In this document: piece after piece, positions 1 to 64,000 of the stretch
Layout: every line of letters starts with the position of its first letter
Numbering within the stretch: the first letter of the stretch is position 1
Assembly (NCBI GenBank): GCA_045646525.1
Contig: JAZRKX010000038.1
Location: 8,885-72,884 of the forward strand
Direction of reading: 5' to 3'
From: Clostridia bacterium
GTDB taxonomy: Bacteria; Bacillota; Clostridia; UMGS1810
DNA: 64,000 bases
Notes under the pieces: generated by a model
Told to the model about the DNA's origin: nothing
Database searches by the model: none
The model's input: only the letters and a program-made list of their open reading frames with translations
Translations under genes and position numbers: made by a program

Positions 1-434
1 GAGTTTCGCAGAAGGTTATTGACGAGTTTATATTATCTAAGGCAGACTTTATTTTAAAAGCCTTAGACAAGTATGCGAATAGAACGGAAAAGCCTAGTGT
101 GCAATATTTTGCCGAGGATGAAATTCGTGGCTTTATACTTGAACTGTGTGAAAAGATACACCCATACTTTGAAAAGTTTGGTGTGCAATATCCTACAATA
201 AAGTTCAGACGGATGGTATCTCAATGGGGTAATTGCCATTCACAAAAGGGAGTTTTGACTTTTAATACGAATTTGATGTATGTGCCGATTGAGTGTATAG
301 AATATGTGGTAGCTCATGAATTTACACATTTTCTGCAACCCAATCACTCAAGCAAGTTCTACGATGAATTAGCTAAAATAATGCCCGATTGGAAAACTCG
401 CAGGCAAAAGCTAAAATCTATTTCGATAAGATAG
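1..434 (+). CDS. YgjP-like M48/DUF45 zinc metallopeptidase, 5' end outside the window
   Basis: The reading frame is open from the window edge (VSQKVIDEFILSKADFILKALDKY...). It carries HEFTH (HExxH) followed by KFY..L, typical of the YgjP/DUF45 family. The listed start at 99 is only the first in-window start codon. Confidence 0.7.
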   Translation, partial: VSQKVIDEFILSKADFILKALDKYANRTEKPSVQYFAEDEIRGFILELCEKIHPYFEKFGVQYPTIKFRRMVSQWGNCHSQKGVLTFNTNLMYVPIECIEYVVAHEFTHFLQPNHSSKFYDELAKIMPDWKTRRQKLKSISIR

Positions 435-461
435 AAAAAGCGGTCATAAAGGAGAGTAACT

Positions 462-815
462 ATGATTAAATATATTTGTTATCCTAAATGTACAACCTGT
501 CAGAAAGCTAAAAAGTGGCTTGATGACAACAAAATAGAATGCGAGCTTCGTGATATTAAAAAGGATAATCCGAGTTATGAAGAATTAACCACTTGGCATA
601 AAATGAGCGAACTTCCGCTTAAGAAGTTCTTTAACACATCAGGACTTTTGTATAAGTCAATGGAACTGAAGGACAAGCTTCCTGCAATGTCAGACGAAGA
701 ACAATTAAGACTCCTTTCCACAGACGGAATGCTCGTAAAACGTCCGCTTGTAATAGGCGAAGACTTTGTTTTAGTTGGATTCAAGGAAAGTGAATGGAGC
801 GAAGTGTTACGATAA
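462..815 (+). CDS. ArsC/Spx/MgsR-family (arsenate reductase-like, thioredoxin-fold) protein
   Basis: 117 aa with an N-terminal CTTC redox motif (YPKCTTCQKAKKWL). The C-terminal LVKRPLVI..DFVLVGF is typical of the ArsC/YffB/Spx family. An RBS (AAGGAG) lies upstream. Confidence 0.75.
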   Translation: MIKYICYPKCTTCQKAKKWLDDNKIECELRDIKKDNPSYEELTTWHKMSELPLKKFFNTSGLLYKSMELKDKLPAMSDEEQLRLLSTDGMLVKRPLVIGEDFVLVGFKESEWSEVLR

Positions 816-857
816 AAAATTTAGGAACGAAAGCAATATAAAGAGGTGAATATTGTC

Positions 858-1538
858 ATGTCAGAAAATAAAATCCCGTTTGTTGGAAAAGTAGAAAAAA
901 TCACATTAGTTTCTATGCCTTGTTTCTACATCTGTCCACCTAAGGTTGGAGAGGATGATGAACAAAAGCTCACCATAAATAAAAACGGAAAAGTTACATT
1001 TACCTCTAAATTTTATCAGGTTTTGGGCATTTGTCCGATGAGCTATGGACGATGGGGAAAGACAACATTAGATAAGGACACGACATTTGAATTGCTTGAA
1101 GCTATAGTGAGACCTTTTAGAGAACCATATATTGAAACGTTTTGCACAGATGTTGGGAGTTGGTATTTGGTAGCCTTTAATACTGAAGGACAGAAATTTG
1201 AATTTGATGGACGTTTAATGTGTGATTCGTTTGAAGGTGCAGAAGAATTATCTTATCATATCCGTCAAACACTGATGATGCCAGATTTGTTTGCATTTGA
1301 TGGTGGGTATGGCATAAATTCAACAGACTATATTTACTTGAGTGTTGAATTTTCACATGGTGGAAAAACCTATTATTATAGGACAGACGATGATAGCGTA
1401 TCAGAGGGTGATGTTGTAATCGTGCCTGTTGGTGACGGAACCGAAAAGAAAGCACGAGTGGTTGATGTTGAATGTTTTAAAGAGGATAATGTTCCTATGC
1501 CGCTTGAAGAAGTGAAGTATATTCTTCGAAAGCTATAG
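858..1538 (+). CDS. hypothetical protein
   Basis: Long ORF (track 846..1538). The ATG at 858 follows AGAGG. No family recognised. Confidence 0.5.
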   Translation: MSENKIPFVGKVEKITLVSMPCFYICPPKVGEDDEQKLTINKNGKVTFTSKFYQVLGICPMSYGRWGKTTLDKDTTFELLEAIVRPFREPYIETFCTDVGSWYLVAFNTEGQKFEFDGRLMCDSFEGAEELSYHIRQTLMMPDLFAFDGGYGINSTDYIYLSVEFSHGGKTYYYRTDDDSVSEGDVVIVPVGDGTEKKARVVDVECFKEDNVPMPLEEVKYILRKL

Positions 1539-1557
1539 GGTTGAACAGAGGTACATA

Positions 1558-1955
1558 ATGGTTAAAAAGATTATAAAAGACATTTTTATATTCAGAAAAG
1601 CTGAGCCTGCAACAAAAGAAGACTTGCAGGTCGCAATAGATTTGGCAGACACCTTGCAGGCAAATGCAGATATTTGCGTTGGCATGGCGGCTAATATGAT
1701 TGGCGTTAACAAAAGGATTATCGCATTTTTTGTTGGTCCGATGGTTATGACAATGATAAACCCTATTATTGTTAAAAAGTCGAAGGAAACCTACGAGGTG
1801 GGTCATTATCTGGAACTCGTAATACAGTCAGGCATCAGGAAATTGAGGTTGAATATCTTGATATGAATTTCAAGAAGCAGCGGCAAGCTTACAGTGGCTT
1901 CCCTGCGCAGATTATTCAACACGAAATCGACCACTGCGATGGGGTTGTTATATAG
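1558..1955 (+). pseudogene. def: peptide deformylase paralogue, apparently disrupted (frameshift and missing Cys ligand)
   Basis: The N-terminal part (1558..1866) has GMAANMIGV, the motif 1 variant of short Firmicute def paralogues. The C-terminal part, with QHEIDHCDG (the HExxH metal site), is only in the -1 frame (open 1776..1955, stop TAG 1953-1955). No TGC or TGT codon occurs in any frame where EGCLS should lie. Confidence 0.6.
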
Positions 1956-2003
1956 ACAAGATACTGAAAAGAAAAATGATAGAATTCATTATAGGAGGAT
2001 AAA

Positions 2004-2492
2004 ATGATTGAAGCTATAATAGGTGTTTTTGGAACCATTTTAGGTACGGTCTTGGGGTGGTGCTTAGGTAATATTAAAAGTAATCGCTTGATTTTTAATA
2101 TAAAAGAAATACATTTGATGGATAAAGGAGATTATTATAAGGCATATTTTCATTTAAATATGTTTAATAAATCTGACAAGCCTAAAGCTTTAAGGAATCT
2201 TAAAATATGTGGTTATAAAAATAATGTGTGTGTCGTTCAATCGGAGGTTGAAAGTTCACCCGAAAATGGGTTTGCTAATAATGCCGAGAGAGAGGAATAT
2301 GAGGCATACTTAAGAGAGATTTCTTTATTAACTATCAATGCATACGAAAGCAAGGAAGTATCGTGTAAAATAGAATTTATAGATTTTGAAGAAGATGCTG
2401 AGTTTTTTCTGGAATATAATGATGATAACTTTAAACTACGACAAGTTCCTATAAATATTGTGATAAAAAAGAAAAAGAATCGTGGAGAATAA
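2004..2492 (+). CDS. hypothetical membrane-anchored protein
   Basis: 162-aa ORF with RBS AGGAGG and a single N-terminal hydrophobic helix (IIGVFGTILGTVLGWCLG). No family recognised. Confidence 0.5.
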   Translation: MIEAIIGVFGTILGTVLGWCLGNIKSNRLIFNIKEIHLMDKGDYYKAYFHLNMFNKSDKPKALRNLKICGYKNNVCVVQSEVESSPENGFANNAEREEYEAYLREISLLTINAYESKEVSCKIEFIDFEEDAEFFLEYNDDNFKLRQVPINIVIKKKKNRGE

Positions 2493-2713
2493 TAGTTTAT
2501 ATTATGACAGTTACAAAATTTTAGTTTATTAATCAACTAATCACGTCGAAAGGCTTGATTATATAAAAATTATTTTTAAGGAGTATTGCTGTTTGAAGAA
2601 AAACAACACCTTGGATATTGTAGCATAGACGGAGGCTGTGAAAAATATCTGCACAAGTCTCCCAAGATTGCAGTCAACAATTATCAGAATGAAAATAAAT
2701 GGAGAGGAAAACT

Positions 2714-2944
2714 ATGAGAAAGCTGTTTGAATATGCTAACATCTATGCGAGCCAAAGCACGTTTAAGGATTTTGCTCTTGTTAAGTTCTGCTTGTGTGCA
2801 ATCGGCGTATTTATAGGTGTTCTTCTGCCGGAATCCGTTCAAGCTTATGCTTTAATCGTCGCCGGTGCAGTTTTTCTTATTACATACATTCTGTTGATGC
2901 TTAAATTTATTAAGTTGATAATCAACGAAAGTAAGAAGAAATAG
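2714..2944 (+). CDS. small two-helix membrane protein
   Basis: ORF 2699..2944. The ATG at 2714 lies after GGAGAGG. Two hydrophobic segments. Confidence 0.45.
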   Translation: MRKLFEYANIYASQSTFKDFALVKFCLCAIGVFIGVLLPESVQAYALIVAGAVFLITYILLMLKFIKLIINESKKK

Positions 2945-2962
2945 AAGTTGGAGTGAAAAGTT

Positions 2963-3535
2963 ATGAGAAAGAATTTAGGTGCGAAGGCAATTTTATATCC
3001 AATGCCGGTTCTTATCATAGGAACATATGATAAGAACCGAAAACCTAATGCAATGAATGCTGCTTGGGGTGGTATAAGCGAAGAAACACAGATTTCTATT
3101 TGTGTTGATGACGGACACAAGACTGCAAAGAATGTGGTTAAAACAGGTGCATTTACCGTTAGTATTGCAGATGCAGAAAATGTTATTGCGTGCGACTATG
3201 TTGGTATTGTTTCTGGTAATAAAGTACCCGATAAAATCGAAAAAGCAGGTTGGCACGTTACAAAGAGTGAATTTGTGAATGCTCCGCTTTTTGATGAGCT
3301 GCCTATGGCGCTTGAATGCAAACTCATCAGCTACGACGCAGAATCTTGCAGACTTGTTGGTGAAATTTTAAATGTCTCTGCTGACGAAAGAATACTTGAC
3401 GAAAACGGAAAAATTGACTTGAATAAATTTAGTCCTATCACATATGACCCAGTACATCATATCTATCGTAAGATTGGTGATGTGATTGGTAAAGCTTTTA
3501 GTGATGGGGTGAAAACAAATAAATTACACCTATAA
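2963..3535 (+). CDS. flavin reductase family protein (FMN-binding split barrel)
   Basis: 190 aa. The N-terminus LYPMPVLIIGTYD...PNAMNAAWGG is typical of flavoredoxin/flavin reductase-like domain proteins. Confidence 0.75.
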   Translation: MRKNLGAKAILYPMPVLIIGTYDKNRKPNAMNAAWGGISEETQISICVDDGHKTAKNVVKTGAFTVSIADAENVIACDYVGIVSGNKVPDKIEKAGWHVTKSEFVNAPLFDELPMALECKLISYDAESCRLVGEILNVSADERILDENGKIDLNKFSPITYDPVHHIYRKIGDVIGKAFSDGVKTNKLHL

Positions 3536-3596
3536 TAACTAGAGGTGTATATATTTCCTGCGAAATACAACAAATACTATTTTAGGAGAAAATGCT

Positions 3597-4370
3597 ATGG
3601 AATTTAAAAACCCAACTATTGAATTACCACAAAGTGAAACGATAAAGAAGATTACCAAAAAGAAAGAAGGTATAGGAGAATATAACAAATTAGAATCCAC
3701 GTATTTTGTTTTTCTGGATGTATTAGGATTTAAACAAACTTACGAAGATATTTCAAAAGAAATAAAAGCAGTATTTGAATATTTTAATTCTTTAATTGCA
3801 CAGCTTGGATTTTTGGAGAAAACTCCCGAAAAATGTTATGCTGGGCAAACCTCTGATAGCTTATATTTTTACACGACGGAGTTGAATTATTTAGTTTGTT
3901 TTATTAATGTGTTTTTGCATTTTGGTTTATATGCTATGAGCAAAAATGTGTTTTTTAGGGGTGGTATTTCTAAGGGAACGCTTTACGTTAACAAACCATA
4001 CCAATTCTACGGGAACTGCGTAATAAACTCATTCCTATTAGAAGAAGATATAGCTAAAATGCCAAGAATAGCAATTGATAAAAAAACAATAAAGGATTTG
4101 AAAGGAAATACCCAAAATTGGAATATTGAAGAAGATCAAGACAGGACTTATTTAAATTTCTTTTCACAAAGTGTGTTAAACGATGTTGAAGATTATTTGG
4201 ATATGCCTAGTACTGAAAATAAAAAAATAAATGTGGATGTTATCAAGAAAATAAGGAGCAATATAGTAACTAATATGGATAACTTGGAATTTAACGAAAA
4301 GACATATAAAAAATACTGCTATTTAAAAAAATCCTGCGAAAAATTTATTGAACAAATCAAAAACAACTAG
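3597..4370 (+). CDS. minimal palm-domain nucleotide cyclase/polymerase-like protein (class III cyclase / GGDEF / Cas10-mCpol-like)
   Basis: 257 aa. Three motifs occur in the canonical order: YFVFLDVLGFK (Asp41 on strand 1), GQTSDSLYFY (Asp87) and FFRGGISKG (Arg121-x-G-I-x-x-G). No TM segment, sensor or effector domain recognised. The assignment rests on motif resemblance only. Confidence 0.4.
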   Translation: MEFKNPTIELPQSETIKKITKKKEGIGEYNKLESTYFVFLDVLGFKQTYEDISKEIKAVFEYFNSLIAQLGFLEKTPEKCYAGQTSDSLYFYTTELNYLVCFINVFLHFGLYAMSKNVFFRGGISKGTLYVNKPYQFYGNCVINSFLLEEDIAKMPRIAIDKKTIKDLKGNTQNWNIEEDQDRTYLNFFSQSVLNDVEDYLDMPSTENKKINVDVIKKIRSNIVTNMDNLEFNEKTYKKYCYLKKSCEKFIEQIKNN

Positions 4371-4411
4371 AATAAAAAAGAAAAATATACATATGATAGG
4401 AGATAAATGTT

Positions 4412-5878
4412 ATGAATGATATATATGTTGGAGCGAGTATATTGAATATAATTACTGAGTCACTATACGAAAGACCGATTGTTGTTTTTAGAGAATATGT
4501 GCAGAATTCTGTGGATTCTATGGCGATGATTGAAAATGAGGAAAATAAACGGGATTTATGCAATTACATTTGGAATAAAGGTGAAAATTTGTATTTTTTG
4601 GACAATGGCAAAGGAATATTGAAGGAAGAATTTTTGCCAAAAATGAAAAGCATTGCATTCTCTGGCAAGGAAAAAACTACAAATTTGGGTTATAAGGGTA
4701 TCGGTCGTCTGTCTGGTGTTTCCTATTGCCAAAAATTGAGGTTTATTAACATTTTAGATTTTAAAAACGATGTTTTTCAAGAGTATTCAATAGATTGTAA
4801 TGAATATGCCAAACTTCAGAAAAACGAAAATTATAATGAGTTAACTTTTGAGGAATTGATGGATTGTATTGGAACATTAAATGAAAATGTTTCGTCTCAA
4901 GAAATACATGAAACAATTAAAACTCACTCAGATATTTTCGAGAAAAGAAATGAAGGATTTTTGGTTATATTAGAAGAAATATCTCAAGTCTTAAAAAATA
5001 TTATAAAAGATAAAAGGTTTGGTAATGAACTAGGGTGGCTACTGCCAGTTCCGTTTGATTCTGAAATGATTTCTGGGGAAGACAATAATGATGTTCTATT
5101 TAAATCATTAAGCGAAGAGAAAATCCTTAACAATATAATAGCAGCAAAATCGTACAATATATTTTACAATAATACTCAAATTTTTAGACCCATAAAGAAA
5201 CGCATGCTAAGAAAGTATACTTGTAAAAGTAATTTAGGTAAATATGCAATATGTGTACACACATTTTCGAATGAAAGGATACAGATCGATAGTTCCAATG
5301 AATTTTCAGGAATAAGGGTATATATAGACAATATGCTCTTATGTGATGAAGCTGAATTAATAACAATGTTAGAACAGTATAATTATACTACTTCCTCTAG
5401 AAATGAGTTGATACAAGCTTCTAGGGGTATAGGTGCGATGATTTATATAGTTGACAAAGTTAATATTTCTGCAAATGCGAGACGTACTTTTATAGAAACT
5501 ACCGATCAAGATTCAATGGAATTTTTGGGGTTGATTGGTTCTTTTATAAGCAATGTAAATGCTGCTAGATATGCTTTGTCAAAGTATGCATCTGCCTTAA
5601 AAAACAGTGAAAGTATAGAATCAGACATACAAATTAAAAAACAAAAGGCATTGATAAACCTTCAAAAACTTGCAAGTGATGAAATACAGGTGGAAGTAAA
5701 ATTAGATGATAAACAAACTGAGTTTGAAAAATTGAGCGCCATAGAGCAAAAGAAAATAGTAAAGACCAAAATAAGTAGGGGTATAAACGAATCAATTAAA
5801 GACTACTTAAATAATGCTACAAGTCTTAATATCGAAACATGCACAGAAGATTTTAAAATATGGTTCTTATCAAATTAA
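4412..5878 (+). CDS. GHKL-superfamily ATPase (Hsp90/MORC/HATPase_c_3-like) with long C-terminal extension
   Basis: 488 aa with Bergerat-fold motifs: REYVQNSVDS (E-x3-N-x2-D), YFLDNGKGI (DxGxG) and GYKGIGRLSG (GxxGxG). The C-terminal tail is K/E-rich and looks like a coiled coil. Confidence 0.65.
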   Translation: MNDIYVGASILNIITESLYERPIVVFREYVQNSVDSMAMIENEENKRDLCNYIWNKGENLYFLDNGKGILKEEFLPKMKSIAFSGKEKTTNLGYKGIGRLSGVSYCQKLRFINILDFKNDVFQEYSIDCNEYAKLQKNENYNELTFEELMDCIGTLNENVSSQEIHETIKTHSDIFEKRNEGFLVILEEISQVLKNIIKDKRFGNELGWLLPVPFDSEMISGEDNNDVLFKSLSEEKILNNIIAAKSYNIFYNNTQIFRPIKKRMLRKYTCKSNLGKYAICVHTFSNERIQIDSSNEFSGIRVYIDNMLLCDEAELITMLEQYNYTTSSRNELIQASRGIGAMIYIVDKVNISANARRTFIETTDQDSMEFLGLIGSFISNVNAARYALSKYASALKNSESIESDIQIKKQKALINLQKLASDEIQVEVKLDDKQTEFEKLSAIEQKKIVKTKISRGINESIKDYLNNATSLNIETCTEDFKIWFLSN

Positions 5879-5934
5879 CTAAACCCTCTTTACAAATCGT
5901 CTCGTTCATGATAAACTTATATGGGTGATTAATT

Positions 5935-7605
5935 ATGGAAAAGATTTTACTGGTGGAGCCTAACTATAAAAATAAGTACCCTCCAATCGGATTAATGAAA
6001 ATTTCACATTATTATAAAGCAAAAGGTGATTTTGTTCAATTTCATAAAGGCTTGTTGCCAACTTCGGAGGTATCCTTTTATGATAAAGTATTAATAACAA
6101 CATTGTTCACCTTTGATTTCGATATGTGTGTAAAAACAATTAAATATTATATTGCAATAGTTGGCGCCGAAAGAGTGTTTGTAGGTGGTATTGCTGCAAC
6201 GATAATGCCAGAAAAATTTATTAAAGAAATTCCTAATATAAATTTACTGAAAGGGCAGTTGACCTCATCTAGTGTTTTGGGATATGATGACGACATAAAT
6301 ATTGATATATTGCCTCTTGATTATGATATGCTATTAGACATTGAATATGATTATCCAGCTGCTGATAGTTATTTCATTTACACATCTAGAGGTTGCCCTA
6401 GAAAATGTACATTTTGCGCTGTTCAAAAACTCGAGCCTGAATTTTATGATTGCCAAAATGTAGAGGATCAAGTTTCCCGAGTAGATAACAAATATGGTAT
6501 TAAGAGAAATCTTTTAATAATGGATAATAACATTCTATATTCATCAAAATATGAAGAGACAATAAATGTTTTGGAAAAGATAGGCTTTGGAATATCCAAT
6601 AATACCTGTAAGAAGAATAATAATATTAGATTCTATTTGGAAAGTATAAGCAAGCGTATAGAAGTGGGTAAAAATTATGATTGTTTGCTGAATAGAATAA
6701 AAAAAGAATTTTTGGGGTTGAAGTTTAGAAGAATTAGTAATAATGATCAGGAAAAACTGAAAGTTCTTATAGAAAGTATTAACGAGGGAGACAATCGCTT
6801 TGTAGAGGAGTTGTTAAAAGAAAAAAAATATCTGGTCGATTTTTTTGATAGATATCATTATCACAAGATTAAACGGTTTGTCGATTTCAATCAAGGATTA
6901 GATGCTCGCTTGTTTTCAGAAGAAAAGGCAAAGATTATGGCTAAGATAGCAGTTAGGCCTTGTAGAATTGCATTTGATCATATTGAAACACAGGATACAT
7001 ATTTGCAAGCTTTAGAGAATGCGGCAAAGTATGGAATTAAGGAGTTTTCTAATTACTTGCTATATAATTTTAAGGACAAGCCAGAAGATTTATGGACAAG
7101 GCTTGCTATAAATATCGATTTTTGTGAAAAACATAATGACAAAAATGTATCTCTGTTCTCATTCCCTATGAAATACGCAGCAATAGATAAAACAGACAGA
7201 AACTATGTTGGAGAAAATTGGTGCAGAAAATTTTTGAGATCAATTAATGTAATTTTAAATGTTACATCCGGTGTTGTTACAAGAGAAAAGGATTTTTTTG
7301 AAAGAGCTTACGGTAAAAACCCAGATGAATTTAGAACTATATTAACAATGCCAGATGACTTTATTAGATACAGGGATTTTTTCGAAAAAAATGGATTGAC
7401 TAATAAATGGAAAGAAGAATATAACAAATTATCAAACGATAAAAAAGAACAACTTCTATATGTGCTGTCACAATATAAAACGGATATTGAAGCATTTGAT
7501 AAATCTGACGATACTTCTTTAAAATATATAATGGAATTTTACTCTATAAAGAAAAAAGAGTACGAGAAAAATGAACTGTTTTATAAAAGAAAGTATTCAT
7601 TATAA
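5935..7605 (+). CDS. radical SAM enzyme with N-terminal B12-binding-like domain
   Basis: 556 aa. The N-terminus KILLVEPNYKNKYPPIGLMKIS resembles the Rossmann-like start of class B radical SAM enzymes. SRGCPRKCTFCAV gives CxxxCxxC (Cys154/158/161). There is no Cys-rich SPASM-type tail. Confidence 0.7.
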   Translation: MEKILLVEPNYKNKYPPIGLMKISHYYKAKGDFVQFHKGLLPTSEVSFYDKVLITTLFTFDFDMCVKTIKYYIAIVGAERVFVGGIAATIMPEKFIKEIPNINLLKGQLTSSSVLGYDDDINIDILPLDYDMLLDIEYDYPAADSYFIYTSRGCPRKCTFCAVQKLEPEFYDCQNVEDQVSRVDNKYGIKRNLLIMDNNILYSSKYEETINVLEKIGFGISNNTCKKNNNIRFYLESISKRIEVGKNYDCLLNRIKKEFLGLKFRRISNNDQEKLKVLIESINEGDNRFVEELLKEKKYLVDFFDRYHYHKIKRFVDFNQGLDARLFSEEKAKIMAKIAVRPCRIAFDHIETQDTYLQALENAAKYGIKEFSNYLLYNFKDKPEDLWTRLAINIDFCEKHNDKNVSLFSFPMKYAAIDKTDRNYVGENWCRKFLRSINVILNVTSGVVTREKDFFERAYGKNPDEFRTILTMPDDFIRYRDFFEKNGLTNKWKEEYNKLSNDKKEQLLYVLSQYKTDIEAFDKSDDTSLKYIMEFYSIKKKEYEKNELFYKRKYSL

Positions 7606-7669
7606 ATTCCTTCGTTGACTTCCGTCACTTTCTGTGGTACTGTTTGTGTTACCAAAGGAGGTGACACGG

Positions 7670-7912
7670 ATGGTAAAGTACAAATTAGAAGACATCATGT
7701 GTGGCGAGAAGTACAACATTGAGAGCGATGTATTTATGGAAGTATTCAGATTGGTAGAGCAAAAAGCAGATGCCAAAATGATACGAGAACAACTTAATAC
7801 GATTTATGTCAAGCACGCACTGCTGACAGCAAAGAAAATGATTGAAGAGGGCGACTCGATTTCGGATATACCGGAATTAGAGCCGCCCTTTCTATGTGAG
7901 GAGGGAAAATAA
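7670..7912 (+). CDS. hypothetical small protein (80 aa)
   Basis: ORF 7634..7912. The ATG at 7670 is preceded by AAAGGAGG. Its stop overlaps the start of the next ORF. Confidence 0.45.
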   Translation: MVKYKLEDIMCGEKYNIESDVFMEVFRLVEQKADAKMIREQLNTIYVKHALLTAKKMIEEGDSISDIPELEPPFLCEEGK

Positions 7913-8184
7913 TGCAAATACTTGAAGAATTCTGGTATGGGAACATACATCCAAATGAAAGGCATGGTGAGAGCAACATAGAAATGATTAAAATCAGCGA
8001 CCTGATAAAAAGGCACGAAGGAACATTGATAAAGTCACTAGACGAGAAAAACAAAGAGATATTCGAAAAATACAGAGACTGTTATGATGAACTGACGCAA
8101 CTTAACGAATGCGAAGTCTTCAAGATAGGCTTTAAATTAGGTGTCAGGATGCTACTCGAATGCTACGATGACCTGGCAAAATAA
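7912..8184 (+). CDS. hypothetical small protein (90 aa)
   Basis: The ATG overlaps the upstream stop (TAATG). N-terminus ILEEFWYGNIHPNE. Followed by a hairpin terminator. No family confidently recognised. Confidence 0.45.
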   Translation: MQILEEFWYGNIHPNERHGESNIEMIKISDLIKRHEGTLIKSLDEKNKEIFEKYRDCYDELTQLNECEVFKIGFKLGVRMLLECYDDLAK

Positions 8185-8189
8185 AAATT

Positions 8190-8218
8190 GGTGCAACCGC
8201 CATACGAGCAGTTGCACC
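8190..8218. terminator. bidirectional hairpin between convergent genes
   Basis: GGTGCAAC-N13-GTTGCACC, flanked by A-rich (left) and T-containing (right) runs. It sits between the 3' ends of 7912..8184 (+) and 8225..8425 (-). Confidence 0.6.
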
Positions 8219-8224
8219 AAATCT

Positions 8225-8425
8225 TTATTTACGAGTCGGTTTAACATTGACATCGGGATTGATGTCGCCATCAATAGAGCCGTGTTCTTCTTCAAACTTT
8301 TTGATGTTCTCACGAATCAGAACTAACACATGACTGTTTACGCTGCGACCTTCGTAGTCGGCAACATAACCGATTTTATTGAGCATTTCTTCCTCAATTC
8401 TTATGGACACACTTTTAATAGCCAT
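8225..8425 (-). CDS. ribbon-helix-helix (Arc/CopG-like) DNA-binding protein
   Basis: 66 aa. MAIKSVSIRIEEEMLNKIGYVADYEGRSVNSHVLVLIRENI matches the RHH pattern of a beta-strand followed by two helices. Confidence 0.65.
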   Translation of the reverse strand: MAIKSVSIRIEEEMLNKIGYVADYEGRSVNSHVLVLIRENIKKFEEEHGSIDGDINPDVNVKPTRK

Positions 8426-8475
8426 AAAATCACCTCATAATAAATATATTATGTATTTATTTTATAGCCTTTATG

Positions 8476-8510
8476 TGCTATAATGTTAAGAATAGATATA
8501 TAGTATATCT
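8476..8510 (+). promoter_or_regulatory. extended -10 promoter (TGcTATAAT) with adjacent perfect palindrome AGATATA-TAG-TATATCT
   Basis: TGCTATAAT lies at about 8476-8484. The 17-bp palindrome at about 8494-8510 sits where the transcript for 8536..9027 would start, in the divergent intergenic region next to the RHH gene. Confidence 0.45.
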
Positions 8511-8535
8511 AAAATAATTTTATGAGGTAATTATT

Positions 8536-9027
8536 ATGAGTAAAGAATTAAGGTTACACAGATGTTGTTTTACAGGGCATCGACCTGACAAAATGGAGCT
8601 TGGAGAAAGAGAAATTAAGCCATTACTGGAAAAAGCAATAGATGATGCTATTGCAGATGGTTATGTAACCTTTATAACAGGTATGGCAATGGGAACTGAT
8701 ATATGGGCAGCTGAGATTGCTTTGGAGAGAAAGAAAACGAACAAGGACTTACATCTGATATGTGCGTTACCTCACCCGAATTTTGAGAGCAAGCGGAGTA
8801 TGACAGAAAAGATGAGGTTTAACAAGATAATCAAAAATGCTGACCTTGTAAAAGAAATCAATGACCATTATTTTACTGGATGCTATCAGGTGAGAAATGA
8901 ATGGATGGTTGACAGGTCAAATCTTGTAATTGCTGTGTTCAATGGTCAAAGGAGTGGGACGAAAAATACGGTTGATTATGCAAAAAGAAAAGGCATTCAT
9001 GTTATGAATGTCCTCGATAGCATTTAA
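8536..9027 (+). CDS. SLOG-fold DUF1273 (YpsA-like) protein
   Basis: 163 aa. CCFTGHRPDKM...YVTFITGMAMGTDIWAAEIAL is characteristic of the DUF1273/YpsA family. Confidence 0.75.
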   Translation: MSKELRLHRCCFTGHRPDKMELGEREIKPLLEKAIDDAIADGYVTFITGMAMGTDIWAAEIALERKKTNKDLHLICALPHPNFESKRSMTEKMRFNKIIKNADLVKEINDHYFTGCYQVRNEWMVDRSNLVIAVFNGQRSGTKNTVDYAKRKGIHVMNVLDSI

Positions 9028-9222
9028 AATCGATTTTGAGGCCGAGTTGCAACGGCTGTTAAAGGGGTGTAAGACCAAACTCTCTCGGGAAGGGTAGTTA
9101 CACCACCCGAGGCATTAAATCGCAAATAAGACGGCCGTTAAAGGGCGTGTGAGCAAAATAAAAGCGGATGCAACCTTAAGCTCTTTATTGAGCAGGTTAC
9201 ACCCGTTAAATTATGATTGTTT

Positions 9223-9408
9223 TTACGGATAATATGGATTGGGTTTGAAGAGCAGTATTATTAAATCTACTATGACGCCAACACCGAATAATCCGCCGGT
9301 ACATAGATATACGATACCTAATAAAATTCTTTCTTCATAGAATTTATGAATTCCCAAGTAACCTAAGAATAGGCATAGGAAGAATGATATCCATTTTGAT
9401 TTTGGCAT
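9223..9408 (-). CDS. TM2 domain-containing small membrane protein
   Basis: 61 aa. FFLCLFLGYLGIHKFY...G is the TM2 pattern. Confidence 0.7.
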   Translation of the reverse strand: MPKSKWISFFLCLFLGYLGIHKFYEERILLGIVYLCTGGLFGVGVIVDLIILLFKPNPYYP

Positions 9409-9421
9409 ATAACCACCTCAG

Positions 9422-9934
9422 TTATTTATTTTTTAATGAATCTATAAATGCCGATAGTTTGTTTACGATTTTATCTTTGCTTAAAAATTCTGATGCAATT
9501 TCGGAAAGGTCATTAATTACTTTGATTATATTTTCTTCTCCAAGCCAATGTTCGCAAATTATTTCATTATCTACACTATTTATCAAGTCTGAAAGTGTCT
9601 TAATTATTAACAAAGCATCGTCTGTAAAACCACCGGGAATTAAATCGGGGATAATATCTATTGGTGATATACAATAAACGATAGCACATCCTAAATACAA
9701 TTTATTCTTTGTTGGAACTCGATTATCTCCAAACAACTTGCAAGTTAAATGAAAGAAATCAGGAAACATCATTATGTAGTTTATATGTTTAGCTTTTGGG
9801 TGCTCGTTAATGTAATCATCTACTCTTTTTCTTAGCTTTTCATAAAAATCTTTTTGTTTTCTTTCGTCAGAGGCTTTTTTTATAATACTTTCTCTGTCTT
9901 TATCTGAAAACTCATTAAAATTAAAGTTTTCCAT
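9422..9934 (-). CDS. YkvA/DUF1232 family protein
   Basis: AIVYCISPIDIIPDLIPGGFTDDALL is the DUF1232 signature. Confidence 0.7.
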   Translation of the reverse strand: MENFNFNEFSDKDRESIIKKASDERKQKDFYEKLRKRVDDYINEHPKAKHINYIMMFPDFFHLTCKLFGDNRVPTKNKLYLGCAIVYCISPIDIIPDLIPGGFTDDALLIIKTLSDLINSVDNEIICEHWLGEENIIKVINDLSEIASEFLSKDKIVNKLSAFIDSLKNK

Positions 9935-9956
9935 TTAATTCCACTCCTTTTAGTGA

Positions 9957-10589
9957 TTAATCTTTTTGTTTATTTTCTGTGTTTTCATCGATATTTGTTT
10001 CGGTTGAACTATCTTCATAACGCCATTTGATTTGGTAATCTATGTCGGATATTTCGCCCATCTTCTTGATATAATTTTCTATTAGCTCTTGTGCTCGATC
10101 TTGTGCATTGAGTAATAACGATTTATTATTTTTTACACTTTCGGACATTTCTATTTGAGCAGAGTTTATTGCTGAAGTTTGGTCATCGGCAGTAATTTTG
10201 TTTTTTACTAGGCCATCTGCTGATTTGATATATGATTCCTTGTTCAAATCATTTTCGTATATATCTATATCTAACAATTCTGCATTAGGTAAAGAAACTG
10301 TCACATTATTTCCGTTGATTTCCATATTCACTTTTGACATATCTATACCTATTTTTGCTATTCCTGTATATTCAATCCAAAATTCTCTTTCTTTTTTTAA
10401 CCAAGAATCTGCAGGTTTCTTTGATTTGGCAACATTATGGTAGTAACACTCTAATGTTGCTAAATTACAGATAGAACGAATTTGGGTAATATCCGGTTCT
10501 TTCACGATTGTATTGTTGTTTTGTTTGCATCCTGCTAAAAGAAAGCAACAGACTAGCGTGGTTAAAATAAGTATTCTTAATTTCCTCAT
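9957..10589 (-). CDS. DUF4230 lipoprotein
   Basis: Track ORF 9957..10610. The likely start is the ATG (MRKLRIL...) 10 nt after GGAGGG. Lipobox LLAGC. CNLATLECYYHNV...WIEYTGIAKIGIDMSKV resembles DUF4230. Confidence 0.6.
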   Translation of the reverse strand: MRKLRILILTTLVCCFLLAGCKQNNNTIVKEPDITQIRSICNLATLECYYHNVAKSKKPADSWLKKEREFWIEYTGIAKIGIDMSKVNMEINGNNVTVSLPNAELLDIDIYENDLNKESYIKSADGLVKNKITADDQTSAINSAQIEMSESVKNNKSLLLNAQDRAQELIENYIKKMGEISDIDYQIKWRYEDSSTETNIDENTENKQKD

Positions 10590-10606
10590 GATACCATTTC
10601 CCTCCA

Positions 10607-11281
10607 TCAATTAATCTCTACGGTATAAGTGCTGTCAATGGCATCAATCCAAGGTTTGAATAGCGCTTCTACCGAAGATATGGCATTTTCCCTTGCAGTG
10701 TCATGCAGTACATTTTCCTTTTCGATTCTTTCTTTTAAATCGTCTTTGCAAAGTTTATATGCTTCTTGCGAAATGTCTTCTGTTTCATATCTATTTTTTG
10801 TGAATATGTATTCCATAGTACCCATATCTACTTTAGTGCTATGAATTTCTACGGCAGGAATAGTTATTATAACTTTCTTTTCATCTTTGAGGACATCTAT
10901 TCCGATTTCATTGAAGTCAATTCCGGCAGTTACAGTGCCCTCGTACGCAACATAATACATTGCATCATTATCTTCGTCATATTTTGTTGCAGTCGCATTA
11001 TAAGTGTAATCAACTGTGGAAAGTTCGTTTATTTCGATAACTTTTTGTAAAGATGACTTTGAAATTGTTGTTAGTTGACCGCCTTTGTTTTGAGTGATTG
11101 CCAATAAAATTGCAACAACAATTATTAATACTAATGATAAAATGACTATTATTTTTGTTTGTAGTTGCAATTTTGGGAATTTAATTTTAAATTTCTTCTT
11201 AGTTTTTTCAGCAGTAATATTTTCTGCATTAGGAATTGCCTGCTCTTGTTCTGAAATGATTATTTTTTCTTTGGTTTCCAT
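10607..11281 (-). CDS. DUF4230 membrane-anchored protein (paralogue of the downstream gene)
   Basis: Track ORF 10607..11338. The likely start, METKEK, lies after GGAGGG. One TM helix. LSTVDYTYNATA...YEGTVTAGIDFNEIGIDV resembles DUF4230. Confidence 0.6.
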   Translation of the reverse strand: METKEKIIISEQEQAIPNAENITAEKTKKKFKIKFPKLQLQTKIIVILSLVLIIVVAILLAITQNKGGQLTTISKSSLQKVIEINELSTVDYTYNATATKYDEDNDAMYYVAYEGTVTAGIDFNEIGIDVLKDEKKVIITIPAVEIHSTKVDMGTMEYIFTKNRYETEDISQEAYKLCKDDLKERIEKENVLHDTARENAISSVEALFKPWIDAIDSTYTVEIN

Positions 11282-11415
11282 AAAACACCCTCCACATATA
11301 TTTTCAAAACAGTGTTTGTAAATTTCGCGAATATCCATTTATTTACTTTATTATATCACTAGAAGCGTAAAAGGACAATAATTTTGTCGAAATTTGTTGT
11401 TTGTGCATAGAAAAA

Positions 11416-11441
11416 GCGTGATGACATTAAAATCATCACGC
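11416..11441. terminator. hairpin terminator downstream of tRNA-Ser
   Basis: GCGTGATGA-N8-TCATCACGC flanked by AAAAA and TTTTT. Confidence 0.65.
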
Positions 11442-11445
11442 TTTT

Positions 11446-11538
11446 TGGCGGAGATGCAGAGATTTGAACTCTGGCGCCGGTTTGAGCCGACCTACTGCAT
11501 TTCGAGTGCAGACCCTTCAACCACTTGGGTACATCTCC
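11446..11538 (-). tRNA. tRNA-Ser (anticodon CGA), CCA encoded
   Basis: The reverse complement folds by eye. Acceptor stem GGAGATG/CATCTCC, anticodon stem CTGCA/TGCAG with loop CTCGAAA, a long variable arm, T-arm CAGAG-TTCAAAT-CTCTG, and 3' GCCA. Confidence 0.9.
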
Positions 11539-11639
11539 AGATATGTTTGAACTCCGATTTGACGGAGAAAAAACTGAGCAAATTATAAATTTTTGTTAGA
11601 AAAATGTTAGAAATGGCTAGAAAAACCGCTAGATAAGGG

Positions 11640-11761
11640 TGTAAAAACAAGGTTTGAACCTCGCTTAAACCCGCGTGGTTAAGCCATTTGCAGGGGTACA
11701 GTTACAGTGTAACCGAGGGGATTTCGAGTCGTTCTCGTTATGACCACTTCGATACTTCTCC
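11640..11761 (-). other. tRNA-Ser-related fragment / structured RNA-like segment
   Basis: The minus strand begins GGAGAAGTATCGAAGTGGTCATAACGAG.ACGACTCGAAAT. This parallels the acceptor 5' half, D-arm (with compensatory TCG/CGA) and anticodon loop of the neighbouring tRNA-Ser. It lacks a pairing anticodon stem and a matching acceptor 3' strand. Confidence 0.3.
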
Positions 11762-11854
11762 AAATATAAGAGAGCGCAACCCAAAAGTTAAGCTCAACAA
11801 ATGTTATTATACACCAAATAAGATACTTTGTAAATACCAAATTTAAAAAACTTT

Positions 11855-12514
11855 CTAAGATATATCAAACAGATTCCATGGAAATTGCATGGCATCGGGC
11901 AGGGAGGAGTATTGCCTTTTTGTGTTGTCAAAAGGAGAGTCAAAAGAAATCTTGTGCGACCAAAGTGCCACAGGGCAATTATCTTTGCCGCTTCCGTAGC
12001 GTCTGTCGCCTACAAGTGGCATCTTTCTGTGGGAAAACTGGACTCGTATTTGATGTGTTCTTCCTGTGTGCAGGAGGATTTTTACAAGGCTCATTTGCTT
12101 GCACTCATAACACACGGTATCTATAAGTTCATATTCCAAAGAGGCTTCCTTTACACCTTTGCGGAGCCTTTTTACAACGTAGCTTTTGTTTTTGGAAGAA
12201 TCTTTAAAAAGCAAATCTTCTAAAACACCTTTTTCAGCTTCGGGTTTTCCGTGGATTATTGCAAGATATGTTTTTTGCATGTTGCCCTCGGACACAATTT
12301 TAGAAAGAGAGGCGGCACTCTGTTTTGTAAGAGCATATACCATGGTACCGCCGACCGCGTTATCAAGCCTATGAATAGGGTAGATGCTGTCCAAAGAAAC
12401 ATTTATCTCTTGTGATATAATTGTGGGCATATCGCACTTACCGTTGGTTTTTTGAGAAGACACACCAACGGGCTTTTTGCATATTATGTAATTTTGTTCG
12501 TTGTGTATTATCAT
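11855..12514 (-). CDS. RluA-family pseudouridine synthase (no S4 domain)
   Basis: HRLDNAVGGTMVYA (catalytic Asp motif) and GRTHQIRVQF. Confidence 0.8.
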   Translation of the reverse strand: MIIHNEQNYIICKKPVGVSSQKTNGKCDMPTIISQEINVSLDSIYPIHRLDNAVGGTMVYALTKQSAASLSKIVSEGNMQKTYLAIIHGKPEAEKGVLEDLLFKDSSKNKSYVVKRLRKGVKEASLEYELIDTVCYECKQMSLVKILLHTGRTHQIRVQFSHRKMPLVGDRRYGSGKDNCPVALWSHKISFDSPFDNTKRQYSSLPDAMQFPWNLFDIS

Positions 12515-12664
12515 ATTTTCACCTGAACATTCTTGCTTGTTTGTAATATTATAAAGCTGTTTGTGTAATTTTTCAATGTTTTTTTGAATTTTTGATTGAA
12601 AATGTAAAAATCTTGTGTTACAATATTTTCATATGTAAAAATAGGTAAGAGAGGAAATATCTTA

Positions 12665-13216
12665 ATGCGGGATTATAAAGACAAAATTTTTACAATTCCA
12701 AATATTATGTCCATGATAAGAATTGCGCTTATCCCTATAATTGTGTGGCTTTACTGCTTTAAAGATTCGTGGGTGTGGACTGCTGTTTTGCTTATAGCAT
12801 CTGCGCTTACAGATATTGTAGACGGCTTTATAGCAAGGCACTTTAATATGATAAGTAATTTCGGTAAAGCCATAGACCCTGTGGCAGACAAGCTTACCCA
12901 GTTTGTTATGCTTATATGCCTTCTTACCAGATTTCCCATGATGATTCTTCCTTGTATGCTTCTTATGGCAAAGGAGATTATATCTGCCATTACTGCCATG
13001 ATTGCTATACGAAGAACGGGCAAAGTAGAGGGTGCCGATTGGCACGGCAAGGTATGTACCTGCCTTATGTATGCGATGATGCTCTTGCATGTAGTGTGGT
13101 TTAATATACCTGCAATCGTGTCGAATATTTTCATTGCAGTATGTACGGCGATGCTTGTCTTATCTTTCTTTCTATACAATACACGAAATATCAAAGCGGC
13201 AAAAGAGGCTGTATAA
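12665..13216 (+). CDS. pgsA: CDP-alcohol phosphatidyltransferase, probably phosphatidylglycerophosphate synthase
   Basis: DIVDGFIARHFNMISNFGKAIDPVADKL matches D-x2-DG-x2-AR-x8-G-x3-D-x3-D. Multi-TM protein of 183 aa. Confidence 0.75.
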   Translation: MRDYKDKIFTIPNIMSMIRIALIPIIVWLYCFKDSWVWTAVLLIASALTDIVDGFIARHFNMISNFGKAIDPVADKLTQFVMLICLLTRFPMMILPCMLLMAKEIISAITAMIAIRRTGKVEGADWHGKVCTCLMYAMMLLHVVWFNIPAIVSNIFIAVCTAMLVLSFFLYNTRNIKAAKEAV

Positions 13217-13221
13217 ACAGG

Positions 13222-13251
13222 CGGTGTGTCAAATGACACACCGTATTTTTT
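13222..13251 (+). terminator. rho-independent terminator after pgsA
   Basis: CGGTGTGTC-AAAT-GACACACCG followed by a T run. Confidence 0.7.
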
Positions 13252-13399
13252 ATGCAACAAAAAATATTTTTTGTAAATTTTTTGATAAAATACTGTTCAA
13301 TTAGAAATTTTTGTAGTATAATGTTAAATGATATAATAGACTAATTGTTTTTTGTTAAGACATACGGGGTTCGACTTAAAGGGAGGCGAGCGTAATCCG

Positions 13400-15478
13400 A
13401 TGAGACAATTTGAGATACTTTCACCTGCGGGAAGCTTGGAAACTCTCATTTGTGCCGTAAATAACGGGGCAGATGCTGTTTACATCGGCGGCAGAGAATT
13501 CAGCGCTCGCAAAAATGCTGTGAACTTTTCAAAAGAGGATATACAAGAGGCAGTAAGATATGCCCACCTTTATGATGCAAAGGTGTATGTAACAGTAAAC
13601 ACCCTTGTGTACGACAGTGAGTTTAAGGGGTTTTATGAATTTATAAAATTTCTCTACTCTGCAGGGGTGGATGCACTTATCATTCAGGATTTGGGTGTAC
13701 TTTCTATGGTTAAGAGGTGCTTTCCTGATTTTGAGGTACATGCCAGTACGCAGATGACCATACACAATATCTCGGGTGCCCGCCTTGCAAAAGAGCTTGG
13801 CTTTAAACGTGTGGTGCTCTCGAGGGAGCTCACATTCGATGAGATTAAAAATATATCCGATAATGTGGATATAGAACTGGAGGTTTTTGTTCACGGAGCT
13901 CTTTGTATGAGTTATAGCGGTCAATGCCTTATGAGTAGTTTCATAGGCGGCAGAAGCGGCAATCGCGGCGATTGTGCACAGCCGTGCAGACTTCCGTATA
14001 CACTTATGAATTCCAAAGGCAAAAATATATCCAACAAAGAAAAGTATCTTTTGAGTCTCAAGGATTTGTGCCTTATAGACGAGATGAAGACTCTCATGGA
14101 ATGCGGTGTTACCTCGCTTAAAATAGAGGGGAGAATGAAGAGCGCCGAATATGTGTCTGTGGTTACATCCATATACGATAAATATAGGGACGGCTCAAAG
14201 GTAGAAGAGAGAGACCGTTCCGCGCTAAAGAGTATATTCAGCCGAAACGGATTTACCCAAGGATATTTAGAGGGCAATACGGGAAGACACATGCTCAATT
14301 ACGATAAAAATAATGACGATGTGTATCAGAATATATCGCATGATGTAAAAGAGCTTGCCGCAAAGCTAAAAAGTAAAGCACACGAACCGATTGAATTTCA
14401 TGCCCATGTATCTGTGTATCACGATATGCCTATGACGCTTACAGTAAGTGCCAAAGGCGAAAGTGTCACTGTAGAGGGCAGTATAAATGCCGAGCAGGCT
14501 GTAAATGCACCTCTTACAGAAGAAAGACTTACATCGCAGATTGCAAAAAGCGGCTCTACACCTTTTGTACTTTCGGGCATAAAGACAGATATAGCTCAGG
14601 GAGTAAGCCTGCCTGTAAAAGAGATAAACAACATTCGAAGAGAAGCACTTTCGCTTCTTGAGGACAAGCTTACCGCCACTTTGGATAGAAAATCAGAAAT
14701 TCCGTTTAATTACGAAACACCTTACTCAAAGCCACCGAAGAAACTCACTTTAAATGCAGAGGTCAGGACTTTAGAACAGTTTGAGGCAGCCTCAAAGGCG
14801 GGTTTTGATAAGATACTTGTTCCGTACAGCTTGTATAAGGACAACAAAACTTTCATAGATGAATCAGGTCGCACCGTTGCGGTGATATTGCCTGCTGTAG
14901 CAAGGGATATACATCCTGTAGATACTCATATCATTTCGGGGGAAATATATGCTTCGAACTTTTCGCAGCTTGCACTTTGCAAGGATAGAAAGGTTAGTGC
15001 AAACCATAATATAAATGTGTTCAATAGCCATAGTGCAGAATTTGTAAAAAATCTTGGTATTGAGACAGTTTGCATTTCTCCCGAGGTTACGCAAAAGGAA
15101 TTATTGTCTATGAAAACCTCTGCCGATAAGGAGATTATAGTATACGGCAGAATACCTCTTATGACAGTTCAGAATTGCATTGTAAAGTCTGCTTTGGGCT
15201 GCGGATGCAAGGATGAATACTACCTGCTAAAGGACCGAAAAGGAGTAGAGTTTCCTGTAATAACAGATAAGAATTCCTGTACAAATACCATATACAACAG
15301 CCTGCCCGTTTATATGGCGGATAAGCTTACAGACGATGTATCGGCAGATGTATCTTATATGAGATTTGTATTTACTACGGAAAGCGCGGGAGATATTTTC
15401 GATATATACCGCATGTATAAAAACAAAGAAAGACCAAGCTTTGATTTTACAAGAGGACATTATTTCCGCGGAGTTTAG
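13400..15478 (+). CDS. U32 family peptidase (collagenase-like/PrtC-type, long form)
   Basis: Track ORF 13352..15478. The ATG at 13400 follows AAGGGAGG. MRQFEILSPAGSLETLICAVNNGADAVYIGG is the typical U32 N-terminus. Confidence 0.8.
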   Translation: MRQFEILSPAGSLETLICAVNNGADAVYIGGREFSARKNAVNFSKEDIQEAVRYAHLYDAKVYVTVNTLVYDSEFKGFYEFIKFLYSAGVDALIIQDLGVLSMVKRCFPDFEVHASTQMTIHNISGARLAKELGFKRVVLSRELTFDEIKNISDNVDIELEVFVHGALCMSYSGQCLMSSFIGGRSGNRGDCAQPCRLPYTLMNSKGKNISNKEKYLLSLKDLCLIDEMKTLMECGVTSLKIEGRMKSAEYVSVVTSIYDKYRDGSKVEERDRSALKSIFSRNGFTQGYLEGNTGRHMLNYDKNNDDVYQNISHDVKELAAKLKSKAHEPIEFHAHVSVYHDMPMTLTVSAKGESVTVEGSINAEQAVNAPLTEERLTSQIAKSGSTPFVLSGIKTDIAQGVSLPVKEINNIRREALSLLEDKLTATLDRKSEIPFNYETPYSKPPKKLTLNAEVRTLEQFEAASKAGFDKILVPYSLYKDNKTFIDESGRTVAVILPAVARDIHPVDTHIISGEIYASNFSQLALCKDRKVSANHNINVFNSHSAEFVKNLGIETVCISPEVTQKELLSMKTSADKEIIVYGRIPLMTVQNCIVKSALGCGCKDEYYLLKDRKGVEFPVITDKNSCTNTIYNSLPVYMADKLTDDVSADVSYMRFVFTTESAGDIFDIYRMYKNKERPSFDFTRGHYFRGV

Positions 15479-15494
15479 AAAGGATGCATGAATT

Positions 15495-15950
15495 ATGCAC
15501 GATATAGAAGTAAAGATTAAATTTTTGGAGAATAATAAAGAGCAGAAATTGCCTTTTTATGCAACAGAGGGTTCAGCAGGGATGGACCTTACCGCGTGTA
15601 TTGAGGAAGATATAGTATTAAAACCGCTCGAAAGGGTAACCGTGCCTACGGGTATTGCAATAGGGCTTCCAAGCGGCGATTATGGTGCATTTATATTTGC
15701 CCGAAGCGGTCTTGCTACTAAAAAAGGCATAACACTTTCCAACTGTGTAGGAGTGGTAGACAGTGACTACACAGGAGAAATCAAAGTAGGGCTTATAAAT
15801 TTGAGCAGCGAGGAGTATACCCTCACAAAAGGAGAGAGAATAGCGCAGATGGTTATTCTGCCCGTGGCTCATGCAAAATTTGCAGTTTGCGAAGAACTGG
15901 ATAAAACAGAGAGAGGCAGTGGGGGATTTGGCTCCACAGGTGCGTATTGA
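15495..15950 (+). CDS. dut: dUTP diphosphatase
   Basis: ATEGSAGMDL, GERIAQMVI and RGSGGFGSTG motifs. Confidence 0.9.
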   Translation: MHDIEVKIKFLENNKEQKLPFYATEGSAGMDLTACIEEDIVLKPLERVTVPTGIAIGLPSGDYGAFIFARSGLATKKGITLSNCVGVVDSDYTGEIKVGLINLSSEEYTLTKGERIAQMVILPVAHAKFAVCEELDKTERGSGGFGSTGAY

Positions 15951-16534
15951 TGAGAGAAATAATATTGGCTTCCCAGTCTCCGAGACGAAAAGAGCTTTTG
16001 GAGAACATCGGAGTTAAATTTCAGATTCTTGTAAGCGATATAGATGAATCTTTGGTTTCAAAAGAGCTTGAGCCCGGTATGTATGTGCGTGAACTTGCAT
16101 TTCTTAAGGCTCTGGATATAGCAAAGCATTGTCCAAAAAATATGTTTGTAATAGGTGCAGATACCGTGGTAGTGCTTGACGGCGAGATTCTCGGCAAACC
16201 AAAAGACAGGGATGAAGCTTTCGAAATGCTCAAAAAGCTTTCGGGCAGAACACACTATGTATTCACGGGTATAAGTATAGCGGATACAAACGATATGCAC
16301 ACAGTATCGGAATACGAGAAAACGGCAGTTACATTCAAAGAACTTACAGAAAAGGAAATAAATTATTATATAGATAATTATAATGTGCTCGACAAAGCAG
16401 GAGCATATGCCATTCAGGAATATGCAGGTACTTTTGTAAAGAGTATAAACGGAGATTATTTTAATATAGTGGGACTTCCTGTGTGCAGACTGTGTACACT
16501 TGTTTTGGAAGAATACGGGGAGGAATTGGTATAA
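15947..16534 (+). CDS. maf: Maf-like nucleoside triphosphate pyrophosphatase (septum formation protein)
   Basis: [19 protein letters not shown] and AGAYAIQ motifs. The start overlaps the dut stop. Confidence 0.9.
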
Positions 16535-17535
16535 TGGCAAAAAGAGATATAGGTATAGATTTAGGCACGGCAAACACACTTGTGTATCTTAAAAGCAAGG
16601 GCATAGTAATAAATGAGCCAAGTGTTGTTGCAATAAATAAAGATACAGGCGAGGTTGTTGCTGTAGGCACTCTTGCAAAGCAGATGCTCGGCAGAACACC
16701 CGAAAACATTGTAGCAGTCCGCCCGTTAAAAGACGGAGTAATAGCCGATTTTGATGTAACACAGGTTATGCTTAAGTATTTTATAAACAAAGCTCTTGAA
16801 AAAAGCGGATTTTCAAAACCCAGAGTTGTTATCTGCGTTCCCTCCGGAGTTACAGATGTAGAAAAAATGGCTATAGAGGAGGCAACCGTTCAGGCAGGTG
16901 CGAGAGAGGCTTATCTTATAGAGGAGCCCATGGCAGCCGCCTTTGGCTCAAGTCTTCCCGTAGAAGAAGCCACAGGAAGTATGATATGCGATATAGGGGG
17001 CGGAACAAGTGAGGTTGCTGTTATATCGCTTGGCGGAATAGTAAACAGTAAGACTCTCCGTATGGCAGGAGACACCATGAATGAAGCCATAGTAAACTAT
17101 GTCCGCAGAGAGTACAATGTATTGATAGGTGAGCCTACCGCAGAAAGAGTAAAGATAGAAATAGGTTCTGTAGAGCCTCTTACCCTCGAGGAATACACCG
17201 AGGTTTGCGGCAGGGATTTATCAACAGGACTTCCCAAGTTTATAAAGATAACCTCGTATGATGTAAGAGAGGCTATAAGCGAGTGTATATCTGCCATTGT
17301 GGATGCAATTAAGCTCACTTTGGAAGATACACCGCCCGAGCTTTCTGCCGATATTATAGACAGGGGCATTGTGCTCACAGGCGGCGGTGCGCTTATACGC
17401 GGTCTTGATTCGCTTATTAAAAAGGAGACAGGCATGGATGTTATAATTGCCGATAAGCCGCTCGAGAGCGTTGTAGCAGGTGCAGGTCTTGTTATAAGCG
17501 AGATAGAAAGCTTAAGCGAAGCTCTTGCAAGGTAA
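16534..17535 (+). CDS. mreB: rod shape-determining protein MreB
   Basis: Track ORF 16483..17535. The in-frame ATG at 16534 gives [18 protein letters not shown], the canonical MreB N-terminus. Confidence 0.95.
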
Positions 17536-17555
17536 TTCGGAAGGGAATTTTTACG

Positions 17556-18383
17556 ATGTATTTTTTTCAGAAAAACAAATTTAAGATACTTCTTATAGCA
17601 GTAACCGTAATTCTAGTTATATGTGTAATTGCGGGCATAACCGCAAAGAAGAAGAGCACAAGCGCGGCAAAGGGTGCTTTAGGTGACATAACTACACCTG
17701 TGCAAAGCGGTGTGTCTTCAGTGTCCAATTCTGTAAGCGGTTTTTTGGGCTACCTTACAAATATGAAAGGCTATGAGAAAGAAAACGAAAAATTAAGAGA
17801 GCGCATTGCAAGCCTTGAAGATGATTTGCGCAAGACGGAAAATCTCAAAGGGGAGAATGAGCGTCTTCGCAAAATTCTGGATTTAAAATCCAAGGAAGAA
17901 AATTATAAATATGTGGTTGCGGATGTAGCAGCATTTGAAATGGACAACTTTTCCAAGTCTTATACTATAAATAAGGGCATAAAAGACGGAATAACCCAGA
18001 ACTGTGCCGTTATAACTCCGTACGGACTTGTAGGTTATGTGTCCGAAGCGGGAAGAAACTGGGCAAAGATCTCTCCCATTGTAGATGCCAGGGTTTCTGT
18101 AAGTGCTACCATTATGCGTGTTTCCAATACAGCCATAGTTCAGGGCGATATGAAGCTAATGGAAGAGGGCCTTTGCAAAATGACCTATGTTTCCAAAGAA
18201 GCAGGTATAGAGATAGGAGACTATATAGAAACATCGGGTGCGGGAGGAATAATTCCCGCAGGAATCTATATAGGCAAAGTCACAGAGGTAAGAAACGATG
18301 TAACAGGCGTTTCACAGGAAGCCATCATAAAACCCGGTGTGGACTTTTCCAATCTTAAAGAGGTTATGGTAATACTTAATTGA
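17556..18383 (+). CDS. mreC: rod shape-determining protein MreC
   Basis: Position after mreB. N-terminal TM helix, then a coiled coil (ENEKLRERIASLEDDLRK), then a beta-rich C-terminus. Confidence 0.85.
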   Translation: MYFFQKNKFKILLIAVTVILVICVIAGITAKKKSTSAAKGALGDITTPVQSGVSSVSNSVSGFLGYLTNMKGYEKENEKLRERIASLEDDLRKTENLKGENERLRKILDLKSKEENYKYVVADVAAFEMDNFSKSYTINKGIKDGITQNCAVITPYGLVGYVSEAGRNWAKISPIVDARVSVSATIMRVSNTAIVQGDMKLMEEGLCKMTYVSKEAGIEIGDYIETSGAGGIIPAGIYIGKVTEVRNDVTGVSQEAIIKPGVDFSNLKEVMVILN

Positions 18384-18396
18384 CGGAGATTTACAC

Positions 18397-18891
18397 ATGT
18401 TTAACTATATATTGTCATATCTGACACTTGCCGTACTGTTTATTGTGCAGACTACTTTGTCTCGCTACATAGACATATTCGGTATAGCACCAAACTTAAT
18501 ATTTGTGTATGTTCTGTGTTACTCTATTTACAATTTTCCTGTTCGCTCTGCGGTGCTGTGCGCTGTTGCGGGACTTGTTGCAGATTTGTATTCAGGACAG
18601 TATGTGGGGCTTAATACACTTTTGTTTATGTATATAGGACTTGCAATATCAAACTTTGCAAGCACACTCATAAAGAAGCATGTTTGGACTGCAGCCGTGG
18701 GAGTACTTGTAGTTTCGCTGATGTATCATACCGTCATACTTGTGGCGGACTATGTTATGCCGGGATACGGCAGTTTTCTGTACCCGTTTGTAAGGATTGC
18801 CTTACCTACGGCGGTATATGATACGGTGGTTTCTTTTGTTATGGCACTGTGGGCGCGAAAGCTCAGCATAGATGAAATAAGGGGATTATAA
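18397..18891 (+). CDS. mreD: rod shape-determining protein MreD
   Basis: Polytopic 164-aa membrane protein immediately after mreC. Confidence 0.8.
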   Translation: MFNYILSYLTLAVLFIVQTTLSRYIDIFGIAPNLIFVYVLCYSIYNFPVRSAVLCAVAGLVADLYSGQYVGLNTLLFMYIGLAISNFASTLIKKHVWTAAVGVLVVSLMYHTVILVADYVMPGYGSFLYPFVRIALPTAVYDTVVSFVMALWARKLSIDEIRGL

Positions 18892-18893
18892 AA

Positions 18894-20948
18894 TTGAGAT
18901 TCAGAGATAAAAATTTCATAATGACATTTGTAGTAACCGTTCTTCTGTGTGCTATAGTTATAAAGCTTACGGTTTTGCAGGTTGTAAACGGCTCGTACTA
19001 TCTTGCCGAGTCAAAAAACAAGCTTACAAATTCCATGGAGGTTACTGCACCAAGAGGAATTATATACGACAGAAACGGCATACCGCTTATTACAAACAGG
19101 GTGGGATTTTCTGTACAGGTTGTATACGGGGAGAGTTCTCAGGACAGGCTTAATGATATACTTTTGAGTCTTGTTGATCTCCTTAATAAAAATGGTGATG
19201 AATATGTTGATTCACTTCCCATATCCTCCAAGAACTATACATTTACATACAAGGATGACAGCAAAAAAACCGCCAAGGAAAAGCGTGCAGAATTCAGAAA
19301 GAAATATGATATACCTGCCTCTGCGACGGGCAGGGAGACTCTTTTAGAACTCTCCGAACGCTACAATCTGGATAAGCGTTATTCCTACAGCGAAATCCGA
19401 AAAATAGTAGGTATGCGCTATGAGCTTGAAACCAGAGGTCTTGCTTACGGTGCACCCGTTACCGTGGCTACAGATGTAAGCATGGAGACTGTATCGGTTT
19501 TAAAGGAAAAGAGCGCATATTATTCAAATATAAATGTAATCACATCGCCGTTCAGACAGTATATGCATGGCTCTATGGGAGCGCACATACTGGGTAGAGT
19601 GGGTGTAATATATCAGGAGGAATATGAGCTTTTAAAAGACAAGAATTACGGCATGAATGACATCATAGGCAAAGACGGTCTTGAAAAGTTTCTGGAGCCT
19701 TATATAAAGGGAACAGACGGAAAGATAAATAAATCAAGAGACATAACCTCAAATACCTATGCCCCCGACGAGACTGCCGCAATACAGGGAAATGATGCAA
19801 TACTCACAATAGATTTTGAACTGCAGAGGGCAGCGGAAGACGCCCTCAAGGAAACCATAGATGCCATAAAGGCAAAGGGACTCATGTCCGACGATAAGGC
19901 GGGTGCCGATGCGGGCGGCGGTGCGGTTGTGGTATTGGATGTAAAAACAGGGGAGATTCTTGCCATGGCAAGCTACCCCGATTTTTACCCTGCAACCTTT
20001 GGCGAGGATTATGACAAGCTTATACAAGACAGCGGCAAACCCATATTCAACCGTGCCATAAGCGGCACTTACCCTCCAGGCTCTGTGTTTAAGCTTGTAA
20101 CGGCAATAGCAGGTCTTGAAGAAAAGGTTATAAGCACTAAGGACACTGTAGTGGACGAGGGAAAATACGAGCACTACGGACAAACCTTTAACTGCTGGAT
20201 ATGGACACAAAGCGGCAAAACCCACGGCGCACAGGATGTGGCAAACGCCATAGGAAATTCGTGCAACTATTATTTTTATGAAGTGGGCAAACGGCTTGGT
20301 GAAAAGAAAATATACGATTATGCAAACCTTATGGGACTTGGCAAAAAAACAGGCATAGAAATAGAGGGAGAAACTGCAGGAATTCTTGCAAACGAGAAGT
20401 ACAAGCAGGAGATATTCCAGCAGATATGGTATCCCGGTGATACTCTGCAGATGGCTATAGGACAGTCGTTCAATGTGTTCACACCTCTCCAGATAGCCAA
20501 TCTTACTGCTACCGTTGCAAACGGCGGCACATGCTACAGACCGCATCTTACAAAGGCTATACGCAGTTCTTTGGATTCAAGCGTAATAGAAGAGTTTAAA
20601 CCCGAAGTCACAGGCAAAATAGAAATGAGCGATGAGACATACAAGGCAGTAACCTACGGAATGTATCTGGGAAGCCGCGAGGGAACATCATCTGCGGTGT
20701 TTGCAGACTTCCCCATAAATGTATGCTCCAAGACTGGCTCGGCGCAGGTAAATACAGGCAGTGCCAACGGTGTATTCGCATCATATGCACCGTATGAGAA
20801 TCCGCAGATAGCCGTAGCTGTAGTTATAGAAAATGCAGGCTCGGGCTCTGCTCTTGCACCTATTGCAAGACGCATATACGAGAAGTATTTCGACATAAAT
20901 CAGGTCTATGAAGATGACAAAGCAGGTAAGAAAAACACGCTTTCATAA
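18894..20948 (+). CDS. mrdA: penicillin-binding protein 2 (class B transpeptidase)
   Basis: 684 aa with a TTG start after AAGGGGA. SVFK (SxxK) and KTGSA (KTG) motifs. Position after mreBCD. Confidence 0.9.
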   Translation: MRFRDKNFIMTFVVTVLLCAIVIKLTVLQVVNGSYYLAESKNKLTNSMEVTAPRGIIYDRNGIPLITNRVGFSVQVVYGESSQDRLNDILLSLVDLLNKNGDEYVDSLPISSKNYTFTYKDDSKKTAKEKRAEFRKKYDIPASATGRETLLELSERYNLDKRYSYSEIRKIVGMRYELETRGLAYGAPVTVATDVSMETVSVLKEKSAYYSNINVITSPFRQYMHGSMGAHILGRVGVIYQEEYELLKDKNYGMNDIIGKDGLEKFLEPYIKGTDGKINKSRDITSNTYAPDETAAIQGNDAILTIDFELQRAAEDALKETIDAIKAKGLMSDDKAGADAGGGAVVVLDVKTGEILAMASYPDFYPATFGEDYDKLIQDSGKPIFNRAISGTYPPGSVFKLVTAIAGLEEKVISTKDTVVDEGKYEHYGQTFNCWIWTQSGKTHGAQDVANAIGNSCNYYFYEVGKRLGEKKIYDYANLMGLGKKTGIEIEGETAGILANEKYKQEIFQQIWYPGDTLQMAIGQSFNVFTPLQIANLTATVANGGTCYRPHLTKAIRSSLDSSVIEEFKPEVTGKIEMSDETYKAVTYGMYLGSREGTSSAVFADFPINVCSKTGSAQVNTGSANGVFASYAPYENPQIAVAVVIENAGSGSALAPIARRIYEKYFDINQVYEDDKAGKKNTLS

Positions 20949-21023
20949 TATTTTTAAAAATATTGCAAAAAAATGTAGCCAAAAGGTAAAAAATGTGATA
21001 GAATATTTGAGTGGGAGGATATC

Positions 21024-21788
21024 ATGCCCAAAATTGTAGTTTTTACTTCCCCAAAGGGCGGTTGCGGAGCAACCTTTGCCTGTGCGTGCATGTGCCGCGC
21101 ACTTGCCCGAAAGGAGCAAAAGGTACTTGCTCTTGATATGTGCTTTGAGCGTTGCTCTCTGGATTTTGCTCTTGGTTTTCAGGATGAATATGTATATACT
21201 CTGTCCGACGTAATAGACGGAAGCTGCAACTTGTCGGAAGCTGTGTGCAGAGACGAAGTGGATTTTCTGCGTGCGGACTACGATAGTGAATTTTTCGATT
21301 ATGACAAGGCACTGGGTATTATTAAAAACTCCAACTATGATTATGTACTTATAGATGCACATTCTTATGACAGGAACTGTATAGAGAGTTTAAACAGTGC
21401 GGCAGACACATTTATAGCGGTTACAGACTGCTCGGACATATCCGTTAAGCTTACCCAGAGCTTTACAGAAGATATATCAGAACATAGTAGCGTGCATGTG
21501 CTTATAAACAAAATAGTACCGTACTATATAAGAGACAATCTGCACCTTACCATAGATGATGTCATAGATAGAATCGGCCATAATCTTATCGGACTTGTGC
21601 CGTGGGATTGTATGGCGCAGTTTATCACAGGAGGTAAGTGGCACACATTAGGTGATTATCCAGGCTTAAACGAGCCGTTTTCAAATATTGCAACACGCCT
21701 TATGGGCGAAAGGAAAGCAGCATGCGATATAGAAAATCTCTTTAAAACCGCGACAACATACAAATACTTAACGAAGGGACGGAAATGA
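21024..21788 (+). CDS. MinD/ParA-like protein with degenerate Walker A
   Basis: MinD-like layout: [14 protein letters not shown]...VLALD...YVLIDAHS. The deviant Walker A reads KGGCGAT instead of KGGxGK[ST]. The switch I DxD is replaced by DMC. Confidence 0.55.
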
Positions 21789-21789
21789 A

Positions 21790-22203
21790 ATGAACATTGC
21801 ACTTATTGCTCATGACAAGAAAAAAGAACTTATGGTACAGTTTTGCATTGCCTATAAGGGTATTTTTGCCAAACATCATTTGGTTGCCACAGGAACTACA
21901 GGCGCATTTATAACCGATGCCACAGGTCTTGAGGTTCATAAATTTCTTTCCGGCTCACAGGGTGGAGACCAGCAGATTGCAGCAAGGATTGCCTATAACG
22001 AAATAGACCTTGTACTGTTTTTCAGAGACCCGCTTACAGCAGAGAATTACGAGCCCGATGTACTCAATGTGCTTCGCCTTTGCGATATACACAACATCCC
22101 CGTAGCAACAAATGTTGCCACAGCGGAGGTGCTTGTATTAGGTCTCGACGGCGGTTATCTCGATTGGAGAGACATAGTAAATCCCAAACCCAAAAAGGAC
22201 TAA
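21790..22203 (+). CDS. mgsA: methylglyoxal synthase
   Basis: [13 protein letters not shown]...LVATGTTG...GGDQQI motifs. Confidence 0.9.
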
Positions 22204-22221
22204 TACATTTTACTTACGGAG

Positions 22222-22725
22222 GTGCTTTCTTTGAAAAAGGTAGCAGTTATAATGGGCAGCGACAGTGATTTGCCCATAGTTGAAAAAGCAATAGACACTC
22301 TTAAAGAGTTTGAAATACCGTTTGAGGTGCATGTGTATTCTGCACATCGCACTCCTTCGGAAACCAAGGATTTTGTATCCTCTGCCGAGGAGAACGGCTT
22401 TGGTGTTATTATAGCGGCAGCAGGTATGGCGGCACACCTTGCAGGTGCGGTTGCGGCAAATACTGTTTTGCCTGTTATAGGCATACCTGTAAGCGCCAAG
22501 AAGCTCGACGGACTCGACGCGCTTCTTTCTACCGTACAGATGCCCTCGGGAATTCCTGTGGCAACTGTAGCAATAGACGGTGCAAAAAATGCAGCTATTC
22601 TTGCAGCACAGATAATAGCTCTGTCCGACAAAACCCTTTCCGATAAGCTCAAGGCGGACAGACAGAAAGCTTCCCTTAATGTTTTGGAAAAAAACAAGAA
22701 GATAGAGGGGCTTTACAACGCATAA
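22222..22725 (+). CDS. purE: 5-(carboxyamino)imidazole ribonucleotide mutase
   Basis: [13 protein letters not shown]...SAHRTP motifs. The true start may be the TTG at 22231, after GGAGG. Confidence 0.9.
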
Positions 22726-22732
22726 TTATTGC

Positions 22733-22769
22733 AATAAGCGGAATATGGTTCCGCTTATTTGTATTTTTA
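22733..22769 (+). terminator. hairpin terminator between purE and purF
   Basis: AATAAGCGGAA-TATGG-TTCCGCTTATT followed by a T-rich tract. Confidence 0.6.
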
Positions 22770-22804
22770 TTTAGTATATTCTTTGGCGGAAAATATGCCA
22801 CATT

Positions 22805-24262
22805 ATGAAAGGAACGGCGATGTTTATGACAAAAATTCATGAAGAATGTGGAGTTTTTGGTATTATAAGTCCACAAAAGAGCCATGTTGCAGCAAGCACC
22901 TATTACGGACTTTTTGCACTTCAGCACAGAGGACAGGAAAGCTGTGGAATAGTGGTAAATGACGACGGTGTTTTTAAATATCACAGAGACGAGGGCATAG
23001 TAAACGACGTCTTTACCCATGAGGTTATGGACAAGCTCGGCATGGGCAATATGGCACTCGGTCATGTTCGTTACGGCACCTCGGACACAAAGGGAAGAGC
23101 AAATGCCCAGCCTATGGTTGTAAACCATATAAAAGGTCACACAGCACTTGCCTTTAACGGCAGTATTATAAACTACGATGAGCTCCGCAAGGAACTGGAG
23201 CTTAGCGGTGCTATATTCCATACAAACAGCGACATAGAGGTTATAGCTTACGAAGTTATAAAGCATCGCCTTACAGAGTCCTCGCTTGAAAAGGCTCTCG
23301 AAAAAGCAATGGACAAAATAAAGGGTGCATATTCCATTGTTATGATGTCTCCCACAAAGCTTATTGCCGCAAGGGATAAGCACGGATTCAGACCGCTTTG
23401 CTTCGGACAGACCGCTGACGGCTCTTATGTTGTAGCTTCGGAAAGCTGTGCTCTGGATTCCGTAAGTGCTGCTCTTATACGCGAGCTTGAGCCCGGCGAA
23501 ATCGTTGTCTTTGACAAAGATGGTGTAAGAGAAAACAAAACACATTGCAACAAATGCGACAAAGCACTTTGTATATTTGAATACATCTACTTTGCAAGAC
23601 CCGATTCCGTTATAGAGGGCAAGAGCGTTCATAAGGCAAAATTAAACGCAGGTAAATATCTTGCCAAGGAACATCCTGTAGAGGCGGATGTTGTAATAGG
23701 TGTTCCCGATTCGGGACTCGATGCCGCCATGGGCTACGCCAGAGAATCGGGCATACCGTACGGCATAGGCTTTGTCAAGAATAAATATATAGGCAGAACA
23801 TTCATTGTTCCGGGACAGGATGTCCGTGAAGACAAGGTTAAAATAAAGTTAAATGTAATAGCAGATACCGTAAAGGATAAAAGGGTTGTGCTTGTAGATG
23901 ACTCTATAGTAAGAGGAACAACAAGCGCCATAATAGTAAGACTTCTTCGTGAGGCAGGCGCAAAGGAAGTTCACCTGCGTTCATCTGCACCTGCATTTAT
24001 GAATCCCTGTTACTACGGTACGGATATCGCATCAAGAGATGTTCTTATAGCATGCAATTACACTCATAGCGAAATGGAAAAGATAATCGGTGTAGATTCT
24101 CTTGGATTCCTTAGTGTAGACAGTCTTTGCAAGCTCATAGATGTTCCCGATAAATGCGGATACTGCGATGCTTGCTTTACAAACAATTATCCCACAGAAG
24201 TTCCGCCCGAGAGGGAAGAGCGTAAATATAACAAAAAACTTTCAGAGAAAGAGGTTGAATAA
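22805..24262 (+). CDS. purF: amidophosphoribosyltransferase
   Basis: Propeptide followed by the CGVFGI nucleophile Cys, plus a PRTase motif ([13 protein letters not shown]). The real start is probably the in-frame ATG at 22820 or 22826. Confidence 0.92.
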
Positions 24263-24263
24263 A

Positions 24264-25301
24264 TTGAAAAGTTACAGTGACAGTTACAAAGCAGCCGGAG
24301 TTGATATCACAGCAGGATATCGCGCGGTAGAACTTATGAAAAAGCATATCGCTACAACCATGACCAAGGGCTCTATGTCCGATATAGGCGGTTTCGGCGG
24401 TCTTTTCGAGCTTGATATGACAGGTATCACAAAGCCTGTTCTTGTAAGCGGTACAGACGGCGTAGGCACAAAACTCAAGCTCGCCTTTATAATGGATAAG
24501 CACGATACAGTAGGTATAGACTGTGTGGCAATGTGTGTAAACGATATCATATGTTGCGGAGCAAAGCCACTTTTCTTCCTCGATTATATCGCTTGCGGAA
24601 AGAATGTTCCCGAAAGAATTGCCGATATAGTTAAGGGTATTGCCGATGGCTGTGTGCAGTCTGGTGCGGCTCTTATAGGCGGTGAGACGGCAGAAATGCC
24701 CGGTTTCTATCCCGAGGATGAATACGACCTTGCAGGCTTCTCTGTAGGTATTGTAGATAAAGACAAGGTACTCGACAACAAGACCATAAAGGAAGGCGAT
24801 GTTATAATAGCGCTTCCCTCAAGCGGTGTACATTCCAACGGATTCTCGCTTGTTCGTAAGGTGTTCGATGTAGAGAATGCCGATATCAAGACCCCCGTGG
24901 CAGAGCTTGGCGGAAAGTCTGTTGGCGAAACTCTTCTTACACCCACAAAGATATATGTTAAACCCATGTGTGCGCTTTTTGAAGAAGTTACCGTTAAGGC
25001 GGTATCCCACATCACAGGCGGCGGTTTCTACGAGAATATTCCCAGAAGTATCCCCGAGGGCTTTACTGCCAAGATAAATAAGAGTGCGGTTAAGATTCTC
25101 CCCATATTCGACCTTATCATGAAAAAGGGAGGTATTCCCGAGAGAGATATGTTCAATACCTTCAACATGGGCGTAGGCATGAGCATAGTAGTAGATAAAA
25201 ACGATGCCGAAAAGGCACTTTCCGTTCTCAAGGCAAACGGTGAGGATGCATACATAATCGGAGAAATCGTAGAGGGTGAGGAGAGCGTAGTATTATGCTA
25301 A
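24264..25301 (+). CDS. purM: phosphoribosylformylglycinamidine cyclo-ligase (AIR synthetase)
   Basis: Track ORF 24141..25301 overlaps purF. The in-frame TTG at 24264 gives [15 protein letters not shown], the canonical PurM N-terminus. Confidence 0.9.
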
Positions 25302-25903
25302 AGGCTAAGGTTTGTGTCCTTGTGTCCGGAGGCGGTACCAATCTCCAGGCAATAATAGATGCGGCTGGCTCCGGCATAATATCCTCTGCGGAAATTTCGG
25401 CGGTAATAGCCTCAAACCCGAGCGCCTATGCTCTGGAAAGGGCAAAGATGAGCGGTATCCCCGCAGAAGTAGTTTATAAGAAAGAAATGCCCTCGCAGGA
25501 GGCATTTGAACAAAAGCTTATAGAGACCATAGAACACTACGGGGCTGACATAATAGTTCTTGCAGGCTTTATGTGCATACTTTCGGAGAATTTCACCAAG
25601 AGATATCCCGAAAGAATAATAAATGTACACCCCTCGCTCATACCTTCTTTTTGCGGCAAGGGCTTCTACGGTCTTAAGGTGCACGAAGCGGCGCTCCAAT
25701 ATGGTGTTAAGGTAACAGGTGCTACAGTTCACTTTGTAAACGAAATTCCCGACGGCGGCAGAATAATAATGCAAAAAGCTGTTGCCATAGAGGATGGAGA
25801 CACTCCCGAAATACTTCAGAGGAGAGTAATGGAAGAGGCAGAGTGGATTATACTCCCCGAATCTGTGGAAAAAGTGGCAAAAGAAATTATTGATAGGAGA
25901 TAA
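25295..25903 (+). CDS. purN: phosphoribosylglycinamide formyltransferase
   Basis: [15 protein letters not shown] and NVHPSLIP motifs. Confidence 0.9.
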
Positions 25904-25907
25904 AATC

Positions 25908-26630
25908 ATGAATGTATACGAAACAAACAGTATCGGTTCACTTGTTAAGGACAATTCATATGTAGGCAGAGGCATTGTTATCGGCAAAAGTGCCGATGGC
26001 GAAAATGCGGTTTTTGCTTATTTCATCATGGGCAGAAGTGAAAACAGCCGCAACAGAATATTTAAAATAGAGGGTGAGGACGTTACCATATATCCTTTCG
26101 ATGCTTCCAAGGTAGAAGACCCCTCGCTTATTATCTACTCTCCCGTTCGTAAGATAGGAGACAGTATCATAGTAACAAACGGTGACCAGACCGATACGGT
26201 ATACGATTTTATAAAGGACGGCAAAACTTTCGAGGAGGCTCTGGAAACCAGAGAATTTGAACCCGACTCTCCCAACTGGACACCCAGAATAAGCGGTATA
26301 TTAAACTTTTCAAAAAGCGATTTTTCGTACAAGATGAGTATATTAAAAAGTGCCGACGCCAAGGGCAGCGAGTGCAACAGATACACATTCTCCTATAAGG
26401 CACTTAAGGGACTTGGACATTTTATCCATACATACAACTGCGACGGAAATCCCATACCCACCTTTACAGGCGAGCCTGAAAGGGTAGAGATACCAAACGA
26501 TATCGATGCATTTACAAACGATATATGGCAGAACTTAAATGAAGATAACAAAATATCTCTTTATGTAAGATATGTAAACCTTAAGGACGGCAAGACCGAT
26601 TACAGAATGATAAACAAAAATCAAAAGTGA
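25908..26630 (+). CDS. IMP cyclohydrolase, PurO-like (archaeal-type) family
   Basis: YVGRGIVIGKS.DG...FAYFIMGRSENSRNRIF resembles the PurO-type IMP cyclohydrolase family. It sits immediately before an AICARFT-only purH. Confidence 0.7.
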   Translation: MNVYETNSIGSLVKDNSYVGRGIVIGKSADGENAVFAYFIMGRSENSRNRIFKIEGEDVTIYPFDASKVEDPSLIIYSPVRKIGDSIIVTNGDQTDTVYDFIKDGKTFEEALETREFEPDSPNWTPRISGILNFSKSDFSYKMSILKSADAKGSECNRYTFSYKALKGLGHFIHTYNCDGNPIPTFTGEPERVEIPNDIDAFTNDIWQNLNEDNKISLYVRYVNLKDGKTDYRMINKNQK

Positions 26631-26642
26631 GGAGCAGACCCC

Positions 26643-27827
26643 ATGAAGGAATTTGAGTTAAAATACGGATGCAATCCAAATCAGAAACCGTCTAAGATTT
26701 TTATGTCAAATAGCGAAGACCTTCCTATCGAAATATTAAACGGAAGACCGGGTTATATCAATTTCCTCGATGCTTTCAACAGCTGGCAGCTTGTTAAGGA
26801 AATTAAGGAAGCACTCGGTATGTGTGCGGCTACATCCTTTAAGCATGTAAGTCCCACATCTGCGGCAGTTGGAATCAAGATGGACGAGAAGTTAAAGAAA
26901 GCATGCTTTGTAGATGATATGCCCGGAATTGACGAGTCCCCCCTTGCTACCGCATATGCAAGAGCAAGAGGAACAGACAGAATGTCCTCATTCGGCGATT
27001 GGATTGCACTTTCCGACAAGTGCGATGTAATGACAGCAAAACTCATTGCCCGTGAGGTTTCCGATGGTGTTATAGCACCCGATTATGAGCCTGAGGCACT
27101 TGAGATACTTAAAAATAAGAAAAAGGGCGCTTACAATGTTGTTAAGATAGACCCAAGTTATGTTCCCGAGGAGATAGAGCACAAGGATGTGTTCGGCATC
27201 ACCTTCCAGCAGGGAAGAAACAACTACAAGATAGATGAAACCATCCTTACAAATCTTGTTACAGACAATAAAGAGTTCCCCGACGATGCAAAAAGAGACC
27301 TTATAATAGCCCTTATCACCTTAAAGTATACCCAGTCCAACTCTGTATGCTATGCAAAGGACGGTCAGGCAATAGGTGTAGGCGCAGGTCAGCAGTCCAG
27401 AATTCATTGTACAAGACTTGCAGGAAGCAAAGCGGACAACTGGCATCTCCGCCAGAGCGATAAGGTGCTTAATCTTCCTTTCCTTGATACTGTTAAAAGA
27501 CCCGACAGAGATAACGCAATAGATGTGTACATATCCGACGAAAGCGAAGATTTGCTTAAAGACGGCGAGTGGCAGAAGCTCTTTAAGACAAAACCCGAAG
27601 AGTTTACCAGAGAAGAAAAGAGAGCATATCTTGATACAATAAAGGGCGTAGCATTAGGCTCCGATGCATTCTTCCCGTTTGGCGACAATATCATAAGAGC
27701 GGCAAAAAGCGGTGTAAGCTATGTTGCACAGCCGGGCGGCTCCATTCGCGATGATAATGTTATAGAGGAATGTAACAAGAGAGGCATAGCAATGGCTATG
27801 ACAGGAATGAGACTTTTCCATCACTAA
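26643..27827 (+). CDS. purH: AICAR formyltransferase (PurH C-terminal domain only)
   Basis: 394 aa. KYGCNPNQ...SFKHVSP...GAGQQSRIHCTRLA...ALGSDAFFPF...FHH, with no MGS-like cyclohydrolase domain. Confidence 0.85.
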   Translation: MKEFELKYGCNPNQKPSKIFMSNSEDLPIEILNGRPGYINFLDAFNSWQLVKEIKEALGMCAATSFKHVSPTSAAVGIKMDEKLKKACFVDDMPGIDESPLATAYARARGTDRMSSFGDWIALSDKCDVMTAKLIAREVSDGVIAPDYEPEALEILKNKKKGAYNVVKIDPSYVPEEIEHKDVFGITFQQGRNNYKIDETILTNLVTDNKEFPDDAKRDLIIALITLKYTQSNSVCYAKDGQAIGVGAGQQSRIHCTRLAGSKADNWHLRQSDKVLNLPFLDTVKRPDRDNAIDVYISDESEDLLKDGEWQKLFKTKPEEFTREEKRAYLDTIKGVALGSDAFFPFGDNIIRAAKSGVSYVAQPGGSIRDDNVIEECNKRGIAMAMTGMRLFHH

Positions 27828-27858
27828 AATTCAAATTTTCAATAGTGCGAGGTAACAT

Positions 27859-29118
27859 ATGAATATTATGGTTGTAGGCGGTGGCGGAAGAGAGCACGCC
27901 ATCATAAAGAAGATTAAAGAAAACCCCAAGGCAGAGACAATATATGCACTTCCAGGTAACGGCGGCATAGCCGCAGATGCCAAGTGTGTAGATATCGGCG
28001 CAAAGGATATAGATGCTATAGTTAAATTTGCTGTAGAGAACAATATCGATTTTGCGGTGGTAGCACCCGATGACCCGCTTGTATTAGGTGCAGTAGATGC
28101 ATTAAATGCGGCAGGTATAAAGTGCTTCGGTCCAAAGGCAAATGCTGCTATCATAGAGGGAAGCAAGGTATTTTCCAAAAACCTTATGAAAAAATACGGT
28201 ATTCCTACCGCAGAATACGAAGTATTTTCCGATATGGAAAGTGCCCTTTCGTATCTTGATACAGCATCCATACCTGTTGTTGTAAAGGCAGACGGGCTTG
28301 CACTCGGCAAGGGTGTAATAATAGCAACTACCAGAGAAGAAGCCAAGGATGCGGTTAAATCCATGATGCTCGACAAGGTATTCGGAGAAAGCGGAAGTAA
28401 TGTTGTAATAGAGGAATTCTTAACAGGACCCGAGGTCTCTGTATTAAGCTTTACCGACGGTAAGACAATGGTTCCCATGGTTTCCTCCATGGACCATAAG
28501 AGAGCCAAGGACAACGATGAGGGTTTAAACACAGGCGGTATGGGTACGATTGCCCCCAATCCCTATTATACCGATGAGGTTGCCAAAGAGTGTATGGAAA
28601 AGATATTTATTCCCACAATGGAGGCAATGAACAGCGAGGGCAGAACCTTTGCAGGATGTCTCTACTTTGGACTCATGCTTACTCCCAAGGGACCCAAGGT
28701 TATAGAATACAACTGCCGTTTCGGCGACCCCGAGACACAGGTTGTGCTTCCTCTTCTTAAGAGCGACCTTCTCGATATTATGATGTCTGTTGCAGACGGC
28801 ACGCTTTCGGATACGGATGTAGTGTTTAAAGATGAGAGTGCCTGCTGCGTAGTTATGTCATCTGACGGTTATCCGGGTAAGTATGAAACGGGCTTCAAGA
28901 TAGATATGCCCAAGGATAAGAATATATATGTAGCAGGAGCCAAGATAAAGGACGGAACTCTTGTAACAGCAGGAGGCAGAGTTCTCGGTGTTACCGAAAC
29001 GGCTCCCACACTTAAAGCGGCTATAGACAAAGCATACGAGACTGTAAAAATGGTAAGCTTTGATAACGCATACTACCGCAAAGACATAGGCAAAAGAGCA
29101 TTGGAGGGTATTAAATAA
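27859..29118 (+). CDS. purD: phosphoribosylamine-glycine ligase
   Basis: MNIMVVGGGGREHAI...ATP-grasp fold...VIEYNCRFGDPE. Confidence 0.92.
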   Translation: MNIMVVGGGGREHAIIKKIKENPKAETIYALPGNGGIAADAKCVDIGAKDIDAIVKFAVENNIDFAVVAPDDPLVLGAVDALNAAGIKCFGPKANAAIIEGSKVFSKNLMKKYGIPTAEYEVFSDMESALSYLDTASIPVVVKADGLALGKGVIIATTREEAKDAVKSMMLDKVFGESGSNVVIEEFLTGPEVSVLSFTDGKTMVPMVSSMDHKRAKDNDEGLNTGGMGTIAPNPYYTDEVAKECMEKIFIPTMEAMNSEGRTFAGCLYFGLMLTPKGPKVIEYNCRFGDPETQVVLPLLKSDLLDIMMSVADGTLSDTDVVFKDESACCVVMSSDGYPGKYETGFKIDMPKDKNIYVAGAKIKDGTLVTAGGRVLGVTETAPTLKAAIDKAYETVKMVSFDNAYYRKDIGKRALEGIK

Positions 29119-32100
29119 ATGGTTTACAGAGTATATGTAGAAAAGAAAAAAGCTCTTGCTCACGAAGCTGCCTCATTAAAGGGCGATATCAAGAATTTCT
29201 TAAGCATAAGCGGTATAGAAGATGTAAGAATTATAAACCGTTATGATGTGGAAAATATTACAAAAGAGCTTTTTGATTATTGTAAAAACACTGTTTTCTC
29301 CGAGCCTCAGCTCGATGACGTGTATGACAGTATAGATGCACAGGACGGAGAAACTGTATTTGCTGTTGAGTTTCTTCCCGGTCAGTTCGACCAGAGAGCA
29401 AATTCCGCTTCGGAATGTATTCAGCTTATATCTCAGGGTGAAAGACCCCTTGTTAAAACCGCAAAGGTATATGTATTAAAGGGAAGTTTTACAGATGATG
29501 AGATAGAAGAAATAAAAAAATATGTTATAAACCCCGTAGAATCAAGAGAAGCATCACTTAATGAATATGATACTCTTGTAATGAAGTACGAGGTGCCCTC
29601 CGAGGTTAAAATCCTCGATGGCTTTATGGATTTGGACAGAGACAGTCTCAAAGACTTTCTTAACGAAAACGGACTTGCAATGGATATAGATGACCTTGCA
29701 TTCTGTCAGCAGTACTTTATTTCGGAAAAGCGTGACCCCACCATTACCGAAATCAAGATGATAGATACCTACTGGTCCGACCATTGCCGACACACAACAT
29801 TTCTTACCACTATCGATTCTGTTAAGATAGACGATGAGAATGTAAAGGCAGCATATGATGAGTACATCGCCGTAAGAGACACTTTAAAGAGAACAAAGCC
29901 CATAAACCTTATGGATATGGCTACTCTTGCGGTTAAGCATCTTCGTGCAAACGGCAAGCTTGATAAACTTGACGAATCCGAGGAAATAAACGCATGTACC
30001 GTTAAGATAGATGTGGAAATGGACGGCAAAAAGGAAAAGTGGCTTCTTCTCTTTAAGAACGAAACCCACAACCATCCCACAGAAATCGAGCCTTTCGGCG
30101 GTGCGGCTACCTGTATAGGCGGTGCAATCCGGGACCCGCTTTCGGGCCGTTCATATGTATATGCCGCTATGCGTGTAACAGGTGCGGCAGACCCCACAAA
30201 GCCCGTATCGGAGACTATGGAGGGCAAGCTTCCTCAGCGTAAGATAGTTACAACTGCGGCAAACGGTTATTCTTCTTACGGTAATCAGATAGGTCTTGCT
30301 ACAGGCATGGTAGATGAGATATATCACGATGGCTATGTGGCAAAAAGAATGGAAATCGGTGCGGTTATAGCTGCGGCACCCGCAGAAAATGTGCGCCGTG
30401 AAAGACCCGAAGCAGGAGATATTATAATCCTTCTCGGCGGAAAAACAGGCAGAGATGGTTGCGGCGGTGCTACAGGCTCTTCCAAATCTCACACATTGGA
30501 ATCTCTCGAAAGCTGCGGTGCAGAAGTACAGAAAGGTAATGCTCCCGAAGAAAGAAAGCTTCAGAGACTTTTCAGAAATCCTGTAGCTTCCAAGCTTATA
30601 AAGCGCTGCAATGACTTTGGTGCAGGCGGTGTGTCTGTTGCCATAGGTGAGCTTGCAGACGGACTTGTGGTAGACCTTAATGCCGTACCCAAAAAGTACG
30701 AGGGTCTCGACGGTACAGAGCTTGCAATATCCGAATCTCAGGAGAGAATGGCTGTTGTTGTAGAAGCCAAGGATGCCGATAAATTCATAGAGCTTGCCAA
30801 GGGCGAGAACTTAGAGGCTACCAAGGTGGCTGTAGTTCAGGAAACACCTTATTTTGTAATGAACTGGAACGGAAAGAAGATTGTAAACCTTTCCAGAGAA
30901 TTCTTAAATTCCAACGGTGCACAGAAGCATATAGATGTAGAGGTAACAAAAGGCGAGGACTTTGCAAAGACTGTGGACGGCAATTTTGCCGATAATTTCA
31001 GACTTCTTGCAGGCGACCTCAATGTTTGCTCAAAGAGGGGCTTAAGCGAGCGTTTTGACTCCACCATAGGCAAGGGTACTGTTCTTATGCCCTTTGGCGG
31101 TAAGCATCAGAAGACCCCCATACAGGCTATGGTAAACAAAATCTCCTCTGAGGACAAGCATACAGATGATTGCTCTGTAATGTCATGGGGATACAATCCC
31201 TTTATTACAGAAAAGAGTCCCTACCATGGTGCATACCTTGCAGTAGTGGAATCGGTATGTAAGCTTGTTGCAACGGGTGCTTCCTTTGAAGATGTGTATC
31301 TTACATTCCAGGAGTATTTCGAAAAGCCAAAGACCGACCCGAAGAGATGGGGCAAGCCCATGGCGGCTATTCTCGGAGCTTTCAAGGCACAGATGGAGCT
31401 TGAAATTGGCTCAATCGGCGGTAAGGATTCCATGAGCGGTTCGTTTGAAAATATAGATGTACCGCCCACACTTGTGTCCTTTGCTGTTACATGCGACAAG
31501 ATACCCAATATCGTGTCCAATGAATTCAAAAAAGCAGGCAATAAGCTCTATCTTATTAAACCCGAGTATAATAAGCTTCTTCCCGATACAGCATCTTTAA
31601 AGTCTGTATTTAATAAGGTTACTTCTCTTGCAAGAGAGGGCAAGGCACAATCCATATACACCATAACATATGGCGGTATTGCCGAGGCGGTACTTAAGAT
31701 GGCTATGGGTAACGGATTTGGTTTCGAGTTCTCCGAAGAGGTTTCGCTTAATGAAATATTTGCATACAACTATGGTGCATTTGTTGTGGAATCAGCAGAG
31801 GAAATCGACGGAGCACTCTGTGTAGGTACTGTTACCGATAAGGTTTCATTTAAGTACGGCTCACAAGAGGTTTGTGCAAACGAAATAAACAAAATCTATG
31901 AGGATAAGCTCGAAAAGGTATATAAGTGCAATATAGCTTCCGATGAAAAGGAAGTGGAAGCATTTAACTACATGGCACAGGAGAGAAAGAGCCCCGCTAT
32001 AAAGACTGCAAAGCCAAGAGTGCTTATACCCGTATTCCCCGGTACAAACTGTGAATATGATTCTGCAGGTGCTATGAATGATGCAGGTGCAGAGAGTGAG

Positions 32101-32808
32101 ATATTTGTTATAAACAACTTAAGTGCTTCTGCAATATCTGACTCTGTAAAGAAATTTGCAGAGGGCATAAGAAACTCTCAGGTAATCTTTATCCCCGGCG
32201 GTTTCTCGGGCGGCGATGAGCCCGAAGGCTCTGCAAAGCTTATAACAGCATTCTTCAGAAATGATGAAATCAAAGAAGCTGTAACAGACCTTCTCGAAAA
32301 CCGCGACGGTCTTATGTGCGGTATCTGCAACGGTTTCCAGGCACTTATTAAGCTGGGACTTGTTCCATACGGTAAGATTATCGACACAGACGAAAACTGT
32401 CCTACACTTACATTCAACACCATAGGACGCCATCAGTCCAAGATTGTAAGAACAAGGATTGCATCCAACAAATCCCCCTGGCTTGCAAATACAAAGCCCG
32501 GCGAGGTTTACAATGTGCCGATATCTCACGGTGAGGGCAGATTCCTTGCATCAGAAGAGCTTATAAGAGAGCTTGCCGCAAACGGTCAAATAGTAACTCA
32601 GTATGCCGACTTAAGCGGAAATCCGACCTACGACATACAGTACAATCCCAATGGCTCTGTACTCGCAGTAGAGGGTATCACATCACCCGATGGCAGAGTA
32701 CTCGGTAAGATGGGTCATACCGAAAGATATACCAGTGGACTTTACAAGAATGTAGAGGGTAATTACGATATGGGCATATTTGATGCTTGTGTTAAGTATT
32801 TTAAGTAA
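29119..32808 (+). CDS. purL: phosphoribosylformylglycinamidine synthase, single-chain large form
   Basis: 1229 aa. ETHNHP motif, duplicated PurM-like domains, and a C-terminal glutaminase with GICNGFQ (nucleophile Cys) and HGEG. Confidence 0.92.
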   Translation: MVYRVYVEKKKALAHEAASLKGDIKNFLSISGIEDVRIINRYDVENITKELFDYCKNTVFSEPQLDDVYDSIDAQDGETVFAVEFLPGQFDQRANSASECIQLISQGERPLVKTAKVYVLKGSFTDDEIEEIKKYVINPVESREASLNEYDTLVMKYEVPSEVKILDGFMDLDRDSLKDFLNENGLAMDIDDLAFCQQYFISEKRDPTITEIKMIDTYWSDHCRHTTFLTTIDSVKIDDENVKAAYDEYIAVRDTLKRTKPINLMDMATLAVKHLRANGKLDKLDESEEINACTVKIDVEMDGKKEKWLLLFKNETHNHPTEIEPFGGAATCIGGAIRDPLSGRSYVYAAMRVTGAADPTKPVSETMEGKLPQRKIVTTAANGYSSYGNQIGLATGMVDEIYHDGYVAKRMEIGAVIAAAPAENVRRERPEAGDIIILLGGKTGRDGCGGATGSSKSHTLESLESCGAEVQKGNAPEERKLQRLFRNPVASKLIKRCNDFGAGGVSVAIGELADGLVVDLNAVPKKYEGLDGTELAISESQERMAVVVEAKDADKFIELAKGENLEATKVAVVQETPYFVMNWNGKKIVNLSREFLNSNGAQKHIDVEVTKGEDFAKTVDGNFADNFRLLAGDLNVCSKRGLSERFDSTIGKGTVLMPFGGKHQKTPIQAMVNKISSEDKHTDDCSVMSWGYNPFITEKSPYHGAYLAVVESVCKLVATGASFEDVYLTFQEYFEKPKTDPKRWGKPMAAILGAFKAQMELEIGSIGGKDSMSGSFENIDVPPTLVSFAVTCDKIPNIVSNEFKKAGNKLYLIKPEYNKLLPDTASLKSVFNKVTSLAREGKAQSIYTITYGGIAEAVLKMAMGNGFGFEFSEEVSLNEIFAYNYGAFVVESAEEIDGALCVGTVTDKVSFKYGSQEVCANEINKIYEDKLEKVYKCNIASDEKEVEAFNYMAQERKSPAIKTAKPRVLIPVFPGTNCEYDSAGAMNDAGAESEIFVINNLSASAISDSVKKFAEGIRNSQVIFIPGGFSGGDEPEGSAKLITAFFRNDEIKEAVTDLLENRDGLMCGICNGFQALIKLGLVPYGKIIDTDENCPTLTFNTIGRHQSKIVRTRIASNKSPWLANTKPGEVYNVPISHGEGRFLASEELIRELAANGQIVTQYADLSGNPTYDIQYNPNGSVLAVEGITSPDGRVLGKMGHTERYTSGLYKNVEGNYDMGIFDACVKYFK

Positions 32809-32817
32809 AATAAAGAT

Positions 32818-32856
32818 GGACTGCAAACGCATGGTTTGCAGTCCATTAATTTTATT
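32818..32856 (+). terminator. terminator after purL
   Basis: GGACTGCAAAC-GCATG-GTTTGCAGTCC followed by an A/T-rich tract. Confidence 0.65.
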
Positions 32857-32885
32857 AAAAAAGGATATTCAAGTTATTTATTTGA

Positions 32886-32914
32886 TTGACAAAATAATGT
32901 GTTTGTGATAAAAT
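32886..32914 (+). promoter_or_regulatory. sigma-A type promoter for tRNA-Leu
   Basis: TTGACA-17 nt-TAAAAT ending about 24 nt before the tRNA 5' end. Confidence 0.6.
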
Positions 32915-32937
32915 ATTTCATGTGCTAATTTATATAT

Positions 32938-33021
32938 GCGGATGTGGCGGAATTGGCAGACGCGCCAGATTTAGGTTCTGGTATCTCCGATGTGCAGGTT
33001 CGATTCCTGTCATCCGCACCA
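32938..33021 (+). tRNA. tRNA-Leu (anticodon TAG), CCA encoded
   Basis: Acceptor stem GCGGATG/CATCCGC, anticodon stem CCAGA/TCTGG with loop TTTAGGT, a long variable arm, GGTTCGATTCC T-arm, and 3' ACCA. Confidence 0.9.
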
Positions 33022-33022
33022 A

Positions 33023-33055
33023 AAAGACGGTTTTTTGAAACCGTCTTTTTCTTTG
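33023..33055 (+). terminator. terminator after tRNA-Leu
   Basis: AAAGACGGTTT-TTTG-AAACCGTCTTT followed by T's. Confidence 0.75.
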
Positions 33056-33257
33056 CTTAAATCACCATAATACCGCTATTTTACTGCGTTTGCTGACTTT
33101 GGTAATTTGCATTAAGAATTGTTTGAAATTATCAAAATCAAGCTCATTGGCAACACTTAGGCAACAACATCTTTTATCATATATAAATACTTTACAAAAA
33201 ACATAATTTATGTTATTCTAACACAAGATAAAACAATAAATTTTCTAGGAGCAAGCT

Positions 33258-34016
33258 ATGAAAAAGTTTATTTCATGGAATGTAAACGGTCTTCGTGCTG
33301 TTTGCGGTAAAAATTTTTATGAAGTATTTTCTACTCTTGATGCAGACATATTCTGCGTACAAGAGACCAAACTTCAAGCGGGTCAGATAGACCTTGAAAC
33401 AGAGGGCTACTTTCAATACTGGAACTATGCCGAAAAGAAAGGCTACTCGGGAACAGCTGTATTTACAAAAGAGGAGCCGATGAGTGTATCTTACGGCATT
33501 GGCATAGAGGAGCATGACAAAGAGGGCAGGGTAATAACCCTTGAATTTGACACCTTCTATTTTGTGTGCGTATATACCCCCAACTCCCAGAACGAACTAA
33601 AAAGGCTCGATTACCGCATGGTGTGGGAGGATGCTTTCCGGGATTATCTTTTGAATTTAAAGGAAAAGAAATCCGTAATAATGTGCGGTGACCTCAATGT
33701 TGCGGCAGAGGAAATAGACCTTAAAAACCCCAAGACCAACAGGCACAATGCAGGCTTTACTGATGAGGAAAGGGGCAAATTCCGTGAGCTTAAATCAAGC
33801 GGTTTTACAGATACTTTCCGATTTTTCTATCCCGATGTTGCCGATATATATTCATGGTGGTCATATCGTTTCAGCGCAAGACAAAAGAATGCAGGGTGGC
33901 GTATAGACTATTTCATAGCATCCGATGATTTAAACCCGAAACTTGCAGATGCCAAAATTCATACCGATATCATGGGCTCCGACCATTGCCCCGTAGAACT
34001 TACCATAGAAATTTAA
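33258..34016 (+). CDS. xth: exodeoxyribonuclease III
   Basis: SWNVNGLRA, FCVQETK, GDLNV and GSDHCPV motifs of the EEP/ExoIII family. Confidence 0.92.
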   Translation: MKKFISWNVNGLRAVCGKNFYEVFSTLDADIFCVQETKLQAGQIDLETEGYFQYWNYAEKKGYSGTAVFTKEEPMSVSYGIGIEEHDKEGRVITLEFDTFYFVCVYTPNSQNELKRLDYRMVWEDAFRDYLLNLKEKKSVIMCGDLNVAAEEIDLKNPKTNRHNAGFTDEERGKFRELKSSGFTDTFRFFYPDVADIYSWWSYRFSARQKNAGWRIDYFIASDDLNPKLADAKIHTDIMGSDHCPVELTIEI

Positions 34017-34027
34017 GGATTTTACTA

Positions 34028-35131
34028 ATGAAACATATTATATTCTTTATAAAACACAATGTAGTTATGTGCATCGCTCTTGTTGCGGCAGTTATCACCT
34101 GTATTTTTGTTCCGCCCGATGCACAGTACATAGAGTATTTCGACTTTAAAACGCTTTCTTGTCTTTTTTGTGTATTGGCGGTGGTTTGCGCTTTTAAAAA
34201 CATAAACTTCTTTTATATTTTAGCCAAAAGCATTGTCAGAGCTTTTAAGTCCACAAGGTATGCTGTAATGACGCTTGTGTATATAACCTTTATAGGCTCT
34301 ATGCTCATCGCAAACGATATGGCGCTTCTTACATTTCTTCCTCTGGGATACTTTGTGCTTACATCCACAGGAAACCGCAGGTACATGGCTTTTACGTTTA
34401 TAATGCAAAATATATCTGCAAATCTGGGCGGTATGCTTACACCGTTTGGCAATCCGCAGAATTTGTATCTGTATACCAAGTTCGAAATACCAAACGGCGA
34501 ATTTATGTCGATTATGATGCTTCCGTTTGTGATTTCTATAGTCCTTATTACTTTGTGTTGTTTCTTTGTTGAGAACAAGCCGCTTGAAATAGAAGAAGAT
34601 ATCATAAGACTTCCGCTTTGGCGCACTGTGATATATTCGCTTCTCTTTGTACTTTCCATAGCCATAGTATTCAGAACAATACCTTACTATATAGGGCTAT
34701 TTCTCATACCTGCGGTGCTCATTTTCATGGACAGGCACGCTCTCAGGATGGTGGATTATCCGCTTTTATTTACCTTTGTGTTCTTCTTTGTGTTCTCGGG
34801 CAATCTGGCAAGGCTTGAGCCTGTAGAAAAACTGTTTTCCTATCTTATGGACAAGAGCACTCTGATATTTGGTACGCTTTCGTGTCAGTTTATAAGCAAT
34901 GTTCCGTCTGCTATACTGCTGTCGCAGTTTACACAGAATTACCCCGATTTGTTAATCGGAGTAAACATAGGCGGTGTCGGTACTCTTATTTCATCCTTGG
35001 CAAGCCTTATAACTTTTAGGGAATACACATTGCATAACCCTGATAAAGCACTTAGTTATATAGGCAAATTTTCCGCATACAATTTTGCATTTCTTGCAAT
35101 ACTCTTAATTTCGATGATTGTTTTAAGATAA
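34028..35131 (+). CDS. polytopic anion/ion permease (ArsB/NhaD / citrate-transporter-like superfamily)
   Basis: Track ORF 33986..35131 overlaps xth. The in-frame ATG at 34028 gives MKHIIFF. About 10 TM segments. NLGGMLTPFGNPQNL is typical of this permease superfamily. Confidence 0.55.
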   Translation: MKHIIFFIKHNVVMCIALVAAVITCIFVPPDAQYIEYFDFKTLSCLFCVLAVVCAFKNINFFYILAKSIVRAFKSTRYAVMTLVYITFIGSMLIANDMALLTFLPLGYFVLTSTGNRRYMAFTFIMQNISANLGGMLTPFGNPQNLYLYTKFEIPNGEFMSIMMLPFVISIVLITLCCFFVENKPLEIEEDIIRLPLWRTVIYSLLFVLSIAIVFRTIPYYIGLFLIPAVLIFMDRHALRMVDYPLLFTFVFFFVFSGNLARLEPVEKLFSYLMDKSTLIFGTLSCQFISNVPSAILLSQFTQNYPDLLIGVNIGGVGTLISSLASLITFREYTLHNPDKALSYIGKFSAYNFAFLAILLISMIVLR

Positions 35132-35138
35132 CAAAAAA

Positions 35139-35168
35139 TAAAACCCACAACCTTGGTTGTGGGTTTTG
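35139..35168. terminator. bidirectional terminator between permease and rpsI
   Basis: AAAACCCACAACC-TTGG-TTGTGGGTTTT. Confidence 0.75.
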
Positions 35169-35184
35169 ATATACGATAAACAAA

Positions 35185-35574
35185 TTATCTCTTGGAAAAC
35201 TGGGGTGCTCTTCTTGCAGCCTTTAAGCCGTACTTCTTTCTTTCCTTCATTCTGGGGTCTCTTGTTAAGAAACCTTCAGCCTTAAGGTTAGCTCTGTAAG
35301 CTTCGTCAACAGTGAGGAGGGCTCTGGAAAGACCGTGTCTTATAGCACCGGCCTGACCTGTGAAGCCGCCACCTGTAACCTTGGCAATTACATCGAACTT
35401 ACCTAAGGTGTCGGTAGCTACGAGGGGCTGTCTTACAACAACCTTGAGTGTTTCCAAACCAAAGTAATCGTCTATGTCTCTATCGTTTATAGTAATTTTT
35501 CCGGTTCCGGGAACTATTCTTACTCTTGCAACAGAGCTTTTTCTTCTTCCTGTACCATATAACTCGTTTGCCAT
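35185..35574 (-). CDS. rpsI: 30S ribosomal protein S9
   Basis: [12 protein letters not shown]...[14 protein letters not shown]...PQFSKR. Confidence 0.97.
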
Positions 35575-35588
35575 TTTTAGTATCCTCC

Positions 35589-36026
35589 TTATTTAATAAT
35601 ACCTGTGTAAACTTCAGGATTCTGTGCTGCATGCTCGTGCTCTGCACCTGCATATACTCTAAGTCTTGTAAGAGCCTTTGCACCTATAGTGTTGTGGGGG
35701 AGCATACCTTTAACAGCAAGTGTAACAGCCTTTTCGGGCTTTTCTGCCATGAGAGTCTTATACTTGATTTCCTTAAGACCGCCTACATAGCCTGTGTGGT
35801 ATCTGTAGTATTTCTGCTCAAGCTTGTTGCCTGTGAGAACAGCCTTGTCTGCGTTTAAGATTATCACGAAATCACCGCAGTCAACATTGGGTGTAAATGT
35901 AGGCTTAATTTTACCTCTTAAGATAGAAGCAGCAGCGCTTGCTATTCTACCGAGACTTTTGCCTTCAGCATCAATAATGTACCATTTTCTTTCTACTTCA
36001 GCCGGTTTAGCCATAAATGTACTCAT
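35589..36026 (-). CDS. rplM: 50S ribosomal protein L13
   Basis: [23 protein letters not shown]...GHTGY-like pattern. Lies upstream of rpsI. Confidence 0.97.
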
Positions 36027-36259
36027 TAGATTAACCTCCGTGTTTATTTATTCAACATTTGGTATTGTAATATATTTTTGCCAAGATGTCAACACTTTTT
36101 GCTTAAAAATTTAATTTATAAAATCAAATCTCTGTTTTTCTCGTTATATCTCTCTCAATCTCTCTCAATCTCGCAACTCAATTTAATTTATGTTTGATAT
36201 GAAAAGGGCAAAAAAGAGAGAAAACAGGCGAAAACGGATAAAATCACCTAAAAAAGCGC

Positions 36260-36295
36260 AAAAAAAATAGCTGCCTCTGGCAGCTGCTTTTTTTT
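36260..36295. terminator. hairpin terminator downstream of sigH (usable in both directions)
   Basis: AGCTGCC-TCT-GGCAGCT flanked by an A8 run (left) and a T8 run (right). Confidence 0.7.
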
Positions 36296-36429
36296 CCTTA
36301 TAAAAAGGAGGGAAAATGAAAAAAGTTTTGTGGTATGGGTATATGTTACCATTTTTCCCATAAAATTTCAACCCTATTTTTTGACGAAAATGTCATTTTT
36401 TGGGACATGTTTTTGTGCAAATTCTCTAA

Positions 36430-37056
36430 TTAAGATATAACTTCATCCGAAAAAGAGAGTTTTTCGAGTTTTTTCTTTATTCTTTGCAGGGCGTTGTCTA
36501 TGGATTTTTCGCTTTTTCCAAGCTCTTTTGCGATATCCACATAGCTTTTCCCCTGTGCATACCTCTTTAATACATCTGTCTCGTACCTGCTGAGGCAGTT
36601 TTTGAGCTGACTTTCTATTATTTTCAGCCTTTCTTTGTTTATCATAATTTCCTCGGGGTCGGGATGCTGTATCTCCAAAAGTGATTCTATCATAGTGTTT
36701 TCATTCTCGTCATCGGCACTTTTGTTGAGCGATATATATGAATTTAGGGGAAGGTGCTTAAGCCTTGTTGCAGTTTTTATCGCAGTTATTATCTGCCTTG
36801 TTATGCACAGGTCTGCAAACGAGCGAAAGGACGAACCGCCGCTTGAATTATAGTCTTTTATAGCCTTGTACAGACCTATCATACCCTCCTGGACAATATC
36901 GGATTTTTCTGCACCTATAAGAAAGTATGTGCGCGATTTTGATTTTACAAAATTCTTGTATTTGTTAAGAAGAAATTCCACAGCCTCCATGTTGCCGTCT
37001 TGAGCTAGCTGAAGTACTGCATTTTCTTCCATATTTTTTAAGTCTAATGCTTTCAT
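36430..37056 (-). CDS. sigH: sporulation sigma factor SigH (sigma-30)
   Basis: 208 aa. AVEFLLNKYKNFV..KSRTYFLIGAEKSDIVQEGMIGLYKAIKDY...SFRSFADLCITRQIITAIKTATR is the characteristic SigH sequence. Confidence 0.88.
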   Translation of the reverse strand: MKALDLKNMEENAVLQLAQDGNMEAVEFLLNKYKNFVKSKSRTYFLIGAEKSDIVQEGMIGLYKAIKDYNSSGGSSFRSFADLCITRQIITAIKTATRLKHLPLNSYISLNKSADDENENTMIESLLEIQHPDPEEIMINKERLKIIESQLKNCLSRYETDVLKRYAQGKSYVDIAKELGKSEKSIDNALQRIKKKLEKLSFSDEVIS

Positions 37057-37155
37057 TATATATCACCACCGAGTGTATTAATTTTATATGATATTTGCCT
37101 TTTTGTCAAGACAAGCAGTTCTATTTAAAGGTGAGGACAAATATACTTTACCGAG

Positions 37156-38064
37156 GTGATGATTTTGGATGCCATAAGCGATATTTTTCCCTATCTTCAC
37201 TCGGATATTGCAAGAAGTCTAGGAGCATACAAAAGCTTTGGCGACGTTACCGAAATAAGAGTTGCGCTTAATAAACCCGTAATAGTGAGCCAAAGAGGGA
37301 GTGCGCATTTTCTTCGGGATATGTCGGGAAAGGCGGTAATATCGGACAAAGCCTCTTTTATGTACACGGTAAACAAGCTTTCGGGCGGAAGCCTGTACAG
37401 CATTTCGGAAAATTTAAAAAAAGGCTTTGTTACTATAGAGGGCGGTCATAGAGTGGGGATTTGCGGAAGTGCAGTAATGACGGGGTCAGCCATAGAAAAC
37501 ATAAAAGACATTTCGGCACTTTGCTTTAGAATCTGCAGAGAAATAAAGGGATGTGCCAATGATATATACAGGGATATATGCAGGGAGAAATCCTTTCCGA
37601 GCTGTATTATCGCATCACCGCCAGGCTATGGCAAAACCACTGTACTAAGAGACCTTTGCAGGCTTATTGCCACGGGAAGCGCTACAAATGCGCCTCGTAA
37701 GGTAGGTATTGCAGACGAGCGCTGCGAAATAGCCGCCATGTACGGCGGTGTATCAAATTTTGAGCTTGGCGACTATTCTTTTGTGTGCAGCGGCTATCCC
37801 AAAACCGAAGCAATGCTTCTCATGCTTCGCAGCATGAGTCCCGATGTTATAGTAACCGACGAAATAGGTGCCGACGAAGAGCTTCTCGCCGTACAACAGC
37901 TGAAAAAGTGCGGTGTGAGCGTAATTGCAAGCGTACATGCATTTGATTTGGAAGATATCATATCCCGTTTCGGAAATAACATAAAAAGCTTTGAATGTCT
38001 ATTTTTCATACAAAACAAAATGACAGGCCACACGTTGTACAGGAGGTGCAAGGGTGATTATTAA
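37156..38064 (+). CDS. spoIIIAA: stage III sporulation protein AA (ATPase)
   Basis: Walker A SPPGYGKTTVLRD and Walker B VIVTDEIG. First gene of an eight-gene spoIIIA-like operon. Confidence 0.88.
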   Translation: MMILDAISDIFPYLHSDIARSLGAYKSFGDVTEIRVALNKPVIVSQRGSAHFLRDMSGKAVISDKASFMYTVNKLSGGSLYSISENLKKGFVTIEGGHRVGICGSAVMTGSAIENIKDISALCFRICREIKGCANDIYRDICREKSFPSCIIASPPGYGKTTVLRDLCRLIATGSATNAPRKVGIADERCEIAAMYGGVSNFELGDYSFVCSGYPKTEAMLLMLRSMSPDVIVTDEIGADEELLAVQQLKKCGVSVIASVHAFDLEDIISRFGNNIKSFECLFFIQNKMTGHTLYRRCKGDY

Positions 38065-38569
38065 ACTTGCGGGAATGATAACTGTAATGCTTTCATCTGC
38101 TCTTACAGGATTTTATTTTGCCGATTCCATGGTGCAAAGGGAGAGGGAGCTATGCAATCTTTCCGATGCTATAAACCTTATGATAGGCGAGATAGGGTAC
38201 AGCCATCTTTGTATAAAGGATATCTTTTTTAAGGTATCGTCTCTTGTAAAGGGCGAAGCGGCAGAGCTTTTCAGGCTTATATGCACATCGCTCGAAAGGG
38301 GCGAGACGGCAGCGGCTGCATGGGAGAGCGCAGTAGAGAGCGCATCGGGGATAATGTCTCTTAAAAATACCGATTGCGAAATTCTTATAAAAAGCGGATA
38401 TCTATTTGAGGCATACGGTCTTGATGAGCAGATATCCAACCTTGAAGCGTTAAAGAGCCGCATAGAAAATCTTGCCAGCGATGCCGGGCAGTATAAAAAG
38501 AAGAACAGCAGAATAGTAAAAATGCTTGGTATCTACGGGGGAATTCTCCTTTGTATAATAGTTTTTTAG
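38054..38569 (+). CDS. spoIIIAB: stage III sporulation protein AB
   Basis: 171 aa with N- and C-terminal TM helices. Second position in the operon. Confidence 0.8.
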   Translation: MIIKLAGMITVMLSSALTGFYFADSMVQRERELCNLSDAINLMIGEIGYSHLCIKDIFFKVSSLVKGEAAELFRLICTSLERGETAAAAWESAVESASGIMSLKNTDCEILIKSGYLFEAYGLDEQISNLEALKSRIENLASDAGQYKKKNSRIVKMLGIYGGILLCIIVF

Positions 38570-38578
38570 GAGCGGATT

Positions 38579-38773
38579 ATGGGAACGGAACTTATATTTC
38601 AGATAGCGGCAATAGGTATAATAGTATCTGTGCTTTGCAGACTTCTTGTGCAGTCGGGCAGAGATGAACAGGCATTTATGCTCTCTATTGTCGGACTTGT
38701 GGTGGTAATGCTTATGGTGGTAAATGAGGTCAGTACCTTGTTTGAAACCGTTAAGAAGCTGTTCGATATATGA
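38579..38773 (+). CDS. spoIIIAC: stage III sporulation protein AC
   Basis: 64-aa two-TM protein (IFQIAAIGIIVSVL...GRDEQA), typical of SpoIIIAC. Confidence 0.85.
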   Translation: MGTELIFQIAAIGIIVSVLCRLLVQSGRDEQAFMLSIVGLVVVMLMVVNEVSTLFETVKKLFDI

Positions 38774-39156
38774 TATTTAAAATAGTTGTTTTTGCTATAG
38801 CTGTCTGCCTTGTTGCCGTAATCCTCAAGGAGAATTTCAAGTCGGGCGCAGTTGTGCTTACTGTGTGCGGATGCCTTGCACTGTTTTTGTTTTTTGCGCA
38901 GGTTTTCGCCTCTGTAAAGGACAGCCTGGACATTCTGGACGAAGTAAGCGGTATAAATGCCGATGCAGTGTCCATTATTTTCAAAACACTCATGGTGGCA
39001 TATCTTACAAGCTTTGGAAGTGACATATGCACCGACGCGGGTGAAAAGGCAATAGCCAATGCACTTGAAACCGCAGGCAAGGCAATAATGTTATCTATGG
39101 CGCTCCCTATGCTTGTGGGGATTTTTAAATCGGTAAGGGATATAATCGGAGGATAA
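38770..39156 (+). CDS. spoIIIAD: stage III sporulation protein AD
   Basis: 128-aa polytopic protein. Position and size match SpoIIIAD. Confidence 0.85.
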   Translation: MIFKIVVFAIAVCLVAVILKENFKSGAVVLTVCGCLALFLFFAQVFASVKDSLDILDEVSGINADAVSIIFKTLMVAYLTSFGSDICTDAGEKAIANALETAGKAIMLSMALPMLVGIFKSVRDIIGG

Positions 39157-39157
39157 T

Positions 39158-40237
39158 GTGCGTTATATATTTTGTGTGCTTATTGCTTTAATTTGTTTCA
39201 TGCCTGCGCGCTCTTTTGCATATGAGTATTCTGATGAAAGCTTTTCCTATACATGCGAAGCCTTTAGAGAAGTTGCGGGCTTTTCGGATTTCGGAAGCTT
39301 TGTTTCCAGCGTTGTAAAAGGAGATAATCCTCTGCCCGATGGCATACTACAAAAAATAGTATCTCTGGTTATAGGCGATGTGAAATCTGTTTTGAGTTAT
39401 ATACTCTCTGTACTTGGTTTTGTCATATTGTCATCGTGCATCAAAGGCTCTCAGATAAAGCTTGGCGAGGGCGTGTCGGAGATAGCCTTCCTCATATGCT
39501 ATTTTGTAATCTCTACCTTTTTGATAGGAATTCTTCATAAGAGCGTGGGCATAGCCCTTAAAGCAGCCGAGGAAATCGTGGTGTTCATACGGATGTCTCT
39601 ACCTGCATATATTGGTATAATATCATCAACAGGTACAAACGCATCTGCCATGCAGGGTGTGTTTCTTATGATGGTAAATGCGGTTTCGCAGTATGCGGGA
39701 AATTTCATGATAAATTCTTTTTTCTATATAGGTGTACTTACCATTGTGAGCAATATGTCTTCGAGAATACAGATTATGAAGCTCATACATATAGCAAGAC
39801 AGGTGCTTTTGTGGGCTTTGGGATTCATCCTTACCGTGTTTGCTGGCATGACATCGCTCTCAGGACTTGCGGTATCCTCTTCGTCAGCCACGGGTATCCG
39901 TGCCGCCAAGTATACAATAGGTCATGCCATACCCGTTGTGGGAGGCTTTCTGGCAGATTCTACAGAGCTTATTTTGGCATCTGCAAAGATTTTCAAAAAT
40001 GCCTTGGGAACAGCGGGGATTATTGCACTTGCTATTCTTTGCCTTGTGCCTGTATTGAAACTTTTTGCGGTAGGGTTTACTCTCAAGATAACGGCAGGTC
40101 TTACCGAGCCGTTTTGCGATAAGCTAATGTCAGACAGTATCTATGCTGTGGGACAGACAGTGGTATATATTATGGTCTCTGTGCTTCTTATGACGTTTAT
40201 GTTTATATTCGCTTTTGCCGTACTTATAACTTTATAG
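39158..40237 (+). CDS. spoIIIAE: stage III sporulation protein AE
   Basis: 359 aa with a signal sequence and about 7 TM segments. Fifth position in the operon. Confidence 0.85.
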   Translation: MRYIFCVLIALICFMPARSFAYEYSDESFSYTCEAFREVAGFSDFGSFVSSVVKGDNPLPDGILQKIVSLVIGDVKSVLSYILSVLGFVILSSCIKGSQIKLGEGVSEIAFLICYFVISTFLIGILHKSVGIALKAAEEIVVFIRMSLPAYIGIISSTGTNASAMQGVFLMMVNAVSQYAGNFMINSFFYIGVLTIVSNMSSRIQIMKLIHIARQVLLWALGFILTVFAGMTSLSGLAVSSSSATGIRAAKYTIGHAIPVVGGFLADSTELILASAKIFKNALGTAGIIALAILCLVPVLKLFAVGFTLKITAGLTEPFCDKLMSDSIYAVGQTVVYIMVSVLLMTFMFIFAFAVLITL

Positions 40238-40247
40238 TGGTGTATAT

Positions 40248-40691
40248 ATGAGAGAATATGTTATTTCTATATGTTTTGCCGTCATTCTATGTGCGGCAGC
40301 CGATATGCTTGTACCATCCAAAAAATACAGCGGTATAATAAAAATTGTATGCGGAATGTTTGTAATTTCAAGCATAGTTTCGCCCATAGGAGAAATTATA
40401 AAATTCGATTTTGATTCTTTCAATTCGGATATGTTTTTAAAGGATGATTCGCATTTTTTCGATACAATAAATAAAAGCCGCGAAAAGTATACACAGCATC
40501 TTACCGAAAACAGCCATGTCATTGTGGAATCCGAGGTGGGAAGAGATATATCCGATATCGCGGGAGAATATATCAAGGTAGAGCTAAACGAAAACGAACT
40601 CATATTGTACGGAGTAAGCATGTCAAAAAGAGAAGAAATATCAGAGTATGTAAAAAGAAATTACGGTCTGGATACATCTTACGGGGATTGA
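40248..40691 (+). CDS. spoIIIAF: stage III sporulation protein AF
   Basis: 147 aa. MREYVISICFAVILCAAADMLVPS... is typical of SpoIIIAF. Confidence 0.8.
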   Translation: MREYVISICFAVILCAAADMLVPSKKYSGIIKIVCGMFVISSIVSPIGEIIKFDFDSFNSDMFLKDDSHFFDTINKSREKYTQHLTENSHVIVESEVGRDISDIAGEYIKVELNENELILYGVSMSKREEISEYVKRNYGLDTSYGD

Positions 40692-41206
40692 GGTGGAGGA
40701 TGAAGCATAAGATATTAAAAAGGGTAAAGCCTACTTACCTTGCAATAGCAATGGCAGCGGGAATTGCACTTATGGTGCTTTCAAACACATTTACACCTCA
40801 CGATAAAGAGGAGACGCCCGCCGAAGTTATACAGGAAGATGTGTATAATACCGATGCCGAAAGCAAGCTTAAACAAATCATAGAAAGTATAGACGGGGTA
40901 AGCAATGTCAAGGTTTTTATAACCTACGAAAATAAAGGTGTTAAAAAGATAGCTTCCGTAGGGGATAACTCTTCCTCGGACGACGGAAACAAAAAAACAG
41001 ACACAATTTCAAGACGGGAGGTTACTGTAAAGAACACATCGGGCGAAAGTCCATTTGTAGATGAGGAAATTCTGCCTCAGGTACGAGGCGTAATAATAGC
41101 GGCAGACGGGCTTGAAAATAAGACTTTGGCTGCCGAGATAACCGATGCTGTATCTGCGGTTCTGGGAGTGTCTGTGAATAGGGTAAAGATACTTTCAGGT
41201 ACATAA
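40688..41206 (+). CDS. spoIIIAG: stage III sporulation protein AG
   Basis: TM anchor plus a C-terminal ring-building motif region (VRGVIIAADG...VSAVLGVSVNRVKI). Confidence 0.85.
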   Translation: MRWRMKHKILKRVKPTYLAIAMAAGIALMVLSNTFTPHDKEETPAEVIQEDVYNTDAESKLKQIIESIDGVSNVKVFITYENKGVKKIASVGDNSSSDDGNKKTDTISRREVTVKNTSGESPFVDEEILPQVRGVIIAADGLENKTLAAEITDAVSAVLGVSVNRVKILSGT

Positions 41207-41234
41207 TCAATATACAATTAAGGAGAGGTATACA

Positions 41235-41774
41235 ATGTTTATGGTATTTAAGAAAAAGCAAATGGTAATGACAGCTCTGGTGCTTATGCTTGGTATTGCG
41301 GGGTATCTGAATTATCGCTACGATGTTCCCGAAAATGCCGGGACGTCGGTGGCGGAAAACACTTTAGAGCAAGAGCCCGGTATAGGCGAGACCGTAATGG
41401 TAAGCACAAAGCCTGAGAAAACTGAAAAAGAAGATGATTTTCTTGCGGTAAAACGCTTGGAAAGAGATAAGGCCAGAGCACAGATATGCGACGAGCTCAA
41501 AAGCACTCTGGAAAACGACAGTATATCTCAGGAGTTAAGGCAGAAAACCGAGGATAAGCTTTCCTCTGTTCTGGATTGTCAGGAGAAGGAAGCAACTGCA
41601 CAAAATCTGCTTTCTGCAAAGGGGTTTGAAAAGACTCTTGTGTACATAACAGACGAAAGTGTAACAGTAAACATAAAAAGAGACGGACTTAGCAGAAGCG
41701 ATACTGCAAAGATAGTGGATATAATTTATGAACTTACTCAAAATAATAATATAAAAATAGTTGAAGTCGAGTAA
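41235..41774 (+). CDS. spoIIIAH: stage III sporulation protein AH
   Basis: TM anchor, then a charged linker, then a C-terminal domain. Last position in the operon. Confidence 0.8.
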   Translation: MFMVFKKKQMVMTALVLMLGIAGYLNYRYDVPENAGTSVAENTLEQEPGIGETVMVSTKPEKTEKEDDFLAVKRLERDKARAQICDELKSTLENDSISQELRQKTEDKLSSVLDCQEKEATAQNLLSAKGFEKTLVYITDESVTVNIKRDGLSRSDTAKIVDIIYELTQNNNIKIVEVE

Positions 41775-41834
41775 AATTTGTGTTATACTAATGCCAAGGT
41801 AGTAGTGTACCGTATTGTTTTAGGAGGAATTTCT

Positions 41835-42227
41835 ATGAGTGAAACCAAAGAATTCAGCAATATCAAAATATCCGATGAAGTTATCGAAACAATAGCGTCT
41901 GTAGCAGTTGCCAATGTTGAGGGCGTTTGCAGTACAGGCTTCGGTTTTGTAGACGGTATCGCAAGAAGACTATCCAAGAAACCCTCTACATCAGGTATTA
42001 AGGCAAACATGGGCGAGGGCACAACAAATGTGGATGTAAATATTGTAGTAAAATACGGCGCCAGAATTCCCGAGGTTGCATGGAATGTACAGGATGCCGT
42101 AAAGAAAGAAATAGAGCTTATGACAGGACTTACCGTAGAAAAGGTAAATGTTCGGGTTGTGGGAATAGAAATTCCCGAAGAGAAAAAAGACGAGGACACA
42201 GACAATACAACAGACGAAAACGAGTAA
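41835..42227 (+). CDS. Asp23/Gls24 family envelope stress protein
   Basis: Track ORF 41778..42227. The ATG at 41835 follows AGGAGG. IKISDEVIETIASVAVANVEGV is the Asp23 N-terminal signature. Confidence 0.85.
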   Translation: MSETKEFSNIKISDEVIETIASVAVANVEGVCSTGFGFVDGIARRLSKKPSTSGIKANMGEGTTNVDVNIVVKYGARIPEVAWNVQDAVKKEIELMTGLTVEKVNVRVVGIEIPEEKKDEDTDNTTDENE

Positions 42228-42233
42228 ACACCA

Positions 42234-42267
42234 AGGTCCCGTTGTGCCTAAGCGGGACCTTTTTTTA
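42234..42267 (+). terminator. terminator/attenuator-like hairpin before nusB
   Basis: AGGTCCCG-N11-CGGGACCT followed by T7. Confidence 0.7.
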
Positions 42268-42286
42268 CTGTGTTTGGAGGACTAAT

Positions 42287-42694
42287 ATGAGCAGAAAAGC
42301 CGCGCGCGAGAGCGCATTCAAAATTATATATCAGGTGCCGTTCCACGAAAACAGCGATGTAAATCTCACATTGGAGAACTTTGCATTTTCGGAGGAATAT
42401 TCGCTTCTTACAAAACAGGATATCAAGTATATAGATGCTTGTGTAAACGGATGCTATAATAACCTTGAAAGTATAGATTCCAAAATAAGCTCATCGCTTA
42501 AGAACTGGACTATAGAAAGACTTTCCAAGGTCAATCTTGCCATTTTGCGCCTGTCCGTAAGCGAGATGGAATATGCCGATGTGCCTTATCAGGTATCTAT
42601 AAATGAGGCAGTAGAACTTGCCAAAAAGTATAGTGATGACGAAGCACCCTCGTTTGTAAACGGAGTGCTTGCAGATATTAAAAAGGTGCGTTAG
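42287..42694 (+). CDS. nusB: transcription antitermination factor NusB
   Basis: Track ORF 42080..42694. The in-frame ATG at 42287 gives MSRKAARESAFKIIYQ. The C-terminus is NEAVELAKKY....FVNGVL. Confidence 0.9.
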   Translation: MSRKAARESAFKIIYQVPFHENSDVNLTLENFAFSEEYSLLTKQDIKYIDACVNGCYNNLESIDSKISSSLKNWTIERLSKVNLAILRLSVSEMEYADVPYQVSINEAVELAKKYSDDEAPSFVNGVLADIKKVR

Positions 42695-42706
42695 GAAAGT
42701 GATTAA

Positions 42707-43921
42707 ATGCGTATTGCTACCGTTAGCGAGGTAAATAGTTATATAAAGCGCAAGATAGATTCGGATGCAAAGTTGCAGGTCCTTTGTGTCCGCGGTGAAA
42801 TTTCCAATTTCAAGCATCACTATTCGGGGCATATGTATATGTCTTTAAAGGACAGCACATCCTCTATCAAGGCGGTTATGTTCCGCCAGAGTGCATCATC
42901 CCTCAAGTTCGTACCCAAAGACGGTATGAGCGTGCTTGCTGTTGGCAGGATAAGCGTATTTGAAAGAGACGGGGCATATCAGCTCTATATAGATACACTT
43001 GTTCCCGATGGAGTAGGTGCTCTTTATGCTGCATATGAGCAGCTTAAAGATGAGCTTAAGGCAGGCGGATATTTTGACGAGTCTCACAAAAAGCCGATAC
43101 CGCAGTTTCCCAAGGTTATAGGTGTGGTTACAGCATCTACGGGAGCGGCGGTAAGAGATATAATAAATGTAATAAAGCGCAGATATCCCATATGCGATAT
43201 AAAGATATATCCCACGCTTGTGCAGGGAGTAGGTGCGGGAGCATCCATCTGCGAGGCAATAGAGTATTTCAATGCAAATACCGATGCGGATGTCCTCATA
43301 GTAGGCAGAGGCGGAGGCTCAATAGAGGATTTGTGGGCATTCAATGAACGAGAGGTTGCACTTTGTGTATACAACTCGCGTATACCTGTAATTTCGGCGG
43401 TAGGGCACGAGACGGACTATACGATTATAGATTTCGTATCCGATTTGCGTGCACCCACACCGTCTGCTGCGGCAGAGCTTGCCACACCCGATATCACAAA
43501 GCTTCGGACTTTCCTTATGGAATCCAAGCCACGTATGGTACGTGCGCTCTCATCGCTTGTGTCGTCCAAGAGACGCCAGCTTGAAGTGTGCATGGCATCA
43601 TCGGTAATGAAAAATCCGGGATATATGATAGATGTAAAAGCGCAGATGCTCGATGGCGCTGTAAAGGATTTAAAAAACGCATATGAAAAGAATATAGAAA
43701 GCCGATTGGCAAAACTTAGGGAATTTTCCTACAAGCTTACTGCGTTAAATCCTGTGGCAACACTTTCAAGAGGCTTTGCCAAGGTTACAAATGCAGGCGC
43801 TCTTGTAAAGAGCATTTCCGATGTAAAACCAAATGATGAGATATCGGTAACAGTTGCCGACGGCGATATAAATTGTATGGTTATGGAGGTAAAACATGGC
43901 AGAGAAAAAGAAAACCTTTGA
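42707..43921 (+). CDS. xseA: exodeoxyribonuclease VII large subunit
   Basis: VSEVNSYIK...GEISNFK.H.SGH.Y..LKD (OB fold) and IVGRGGGSIEDLW.FN motifs. Confidence 0.92.
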   Translation: MRIATVSEVNSYIKRKIDSDAKLQVLCVRGEISNFKHHYSGHMYMSLKDSTSSIKAVMFRQSASSLKFVPKDGMSVLAVGRISVFERDGAYQLYIDTLVPDGVGALYAAYEQLKDELKAGGYFDESHKKPIPQFPKVIGVVTASTGAAVRDIINVIKRRYPICDIKIYPTLVQGVGAGASICEAIEYFNANTDADVLIVGRGGGSIEDLWAFNEREVALCVYNSRIPVISAVGHETDYTIIDFVSDLRAPTPSAAAELATPDITKLRTFLMESKPRMVRALSSLVSSKRRQLEVCMASSVMKNPGYMIDVKAQMLDGAVKDLKNAYEKNIESRLAKLREFSYKLTALNPVATLSRGFAKVTNAGALVKSISDVKPNDEISVTVADGDINCMVMEVKHGREKENL

Positions 43922-44123
43922 AGAAAATCTCGCACAGCTTGAAAAGCTTATCTCCGAGCTTGAAAGCGGAGATGCACCGCTTGATAAGTGCATAAGCATG
44001 TTTGAAGACGGTGTTAAACTCTCTGACGAATGTATAAAAATGATAGATAACGCACAGCAAAAGATAACACTTTTAACTCAAAAAGGAGAGGCAGAGTATA
44101 CTGCCGAGGGCGAAAATGAATGA
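43896..44123 (+). CDS. xseB: exodeoxyribonuclease VII small subunit
   Basis: 75 aa. TFEENLAQLEKLISELESGDAPLD....FEDGVKL. Confidence 0.9.
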   Translation: MAEKKKTFEENLAQLEKLISELESGDAPLDKCISMFEDGVKLSDECIKMIDNAQQKITLLTQKGEAEYTAEGENE

Positions 44124-44967
44124 TTTTTATAAAGAATACGAAAAAAGGATAGAAGAAATCGATACATACATGCACACCTGTCTTAAAAGGTACGAGGATT
44201 GCGAGGATGTTCTCTCAGACTCCATGAACTATGCGGTATTTAACGGCGGCAAGAGAATTCGCTCGATTTTGTGCATGGAAACAGCCAAAATGCTTACAGG
44301 AAGAAACGACAAGGCACTCCCGTTTTCAGCGGCTATAGAGATGATACATGCATTTTCTCTCGTACATGACGATTTGCCCTGTATGGATAATGCCGATTTC
44401 AGACGCGGACTTCCCAGTTGCCACAAAAAGTACGGCGAAGCCATAGCGCTTCTTGCCGGCGATGCGCTTTTAAATACTGCTTTTGAAATAATGACAGATG
44501 AGTGTCTTAAAGGCGGCGATGCAAGTATTAAGGCAATGGCATCCGTGGGCAGAGCCGCAGGTGTACACGGCATGATAAACGGACAGATAAGAGATATAGA
44601 GCTTATGGCATCCGAGGATGCTACCGAGGAAAAGCTTCTTCGCCTTATAGAGCAAAAGACCATGGCACTTATGATTACAAGCGTAGAGGCAGCGGCTCTG
44701 GTGTCCGATGCGGATAAGCAAACACTTTGCGACCTTAAGGAATTTGCATACAATCTGGGCATAGCATTCCAAATTCGCGATGATTTCGAGGACGAGGAAG
44801 AGGACAAGGCAGACTCCCAGAACAGTCCGAATTTTATAAATACTCTCGGACGGGATAATGCCAAAGCTAAACTTGATGCCTACGCAAATAAAGCAAAGGA
44901 GATAATAGAAAAGTATCCCCGCAATGAATTCATAAAAGATCTTCTTGATTTTCTGTTTGCCGAATAA
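44116..44967 (+). CDS. ispA: polyprenyl (farnesyl/geranylgeranyl) diphosphate synthase
   Basis: FARM motif LVHDDLPCMDN and SARM motif FQIRDDFED. Confidence 0.88.
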   Translation: MNDFYKEYEKRIEEIDTYMHTCLKRYEDCEDVLSDSMNYAVFNGGKRIRSILCMETAKMLTGRNDKALPFSAAIEMIHAFSLVHDDLPCMDNADFRRGLPSCHKKYGEAIALLAGDALLNTAFEIMTDECLKGGDASIKAMASVGRAAGVHGMINGQIRDIELMASEDATEEKLLRLIEQKTMALMITSVEAAALVSDADKQTLCDLKEFAYNLGIAFQIRDDFEDEEEDKADSQNSPNFINTLGRDNAKAKLDAYANKAKEIIEKYPRNEFIKDLLDFLFAE

Positions 44968-44996
44968 TCTCAAGCATATGTTAAAGGACGGATAAA

Positions 44997-46841
44997 ATGT
45001 CTTTACTTAAGAAAATTCAATCCCCAAACGATATCAAAGGTTTGAGTGAAAATCAGCTCAAACAGCTTTCGCAGGAAATACGCAGTTTTCTTATAGAAAA
45101 TGTTTTAAACTGCGGGGGTCATCTTGCGTCCAACCTCGGAGTGGTTGAGCTTATTTTGGCCATACTGAAAACCTTTGATTTCCCAAAAGACAAAATAATT
45201 TTCGATGTAGGTCATCAGTGCTATGTGTACAAAATGCTCACAGGCAGACTCGATGGCTTTTCGGCGTTACGTCACCTTGGAGGTATTTCAGGATTTCCGC
45301 GGACATCAGAGAGTGAGTATGACTTTTTCGATGTGGGACATGCGGGTACATCCGTATCTGCTGCAGTAGGCATGGCAAGAGCGAGGGATTTACTCGTCTC
45401 GGATGAGCACATTATAGCCTTTGTGGGCGATGGCGCTCTCTCATGCGGAATGAACTTTGAAGCATTAAATGATGTAGGACTTAATAAGACCAAAATAATA
45501 ATAGTACTAAATGATAACGAAATGTCTATAGACAAAAATGTTGGCGGACTTTCATCACATCTTTCCAAATTAAGATTTGCACCCAAGTATATAAGTACAA
45601 AAAGCAGTGTGCAAAAAGCTCTTGACAAATTCGGCAAGGTGGGTAAAGGCATAGGCAAGGGTATACATTCTTTTAAAGATAAGCTTAAGTATGCCGCCAT
45701 TGCACAGCCCCTTTTTGAACAGCTCGGCATTTCGTATATGGGCATCATAGACGGAAATGACTGCATGGAAGTAGCCAAAGCTTTGGAAAGAGCCAAAACT
45801 GCAGACGGCCCCGTAATTATACACACCTTTACCAAAAAGGGAATGGGCTACGAAAAGGCGGAGACCGACCCGAGCAAATTCCATGGCGTGAGCAGTTATA
45901 CCTCAAGACTTTCGCCCAAGGATATAAGCTATGACGATGTGTTTTCCGAGGTTATTAAAAACCTTGCAAAAGCAAACGAAAAGATAGTTGCAATCACCGC
46001 AGCTATGGCTTCGGGCTGCGGACTTTTGGAATTTTCCCGAGAGTTTCCCCAAAGGTTTTTCGATGTAGGTATTGCCGAAGAGCACGCCGTTACTATGGCG
46101 GCAGGCTTGGCAAAGGGCGGTTGTACACCTGTTGTGTGCCTGTACTCAACATTTTTGCAGAGGGCATATGACCAGATGATACACGATGTTTGCCTGCAAA
46201 ATCTTCATGTTGTATTTGCAATAGGACATGCAGGTCTTACAGGAGAAGACGGCGAGACCCATCAGGGACTTCTGGATTTATCCATGACAACCCATATGCC
46301 GAATATGACGGTTCTTTGTCCGTCCAGCTACGATGAATTAAAATGCATGATTGAATATGCAGTAAATGAATGCAAAGGACCTGTTATGGTGCGCTATCCC
46401 AAGTGCTCGGTGTCCTTTAGAAAATCAGATAATCTCTCTGCCGCAATTCCCGAAAAGGTTGCAGACGGGAGCGATGTTCTTATTCTTTCATGCGGAAGAA
46501 TGCTCGAAACGGCTCTCGAAGCATCGGAAATGTTAAAAGACAGGTCGATAAGCTGCAAAGTTTTAAATGTACGCTGTGTTAAGCCTGTAAATACCGAGCT
46601 CATTAAATCGGAGCTTAAAGAAAAAATGCTTCTTGTTACCATAGAAGACAATATAAAGGCAGGCGGAATGGGACAGTATATTGCATCATGTCTCGGACAT
46701 GGCACAGATACGCTTAATCTGGGCTTTGATACCTGCTTTGTGCCTCATGGGAAACAACAGGAGCTATTCAAATTAAACTCTTTGGACAGTAAGTCCGTAG
46801 CAGATACAATAGAGAAATTTTATAAAGGACGGATTAAATGA
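44997..46841 (+). CDS. dxs: 1-deoxy-D-xylulose-5-phosphate synthase
   Basis: GGHLASNLGVVEL, DVGHQCY.YK.LTGR, GDGAL..GM..EALN and IAEEHAVT motifs. Confidence 0.95.
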   Translation: MSLLKKIQSPNDIKGLSENQLKQLSQEIRSFLIENVLNCGGHLASNLGVVELILAILKTFDFPKDKIIFDVGHQCYVYKMLTGRLDGFSALRHLGGISGFPRTSESEYDFFDVGHAGTSVSAAVGMARARDLLVSDEHIIAFVGDGALSCGMNFEALNDVGLNKTKIIIVLNDNEMSIDKNVGGLSSHLSKLRFAPKYISTKSSVQKALDKFGKVGKGIGKGIHSFKDKLKYAAIAQPLFEQLGISYMGIIDGNDCMEVAKALERAKTADGPVIIHTFTKKGMGYEKAETDPSKFHGVSSYTSRLSPKDISYDDVFSEVIKNLAKANEKIVAITAAMASGCGLLEFSREFPQRFFDVGIAEEHAVTMAAGLAKGGCTPVVCLYSTFLQRAYDQMIHDVCLQNLHVVFAIGHAGLTGEDGETHQGLLDLSMTTHMPNMTVLCPSSYDELKCMIEYAVNECKGPVMVRYPKCSVSFRKSDNLSAAIPEKVADGSDVLILSCGRMLETALEASEMLKDRSISCKVLNVRCVKPVNTELIKSELKEKMLLVTIEDNIKAGGMGQYIASCLGHGTDTLNLGFDTCFVPHGKQQELFKLNSLDSKSVADTIEKFYKGRIK

Positions 46842-47635
46842 CAGGACGGTTGGATGTAGAACTTGTAAACCGCGGACTTGTTGAAAGCCGCGAAAAAGGC
46901 AGGGCGCTCATAATGGCGGGCGCTGTGTATATAGACGGTCAAAAGGCATTTAAGGCAGGAGACAAGGTAAAAGAGGGCATGAACATAGAGGTGCGTTCTG
47001 CTGGTATGCCGTATGTAAGCAGGGGCGGTTACAAGCTGGAAAAATCGCTTAAAGTATTCCCCTTAAATCTTGAAGGCAGAGTGTGTGCGGATATAGGCGC
47101 ATCCACAGGCGGATTTACGGATTGTATGCTTCAAAACGGTGCGTCAAAGGTTTATGCCATAGATGTAGGCTACGGTCAGCTTGCATGGAAACTCCGAAGC
47201 GATGACAGAGTGGTAAACCTTGAGCGTACAAATATCCGTTATCTTGATTTTTCCGTTATAAGCGATAATATAGATTTTATATCTATAGATGTTTCTTTTA
47301 TATCGCTGAAGCTTGTGCTTCCGGTTGCATACGAACTTCTTGGTGAGGGAGGGGAGCTTGTTGCTCTTATAAAGCCTCAGTTTGAAGCAGGCAGAGAGGA
47401 AGTGGGCAAAAAAGGTGTGGTACGAGATGCCAATGTTCACAGAAGTGTTATAGAGGTTGTGTCGGAATTTGCTCACAGCACGGGATTTTCGCTCAAAGGA
47501 TTGGATTTTTCACCTATAAAGGGCCCCGAAGGAAATATAGAATATCTTCTGTATCTTTCAAAGGACGGACAAAATACGGACTTTGATGACAGTGTAAGTA
47601 TAGATAAAGTGGTATCTGAATCACACGAAATGTAG
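46838..47635 (+). CDS. tlyA: TlyA-family rRNA (cytidine-2'-O)-methyltransferase
   Basis: N-terminal S4 domain (RLDVELVNRGLVESREKGRALI..G.V), VSRGGYKL and the DIGASTGGFTD SAM motif. Confidence 0.88.
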   Translation: MTGRLDVELVNRGLVESREKGRALIMAGAVYIDGQKAFKAGDKVKEGMNIEVRSAGMPYVSRGGYKLEKSLKVFPLNLEGRVCADIGASTGGFTDCMLQNGASKVYAIDVGYGQLAWKLRSDDRVVNLERTNIRYLDFSVISDNIDFISIDVSFISLKLVLPVAYELLGEGGELVALIKPQFEAGREEVGKKGVVRDANVHRSVIEVVSEFAHSTGFSLKGLDFSPIKGPEGNIEYLLYLSKDGQNTDFDDSVSIDKVVSESHEM

Positions 47636-47644
47636 GAGACGGTC

Positions 47645-48352
47645 ATGCCTGACAATAACGAAACCAAAAAAGTAAATATTCATAGCGGACACAGGGAGCG
47701 TATGAGAAAGAAGCTCTTAAAACATGGTATAGGTGCATTTGAAGACCATGAAATATTAGAGTTTTTGCTCTTTTATGTAAATAAGCAAAAGGATACAAAT
47801 CCCATAGGACACAAGCTTATAGATAAGTTCAGAACTCTTGAAGCAGTGTTTGGCGCTACATTCGACGAGCTTTGCAAGGTGGACGGAATAAGCGAGGCGG
47901 GAGCGGCACTTATTATGCTTGTAGGCGCTCTCCCGAACAGATTGAGCGTAAATAACGCCAAGCAAAAGGCGCACCTTGGAAGTCACAAAGCTGCGGGTGA
48001 GTTTTGTGCGCAGTTCTTCAAAGGGCTCGACTACGAGAAGATGATTGTTGTGAGTGTAAATTCCGCACGCGAGGTTCTTGCCGTGGACGAGGTAAGCACA
48101 GGCACAAGCAATGCGACCAGCGTAGATATAAGGAAGATATTAGAGATTGCTCTGCTTCGCAAAGCCACAGGTATAATACTTGCACACAATCACCCCGGAG
48201 ACAGTCCGCATCCCTCTGCAGGCGATACGGCGGTAACCACCAGAATTATAACTGTTTTAGAGGGTATAAACATATCGGTTATAGACCATATCATATGCAG
48301 CGATGATTCGTACAGCAGTATGTCCGAGAGAGGACTTTTGGATGTGCTGTAA
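47645..48352 (+). CDS. radC: RadC-like JAB domain protein
   Basis: GHRERMRKK.., helix-hairpin-helix region, and the HNHPGDSPHPSAGD JAMM motif. Confidence 0.88.
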   Translation: MPDNNETKKVNIHSGHRERMRKKLLKHGIGAFEDHEILEFLLFYVNKQKDTNPIGHKLIDKFRTLEAVFGATFDELCKVDGISEAGAALIMLVGALPNRLSVNNAKQKAHLGSHKAAGEFCAQFFKGLDYEKMIVVSVNSAREVLAVDEVSTGTSNATSVDIRKILEIALLRKATGIILAHNHPGDSPHPSAGDTAVTTRIITVLEGINISVIDHIICSDDSYSSMSERGLLDVL

Positions 48353-48429
48353 TCCAAAATCGGTTTTTGTTGACAATTATAAAAGAAAAATGTATAATTA
48401 TGATACTACATAAGATGGAGAGGTATACT

Positions 48430-49068
48430 ATGGAACTTTCGGAAATCAAAAGCAGAGTTTTTGGTTACAGCAAAAAAAGCGTGTGCCAGTATATAAGTGA
48501 ATTAAACACCCTGCACGAAGCAGAAATCGAAGCTCAGAAGGATAAGTCTGACAAGAGAGCGGAGAACTACAATTCGCAGATTAAAAATCTGTCGGATACC
48601 AATGCAGGTCTTAATAAGGAGCTTACTGCTCTGAAGGACGAGTTGGAAAGTTTAAGAGCCCGCGTGGCAGAGCTTGAGGAGATAAACTCTTCCATTACGG
48701 AGAGCTACGATGCACTTTCCAAAGAAACAGAGGATTTAAGAAATAAGAGCGATGTTATAAGCACCGCTATTATCAACGCAGAAAAGTGCGCTTCTTCTAT
48801 GCTTAGTGAAGCAAACACCCGCGCCCAGGATATGATAGACGAAGCACATACCAAGGTGGAGGACGAGGTTAAGCGTCTGGAAACTGCCAAGAAGTACATA
48901 ACCGAGGTAAGAGGTGCGGTAGAGCATACATTAAAGAAGATAGATGCAGAACTTGGCGATATAGAAAAGGATATATCCTTTAAAACCCAGAGCGTGACCG
49001 AAGATAAAAAATCCACAGTTAAAGAAAAATTCGGAATGCTTGATAAGACATTTTTCAAAAGAGCATAA
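48430..49068 (+). CDS. DivIVA-domain-like coiled-coil protein
   Basis: Track ORF 48367..49068. The ATG at 48430 follows GGAGAGG. The N-terminus F.GYSKKSV.QYISEL resembles the DivIVA/GpsB N-terminal motif and is followed by a long coiled coil. Confidence 0.5.
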   Translation: MELSEIKSRVFGYSKKSVCQYISELNTLHEAEIEAQKDKSDKRAENYNSQIKNLSDTNAGLNKELTALKDELESLRARVAELEEINSSITESYDALSKETEDLRNKSDVISTAIINAEKCASSMLSEANTRAQDMIDEAHTKVEDEVKRLETAKKYITEVRGAVEHTLKKIDAELGDIEKDISFKTQSVTEDKKSTVKEKFGMLDKTFFKRA

Positions 49069-49125
49069 CAGATTGCCCCTTTGTCATATTGTGACAAAGG
49101 GGCAGTATTAAAAAGGAGGATTACT

Positions 49126-50394
49126 ATGAAGATAGAAACACAATGCTTACACGAGGGTTATCAGCCCGCAAACGGCGAGACCAATGTTCTCCCGATATAT
49201 CAGAGTACCACATATGCGTACGATTCTTCCGAACACATAGGCAAGCTCTTTGACCTTACGGAAGCAGGACATATGTATTCAAGAATATCCAACCCCACAG
49301 TAGAAGCTGTGGAGAAGAAGATTGCCGCTATGGAGGGCGGTGTAGGCGCACTTTGTACTACATCAGGTCAGGCAGCGTCGCTTATATCCCTGCTCAACAT
49401 ATTAAAGTCGGGCGACCACTTTATAAGCGCAGGCACCATATATGGCGGAACAATCAACCTTTTTGCCGTTACATTAAAGCGCTTTGGCATAGACATGACC
49501 TTTGTAGATGCCGACCTTCCCATAGAAGAACTTCAAAAATATATTAAACCCAATACCAAGGCAGTATTTGGCGAGACTATTGCCAATCCCGCACTTTCCG
49601 TATTGGATATAGAAAAGTTTGCCAAACTTGCACATAGTAACAACTGTCCTCTTATTGTAGACAATACCTTTGCTACGCCATTCCTCTGCAGACCCTTTGA
49701 GTTCGGAGCAGACATTGTTATCCATTCCACAACAAAGTATCTCGACGGTCACGCACTTCAGGTAGGCGGTGTTATAGTAGACAGCGGTAAATTCGACTGG
49801 GCAAACGGTAACTATCCCGAAATGACCGAGCCTGATGAGAGCTATCACGGCGTAGTATATACAAGAGATTTCGGAAATGCGGCATACATCACAAAGGCAA
49901 GAGTTCAGCTCATGAGAGACCTTGGTGTGTATCCGTCTGCTCATGCGGCATGGCTTCTTAATCTTGGCATGGAGACTCTCCATGTCCGTATGGAAAGACA
50001 TTGCCAGAATGCTCTTAAGTGTGCAGAGTTTTTAAAGAATCATCCCAAGGTGGATTTTGTAAACTATCCCGGTCTTCCCGATGATAAGTACAATACTTTG
50101 GCACAGAAATATCTTCCCAAGGGTACTTGCGGTGTTATAGCACTCTCCATAAAGGGTACAAGAGAAAATGCAGTTAAATTTATAGATAGCTTAAAGATTG
50201 CGCGAAACCTTGTACATGTTGCCGATATAAGAACATGTGTTCTTCATCCTGCAAGTTCCACTCACCGTCAGCTTACCGACGAGCAGCTTGTAAACTGCGG
50301 TATTACTCCCGGTCTTGTAAGACTTTCTGTTGGACTTGAAAATGTAGACGATATAATTGCCGACCTTAAGCAGGCTCTCGAACAAGTAGAATAA
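49126..50394 (+). CDS. O-acetylhomoserine aminocarboxypropyltransferase / sulfhydrylase (Cys/Met PLP family)
   Basis: Track ORF 49081..50394. The ATG at 49126 follows AAGGAGG. IETQCLHEGY..., SRISNPT and HSTTKYLDGH (PLP lysine) motifs. Confidence 0.88.
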   Translation: MKIETQCLHEGYQPANGETNVLPIYQSTTYAYDSSEHIGKLFDLTEAGHMYSRISNPTVEAVEKKIAAMEGGVGALCTTSGQAASLISLLNILKSGDHFISAGTIYGGTINLFAVTLKRFGIDMTFVDADLPIEELQKYIKPNTKAVFGETIANPALSVLDIEKFAKLAHSNNCPLIVDNTFATPFLCRPFEFGADIVIHSTTKYLDGHALQVGGVIVDSGKFDWANGNYPEMTEPDESYHGVVYTRDFGNAAYITKARVQLMRDLGVYPSAHAAWLLNLGMETLHVRMERHCQNALKCAEFLKNHPKVDFVNYPGLPDDKYNTLAQKYLPKGTCGVIALSIKGTRENAVKFIDSLKIARNLVHVADIRTCVLHPASSTHRQLTDEQLVNCGITPGLVRLSVGLENVDDIIADLKQALEQVE

Positions 50395-50401
50395 TTTTGG
50401 T

Positions 50402-50434
50402 AAAAAGGAAATTCCACAGGAATTTCCTTTTTTT
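50402..50434 (+). terminator. rho-independent terminator
   Basis: AGGAAATTCC-ACA-GGAATTTCCT followed by T7. Confidence 0.8.
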
Positions 50435-50519
50435 GTGCCTTTTTTACAAAAAGCTATTGAAAAACACAAAATATTGTGGTAAACTTTCTGTAACTAATAA
50501 AATTCCGGAGGGATAAAAA

Positions 50520-51872
50520 ATGAAAATGATTTATGGTGTTGAAGACAAACCGAAATTCGGACAGCTCCTCATTTTTGCAATTCAGCAGCTTCTTGCAATT
50601 ATGACAGCTACTCTTGTAGTTCCGGTTATCGTAGGTAATGGTATGAGCTCTGCTGCAGCTCTTTTCGGTGCAGGTATAGGTACATTGGTTTATGTACTCT
50701 TTACCAAGAAAAAGAGCCCTGTTTTCCTTGGCTCATCCTTTGCATTTATAGGCTCAATGGCTGCAGCTTTTGCAGGTGCCGTTTCTGTACAGGCAGGTTA
50801 CACAGGTCTTATAATCGGTGCTATATTTGCAGGTCTTGTGTACGTAGTGATAGCCACTATTGTTAAATTTGTAGGCGTCAACTGGATAGACAGACTCATG
50901 CCTGCAACAGTTATAGGTCCTGTAGTTGCTATAATCGGTCTCTCGCTTGCAGGAAATGCAATAGGCGATATAACCAAGGGAAGCATTCCCGATGTTGCAG
51001 CATCTCCGCTTGTTACAGTACTTTGCGGTATAATAACTCTTGTTGTTACAATAGTATCTTCTACTTACGGAAAGAAGATGGGCAAGCTCATTCCCTTTAT
51101 CTTCGGTATTCTCGGTGGATATGCAGCATGTGCTATATTTACAGCAATCGGTTTTGCGCTTAATGTAGATGCTCTTAAGATACTCAACACAGCTCCCTTT
51201 GCAGCACTTCTTACAGAAGGCAGGGTAACACTCGAAACATTCCTCTCTGTTCCCGATTTTACAATATCTACTGCAATTAAGGGTATTAAAGAAATCGATG
51301 CAGCTTATATAGGCAGCGTGGCTGTAGCATACATTCCTGTTGCATTCGTTGTATTCGCAGAACACCTTGCAGACCACAAAAACATATCTTCTATTATAGA
51401 AAAAGACCTTTTAAAAGAACCCGGTCTCCACAGAACACTTCTCGGTGACGGTGTAGGTTCTATCGTAGGTGCTATTTTCGGCGGTTGCCCAAATACAACA
51501 TACGGCGAATCCGTAGGCTGTGTTGCTATTACAAAGAACGCTTCTGTATATACAATCATAACTGCGGCAATACTTGCTATTGTTATATCTTTTGTATCTC
51601 CCTTTATAGCTTTCGTAAATTCCATACCCTCCTGCGTAATGGGCGGTGTATGTATGGCACTCTACGGCTTTATAGCTGTATCTGGTCTTAAGATGGTACA
51701 AAAGGTTGATTTAAACCAGAACAAAAACCTCTTTGTTGTATCTACAATTCTTATTACAGGTATAGGCGGTCTTACACTTACATTCGGCAAGGTAACACTT
51801 ACCTCCGTAGCGTGTGCACTTATACTCGGCATAATAGTAAATCTTGTAGTATCCAAGGTAAAAGAACAGTAA
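50520..51872 (+). CDS. pyrP: uracil/xanthine permease (NCS2 family), probably uracil permease
   Basis: 450-aa polytopic protein. QQLLAIMTATLVVP and the ...NTTYGE motif. It immediately precedes upp. Confidence 0.8.
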   Translation: MKMIYGVEDKPKFGQLLIFAIQQLLAIMTATLVVPVIVGNGMSSAAALFGAGIGTLVYVLFTKKKSPVFLGSSFAFIGSMAAAFAGAVSVQAGYTGLIIGAIFAGLVYVVIATIVKFVGVNWIDRLMPATVIGPVVAIIGLSLAGNAIGDITKGSIPDVAASPLVTVLCGIITLVVTIVSSTYGKKMGKLIPFIFGILGGYAACAIFTAIGFALNVDALKILNTAPFAALLTEGRVTLETFLSVPDFTISTAIKGIKEIDAAYIGSVAVAYIPVAFVVFAEHLADHKNISSIIEKDLLKEPGLHRTLLGDGVGSIVGAIFGGCPNTTYGESVGCVAITKNASVYTIITAAILAIVISFVSPFIAFVNSIPSCVMGGVCMALYGFIAVSGLKMVQKVDLNQNKNLFVVSTILITGIGGLTLTFGKVTLTSVACALILGIIVNLVVSKVKEQ

Positions 51873-51887
51873 TCAGGAGTGCATCTT

Positions 51888-52517
51888 ATGAAAAATGTTA
51901 CAATCTTTGACCATCCTCTTATTCTGCACAAGACTACTATATTAAGACAAAAGGATACTCCGAATAAGGAGTTTCGTGAGCTGGTAGAGGAGATAACCAT
52001 GCTTATGTGTTTTGAATCTCTGCGCGACCTTCCTTTAGAAGAGGTAGAGATAGAAACACCTATCAAAAAGACCACCCAGAAACTCATAAAGGGCAAAAAG
52101 CTTGCTGTTGTTCCCATACTTCGTGCGGGACTTGGCATGGTAAACGGACTTTTAAAGCTTGTTCCGTCTGCCAAGGTAGGACATATCGGTATGTACCGCG
52201 ACGAAGAAACGCTTGAGCCTCAGGAGTATTACTGCAAGCTTCCTGACGATATATCCAACAGACTTATAGTTGTGGTAGACCCAATGCTTGCAACAGGCGG
52301 CTCTGCGATAGATGCCATAACACAGATAAAATCCTATGGCGGTAAGCATATCAAATTCCTGTGCCTTATAGCTGCCCCCGAGGGTGTGGATGCTCTTACA
52401 AAGGCTCACCCCGATGTTGAGATTTACTGCGCAAACATAGACGAATGTCTTAACGAAAAGGGCTATATCGTTCCCGGTCTGGGCGATGCAGGTGACAGAA
52501 TATTCGGTACAAAATAA
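51888..52517 (+). CDS. upp: uracil phosphoribosyltransferase
   Basis: Track ORF 51879..52517. The ATG at 51888 follows [27 protein letters not shown] and [15 protein letters not shown] motifs. Confidence 0.93.
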
Positions 52518-52538
52518 GACTTTTATAAAGGTAGAAAA

Positions 52539-52576
52539 GGACACACCAATTTAGTATAAATCGGCGTGTCCTTTTT
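52539..52576 (+). terminator. terminator after upp
   Basis: GGACACACC...GGCGTGTCC (one mismatch) followed by TTTTT. Confidence 0.6.
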
Positions 52577-52885
52577 ATTGAAAATTATAGGTTTTTGTGG
52601 TAGAATATATTGAGATGATTTATCTTGAAAGTGCTTTTGTAGCAATCATTTCATTCTAGCTCCTAACATGATATAAACTTGCCACCAAAAAGGTTGGCAT
52701 CCGGATTATACAGTCTTTATAACATTGCTTATACAGCGCAATGAGAATTCATGCCATATCAAGTTTTGCGTGGAACGAAAATGCCTTTTGTTTTTTAACA
52801 AAAACTTCTTGAAAAATATTTAAAGATGTTGTATAATAATTTTGTATAATAATATTTGGAAGTATTAAAAAAGGAGGAAATTTTT

Positions 52886-53842
52886 GTGAAAAAGTTTATA
52901 GCAATTCTGATAACCATGGTAATGGTTGTTGCATTGGTTGCTTGCAGTGGCGCAGGAACTAAGATGACAATGGGTACAGGTGGTACAGCTGGTACATATT
53001 ATGGTTATGGCGGTGTTTTAGGACAGTACATTAAAAATAATGCAGGAATTGATGTTACTGTTGTTTCCACCGATGGTTCAAAAGCAAATATTCAGGGTAT
53101 TGCTGCCGGTGACTATCAGTTAGGTACAGTACAGTCAGATGTTATGGCATATGCTTGGGCAGGTACTCGTTCTTTTGAGAACGAAGGCAAAATTGATTCA
53201 TTCCGTACAGTTGCCGGCCTTTATGCAGAGACAGTACAGCTTGTTACAATGGACCCTGCCATCAAATCTGTAAAAGATTTAAAAGGTAAATCAGTTTCAA
53301 TTGGTGCTCCCGGTTCAGGTGTTTACTTTAATGCGATTGATGTGCTCGCGGCAGCAGATCTTACAGAAAACGATATTAATGCACAGTATCAGTCATTTGC
53401 TGATAGTGCAGATGCTTTGAAAGACGGTAAAATTGATGCTGCATTTATAGTTGCAGGTGCTCCCACACCCGCAATCACAGAACTTTGCACAACAAATGAT
53501 GCATACTTAGTTCCCATTGACGGCGAAGTTGCAGAAAAACTTATGGCTTCATGTGACTTCTACTCAGCACTTACAATTCCTGCAGGCACATATAACGGCC
53601 AGGTAGATGATGTTACAACAGTAACAGTTAAGGCAACCTTGATTGTTTCAGCTGATGCATCAGAAGATGATGTTTACAAATTAACCGCTGCAATCTTTGA
53701 TAACATCGAAGCAATCTCTGCCGAAAATGCAAAAGGTGCAGAATTAAGCTTAGAAAATGCAACACAAGGACTTACAGTTCCATTCCATGCAGGTTCTGCT
53801 AAATACTTCAAAGAAAAAGGAATCGAAGTAGCAGCACAGTAA
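52886..53842 (+). CDS. TAXI-family TRAP transporter solute-binding lipoprotein
   Basis: Track ORF 52856..53842. The GTG at 52886 follows AAGGAGG. Lipobox LVAC. MGTGGTAGTYYGYGGVL is the TAXI signature. Confidence 0.85.
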   Translation: MKKFIAILITMVMVVALVACSGAGTKMTMGTGGTAGTYYGYGGVLGQYIKNNAGIDVTVVSTDGSKANIQGIAAGDYQLGTVQSDVMAYAWAGTRSFENEGKIDSFRTVAGLYAETVQLVTMDPAIKSVKDLKGKSVSIGAPGSGVYFNAIDVLAAADLTENDINAQYQSFADSADALKDGKIDAAFIVAGAPTPAITELCTTNDAYLVPIDGEVAEKLMASCDFYSALTIPAGTYNGQVDDVTTVTVKATLIVSADASEDDVYKLTAAIFDNIEAISAENAKGAELSLENATQGLTVPFHAGSAKYFKEKGIEVAAQ

Positions 53843-53914
53843 TTAAGATTTTTTGGCTGCGGCGGGTTTCGCCGTGGCCTTTTTTGTAATATAACCGAGG
53901 AGAGAATTTTTAAG

Positions 53915-55849
53915 ATGTTATTCAAAAAGAAAACGCAAGCACCCCAGGAGACAATGGATCTGGATGCTGTTATGAAAAAATTTGACAGAGAATCAAACAC
54001 AAGAGTATGGGAAGGTGTGCCGAAGATTTTAGTTACATCTGTACTTGCTTTGTTTTCTTTGTTTTGCCTTTATGTAACGCTGTTTGCCAGTTGGCTCGAA
54101 GAACTTCGTCTCACGACTTTTGTGGCATTTATCATATTTATAGGGTACCTTATGTACCCTGTAAAAAAAGGTAAACAACGCACAAACTATATTCCTTGGT
54201 ACGATTTTATTATTATGATTCTGGGCACGGGAGCATTTCTTTATTATGCTTTTAATGCCAAAATAATCATCCAGCAGGGAAGTAATTTTGACTTGTACCA
54301 GATTATGATAGGTGTTGTGGGCGTTTTGGCTTTAATTGAGCTTTGCCGTCGAAGTGTTGGTCTGCCGATTATTATTGTGGCAGGATGCTTTGTGGTGTAC
54401 GCTTTGATATGGGGTCTTTCAAACCCCACCTTCACAGGCAAACTAAACTATATCATCCGCTATCTTTTCTACGGAAAAGAAGGTGTACTTTCAACACCTA
54501 TTAATGTGTGTTCCAAGTTTATTGTAGTGTTTATCATCTTTGGTGCATTTTTGGAGCGTACCGGAATTGCGGAATTTTTTATTAAAATAGCAAATGCCGT
54601 AGTAGGTAGATTTTCAGGCGGCCCCGCTAAAGTTGCGGTTGTAGCAAGTGCATTAGAGGGAATGGTATCAGGTTCATCTGTTGCAAACACCGTTGGTTCA
54701 GGATCGGTGACAATCCCTTTGATGAAAAAAACAGGCTATAAACCCGAATTTGCAGCAGCAGCGGAGGCATCTGCCTCAACGGGTGGACAGATTATGCCTC
54801 CCATTATGGGTGCGGCAGCATTTTTGATGGCTGACTATGTAGGTATGCCATACAGCAAGATCGTAGTATTGGCTATACTTCCTGCGGTTCTTTACTTTGC
54901 AGGTATATTTATAGCTGTTCACTTAGAAGCCAAAAAAGAAGGTTTGCGCGGATTGACACGAGAAGAATTACCAAAATTTCTTCCTTTGTTAAAAAAAGTG
55001 TATCTGCTTCTGCCTCTGTTGGTTTTGATTTATCTTGTAGGCACAAGTACGCGTTCTATTCAGTATGCGGCGGCAATCGCGATTGTTGTGGTGATTGTTG
55101 TGAGCCTTTTCAACAAAGGTAATCGCATTACACCCAAGCGCATCTGGGAGGCACTTGCTGCTGGCGGACAGGGTATGATTACTGTTGCGGCGGCGTGTGG
55201 TGTTGCAGGTGTTATTGCAGGAACTATCACTATGACAGGTCTTGCAAATATAATGATCAACGGAATTGTCGCATTAGCAGGCAATCAGATAATCATAGCA
55301 CTTTTTCTTACAATGCTTTGTTGTATCGTTTTGGGTATGGGCGTTCCCACTACCGCAAACTATTGTATTATGGCGGCAACCTGTGCACCTATTCTTATCA
55401 GAATGGGCGTGCCGATTGTTGCAGCGCATTTCTTTGTGTTCTATTTCGGTATCGTGGCAGATTTAACGCCACCCGTAGCGTTAGCGGCATACGCGGGAGC
55501 TGCCATCGCTCAGGCAAACCCGATGAAAACTGCAATTACTGCAACTAAACTGGCAATCGGTGCATTCATTGTGCCTTATGTGTTTGCATTAAACCCTGCT
55601 ATGCTTTTCATTGATACAACACCTGTTGAAATCATACTGATTTGTGCGACATCGTTAGTCGGTATATTTGCAGTGGCATCGGCATTAGAGGGATTCTTAA
55701 TTCATAGATTGACGTGGTATGAACGACTTATTGCAGTTGCGGGCGGATTGCTCTTAATCTATCCCGGAACTACAACTGACATCATAGGTATAGGATTTGT
55801 GGCAGTGACAGTTGCTGTCCAGATATTGACGAAAAAGAAAATGATTTAA
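53915..55849 (+). CDS. TRAP transporter fused (DctQM-like) permease, TAXI type
   Basis: 644-aa polytopic protein directly after the TAXI binding protein. Confidence 0.85.
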   Translation: MLFKKKTQAPQETMDLDAVMKKFDRESNTRVWEGVPKILVTSVLALFSLFCLYVTLFASWLEELRLTTFVAFIIFIGYLMYPVKKGKQRTNYIPWYDFIIMILGTGAFLYYAFNAKIIIQQGSNFDLYQIMIGVVGVLALIELCRRSVGLPIIIVAGCFVVYALIWGLSNPTFTGKLNYIIRYLFYGKEGVLSTPINVCSKFIVVFIIFGAFLERTGIAEFFIKIANAVVGRFSGGPAKVAVVASALEGMVSGSSVANTVGSGSVTIPLMKKTGYKPEFAAAAEASASTGGQIMPPIMGAAAFLMADYVGMPYSKIVVLAILPAVLYFAGIFIAVHLEAKKEGLRGLTREELPKFLPLLKKVYLLLPLLVLIYLVGTSTRSIQYAAAIAIVVVIVVSLFNKGNRITPKRIWEALAAGGQGMITVAAACGVAGVIAGTITMTGLANIMINGIVALAGNQIIIALFLTMLCCIVLGMGVPTTANYCIMAATCAPILIRMGVPIVAAHFFVFYFGIVADLTPPVALAAYAGAAIAQANPMKTAITATKLAIGAFIVPYVFALNPAMLFIDTTPVEIILICATSLVGIFAVASALEGFLIHRLTWYERLIAVAGGLLLIYPGTTTDIIGIGFVAVTVAVQILTKKKMI

Positions 55850-55911
55850 CATAAAATAAAAAAGATAATTATTCATTATTGTCATAGTCAGGCCTTTTTT
55901 CGACTGACTTC

Positions 55912-55947
55912 AAATCCCTGTTCGATACTGTATTGAACAGGGATTTT
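55912..55947 (+). terminator. strong terminator after TRAP operon
   Basis: AAATCCCTGTTC-N11-GAACAGGGATTT followed by T's. Confidence 0.75.
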
Positions 55948-56325
55948 GTAGCTGGGTTTGTCAGATTTCATCAATGGCTTGTGGAACAATCGACGATTGT
56001 CTATCGACAAAATAAGCGGCAACTGACTCGTATAGTCTGTTTAACTGAGATTGTGCCCAATGGAAGTAGAATCTGAAAAAGATTTTAATTTTTATTTTAG
56101 TTTTGCTTTTTGCTTTTGCGTTTATAAGGATTACAACTTCGACATATGAAAACATAAACCGGAGAAACAATAGAAATAAAGACTACCAAAGATTATAGTC
56201 AAATAGTTGTAGAAGAAAGCGATATTGCTGATTATAGAATATTTATAGATATTTCCGAAAAGTATAGTGCATTAGAACAGATTGAGGAGCCTTTTAGAAA
56301 AACAATCTCTTTGTATATGCAGGCA

Positions 56326-56354
56326 AATAATTTTTTGTTCCTGACTTGACACGA
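56326..56354 (+). repeat. cassette junction repeat, copy A
   Basis: AATAATTTTTTGTTCCTGACTTGACACGA is 28/29 identical to 57081..57109 and shares the core TCCTGACTTGACACGAG with the copies near 58005 and 59146. Confidence 0.8.
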
Positions 56355-56394
56355 ACTTTGTAAAGGATGTCGAATGATGTCGAAAATAAATATG

Positions 56395-56439
56395 TTGACA
56401 ATATCCTACAATTTGTATATAATATAAATTGTAGGATAT
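56395..56439 (+). promoter_or_regulatory. promoter of phd-doc with overlapping palindromic operator
   Basis: TTGACA-17 nt-TATAAT. The 14-bp arms ATATCCTACAATTT / AAATTGTAGGATAT bracket the -10 element. Confidence 0.65.
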
Positions 56440-56468
56440 ATTTATTGTATAAATAATAGGAGGTAATT

Positions 56469-56711
56469 ATGAATATAAATACTGAAACAATTACAACAAT
56501 GACAGAAGCAAATCAAAATTTTTCAAAAGTTGCAAAGGTGGCAGAAAATAATGGTCAGGCGGTTATATTTAAAAATAACAAACCTAAATTTTTACTGATA
56601 GATGTTGATTCAAATTCATATTTTGATATTACTGATGATGAAAAAATTGATGTTGCTGCAAAAAGAATTATGAATCGTTTTAAACCTGCGTTTGAGGAGC
56701 TGGCAAAATGA
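56469..56711 (+). CDS. phd: Phd/YefM-family type II antitoxin
   Basis: 80 aa. TITTMTEANQNFSKVAKVAENNGQAVIFKNNKPKFLLIDVD. Overlaps the downstream toxin gene by 4 nt. Confidence 0.8.
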   Translation: MNINTETITTMTEANQNFSKVAKVAENNGQAVIFKNNKPKFLLIDVDSNSYFDITDDEKIDVAAKRIMNRFKPAFEELAK

Positions 56712-57085
56712 TAAAATTAAGTAAAGAAAAGGTTTTACTCCTGCATCAACTGATTGCCGAAGAAACAGGCGGCAGTTTCGGTGTTCGAGATGTTGGTCTT
56801 TTGGAAAGTGCACTTAATAATGCATACGCCACTTTTGGTGGAGAAGAACTTTATAAAACAAAAGAAGAGAAAGCGGCAAGTCTTGGATTTTCGCTTATAT
56901 CAAATCACGCTTTTGTGGATGGTAATAAGAGAATAGGTGTATATGTTATGCTCACATTTCTGGAAGCAGAAGGTATAAAGATGAACTGTACTAATTCAGA
57001 TGTTGTAGATATGGGTCTGTCTGTTGCATCGGGCGAGATGAAATATGATGAAATTTTAAATTGGATAAACAAGTTCAAAAAATAA
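56708..57085 (+). CDS. doc: Doc (death-on-curing) Fic-fold toxin
   Basis: HAFVDGNKRIG is the Doc-type Fic motif. 125 aa. Confidence 0.85.
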   Translation: MIKLSKEKVLLLHQLIAEETGGSFGVRDVGLLESALNNAYATFGGEELYKTKEEKAASLGFSLISNHAFVDGNKRIGVYVMLTFLEAEGIKMNCTNSDVVDMGLSVASGEMKYDEILNWINKFKK

Positions 57086-57115
57086 TTTTTTATTCCTGAC
57101 TTGACACGAGTAAAA
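57081..57115 (+). repeat. cassette junction repeat, copy B (includes right-type inverted repeat GACTTGACACGAGTAAAA)
   Basis: AATAATTTTTTATTCCTGACTTGACACGAGTAAAA. It begins in the doc stop codon. Positions 57098-57115 are the exact reverse complement of 57831-57848. Confidence 0.8.
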
Positions 57116-57148
57116 TTTTTGTCGAATGGTGTAGAAAGAGGTGGGAAA

Positions 57149-57427
57149 ATGAAAAAGAAAGTCTTAAATGTAACACCATATATTGCAGGATTACTATATT
57201 TGGTTTATTGTATGGCTAATATAAATTATTGGGTTAAAAGTCATATGGGATTTGGATTTTATGTCTTGATTCCTTGGCTTATTGCTGCTGTACTTTCTAT
57301 ATCATTTATAGTGGCAAAGGTTTTGGCTAAAAAGAAATTTGCTTTTTATTTACCACTTTTCTTTCTTATTATTGGATTGATAATCAATATAGTTGGCTCA
57401 AATATTCCTTGTTGTGTTGGCGGGTGA
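57149..57427 (+). CDS. small three-helix membrane protein (cassette gene)
   Basis: Track ORF 57101..57427. The ATG at 57149 (MKKKVLNV) follows AGAGGTGGG. An in-frame TTG at 57119 would add the conserved MSNGVERGGK leader. Confidence 0.5.
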   Translation: MKKKVLNVTPYIAGLLYLVYCMANINYWVKSHMGFGFYVLIPWLIAAVLSISFIVAKVLAKKKFAFYLPLFFLIIGLIINIVGSNIPCCVGG

Positions 57428-57475
57428 TGCTTTAGAGATGCGCACCTATAAAGAATGTTGAAAGGAGTAGGGAAT

Positions 57476-57829
57476 ATGTTTAGAAAGAAAAAAACAGAAA
57501 AGCAAATCCCTGATAATACATATAGAGTTATTAAAATTAGCAAAGATGCATTATTTGAGTTTATTTATGAATCGTTTATAGATAACCAAGAAACTTTTTT
57601 TGATATAACTGACGGAACAAAAATCTTGACTTCTTTTGATATTGACTGGGAAGATGGTTCTTTTATAATGGTTGCACAAAATTGTAAAGACGAGCCACCA
57701 TTTTGTAACGAAATTGATGTTAGAAAAATATCTGATGCAATAGATGATACAACAGACACAATGTATGCTGATAATAGATATATTGAATTAACACAAGAAG
57801 AACTTGATGTTATTCAAGAAAAGGAATAA
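57476..57829 (+). CDS. small acidic cytoplasmic protein (cassette gene)
   Basis: Track ORF 57455..57829. The ATG at 57476 follows AAGGAG. No family recognised. Confidence 0.5.
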   Translation: MFRKKKTEKQIPDNTYRVIKISKDALFEFIYESFIDNQETFFDITDGTKILTSFDIDWEDGSFIMVAQNCKDEPPFCNEIDVRKISDAIDDTTDTMYADNRYIELTQEELDVIQEKE

Positions 57830-57830
57830 A

Positions 57831-58026
57831 TTTTACTCGTGTCAAGTCCTAAAATTTAAAACATTAGTTTGCCGATTTTAAATATTTACATATACTATCG
57901 GGAGCGAGAAAATCCAGTATTCTCGCGGGTTCTAATGGCTTTTGTTCAAGAAAAAATAGTGAAAACTAAGGGCAGAAAATAGTAGGTCCTATTATTCACT
58001 GTTCTCCTGTCTTGACACGAGTAAAA
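57831..58026. promoter_or_regulatory. 196-bp intercassette element 1 bounded by 18-bp inverted repeats (putative invertible promoter)
   Basis: Left repeat TTTTACTCGTGTCAAGTC (57831-57848) pairs with right repeat GTCTTGACACGAGTAAAA (58009-58026), 17/18 complementary. Inside are TTGCCG-16-TATACT and TTTACA-17-GAAAAT, both facing right, and a hairpin GCGAGAA-N9-TTCTCGC. Confidence 0.5.
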
Positions 58027-58069
58027 ATTATGTCGAATGCTGAATAACTATGTTGAAAGGTGTGAAAAT

Positions 58070-58609
58070 ATGAAGAAAACATTTTTAATACTTTCTATTG
58101 TTTTTACCTTTATTTTAGTAATATGTGCATTTAATTATAAATGGTTATATTATCGTTTTTATCCTTTTGACAGAATTACGGGGGAGTATGACATTACTGT
58201 AAATGGTAAAGAAACAAATACTGTTGACGAGTATTATGAGTACGAAAATGGCGGTAAAATTAGGCTTGAAAATGATACTGAAAACTTTAAAATTAAAGGT
58301 GGAAAATACGGTAGGTACGCAATAGGATTCGTGTTAAGCGAAGATGTTCTTTATAAACTCACTAATGATGAAAAGTTTAAAGGGAATGGTAATGTAGATT
58401 TGTCAGTTTCTTATTTGAATACAAATTGGTGGCATATATCAGAATTAGATATAGAAATAGATATTGTCAAAGACAGCGGTGAATGGTATGTATGCTATGA
58501 TGTGGAATTGGAAGAACCGCTGGAGAACTTTAAAGTTACAACTTCAAATGTGTCAAAGAAAATCAAATTGTCTGAAATTGATACTGCTGAAATTTTGATT
58601 GGTATCTAA
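58070..58609 (+). CDS. membrane-anchored extracytoplasmic protein (cassette gene)
   Basis: Track ORF 58037..58609. The ATG at 58070 (MKKTFLILS...) lies after GAAAGGTG. N-terminal TM helix. No family recognised. Confidence 0.5.
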   Translation: MKKTFLILSIVFTFILVICAFNYKWLYYRFYPFDRITGEYDITVNGKETNTVDEYYEYENGGKIRLENDTENFKIKGGKYGRYAIGFVLSEDVLYKLTNDEKFKGNGNVDLSVSYLNTNWWHISELDIEIDIVKDSGEWYVCYDVELEEPLENFKVTTSNVSKKIKLSEIDTAEILIGI

Positions 58610-58657
58610 TAATATCTTTTATAAATGATGTCTATTGATGTGAAAGGAAGTGCAAAA

Positions 58658-58948
58658 ATGAAGAGAGCGATAATATTCTTACTACATATACCACTGGCTA
58701 TATTTACATTGATTGAATACTTTATGTTTATGTGGTTTTGGGGCGGGGATGGAGCATTTGCCTTTTTCGGATGCGGAATAAGTTTTATAGTTTATTTGGC
58801 ATTACATATTTTTGCATATTTTAAGATTCAGCATAAGTTCAAAAAAATTATAGTATATAGTGCCATTGTACTTACGCCAATTTTAAGCATAATTACAATT
58901 TATTTGATACTTGCTCCGTTGTTTGGAATAACAATACAAGTTGCATAA
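58658..58948 (+). CDS. small polytopic membrane protein (cassette gene)
   Basis: Track ORF 58625..58948. The ATG at 58658 (MKRAIIFLL) lies after GAAAGGAAG. Three hydrophobic helices. Confidence 0.5.
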   Translation: MKRAIIFLLHIPLAIFTLIEYFMFMWFWGGDGAFAFFGCGISFIVYLALHIFAYFKIQHKFKKIIVYSAIVLTPILSIITIYLILAPLFGITIQVA

Positions 58949-58973
58949 AATATAAAGGACAATGAGCATTGTA

Positions 58974-59163
58974 TTTTACTCGTGTCAAGTCTATAAAAAT
59001 TAAACATTAGTTTGCCGATTTTGATATTTACATATACTATCGGGAGCGAGAAAATCCAGTATTCTCGCGGGTTCTAAGGAAAAGTGTTAAAGGAAAACAG
59101 TTGAAAAAATAGGGGAAAGTTAGTAGGTCCTATTATTCACTGTTCTCCTGACTTGACACGAGT
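58974..59163. promoter_or_regulatory. 190-bp intercassette element 2 bounded by inverted repeats (putative invertible promoter)
   Basis: Left repeat TTTTACTCGTGTCAAGTC (58974-58991) pairs with right repeat GACTTGACACGAGT (59150-59163). The interior is near-identical to element 1 over the promoter/hairpin part and the last ~35 bp, with a divergent ~45-bp middle. Confidence 0.5.
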
Positions 59164-59204
59164 CTATAAGAGATGTCGAATATTGTCGAAAGGGGAATGA
59201 TGTA

Positions 59205-59888
59205 ATGAAAAAATATAAAATGTCAGTTATAATTTCGATGTTGATAGTATTGTTGGTATTATTAATCTTTTCTTTATGCATCAAATATAAGCCTGGTTAT
59301 GTTTTTGAAAATGGAACATGGAACTATGTTTCGTATGACACGGCTGTTGGACGACGAGTAGATCCTATTGATGTCAAAAAACACGAGTTTAGAAAATTGA
59401 AATATAAAGATTTTGCAAGAGATAACGACAGTGTTTATTTTAAAAATAATAAAATTGAGGGTTCGGACCCGGAAACTTTTGAGGTGATTAGTACTGCAGA
59501 TAGACGGAGTTATGCGAAAGATAAAAATTATGTTTACATATACATCAAGAATGATTGGAGTGTTTTCAGGATAATTAACGCAGACCCCGAAACATTTGAA
59601 GTACTTGAGTTTCCATATGCAAAGGATAAAAACGATGCATACAATGGCACTTTACCATTGTTTGTAGATGATGTTTCGAAATTTGAAGTTCTTGATGGCG
59701 GAAGAATGTCAACATCTACTTCTGCAGAAGGTTTTTTAGGCGGTGCTACAAGGATTGAAAAAGAAATAAATTATAATAACGAGAAGTATAGTTTTGTTAA
59801 GGAGGCAGTCATATATTCAGACGAAGGTAGAGCGAAAACTGAGAAACTTGTTTATGAGGGATATATGATTGTTGAAGATAAACGATAA
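59205..59888 (+). CDS. DKNYY-repeat family protein, membrane anchored (cassette gene)
   Basis: N-terminal TM helix. Repeated units DNDSVYFKNNKI.GSDPETFEV, DKNYVYIY..., ADPETFEVL and DKNDAYNG. Confidence 0.55.
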   Translation: MKKYKMSVIISMLIVLLVLLIFSLCIKYKPGYVFENGTWNYVSYDTAVGRRVDPIDVKKHEFRKLKYKDFARDNDSVYFKNNKIEGSDPETFEVISTADRRSYAKDKNYVYIYIKNDWSVFRIINADPETFEVLEFPYAKDKNDAYNGTLPLFVDDVSKFEVLDGGRMSTSTSAEGFLGGATRIEKEINYNNEKYSFVKEAVIYSDEGRAKTEKLVYEGYMIVEDKR

Positions 59889-60001
59889 ATAGATTTTTTG
59901 TTTCTTATTTAACACTAGCCTAATACCAAAAGGCTTTGCATCTAAATCGTCTGTCCCGCATAAAAAGGATGTCGAATGGTGTCAAAAGGAGAGAGGCGGA
60001 A

Positions 60002-60251
60002 ATGAAAAAAAACAATCATAACAAATTTGATTATTGTTATATCATTCATTCTTTTTGACCCTTTACTAAACTATTTGGATAAATGGTCTGATACATACAG
60101 TTTGGGTGCAGAGATGGTTTTAGGAATGTTGACACCTCTTTTATTTGTCTTTTTTATTCTTTTGTCTTTGTGCTTGACATTATATTCGATTAGTAAAGAA
60201 TGTCGAATAAGGTTAGTTATATTAAAAATAGCCGTAACTGGCTTTTGGTAA
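60002..60251 (+). pseudogene. small membrane protein gene apparently split by an A8 homopolymer (cassette gene)
   Basis: The ATG at 60002, with RBS GGAGAGAGG and the conserved leader box, reads MKKNNHNKFDYCYIIHSF-stop. The 74-aa hydrophobic ORF (60027..60251) is in the +1 frame. With A7 instead of A8 the product would be MKKTIITNLIIVISFILF... Confidence 0.4.
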
Positions 60252-60484
60252 GACAACAGTATGAAAAAATTAAAAATATGTATCTGACCCGAAATGATAA
60301 TCATCCATCGCTTATTTGCTATATTAAAGCGGTGAATAATGTATATAACTCAGTACATAGATGATATGCAGAACAAACAATATAATTTTTTAATTAAATT
60401 TGCAGAAAATAAAATCTATAGAAAACATAAATTCTTTTGAACTGTATTTCGTATGTGATAATAGAGAAAAAGAGAGGAACACAT

Positions 60485-61324
60485 ATGCTTCAGGATTTAT
60501 CATTTGGAAGATTGGAAAACGAATACAAGAATATTTTGCCCAAGGATGAAGACACCGTTCTGTGCTTTAGAAATAGAGATATCTTAATGCTCAAAGAATC
60601 GGACGGCACTGTGTCATTTCCCAAATATAACGAAATTTCGTCCTGTACGGGCGGAAAATTCCGCTATGTGTTTACCATGCAGGATACAAAATACTTTTTG
60701 TATATGTTCGGGGAAGCAGAGTTTTCCAAACACAACTACACCTACATCCCCGTATCCGAATTAAGAAAGATAGAAACCAAGGATGCGTGCTTTGCCGTAA
60801 TGACGGCTTTGCACCTTAATGAGTGGTATCGTAAGCACCGATATTGCGGATGCTGTGCTCATGAGACCTCGCACGATGACAAGGAGCGCATGCTATACTG
60901 CCAAAACTGCGGAAATATGATATTCCCCGTGATTTGTCCTGCAGTTATAATTGCTCTTACGGACGGGGACAGGCTTCTTCTCAGTAAATATGCAGGCAGA
61001 AGCTATTCCAGATACGCGCTGTTGGCGGGATATACCGAAATAGGCGAAACTCTCGAGCAGACCGTTGAACGAGAGGTTATGGAGGAAGTAGGTCTTAAGG
61101 TAAAGAACATCCGTTACTACAAGAGCCAGCCGTGGGGAGTAGACGGAAGCGTGCTCATGGGCTTCTACTGCGACCTTGATGGAGACGATACCATACATCT
61201 TGATGAAACAGAGCTTTCGCTTGCAGGGTGGTACAATAGATACAGCCTTCCTGCACACGATGACGGTATAAGTCTTACAAGGGAAATGATAAGAATGTTT
61301 GAAGAGGGCAAAGAGCCAAAATAG
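60485..61324 (+). CDS. nudC: NAD+ diphosphatase (NudC-type Nudix hydrolase with zinc ribbon)
   Basis: Track ORF 60437..61324. The ATG is at 60485. CGCCAHET...CQNCG zinc ribbon and Nudix box GYTEIGETLEQTVEREVMEEVG. Confidence 0.85.
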   Translation: MLQDLSFGRLENEYKNILPKDEDTVLCFRNRDILMLKESDGTVSFPKYNEISSCTGGKFRYVFTMQDTKYFLYMFGEAEFSKHNYTYIPVSELRKIETKDACFAVMTALHLNEWYRKHRYCGCCAHETSHDDKERMLYCQNCGNMIFPVICPAVIIALTDGDRLLLSKYAGRSYSRYALLAGYTEIGETLEQTVEREVMEEVGLKVKNIRYYKSQPWGVDGSVLMGFYCDLDGDDTIHLDETELSLAGWYNRYSLPAHDDGISLTREMIRMFEEGKEPK

Positions 61325-61403
61325 TAAGGCAATAAGATTGATTTTATACTTTCGAGGTGTTATAATAATGAGGTAAAATCACAGGGCTTTTCGGAGGAGT
61401 ATA

Positions 61404-62540
61404 ATGAAATTTGTGCATTTATCGGATCTTCACATAGGAAAAAGAGTAAACGAATATTCCATGCTTGAAGACCAGGAGTATATACTTACTCAAATAATAA
61501 ATATAATAGATGAAGAAAAGCCCGAGTCAGTAATCATTGCAGGCGATGTGTACGACAAGACAGTTCCGTCTGCGGAGGCAGTTGAGCTTTTTGATGATTT
61601 TCTGGTACGTTTATCTCAGCGTAAGCTCAAGGTGTTTGTAATAAGCGGAAACCACGATTCGCCCGAACGCATAGCATTTGGCGGAAGACTCATGTCATCC
61701 GCGGGCATATATATGTCTCCTGTTTATAACGGAAGTGTAGATAAGATTGTACTTAGTGATAAGTTCGGAAAAATAAATGTATGGATGCTTCCTTTTGTAA
61801 AGCCCGTCCATGTGCGTAAGTTTACAGAAGAGGACATATCATCCTATACAGATGCTCTTAGAGTTGCAATAAGTAAGTTTGATTTAGACAAAACCGAGCG
61901 TAATGTGCTGATTACCCATCAGTTTGTAACGGGCGCACAGAGGACAGAATCGGAGGAGATATCCGTAGGGGGAACTGACAATGTGGATGTCTCGGTTTTC
62001 GATGGTTTTGACTATACGGCGCTTGGGCATATTCACCGCGCACAAAACTGTAAATCCGAGAGGGTGCGTTACTGCGGAACACCGCTTAAATACTCTTTTT
62101 CGGAGTCAAAGGACGAAAAGAGCGTTACTGTAGCGGAATTAAAGGAAAAGGGAACTCTCACTGTAAAAACACTTCCTCTTACACCCATGCGTGATATGGC
62201 GGAAATCAAAGGTAAATATGAGGAAATCATGCGTTTGGATTTCTATAAGAATACTACCTACACCGATGACTATACCCATATAACTCTTACCGACGAGGAA
62301 GAAATTCCCGATGCAATAGGTAAGCTTCGCACGGTATACCACAACCTTATGAAGCTTGATTATGATAATATCCGAACACGAAGTTCAAATTCTGTGGACG
62401 GTATAGAAAATATAGAACAAAAGTCGCCGTATGAGCATTTTTCTTGCTTTTACGAAATTCAGAACAATAAGCCGTTAAGCGATAAGCAAAAGGACTTTGT
62501 ACAAGCTCTTATTGACGGGGTATGGGAGGGAGATATATGA
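61404..62540 (+). CDS. sbcD: exonuclease SbcD (Mre11-type nuclease)
   Basis: MKFVHLSDLHIG, AGDVYD, SGNHDS and GHIH phosphoesterase motifs. Confidence 0.92.
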   Translation: MKFVHLSDLHIGKRVNEYSMLEDQEYILTQIINIIDEEKPESVIIAGDVYDKTVPSAEAVELFDDFLVRLSQRKLKVFVISGNHDSPERIAFGGRLMSSAGIYMSPVYNGSVDKIVLSDKFGKINVWMLPFVKPVHVRKFTEEDISSYTDALRVAISKFDLDKTERNVLITHQFVTGAQRTESEEISVGGTDNVDVSVFDGFDYTALGHIHRAQNCKSERVRYCGTPLKYSFSESKDEKSVTVAELKEKGTLTVKTLPLTPMRDMAEIKGKYEEIMRLDFYKNTTYTDDYTHITLTDEEEIPDAIGKLRTVYHNLMKLDYDNIRTRSSNSVDGIENIEQKSPYEHFSCFYEIQNNKPLSDKQKDFVQALIDGVWEGDI

Positions 62541-64000
62541 GACCTCATAAGCTTATAATGTCTGCCTTCGGTCCTTATGCCGAAAGGGTAGAAATCGACC
62601 TTCGCAAGCTGGGCGAAAGAGGACTTTATCTTATAACAGGGGACACGGGCGCAGGCAAAACCACCATATTTGATGCCATAACCTATGCACTTTTTGGAAA
62701 GGCAAGCGGCGAAAACAGAGATGCCTCCATGCTCCGTTCCAAATATGCAAATCCCGAAACACCCACCGAGGTTGAACTATACTTTTCTTGCAACGGCAAA
62801 GAGTACTACATAAAGAGAAACCCCGAGTATCAGCGCCCCAAAAGCCGCGGCGAAGGTTTTACATTGCAAAAGGCAGATGCATATCTTGAATATCCCGACG
62901 GCAAGGTTGTAACAAGGCTAAAGGATGTGGACAGCGCCGTTACCGATATCCTTGGTATCGACAGAAATCAGTTCACACAGATTTCCATGATAGCACAGGG
63001 TGATTTTTTAAAGCTTCTTTTTGCATCCACCGAAGAGCGAAAAAAGATATTTCAGAAGCTTTTTAAAACCCGCAATTACTATGCCCTGCAGGAGAGATTA
63101 AAGGCGGAATCGGGCAAGCTTGGAAGTGAATATGATGCTATAAAAAGCAGTATCGGGCAGTATATAAATGGTATAGTATGCATTGAGGATGACTCTCTTG
63201 GCATTAAGGTAAAAGAGGCAAAGGAAAACCGTCTTGGCATATCGGAAACCATAGAGGTTTTGGAAGAAATAATAGCAAAAGACATACTTGCCGAAGAAAA
63301 ATACAATGGTGAACTTACAGATTTGGACATAAAACTGGAGGAAATTGCAGGAGTGTTGGCACAGGCAAACACTATCATGACGGCAAAGGAAGCCTTAAAA
63401 AAGGCTAAGGCAGAGCTTGAAGAAGCGGAGAATTTGAGGTTAAGTCTTTCAAAACAGTTGGAGTGGGAGCAAATCCAAAGGGAAGAAATCGATGCCGTTG
63501 TAAAAAAGCTTGCGTCAATAGATGCCCAGATGTCGTACTACGATGAGTTGGAGGAAAAGAGAGGGCAGCTCTCCGCATTGACCTTGTCTGTAAACACAAG
63601 TGCCAAAAATCTTGATGCAAAAACAAAAGAGCATCAGCGTATAAAAGAGAGAATAAAAGAACTCGAAGATGAAATAAAATCACTTGCAAATATAGGTGCC
63701 GACAAAGCAAAAATTGAGGCAGAGTACAGAGAACTTTCAGCCAAAAAGGATTCTTTGGATAGTCTCGAATTAAAGATTAATGAAATGTATAGTCTTGAAG
63801 CGCAATTAAAAGAAGCACAGAATGATTATAGGATAAAGTCGGATACAGCCGATAAGCATAAAATAACATATGATTGTCTAAACAAGGCATACCTTGATGA
63901 GCAGGCGGGTATCCTTGCCGAAACACTTGAAGACAGTATGCCGTGTCCTGTATGCGGCTCTCTGTTGCATCCCAATCCTGCCCAAAAGTCTTCCAAGGCA
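62537..64000 (+). CDS. sbcC: exonuclease SbcC (Rad50-type SMC ATPase), 3' end outside the window
   Basis: The start overlaps the sbcD stop (ATGA). MRPHKLIMSAFGPYAERVEID...LYLITGDTGAGKTTIFDAI (Walker A), a long coiled coil, and a CPVCG zinc hook near 63940. The ORF is open to the window end. Confidence 0.9.
   Translation, partial: MRPHKLIMSAFGPYAERVEIDLRKLGERGLYLITGDTGAGKTTIFDAITYALFGKASGENRDASMLRSKYANPETPTEVELYFSCNGKEYYIKRNPEYQRPKSRGEGFTLQKADAYLEYPDGKVVTRLKDVDSAVTDILGIDRNQFTQISMIAQGDFLKLLFASTEERKKIFQKLFKTRNYYALQERLKAESGKLGSEYDAIKSSIGQYINGIVCIEDDSLGIKVKEAKENRLGISETIEVLEEIIAKDILAEEKYNGELTDLDIKLEEIAGVLAQANTIMTAKEALKKAKAELEEAENLRLSLSKQLEWEQIQREEIDAVVKKLASIDAQMSYYDELEEKRGQLSALTLSVNTSAKNLDAKTKEHQRIKERIKELEDEIKSLANIGADKAKIEAEYRELSAKKDSLDSLELKINEMYSLEAQLKEAQNDYRIKSDTADKHKITYDCLNKAYLDEQAGILAETLEDSMPCPVCGSLLHPNPAQKSSKA

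Follow-up and report, generated by a model that had tools for sequence, protein, structure and literature searches.

A conserved cassette of a cyclase-homology palm protein, a GHKL ATPase and a radical SAM enzyme as a candidate conflict system

Three adjacent genes in a Clostridia genome raise the question of whether they form a functional unit, and what such a unit would do. They lie within the window, the 64,000-nucleotide stretch of contig JAZRKX010000038.1 analysed here, and a first-pass annotation had proposed them as a conflict system consisting of a minimal palm-domain cyclase-like protein, a GHKL ATPase and a B12-type radical SAM (rSAM) enzyme. We term the genes g1, g2 and g3; the features of the locus are as follows.

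3509–3536, + strand: promoter-like site GTGAAA-16-TATAAT (consensus match 10/12), within the flavin-reductase gene upstream, at its 3' end, ~60 nt before g1
3597–4370, + strand: g1, 257 aa, predicted stand-alone class III cyclase-homology (palm) domain (family alignment, PF00211, AlphaFold, Foldseek)
4412–5878, + strand: g2, 488 aa, predicted Hsp90/MORC-like GHKL ATPase (HATPase_c_3, motifs, sequence and fold matches)
5935–7605, + strand: g3, 556 aa, radical SAM enzyme (Radical_SAM profile, CxxxCxxC alignment)
7634–8184, + strand: two small ORFs co-directional with g3, of 92 aa (function unassigned) and 90 aa (DUF6809)
8188–8220, no strand assigned: GC-rich hairpin of 14 bp where the DUF6809 and Arc-like genes converge, with a terminator score on the − strand

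Gene organisation

The ORF listing of the window reproduced the co-directional layout described at first pass, with all three genes on the + strand and intergenic gaps of 41 nt between g1 and g2 (4371–4411) and 56 nt between g2 and g3 (5879–5934). Likewise, the GC content by kilobase agreed with the placement of the trio in the most AT-rich stretch, reaching the window minimum of 0.281 at 4001–5000 and 0.305 at 5001–7000, compared with 0.40–0.45 for the window core. Nucleotide similarity with other loci was limited to 3658–7489. Promoter-like sites such as the one preceding g1 numbered 36 in the region, which is no excess over the 30 ± 5.3 obtained in shuffles. No + strand terminator was detected between g3 and position 8184, and the two small ORFs are possibly co-transcribed with the trio; the hairpin is likely the end of the transcription unit, with a presumed role on the + strand. 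Both small ORFs lie outside the conserved unit, recurring only in a related genome (L035), with DUF6809 additionally present, at a distance, in another (L022).

Conservation and mobility of the trio

Among ~185,000 species genomes, 23 loci with g1 relatives were found, each from a different species. In every one of them g2 lies directly 3' of g1 with the rSAM gene alongside (23/23), and the trio also co-occurs on metagenomic contigs of sufficient length, so that the co-occurrence outside this genome on which the first-pass proposal depended is established. The hosts, distributed rarely and patchily over three phyla, comprise Clostridia, Treponema and Izemoplasmatales; homologues are carried by Blautia producta and Alkaliphilus pronyensis, among others. 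The trio occurs in three gene orders, namely g1–g2–g3, rSAM'–g1–g2 (L049) and a six-gene Type B, with gaps ranging from −14 to 41 nt for g1 to g2, 24 to 110 nt for g2 to g3 and −11 to 39 nt for rSAM' to g1. Within Type A, pairwise distances correlate between the three proteins (r of 0.72–0.84, uncorrected for host phylogeny). The motifs quoted at first pass for all three proteins are invariant in the family alignments, therefore reflecting conservation under selection rather than chance, and the trio is almost certainly a real conserved cassette. This cassette is discrete and horizontally transferred, being borne on elements with Mob_Pre, TnpV, NikA and RepA_N; g1 relatives were absent from the phages, IMG/VR contigs and PLSDB plasmids searched.

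The cyclase-homology protein g1

The domain of g1 spans residues ~30–190 and is accompanied by a C-terminal helical hairpin (213–256). Pfam and NCBIfam contain no family covering it, with PF00211 matched by 6 of 40 family members (best E 2.4e-6). The AlphaFold model (pLDDT 88.8) was used to search the PDB with Foldseek, where the top 50 structures were all class III adenylyl, guanylyl or uridylyl cyclases (E 5e-6, probability 1.0). Judged by the model and the profile matches, g1 has the class III cyclase-homology (palm) fold, as had been proposed. The kinship drawn at first pass is thus upheld for the class III cyclases, whereas GGDEF, Cas10 and mCpol are more remote, PF18182 being matched by 0 of 40 members.

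Invariant positions in the family alignment are D41, G83-Q-T-S-D87-S88, R121-G-G-I124 and G127, including the first-pass motifs with their Asp41/Asp87 numbering. Of the cyclase active site, g1 retains the two aspartates that bind metal (D41, D87) and the arginine that binds triphosphate (R121); at the positions of the transition-state Asn/Arg it has invariant Ile143 and Leu147, and Gly83 stands where the base-specifying Lys would be. To our knowledge, the transition-state Asn/Arg pair is essential throughout the characterised class III cyclases and required for cyclisation. Because this pair is absent, a role of g1 as canonical cNMP synthase appears doubtful from its sequence, and the protein could be catalytically dead. 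The cassette-associated clade additionally carries a conserved disordered N-terminal tail (pLDDT <65) with invariant N5, P6 and Y29, a motif missing from the wider g1 superfamily.

The ATPase g2 and the radical SAM enzyme g3

For g2, the match to HATPase_c_3 scored 41.3 bits (cut-off 25), and the Bergerat-fold motifs noted at first pass proved correct in residue numbering and invariant across the family (E28, N32, D64, G66, G68 and G93-Y-K-G-I-G-R-L-S-G102), with the catalytic glutamate present as E28. The protein aligned with full-length Hsp90/TRAP1 across 445–525 columns (E 6e-11), and MORC2 aligned nearly equally well. By sequence and fold alike, MutL and GyrB are more distant from g2 than Hsp90/GRP94/TRAP1 are. 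Its Bergerat N-domain is followed by a middle/transducer domain, in which the basic motif N355-A-R-R-T-F360 is invariant, and then by a helical tail at the C terminus; this refines the 350-aa non-ATPase extension of the first-pass annotation to an Hsp90/MORC-type middle domain plus tail. These features indicate that g2 is a complete Hsp90/MORC-like GHKL ATPase.

The radical SAM core of g3 was recovered by Pfam Radical_SAM at 34.6 bits (cut-off 29.5), with its CxxxCxxC triad (C154/C158/C161) numbered correctly and invariant in the family. The triad is the sole Cys set shared by the three rSAM clades, without any auxiliary-cluster motif, in line with the lack of a SPASM-like Cys tail noted before. 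The proposed B12-type amino terminus fared less well: Pfam B12-binding reached 16.4 bits, under its cut-off of 32.1, and the closest NCBIfam models, all B12-rSAM families of biosynthetic enzymes with MCR methylases among them, scored 10- to 20-fold under their family cut-offs. A B12-binding type of the Rossmann-like N-domain is therefore weakly supported. No sequence relative of g3 was detected among solved structures in the PDB, and no DNA-binding domain was evident. The enzyme evolves slowest of the trio, with a mean identity of 62% versus 43% for g1.

Genomic neighbourhood and sister systems

The defence-island setting of the cassette in gut Clostridia was confirmed by the neighbouring genes, which encode a Type II RM system with NgoFVII, Shedu SduA, SLFN/AlbA_2, WYL, PLD-helicase and HNH proteins as well as mobile-element functions (P4 cII-like protein, Mob_Pre, TnpV, NikA, ParB, IS elements). 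The PADLOC families heading the list for 148 proteins from the flanks were PDC-S04, SoFic, type IV, I and IIG restriction enzymes, PbeA, SduA, SIR2 and MTases. Nuclease genes (Shedu, PLD-helicase, HNH) are often found 3' of the cassette; Type A and Type C cassettes have widely differing neighbours and no constant nuclease. Beside the cassette, no gene was conserved for a precursor peptide, a protease, a transporter or immunity.

The pair of rSAM enzyme and Hsp90-like ATPase exists also without g1. On plasmids of Alphaproteobacteria, the order is PIN-like – GHKL – DGQHR/DpdB-like – rSAM – GHKL, with the DGQHR/DpdB-like protein matching TIGR03187 (7e-45) and DpdB (4e-11); the rSAM gene is translationally coupled to it, and the PIN-like protein and a second GHKL lie alongside this version. 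Type B relatives add a HerA-type ATPase matching PADLOC mad8 (9.6e-11) over part of the protein only, and one locus (L041) reads B387 – HerA/mad8-like – GHKL' – rSAM' without g1–g2. The core conserved across phyla is thus the rSAM enzyme with the Hsp90-like ATPase, g1 being one of several alternative partners. By analogy, nucleic acid as the object of the chemistry is suggested by these sister-system partners, all of them putative DNA workers (DpdB-like DGQHR, PIN-like nuclease, HerA-type translocase, MORC/Hsp90-type clamp).

Function of the cassette

A conflict or defence role of the cassette is probable from its neighbourhood. We put forward, at even chances for the statement as a whole, that it is an undescribed anti-phage or anti-mobile-element system running ATP-gated radical chemistry; the specific mechanism, a g1-gated g2 clamp licensing g3, is offered more tentatively. 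The engine would be g3, always travelling with the dimerising Hsp90/MORC-like g2, to which g1 is tightly coupled here. With bound NTP-Mg2+, g1 may regulate g2 in a nucleotide-gated manner or provide it with a non-canonical nucleotidyl-transferase activity. In the g1–g2 complex, ATP would then drive an N-terminal dimerisation by which the clamp recognises a target or keeps hold of it, licensing g3 to generate the SAM-derived 5'-deoxyadenosyl radical, possibly with cobalamin, and to alter a nucleic acid or, less likely, a free nucleotide; either would block replication of the invader. The assembly of a complex, its trigger, the substrate and any protection gained are what we infer. Counting against this reading, neither a nuclease nor a pore or NADase effector is recognisable in the compact Type A cassette, g1 may be inactive as a catalyst, and its relatives were absent from the phage and plasmid sequences searched.

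Alternatively, the cassette might be an antiviral-nucleotide factory of the viperin/OxsB or Pycsar kind: g1 would turn an NTP into an unusual cyclic or transferred nucleotide that g3 remodels by radical chemistry, or g3 might so act on free NTP, yielding a chain terminator or signal with g2 as infection-sensing switch. Viperins are radical SAM enzymes that convert free nucleotides to antiviral analogues, and the B12-dependent B12-type rSAM enzyme OxsB remodels a nucleotide to an antiviral compound in oxetanocin synthesis. The nucleotidyl-cyclase site for metal and triphosphate, fully retained in g1, the fold matches of g1 including the Pycsar uridylate cyclase 8jsz, the slow evolution of g3, fitting a universal small-molecule substrate, and the lack of another effector in the compact cassette all agree with such a factory. 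However, g1 lacks the transition-state Asn/Arg and base-specifying Lys, PADLOC pVip and PycC gave no matches, neither a receptor nor an effector for a signal is encoded, and the sister systems swap g1 for DNA handlers (DGQHR, PIN, HerA-like) instead of nucleotide kinases or nucleotide-metabolism genes, rendering this explanation unlikely. Somewhat less likely still, g3 with the g2 clamp and g1 could place a radical-SAM-dependent mark, e.g. a C-methyl group, on host DNA, with restriction of unmarked DNA falling to other, variable genes (PIN-like, HerA/B387, nearby nucleases). Class B rSAMs are typically methyltransferases, and the translational coupling to the DGQHR/DpdB-like protein near PIN-like and second GHKL genes, the HerA/mad8-like ATPase of Type B and the nuclease genes following the cassette fit such self-marking; the variable Type A and Type C neighbours would nevertheless leave a modification-only module without restriction partner, and contact between g3, devoid of an evident DNA-binding domain, and DNA is purely hypothetical.

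Two further readings are far less probable. An Hsp90-like g2 could hold a protein or peptide client for g3 to modify in a RiPP-like or post-translational manner, the client possibly being the disordered g1 tail, whose motif is confined to the cassette-associated clade; the proximity of g2 to Hsp90/GRP94/TRAP1 and the action of some B12-rSAMs on proteins, such as the weakly matching MCR methylases, speak for it. This is improbable given the almost equal MORC2 match, the lack of conserved precursor, protease, transporter or immunity genes, the non-conserved small downstream ORFs, and neighbours of defence and mobile-element rather than biosynthetic type. Radical SAM/B12 enzymes are mostly metabolic, the closest NCBIfam models are biosynthetic and a flavin reductase gene lies immediately upstream of g1, in keeping with accessory metabolism (cofactor, lipid or tRNA modification) located in variable regions by chance. 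The low NCBIfam scores, the absence of the flavin reductase beside the cassette at other loci, the rare patchy spread, the mobile carriers and the PIN-like, DGQHR and HerA-like partners of sister systems make this the slightest prospect. Among these readings, ATP-gated radical chemistry in conflict remains our preferred one.

Comparison with known systems

As the first-pass annotation had stated, the gene combination corresponds to no named defence system: the window trio had no match in PADLOC v2, NCBIfam and Pfam hold no family for the three-gene system, and a literature search returned no paper on g1 or the trio. With Pycsar and other class III nucleotidyl cyclases, g1 shares the predicted fold, both metal aspartates and the phosphate arginine, likewise stands alone as a small protein at a locus of defence type and matches the Anabaena uridylate cyclase 8jsz (259 aa; TM 0.45/0.45). 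It differs by Ile143/Leu147 in place of the transition-state Asn/Arg, Gly83 in place of the specificity Lys and the missing PycC match, and the cassette has no TIR or TM effector gene, while its obligate GHKL ATPase and rSAM partners are never part of Pycsar.

GHKL clamps include MutL, MORC, Hsp90 and topo VI-B. Like the MORC/Hsp90-type ATPases of restriction-like systems, g2 has all Bergerat motifs with E28, followed by a middle/transducer domain and a helical tail for dimerisation, yet it lacks a fused nuclease, methylase or S5-MutL-type endonuclease module and always accompanies an rSAM enzyme, a pairing of which we found no description. The minimal, sensor-less palm protein in a small defence operon resembles Panoptes/mCpol (minimal CRISPR polymerase, PF18182; PMC12657230), whereas no g1 family member matches PF18182, the motif is TSDS instead of GGDD, the mCpol structure 9NWN is outside the top 50 fold matches, and no 2TM-beta or CARF-TM effector is present. 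An rSAM enzyme as presumed chemical effector in an anti-phage locus links the cassette to pVip and Ophion (OpnA rSAM + PHP + PRTase; bioRxiv 10.1101/2025.09.30.679545), and OxsB offers a B12-type precedent for making an antiviral compound from a nucleotide; g3, in contrast, has no PADLOC pVip match, carries a putative B12-type N-domain missing from viperins, and has partners (GHKL, CHD) unrelated to the Ophion PHP/PRTase or the HD-domain OxsA.

With Dpd (7-deazaguanine) and Dnd/Ssp, the link is the DGQHR/DpdB-like protein just 5' of the alphaproteobacterial rSAM, suggesting, by analogy to DpdA/DpdB, an NTP-dependent helper acting with a DNA-modifying enzyme; the window cassette contains no DGQHR, TGT, PAPS-reductase-like or cysteine-desulfurase genes, and its chemistry would be radical SAM based. 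Similarity to MADS (methylation-associated defence system; bioRxiv 10.1101/2023.03.30.534895) is restricted to the partial mad8 match of one Type B protein, no window gene matching any mad model. Set against these systems, the cassette is a strong candidate for an immune system type not yet described.

Layout of the cassette in the window

The first-pass annotation had read three co-directional genes as a candidate conflict system. The ORF listing confirmed these genes, together termed the cassette, as originally placed, with identical intergenic gaps of 41 and 56 nt:

3597-4370, + strand, cyclase-like gene g1 (257 aa)
4412-5878, + strand, Hsp90-like GHKL ATPase gene g2 (488 aa)
5935-7605, + strand, radical SAM (rSAM) gene g3 (556 aa)

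The kilobase 4001-5000 exhibited the lowest GC of the 64-kb window (0.281), consistent with the earlier description of a most AT-rich stretch, within a low-GC block comprising positions 1-12000 (0.28-0.37 versus 0.40-0.45) that ends near a tRNA-Ser gene (11446-11538). The motifs and residue numbers initially quoted were also right, each matching an invariant column in alignments of 30-40 relatives with 36-80% identity. Promoter and terminator scans of the region yielded no better results than shuffled sequences. Two small downstream ORFs, one of them DUF6809, recurred with the cassette in one related genome only; as candidate fourth and fifth components they were dropped, since they are not conserved with the cassette. 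The window neighbours of the cassette also include an upstream flavin reductase gene, not conserved beside the cassette elsewhere, an Arc-like repressor, a YpsA/SLOG protein and membrane proteins. The following further features were observed in the window:

1558-1866, + strand, truncated peptide deformylase, 102 aa, covering profile positions 14-89 of 156
8225-8425, - strand, Arc-like repressor (PF03869, 2.4e-6), divergent to the adjoining YpsA/SLOG gene
8536-9027, + strand, YpsA/SLOG protein (PF06908, 1.5e-19; weak PADLOC ShosA match, 4.9e-6; DprA-like, 1.6e-7), ~350 nt downstream of a hairpin probably ending the g1-g3 transcription unit
9422-11338, - strand, DUF1232 and two DUF4230 paralogues, co-directional and membrane-type, between the cassette region and tRNA-Ser
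56000-60000, second low-GC island (GC 0.30-0.34 versus ~0.42) with a short Fic/DOC gene (56708-57085, 3e-17), a DKNYY-family gene (59205-59888) and four small ORFs without a family match

SLOG proteins have been linked to nucleotide-based conflict systems.

The cassette is a conserved and mobile unit

A scan of 185,579 species, each represented by a single genome, with patterns derived from the g1 alignment yielded 23 loci. The g2 orthologue directly followed g1 in all 23 (E 1e-119 to 1e-182) with an rSAM gene adjacent, so that the trio indeed co-occurs beyond the genome in which it was noticed, and metagenomic contigs of sufficient length exhibited the same g1-g2 plus rSAM grouping. Three gene orders were found, where GHKL' and rSAM' denote further GHKL and rSAM genes and B387 and B567 are genes of Type B:

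Type A: g1-g2-g3, the order of the window
Type B: B387 - B567 - GHKL' - rSAM' - g1 - g2
Type C: rSAM'-g1-g2 (locus L049)

The spacing is operonic, with -14 to 41 nt from g1 to g2, 24 to 110 nt from g2 to g3 and -11 to 39 nt from rSAM' to g1. Within Type A, distances between pairs of proteins are correlated among the three genes, with r values of 0.72-0.84, uncorrected for host phylogeny. The mean identity was 43% for g1, the fastest-evolving member, 52% for g2 and 62% for the rSAM protein. Nucleotide similarity between the window and the other loci was confined to the cassette (3658-7489), indicating that it moves as a discrete module. The hosts comprise many Clostridia families as well as Treponema, Izemoplasmatales, Defluviitaleaceae and the cultured Alkaliphilus pronyensis, and Blautia producta carries a g2 relative. 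No g1 relatives were found in 50,697 phage records, 72,556 plasmids and IMG/VR, which argues for chromosomal or integrative-element cargo. At locus L021 (9851-10663) g1 is present as two ORFs of 125 and 145 aa, likely a pseudogene, and the B387-B567-GHKL'-rSAM' module lies in the orientation opposite to that of g1-g2.

g1 is a divergent cyclase-homology domain

For the g1 protein of the window, none of the Pfam, NCBIfam and PADLOC models was significant, and the curated profile of the adenylate/guanylate cyclase catalytic domain (PF00211) gave no match at E<=1; the same profile was matched by six of 40 g1 relatives, with a best E of 2.4e-6. PDB sequence searches with the single sequence and with a profile found nothing. 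An AlphaFold2 model, calculated from the 40-sequence alignment, reached a mean pLDDT of 88.8 and a pTM of 0.84. Its best 50 Foldseek matches in the PDB comprised nothing but class III cyclase domains (adenylyl, guanylyl or uridylyl), with a probability of 1.0, E values of 5e-6 to 4e-4 and a target-normalised TM of <=0.66, among them the Pycsar-type uridylate cyclase 8jsz. It was thus fold comparison, and not sequence search, that linked g1 to PDB structures. In the viral library BFVD, the sole near-significant matches of the model were giant-virus guanylate-cyclase domains. The model, these 50 matches and the six relatives matching PF00211 corroborate the palm/cyclase fold first suggested from motifs. 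The kinship with mCpol, GGDEF and Cas10 that had been proposed alongside did not hold, as PF18182 was matched by none of the 40 relatives and the best 50 Foldseek matches were all class III cyclases.

The active-site register was obtained by aligning the g1 family profile with three annotated cyclases from plasmids (hhalign), for whose retrieval a mycobacterial fragment served as probe only. This alignment is weak (E 0.32) and was used for the residue register only, behind the Pfam and Foldseek results; the register agrees with the motifs. The functional roles of the cyclase positions are those established for Rv1625c-type enzymes. The invariant residues D41, D87 and R121 align with the FADIVGFT Asp (first metal Asp), the GDS Asp (second metal Asp) and the R-x-G phosphate Arg, respectively, and G139-D/N140 corresponds to the G-D ahead of the VNxASR helix. 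An invariant I143 stands at the position of the transition-state Asn, a near-invariant L147 at that of the transition-state Arg and an invariant G83 at that of the purine-specifying Lys. We conclude that g1 is a real but divergent cyclase-homology domain, predicted from its sequence to keep the NTP-Mg site and to lack the residues on which cyclisation by characterised cyclases depends.

The amino-terminal tail of g1 (residues 1-28; window 3597-3680) is conserved yet predicted to be disordered (pLDDT 53-63). It carries the motif M-x-Y/F-x-N5-P6, followed by Y29, with N5, P6 and Y29 invariant in the cassette-linked clade, and is missing from the wider g1 superfamily. This tail may serve g2 or g3 as a docking peptide, or might even act as a substrate. 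The carboxy-terminus forms a helical hairpin.

g2 resembles Hsp90 and MORC ATPases

The g2 protein matched HATPase_c_3 with 41.3 bits (cut-off 25), and the Bergerat motifs reported at first reading were verified in the alignment, where the catalytic Glu E28, N32, D64, G66, G68 and the G93-G102 lid are invariant. The family profile detected the N-domains of GRP94, TRAP1, HtpG and Hsp90 in the PDB (E 1e-5). In Foldseek, the AlphaFold2 model (pLDDT 81.5) matched Hsp90/TRAP1 in full length (E 6e-11) as well as MORC2 (5e-10), the alignments comprising 445-525 columns. The 350-aa part described earlier as a non-ATPase extension is present, and the structural comparison identified it as a middle/transducer domain that leads into long helices (366-487). 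A basic motif, N355-A-R-R-T-F, is invariant in the middle domain. The pattern is that expected of an active, dimerising GHKL ATPase.

g3 is a radical SAM enzyme with a single conserved Cys triad

The g3 protein scored 34.6 bits against Radical_SAM (PF04055; cut-off 29.5) and belongs to a strongly conserved family with 66% mean column identity. The CxxxCxxC cluster noted before (C154/C158/C161) is conserved in all three rSAM clades, and the absence of a SPASM-like Cys tail was borne out, since beyond this triad no Cys is conserved across the clades, indicating that g3 is devoid of a SPASM, twitch or MiaB-type auxiliary cluster. An auxiliary Fe-S cluster formed by four extra invariant Cys of Type A g3 was considered and rejected, because these Cys are not kept in the other clades. 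Against the B12-binding domain PF02310, g3 reached 16.4 bits, below the cut-off of 32.1, and the Type B paralogue 17 bits; a precomputed PF02310 match was present in three of 120 g3 homologues. The closest NCBIfam models were all B12-rSAM families, with scores an order of magnitude under their thresholds. The amino-terminal motif E8-P-x-Y-x-N-K-Y-P-P-x-G19 is conserved in all three rSAM clades. Searching the PDB with the g3 profile returned nothing usable, even at E 10.

Genomic neighbourhood

The defence-island setting envisaged at first reading was found in several loci, where RM, Shedu and other restriction genes as well as mobile-element genes flank the cassette:

L001: methyltransferase, PLD-helicase restriction enzyme, HNH, P4 cII-like protein
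L033: Shedu SduA, SLFN/AlbA_2, UvrD helicase; RepA_N, NikA, ParB
L035: type II RM with NgoFVII
L036: WYL, endonuclease/phosphatase
L048: Mob_Pre, TnpV, IS21 element

Among 148 proteins located <=4.5 kb from the cassette in 27 loci, the commonest PADLOC families were PDC-S04, SoFic, type IV, I and IIG restriction enzymes, PbeA, mad2/3, SIR2, SduA, ZacB and type II MTases, and the commonest Pfam families Fic, HTH_3, ResIII, SLFN_AlbA_2, PLDc_2, SduA_C, DNA_methylase, RE_NgoFVII, TnpV, NikA and IS110.

At the place equivalent to the truncated deformylase of the window, L035 encodes a 136-aa peptide deformylase together with the type II RM system (two Dcm-type methylases and NgoFVII), which the window lacks. 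A deformylase in both and RM in L035 only suggest a shared variable hotspot with different cargo.

Sister systems and the wider g1 superfamily

Full-length g3 relatives with ~36% identity (tblastn) were detected on alphaproteobacterial plasmids. On Novosphingobium pNL1 (L039, 3075-11119) and Bradyrhizobium p187_1 (L040, 3206-11188) these lie in a five-gene block of the order PIN-like - GHKL - DGQHR/DpdB-like - rSAM - GHKL, where the PIN-like protein comprises 651 aa, the DGQHR/DpdB-like protein matches TIGR03187 (7e-45) and both GHKL proteins are Hsp90-like. The block appears to be a sister system whose partners handle DNA. On pNL1, a reverse-transcriptase gene precedes it and a second, larger DGQHR protein follows.

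A further locus (L041, 451-8314; MT836743, human faeces) carries B387 - B567 - GHKL' - rSAM' without g1-g2; this unverified and unannotated scaffold record is labelled 'Bacteriophage sp.'. Behind the module lies the gene of a 505-aa protein that, on visual inspection, is similar to the SLFN/AlbA_2 plus HATPase_c_4 proteins beside the L033 cassette. By hhalign (probability 99.9, 354 columns), GHKL' is a paralogue of g2 over the full length. B567 matched PADLOC mad8 (9.6e-11) and HerA (5e-5). For B387, no relationship to g1, DGQHR, PIN-like or B567 was detected, and none of the Pfam, NCBIfam and PADLOC models matched. As the sister blocks lack g1, the element conserved across phyla is the pair of rSAM enzyme and Hsp90-like ATPase, accompanied by g1, DGQHR, PIN-like and HerA-like proteins as alternatives.

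An exhaustive profile search delineated a g1 superfamily of 3806 cluster representatives at E<1e-3, 49 of which, at E<1e-30, constitute the cassette-linked g1 clade. Members of the superfamily (P0411-P0506; L045 4624-5439, L046 5989-6840, L047 5953-6768) are ~240-aa cyclase-fold proteins sharing the D, S-D-S, R-G-G-I and G...E motifs, and gave no match in Pfam and PADLOC. Many occur alone, as monocistronic genes on plasmids of the Bacillus cereus group, and one adjoins the anti-phage gene dsr1 in Agrobacterium. Fusions to TPR repeats or to a ~300-aa amino-terminal domain are found in some.

Proposed function and alternatives

We infer a function for the cassette as a whole in which g1 and g2 would form a complex controlling g3: g1 might contribute NTP binding or a non-canonical nucleotidyl transfer, g2 ATP-driven clamping, and g3 would supply the chemistry via a 5'-deoxyadenosyl radical. 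We lean towards nucleic acid as the target of this chemistry, since DNA handling is common to all alternative partners of the sister systems, the partners cited being DpdB-like DGQHR, a PIN-like nuclease, a HerA-type translocase and MORC/Hsp90-type clamps. A viperin-like or OxsB-like route to a free nucleotide comes a close second and would explain a compact cassette needing no further effector. A self-marking modification, a modification of protein and plain metabolism appear less likely than either.

A wider reading, offered tentatively and with somewhat more doubt than confidence, is that of a new immunity class in which a B12-type rSAM enzyme, licensed by a clamp and an NTP sensor, alters invader nucleic acid or makes an antiviral nucleotide. 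The cassette would then be one branch of a cross-phylum rSAM-GHKL family with swappable DNA-handling partners, namely DGQHR, PIN-like and HerA-like proteins, and would place the unannotated superfamily of solo cyclase-fold proteins, with ~3800 cluster representatives, in a functional context for the first time. The Hsp90-like ATPase is proposed as the clamp and the degenerate cyclase-fold g1 as the NTP sensor.

Should protection against phages or plasmids be borne out, the cassette would represent new enzymology for bacterial immunity, a cobalamin-type rSAM enzyme coupled to an Hsp90/MORC-like ATPase, and might lead to an undescribed modification of DNA or nucleotides or to a new antiviral nucleotide analogue; viperin products and oxetanocin illustrate the pharmacological value of such molecules. 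The g1 protein is a natural experiment in palm-domain repurposing, with the metal/triphosphate site apparently kept and the cyclisation residues dropped, and ties a very large, wholly unannotated superfamily to the cyclase-homology domain. The Hsp90/MORC and cyclase folds have eukaryotic counterparts, which may make the biology interesting in evolutionary terms as well. Among the Clostridia of human and animal guts, where phage-host interplay shapes the microbiome, the system is abundant.

Comparison with known systems

With class III cyclases, g1 shares the beta-alpha-beta-beta-alpha-beta palm fold, both metal Asp and the phosphate Arg, but lacks the transition-state Asn/Arg and the base-specifying Lys/Glu. 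Pycsar combines PycC with a TIR/TM effector, whereas g1 has no PADLOC match and neighbours g2 and g3 in every locus. The mCpol/Panoptes systems are defined by PF18182, a GGDD active site and an adjacent 2TM-beta or CARF-TM effector (PMC12657230). In contrast, g1 carries T-S-D-S in place of GGDD, its family is without PF18182 matches (0/40), and no 2TM-beta/CARF-TM effector gene is present. SPASM/twitch RiPP maturases feature auxiliary-cluster Cys and a precursor peptide, whereas such Cys are absent across the g3 clades and the small downstream ORFs are not conserved; a RiPP role, initially regarded as the main alternative, was found to be unsupported on these grounds. Unlike pVip with its viperin-type profile, g3 has PDC-M51A as its sole PADLOC match (E 0.0085). 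With this single match at noise level and none for g1 and g2 in PADLOC-DB v2.0.0, the initial impression that the cassette is no named system stood, and membership tests spoke in each case against its identity with Ophion, MADS, Dpd/Dnd, pVip or Pycsar. In the public records, the three proteins either lack a name or bear generic ones ('hypothetical', 'ATP-binding protein' or, as a mis-annotation, 'HtpG'), and openly accessible full-text literature yielded no description of the cassette. To our knowledge, a cobalamin-type radical SAM enzyme and an Hsp90/MORC-like ATPase are combined in no described system.

Follow-up and report, generated by a model that had tools for sequence, protein, structure and literature searches.

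The interval 52611–60400 of the window (the whole 64-kb stretch of DNA analysed) is probably an array of mobile gene cassettes in the chromosome, part of a lineage-specific system of Clostridia in which cassettes are exchanged at or next to a conserved core. The system, not described before, would swap accessory genes at the 16-nt core in an integron-like manner, and it occurs in a phylum from which no complete integron is known; the interval is best read as a recombinase-less ("CALIN-like") array of such an integron-like system. An earlier sequence-only reading of this DNA had suggested an integron or shufflon; the recombination-built array was borne out, whereas the shufflon and the idea of immunity or surface genes were not.

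The features of the array are listed in Table 1. The variable region spans 52611–60400 in full; synteny with locus L184 was broken at the former position and resumed at the latter. The sequence-only reading was thus right about the cassette array itself but placed its left edge 3.7 kb too far to the right. The array was AT-rich, as had been stated (G+C 0.30–0.34 vs. 0.40–0.45 in the flanks), and no terminators were found inside it. The core, CCTGACTTGACACGAG, occurred within 56.3–59.2 kb in the four direct and two inverted copies claimed earlier (≤ 3 mismatches; six matches against 0.04 expected from shuffles). Motif B, ATGTCGAATGNTGTCGAAAG, was found 10–13 nt 3′ of each core (four matches vs. 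0.03 expected in the window), with two dominant core-to-motif spacings of 11 and 13 nt, and formed part of 10-nt periodic GTCGAAT-type repeats running into a ribosome-binding site. In the junction, a T-tract lay 8–15 nt upstream of a perfect TTGACA −35 hexamer, that is, in the register of an UP element, and neither a promoter scan nor reading of the sequence gave an acceptable sigma-70 −10 hexamer at 16–18 nt from this TTGACA.

The 29-nt direct repeats described around phd-doc (56326–56354 and 57081–57109, 28/29 identical) were found as reported, the second overlapping the doc stop codon (57083–57085), and the degenerate copy before the last cassette and the right-border vestige, just left of the synteny break, were also present. 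Pfam agreed with the identities given to phd, doc and DKNYY, whereas no family was found for the remaining cassette proteins. Copies of phd-doc with 84%–86% identity occurred in L059, L062, L065 and L078, and in three of these a T-run and a core (or a sequence resembling one) came next. The two genes of cassette 2, which perfect 21-nt inverted repeats bracket, were found apart elsewhere (only the first in L010; only the second, with the element, in L001), and a 97.4% identical copy of cassette 3 in L020 had no upstream core, its homology beginning at the ATG. The sequence-only reading had overlooked motif B, the ~172-nt elements, the 21-nt inverted repeats, the expression signals in the junction, the degenerate junctions at 52670–52735, 55985–56075 and 60167–60213, and the candidate recombinase module in other genomes.

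Table 1. Features of the cassette array in the window, from left to right.
Feature	Position	Strand	Basis or remark
Array leader	52611..52855	+	Synteny break with L184 at 52611; sequence comparison
Degenerate core and promoter-like "module Y" (TTGGCA, 17–18 nt, TATAAC) in leader	about 52670–52735	+	
Leader stretch homologous to ATATCGA-repeat leaders heading arrays in L055, L057, L080	about 52740–52800	+	
First unit: TRAP genes	52856..55849	+	Absent at this place in closest relative
TAXI-type TRAP solute-binding protein	52856–53842	+	NCBIfam TRAP_TAXI 1.8e-95
Fused DctQM permease	53915–55849	+	Pfam DctM
Degenerate junction J0: leader-like ACAATCGACGATTGTCTATCGACAAAAT, decayed core CTGACTCGTATAGTC, decayed motif B ATTGTGCCCAATGGAAGTAGAAT	55985..56075	+	Resembles leaders and junctions of other loci (sequence reading/comparison)
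Cassette-gene remnants (pseudogene fragments)	56062..56333	+	blastn: 56062–56164 matches L094; 56167–56333 matches 3′ end of cassette ORF in L063 (83%)
Direct core copies	56339, 57094, 58005, 59146	+	
Junction J1: T-run, core 56339–56355, motif B 56367–56386	56326..56386	+	
phd-doc cassette	56395..57085	+	Pfam and NCBIfam
phd-doc own consensus promoter (TTGACA, 17 nt, TATAAT)	56395–56423	+	Promoter scan 12/12
phd-doc 18-nt palindromic operator	56401–56439	+	Repeat search
Junction J2: T-run, core 57094–57110, motif B 57119–57138, ribosome-binding site	57081..57148	+	
Cassette 2	57149..57829	+	ORFs; two genes, no family
Cassette 2 gene 1: 92-aa three-helix membrane protein	57149–57427	+	
Cassette 2 gene 2: 117-aa acidic protein	57476–57829	+	
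Inter-cassette element copy 1, type a, ~172 nt between cores	57828..58022	+	
Inverted core copies	57836–57852 and 58979–58995 (core matches); 57831–57848 and 58974–58991 (inverted cores as element parts)	−	Left ends of the two ~172-nt elements
Copy 1 promoter-like TTGCCG/TATACT	57869–57896	+	
Copy 1 hairpin GCGAGAA/TTCTCGC	about 57904–57926	+	
Copy 1 direct core	58005–58021	+	
Junction J3: core, motif B, ribosome-binding site	58005..58069	+	
Cassette 3: anchored 179-aa protein 58070–58609; polytopic 96-aa protein 58658–58948	58070..58948	+	ORFs
Inter-cassette element copy 2, type a; direct core 59146–59162	58971..59163	+	
Junction J4: core, motif B 59173–59192, ribosome-binding site	59146..59204	+	
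Cassette 4: DKNYY-repeat protein, N-terminal anchor	59205..59888	+	Pfam DKNYY 4e-19; DNA 71% identical in L063
Junction J5 (variant)	59890..60002	+	Decayed core 59893–59915, motif B 59969–59988
J5 "module X" TTGCATCTAAATCGTCTGTCCCGCAT	about 59933–59958	+	Also in L015, L059, L065, L078, L193, L194
Cassette 5: small membrane protein, frameshift in A8 run just after ATG	60003..60251	+	Reading frames: ORFs 59936–60058 and 60027–60251
Decayed junction 60167–60213, gene remnant, right border	60167..60400	+	Repeat search; synteny with L184
Right-border T-run vestige ATAATTTTTTAATT	60382–60395	+	

Many cassettes ended in an element of 172 or 246 nt (the size classes differ by a 74-nt insert) made up of an inverted core, a predicted promoter, hairpins and then a direct core. 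Dozens of copies, with terminal inverted repeats of 14–21 nt, were 75%–93% identical across genomes. This tail is a conserved folded element: its hairpins showed compensatory variants, its G–U pairs fitted the + strand only, and copy 1 folded better than every shuffle (z = −5.5 as DNA, −5.2 as RNA). The left end directly followed a stop codon and the right end always ran into motif B and the ribosome-binding site; where the element was present, the core lay 3′ of its promoter and would thus fall within the 5′ UTR. About half of the junctions consisted of T-run and core only and had no inverted partner. Block comparisons and element flanks showed that the element travels with the cassette upstream of it; in a set of 52 elements whose flanks were available, three pairs shared the upstream flank only, four the downstream flank only and none both.

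The composite junction occurred in 103 stretches from about 89 species-level genomes of ruminant-gut Clostridia (an estimated < 1 expected), all comparison sequences being short-read metagenome-assembled genomes in which mis-joins at repeats are possible; it was absent from 2.9 million viral contigs and from plasmid and phage collections. The search for the core in other genomes, on which the sequence-only reading had staked its proposal, therefore placed it at cassette-like junctions well beyond the window. The junction was always co-oriented with an ORF starting 10–100 nt downstream. Arrays of three to six cores were found in 17 loci in addition to the window, behind unrelated housekeeping genes and with all cassettes co-oriented. 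The first ORFs behind 99 junctions represented 83 families, including enzymes, transporters, chloramphenicol acetyltransferase, Abi, HNH and Barstar, and no family occurred more than twice among the 59 first ORFs scanned; this breadth does not support the suggestion of orphan immunity or surface-variation cassettes. Solo cores with a complete motif B preceded > 70 unrelated genes, and across the species the core was conserved more than coding DNA.

Blocks of DNA shared between genomes (≥ 88% identical) began at the core in 17 of the 25 informative left ends (0.33 expected); of the 11 right ends, 5 coincided with the end of the following core (0.14 expected). At residue level, identity began at CCTGA and ended after CTTGACACGA(G). 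One block, 98.4% identical over 2882 bp between L025 and L099, comprised core, cassette, tail and core between unrelated flanks. The junction marks module boundaries and, since shared blocks often start and end at cores, the core is the site of module exchange. These breakpoints, and the lack of RYYYAAC or GTTRRRY motifs, agree with the earlier view of a recombination-built array whose junctions are not classical attC sites. Comparing relatives for cassette content, as had been envisaged, showed that the closest one (about 91% nucleotide identity) has no array at this place, between upp and nudC, and has its copy of the cassette-3 genes (97% identical) elsewhere, with no core beside them. Neither a circular intermediate nor an empty/filled site pair within one species was seen in these short-read metagenome-assembled genomes.

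A cassette consists of a 5′ head (core, 11- or 13-nt spacer, periodic repeats, ribosome-binding site), a body of one to three ORFs and, often, a 3′ tail that runs from an inverted core on the left to the next direct core on the right. Recombination inside the core or immediately next to it would add, remove and exchange cassettes, so that any cassette could follow any other. The tail bears a predicted outward-facing promoter of sigma-70 type with a 5′ hairpin after it and would therefore help to express the next cassette. The catalyst of this putatively site-specific exchange would most likely be a recombinase supplied in trans, and homologous recombination between conserved junctions could supplement or replace it.

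No recombinase was encoded in the 64 kb of the window, as had been remarked, or beside most arrays of other loci, and no tyrosine recombinase recurred among the loci. The search for a linked recombinase, which drew a blank in the window, did succeed in other genomes: in eight distinct loci (L047, L048, L095, L187, L188, L189/L190, L191–L193 and L194), three tandem large serine recombinase genes lay directly upstream of an element copy. The element was 3′ of the third (or last tandem) gene, within about 250 nt in seven loci and at about 1.5 kb in L095; in every copy that was read, its promoter had the form TTGCAA, 17 nt, TGaTATAAT/TAAAAT. Next came a core (or a sequence resembling one) and more genes, with additional cores (arrays) in several loci. 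The trio is thus linked to arrays in other genomes, and its sequence context suggests that such a trio, acting in trans, is the best candidate catalyst for the window array. No core marks the left border of the recombinase module, and the L191 trio sits behind Tn916-type regulators; the trio may therefore be no more than the integration genes of a mobile element that uses arrays as targets or lies next to them.

Several observations weigh against the cassette system. A conserved junction of about 45–70 nt may suffice for homologous recombination, no recombinase accompanies the window or most arrays, and about half of the junctions have no inverted partner. Furthermore, the junction looks like an expression signal, and because of its perfect TTGACA and T-tract in UP register, an expression role alone could explain its conservation. 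The junction might then be a portable promoter with a 5′ leader that serves an accessory-gene regulon under a housekeeping or lineage-specific sigma factor or regulator; no dedicated recombination system would exist, and modularity would arise from ordinary horizontal transfer and homologous recombination at the conserved promoter. The fixed orientation and nearby start codon at every site, the two spacings of the bipartite motif, the similar promoter-like layout of modules X and Y, the textbook promoter of the recombinase-adjacent elements, the absence of terminators within the array and the documented reuse of promoters before unrelated genes (PMC3575422) all suit this explanation. We nevertheless consider it rather unlikely, given the missing −10 hexamer, the core downstream of the element promoter, and the inheritance of that promoter with the upstream cassette instead of the gene to be driven. 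It also gives the inverted core at cassette 3′ ends no role, and faces a core conserved above coding DNA where breakpoints pile up.

The elements could also be miniature transposable elements similar to MITEs, Correia elements or REPINs, bounded by terminal inverted repeats GACTTGACACGAGTAA, that spread among intergenic regions and left the solo cores as decayed ends. Their inverted repeats, copy number, two size classes and Correia-like internal outward promoter fit such an origin; we judge it improbable, however, as the elements point the same way with respect to the gene that follows in 42 of 42 cases and are continuous with motif B and the ribosome-binding site on the right and with a stop codon on the left. 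Moreover, target-site duplications were not observed, a search of 728 ORFs gave no transposase with matching ends, and the solo cores retain a complete motif B. Still less credible is a CALIN of the classical integron type whose attC sites have diverged strongly and whose IntI tyrosine integrase is encoded elsewhere. It would account for the small co-oriented cassettes, the embedded toxin–antitoxin pair and exchange at the 3′ end of a folded, inverted-repeat-bounded site at the cassette 3′ end. Against it, the ends read TTACTCGTGTCAAGTC and GACTTGACACGAGTAA in place of RYYYAAC or GTTRRRY, the elements are long and promoter-bearing, half of the junctions have no inverted half, no tyrosine recombinase recurs, and a genome survey recorded no complete integron in Firmicutes (Cury et al. 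2016, PMC4889954). A shufflon, to which the earlier reading had likened the array, or an inverton, in which a recombinase flips cassettes or the promoter-bearing element through inverted cores to give phase variation, is largely refuted and has scarcely any likelihood left. The 21-nt inverted repeats around cassette 2 and those of 14–16 nt around the promoter-bearing 172-nt segment would permit it, but cassettes are co-oriented in all arrays and the element was never found flipped (0 of 42, across about 40 genomes), and therefore behaves as neither.

The proposed cassette system shares traits with several known ones. SCC elements and composite SCC islands of staphylococci consist of tandem cassettes with short direct repeats between them; only some units encode large serine recombinases (CcrA/CcrB), and units that encode none are probably mobilised in trans. 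SCC units measure 20–60 kb and insert at one chromosomal site (rlmH), whereas the units described here are 0.5–3 kb, their arrays occupy many chromosomal sites, the candidate recombinases number three and the junction doubles as an expression signal. Correia-type MITEs and REPINs are intergenic repeats of 100–250 nt with terminal inverted repeats, and Correia elements carry outward promoters; the elements here differ in their strictly single orientation, the lack of observed target duplications and, at their two ends, direct fusion to a stop codon and to a ribosome-binding site.

Putative mobile promoters, near-identical upstream sequences before unrelated genes within and between genomes (PMC3575422), resemble the junction in placement. 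However, the present repeat forms arrays, is paired with an inverted copy at the 3′ ends of cassettes, and concentrates block breakpoints at one 16-nt core. The rAID-1 recombinase-associated immunity-gene arrays of Bacteroidales, with intergenic repeats "reminiscent of integrons" (Ross et al., bioRxiv 10.1101/471110), are likewise low-GC runs of small co-oriented genes with repetitive intergenic sequence that spread horizontally in gut bacteria; here, no tyrosine recombinase is present, gene content is much broader, and the phylum and the repeat are different. Integrons and CALIN (integrase-less clusters of attC sites; PMC4889954) share with our arrays the co-oriented accessory cassettes, mostly small and uncharacterised, with embedded toxin–antitoxin pairs, the folded, inverted-repeat-bounded site that travels at the cassette 3′ end (as attC does), exchange at the 3′ end of that site, and the occurrence of some arrays behind a recombinase and promoter platform and of many without a recombinase nearby. 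Unlike attC, the site here has no RYYYAAC/GTTRRRY, is 172–246 nt long and contains a promoter, and half of the junctions are reduced to T-run and core. Every cassette has a conserved 5′ head running into its ribosome-binding site, and the array-linked recombinases are three large serine recombinases rather than the IntI tyrosine recombinase.

The reiterated junction described in the sequence-only reading is real. The 16-nt core TCCTGACTTGACACGAG (located with a repeat finder and by reading 55800–61000) was matched six times in the window at up to three mismatches, against 0.04 matches expected from shuffles, and no further core was found at this threshold anywhere else in the 64 kb. All four copies with at most one mismatch lie on the + strand, each followed after 10–13 nt by motif B, ATGTCGAATGNTGTCGAAAG (four matches vs. 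0.03 expected). The phd-doc cassette is bracketed by two 29-nt direct repeats that are identical at 28 of 29 positions, the second overlapping the doc stop codon, just as had been reported, and cassette 2, encoding a three-helix membrane protein and an acidic 117-aa protein, is flanked by perfect 21-nt inverted repeats. Three decayed junctions had been missed, one of them having been partly seen as a degenerate copy; these and a stretch of gene remnants are listed in the table. The G+C content is 30%–34% in the array and 40%–45% around it. Phd, Doc, the DKNYY protein, the TAXI-TRAP genes and NudC were confirmed by Pfam and NCBIfam, the remaining cassette proteins had no family match in Pfam, NCBIfam or PADLOC, and the NudC, SbcD and DKNYY proteins had no exact match on record. 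With adjacent Phd antitoxin and Fic/Doc toxin genes (Pfam, NCBIfam) overlapping by 4 nt, phd-doc is a type II toxin–antitoxin module. Its perfect promoter (TTGACA, 17 nt, TATAAT) is overlapped by an 18-nt palindrome (ATATCCTACAATTTGTAT/ATATAAATTGTAGGATAT), which is kept in the homologous cassettes of L059, L062, L065, L078 and L194 and presumably serves as the Phd/Doc operator. A frameshift in a run of eight A just past the ATG disrupts the last cassette gene, and one A fewer restores a membrane protein of 75–80 aa; slipped-strand phase variation, decay and sequencing error are possible causes.

Coordinates of features in the window and in comparison loci (L numbers) from other Clostridia genomes
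Feature	Locus	Position	Strand	Remarks
Core, at most one mismatch	window	56339; 57094; 58005; 59146	+	
Inverted partial cores	window	57836–57852; 58979–58995		
Inter-cassette element copies	window	57828–58022; 58971–59163		ca. 172 nt, 82%–88% identical; inverted core left, next direct core right
Decayed junctions	window	55985–56075; 59890–60002; 60167–60213		
Gene remnants	window	56062–56333		
phd-doc promoter and palindrome	window	56395–56439		
Frameshift region, last cassette gene	window	60003–60030		frameshift
Array leaders	window	52740–52800; 55985–56020		
Array leader	L055	3263–3405		
Array leader	L057	3890–4036		
Array leader	L080	642–809		
Array leader	L189	11760–11990		
Array leader	L184	8740–8930		locus of the closest relative
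GC-rich multi-hairpin sequence	L016, L021, L034, L040, L047, L060, L084			
GC-rich multi-hairpin sequence	L194	6355–6490		
Shared 7,024-bp stretch	L041	1–7024		100% identity, junction included
Shared 7,024-bp stretch	L079	977–8000		100% identity, junction included
Second AT-rich stretch	window	1–11340		28%–36% G+C
HATPase_c_3 ATPase gene	window	4412–5878		
Radical-SAM protein gene	window	5935–7605		adjacent to the ATPase gene
tRNA gene	window	11449–11538	-	adjoins the AT-rich stretch
Sigma-H-like gene	window	36430–37056	-	
spoIIIA operon	window	37156–41774	+	

The search of related genomes, which had been proposed as a check, was performed on one genome per species with the pattern CCTGWCTTGACACGAN{8,16}TGTCGAAT. 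It retrieved 103 stretches from approximately 89 different metagenome-assembled Clostridia, the chance expectation being below one by our own estimate (27 specified bases, 9 gap lengths). These genomes belong to Congzhengia, Ructibacterium, Aphodoplasma and Ornithomonoglobus or are labelled 'Oscillospiraceae', and according to the record titles they come from goat, yak, deer, buffalo and sheep guts. An ORF starts 10–100 nt downstream and in the direction of the junction in 112/112 matches. Of 123 cases, 72 have a spacing of 11 nt and 29 one of 13 nt between CTTGACACGA and the first GTCGAA; further on, a TG..GAAW pattern with a 10-nt period gradually gives way to the ribosome-binding site. On the 5′ side, the core is preceded by a T-run (76 cases) or by the right end of one of two types of inter-cassette element. 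No match to element or junction was found in 2.9 million viral contigs (IMG/VR) or in plasmid and phage collections, the relatives found when metagenomes were scanned with NudC were at most 59% identical and had no core, and the searchable literature contained none of these sequences and nothing relevant on integron-like systems in Clostridia. Several junctions have a recurrent GC-rich multi-hairpin sequence (AAAGCCTTCCCCTTGAGGGGAAGGTGGGTTGCGAAGCAACTCGGATGAGGTGG...), which matched no Rfam family, between motif B and the gene that follows. The stretch shared by L041 and L079, from two goat-gut assemblies filed as separate species (JAFQIA01, JAFQQJ01), is due either to transfer in the very recent past or to duplication during binning or assembly.

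The inter-cassette element exists as the 172-nt type a (18 copies, mean identity 86%) and as the 246-nt type b, which is type a with a 74-nt insert. For type a, RNAalifold predicted an outer stem formed by the inverted and direct cores, two hairpins (CCGAU/AUCGG and GCGAGAA/UUCUCGC, the latter with one compensatory variant) and a third stem. The invariant G–U pairs of the third stem and a U–G pair in the outer stem of six copies fit the + strand only. The lower stem of the hairpin in the type-b insert occurs in two wholly different self-complementary versions, AAATATA/TATATTT and CCCAACA/TGTTGGG; these compensatory changes were read by eye, as MAFFT and RNAalifold misaligned the variant hairpin. 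A window copy folded more stably than all 200 of its shuffles (z = -5.5 for + strand DNA, -4.7 for - strand DNA and -5.2 for RNA), and Rfam 15 gave no match in the array or in seven related loci, at the gathering threshold or at E-values up to 5. A promoter scan located a promoter-like TTGCCG, 15–18 nt, TATACT/TACTAT inside the element. Motif B never follows the core at the left end (0/42), so that not one of 42 elements is flipped; with every cassette co-oriented, the inverton reading and the shufflon reading entertained earlier are both rejected. The fixed orientation, the lack of a cognate transposase among the clustered ORFs and the lack of visible target duplications at the element ends speak against a MITE or REPIN. 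A dif/Xer-like site inside the element was rejected, since only the XerD-like half resembles the Bacillus subtilis dif site.

Comparison of all loci with each other (shared blocks of ≥ 400 bp at ≥ 88% identity) revealed that modules have been exchanged at the core. Left ends of blocks fell within -30 to +20 of a direct core in 17 of 25 informative cases (0.33 expected), mostly exactly at CCTGA|CTTGAC, and right ends fell at the end of the next core in 5 of 11 (0.14 expected), some of the pairs being members of the same cassette family and the references all being short-read metagenome-assembled genomes. At residue level, sequences are unrelated before the core and nearly identical from the core onward, with the converse at right ends. 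L025 and L099, for example, share 2882 bp at 98.4% identity, comprising core, cassette, inverted core, element and core between unrelated flanks, which indicates that the element moves together with the upstream cassette. Comparison of the 300-nt flanks of 52 elements gave three pairs alike upstream only, four alike downstream only and no pair alike on both sides. Across species, the same cassettes, such as the phd-doc pair and that of the zinc-ribbon-repeat 'MAEKKEK' protein, stand behind different upstream contexts. The junction is a conserved composite of fixed polarity, and the folded, promoter-bearing 3′ tail of cassettes is inherited with the upstream cassette.

Seventeen loci, in addition to the window, contain three to six cores each, and these multi-core arrays are always co-oriented with their genes and sited behind unrelated housekeeping genes. 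The first ORFs behind 99 junctions formed 83 families. A Pfam scan of 59 of the first-ORF proteins gave 29 families, none occurring more than twice, and left about half without a family. Those found include R2K ATP-grasp, Bro-N, Abi_alpha, Barstar, DUF2691, CAT, HNH and DUF559 as well as a cation efflux protein, a pyrophosphatase, an aldo-keto reductase and a polysaccharide deacetylase. Only Barstar and a few further candidates among the 59 are immunity-like. The earlier suggestion of orphan immunity or surface-variation genes therefore gives way to a general accessory gene pool, in which toxin–antitoxin, defence, resistance (CAT), transport and carbohydrate genes are all found. The chloramphenicol acetyltransferase (Pfam CAT, 3.4e-18) is the first ORF behind a junction in one of the 103 loci, and the pool accordingly holds at least one gene of antibiotic-resistance type.

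The closest genome available (NudC 94% identical, ca. 91% nucleotide identity) is collinear with window positions 43876–52611 and 60400–64000. The interval between these segments is 1.2 kb long there and contains a CPBP-protease gene, compared with 7.8 kb in the window, and a more distant relative has an antiporter gene at that place. Because collinearity ends at 52611 and resumes at 60400, the variable region includes the TRAP operon. The left break is directly followed in the window by a decayed core, by the promoter-like module Y and by a stretch with homology to the leaders of ATATCGA repeats with which the arrays of L055, L057 and L080 begin. Such leaders consist of 4–9 copies of a short motif ca. 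20 nt apart, several genomes having (C)TCGATATG/ATATCGA as the motif and the closest relative, whose leader at the same place contains 8–9 copies, having AGCTAAAT. To judge from this pattern, leaders look like iterated protein-binding sites with a specificity that varies between genomes. The closest relative also has the cassette-3 genes (179-aa and 96-aa proteins), 97.4% identical, elsewhere and without a core, the homology beginning at the ATG. A second AT-rich stretch of the window, beside a tRNA gene, encodes the ATPase and radical-SAM protein in the table, a YgjP-like metallopeptidase fragment, YspA/SLOG, DUF1232 and two DUF4230 proteins and three ORFs without a family; it contained no core, recombinase or PADLOC match and may be a defence or accessory island. 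The sigma-H-like gene and the spoIIIA operon suggest that the organism is probably a spore former.

The statement that the window has no visible recombinase held up. ORFs at 1–20 kb and 20.5–44.5 kb are housekeeping or part of an unrelated AT-rich island, the flanks match an annotated relative with only housekeeping genes there, and no IntI-type tyrosine recombinase was found in the 64 kb. Among 728 clustered ORFs of the 103 loci, no tyrosine recombinase or transposase recurred. In three loci, two or three tandem large serine recombinase genes lie upstream of an element, at tens of bases in L047 and L048 and at ca. 1.5 kb, with an extra ORF between, in L095. The third recombinase of L048, used as a query, retrieved a tight family (ca. 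45 cluster representatives, 70%–98% identical), and all retrieved neighbourhoods (L187, L188, L189/L190, L191–L193 and L194) contained the same module of ca. 6.8 kb, composed of DUF6870 and three recombinases of ca. 548, 554 and 511–521 residues. The serine-recombinase trio is thus linked to the arrays in other genomes: the trio lies upstream of a promoter-bearing element and a core or core-like sequence in eight distinct loci, and large serine recombinases are absent from the window. Wherever the left side was resolved, DUF6076 on the minus strand precedes the module, except in L191, where it is missing; L187 has a duplicated DUF6076 plus an HTH_17 gene, and a core looked for at the left border of the module was not found. 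In L191, the trio follows Tn916-type (orf7/orf8-like) regulators, so it may serve the integration of a mobile element that targets arrays or lies against them. The last recombinase gene ends in the core-like GACTTGGCAG, which can pair with a decayed inverted core ca. 25 nt downstream. An element with a textbook promoter (TTGCAA, 17 nt, TGaTATAAT) follows 30–250 nt past the last stop codon, and then the core or core-like sequence, at which homology among the trio loci stops; in L189, an iteron leader lies between the first core and the first cassette. Genes 3′ of the module encode phd-doc, an Apyc1-like lactamase, acyltransferases, PHP, RelB/YafQ, chromate transporters and an alpha-amylase. Additional downstream cores were detected in L189, L193 and L194, where these genes thus form arrays, and not in L187 or L188.

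The main rival reading holds that the junction is purely an expression module. It accounts for the position of the junction before genes and for TTGACA with a T-tract. As a sigma-70 promoter, the TTGACA of the core was rejected: it has no acceptable -10 box, the sequences downstream being TCGAAT at 15 or 17 nt and CGAATG, GAATGA and AATGAT at 16–18 nt, and a simple scan made no call. No sigma-54, sigma-H, ECF, sigma-D or TcdR-type consensus is known to fit the junction in both boxes and spacing; the GTCGAAT box is similar to RNNGAAT, the sigma-H -10 consensus, the matching -35 box being absent. Expression alone, however, leaves unexplained why there are inverted cores, why the promoter is inherited with the gene upstream of it and why breakpoints pile up at the core. 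The more probable reading is that cassettes move by recombination at the core, catalysed in trans, with the serine-recombinase trio as the most plausible candidate catalyst. The junction has a weak dyad (best axis in the spacer, 12–13 of 22 positions matching) that is compatible with a serine-recombinase site without being diagnostic of one. As an alternative or a helper, the 45–70 nt of conserved junction could undergo homologous recombination.

The predicted promoter in the tail would drive the following cassette, its transcript carrying the GCGAGAA hairpin at the 5′ end and the core and GTCGAAT repeats in the 5′ leader. Pairing of inverted and direct cores might act in single-stranded DNA, as in attC sites, or in read-through RNA for insulation or processing. 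Tentatively, and with more doubt than confidence, we read the whole as an undescribed gene-capture system of Firmicutes, integron-like in its working and built of different parts. A platform of trio, consensus promoter and iteron-rich leader would assemble arrays of small cassettes that recombine at the 16-nt core, each bringing its own head for expression at the 5′ end and, in many cases, a folded site with a promoter at the 3′ end, and the window would contain a recombinase-less array. Even a portable promoter subject to homologous exchange would be a clear case in nature of genes swapped as modules at one defined boundary of 16 nt.

Integrons are the classic means for bacteria to store accessory genes and to reshuffle them. 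The present arrays share with integrons and with CALINs, attC clusters without an integrase, the co-oriented cassettes, a recombination site at each cassette's own 3′ end and exchange at that site, and would work like the integrons or CALINs of a survey of complete genomes (PMC4889954). Trio loci parallel the integron platform (recombinase, promoter, primary site, cassettes), and arrays of the window type parallel CALINs. In contrast to attC sites, with R″ RYYYAAC and R′ GTTRRRY boxes and a length of 57–141 nt, the elements end in TTACTCGTGTCAAGTC and GACTTGACACGAGTAA and are 172–246 nt long, and the sequence-only reading was right that they are not classical attC sites. The arrays also resemble those of rAID-1 (10.1101/471110), which have a XerD-like tyrosine recombinase at the 5′ end and mainly immunity genes as cassettes, whereas here housekeeping genes or the serine-recombinase trio lie upstream and the cassettes are of mixed content. 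Composite SCC islands are similar in their direct-repeat-bounded units and serine recombinases, but differ greatly in scale and use a single conserved attachment site, whereas the present arrays lie behind many different housekeeping genes. The core and GTCGAAT box would provide a sequence handle for mining the accessory genes of uncultured ruminant-gut bacteria, and the engineering of Clostridia would gain new recombinase/site pairs as well as a compact promoter-leader module. The survey found no complete integron in Firmicutes (PMC4889954), which left open what their equivalent might be, a gap that a junction-defined system of ca. 89 gut Clostridia species would partly fill; the system has a fair chance of being, in this phylum, a distinct counterpart of integrons based on serine recombinases.
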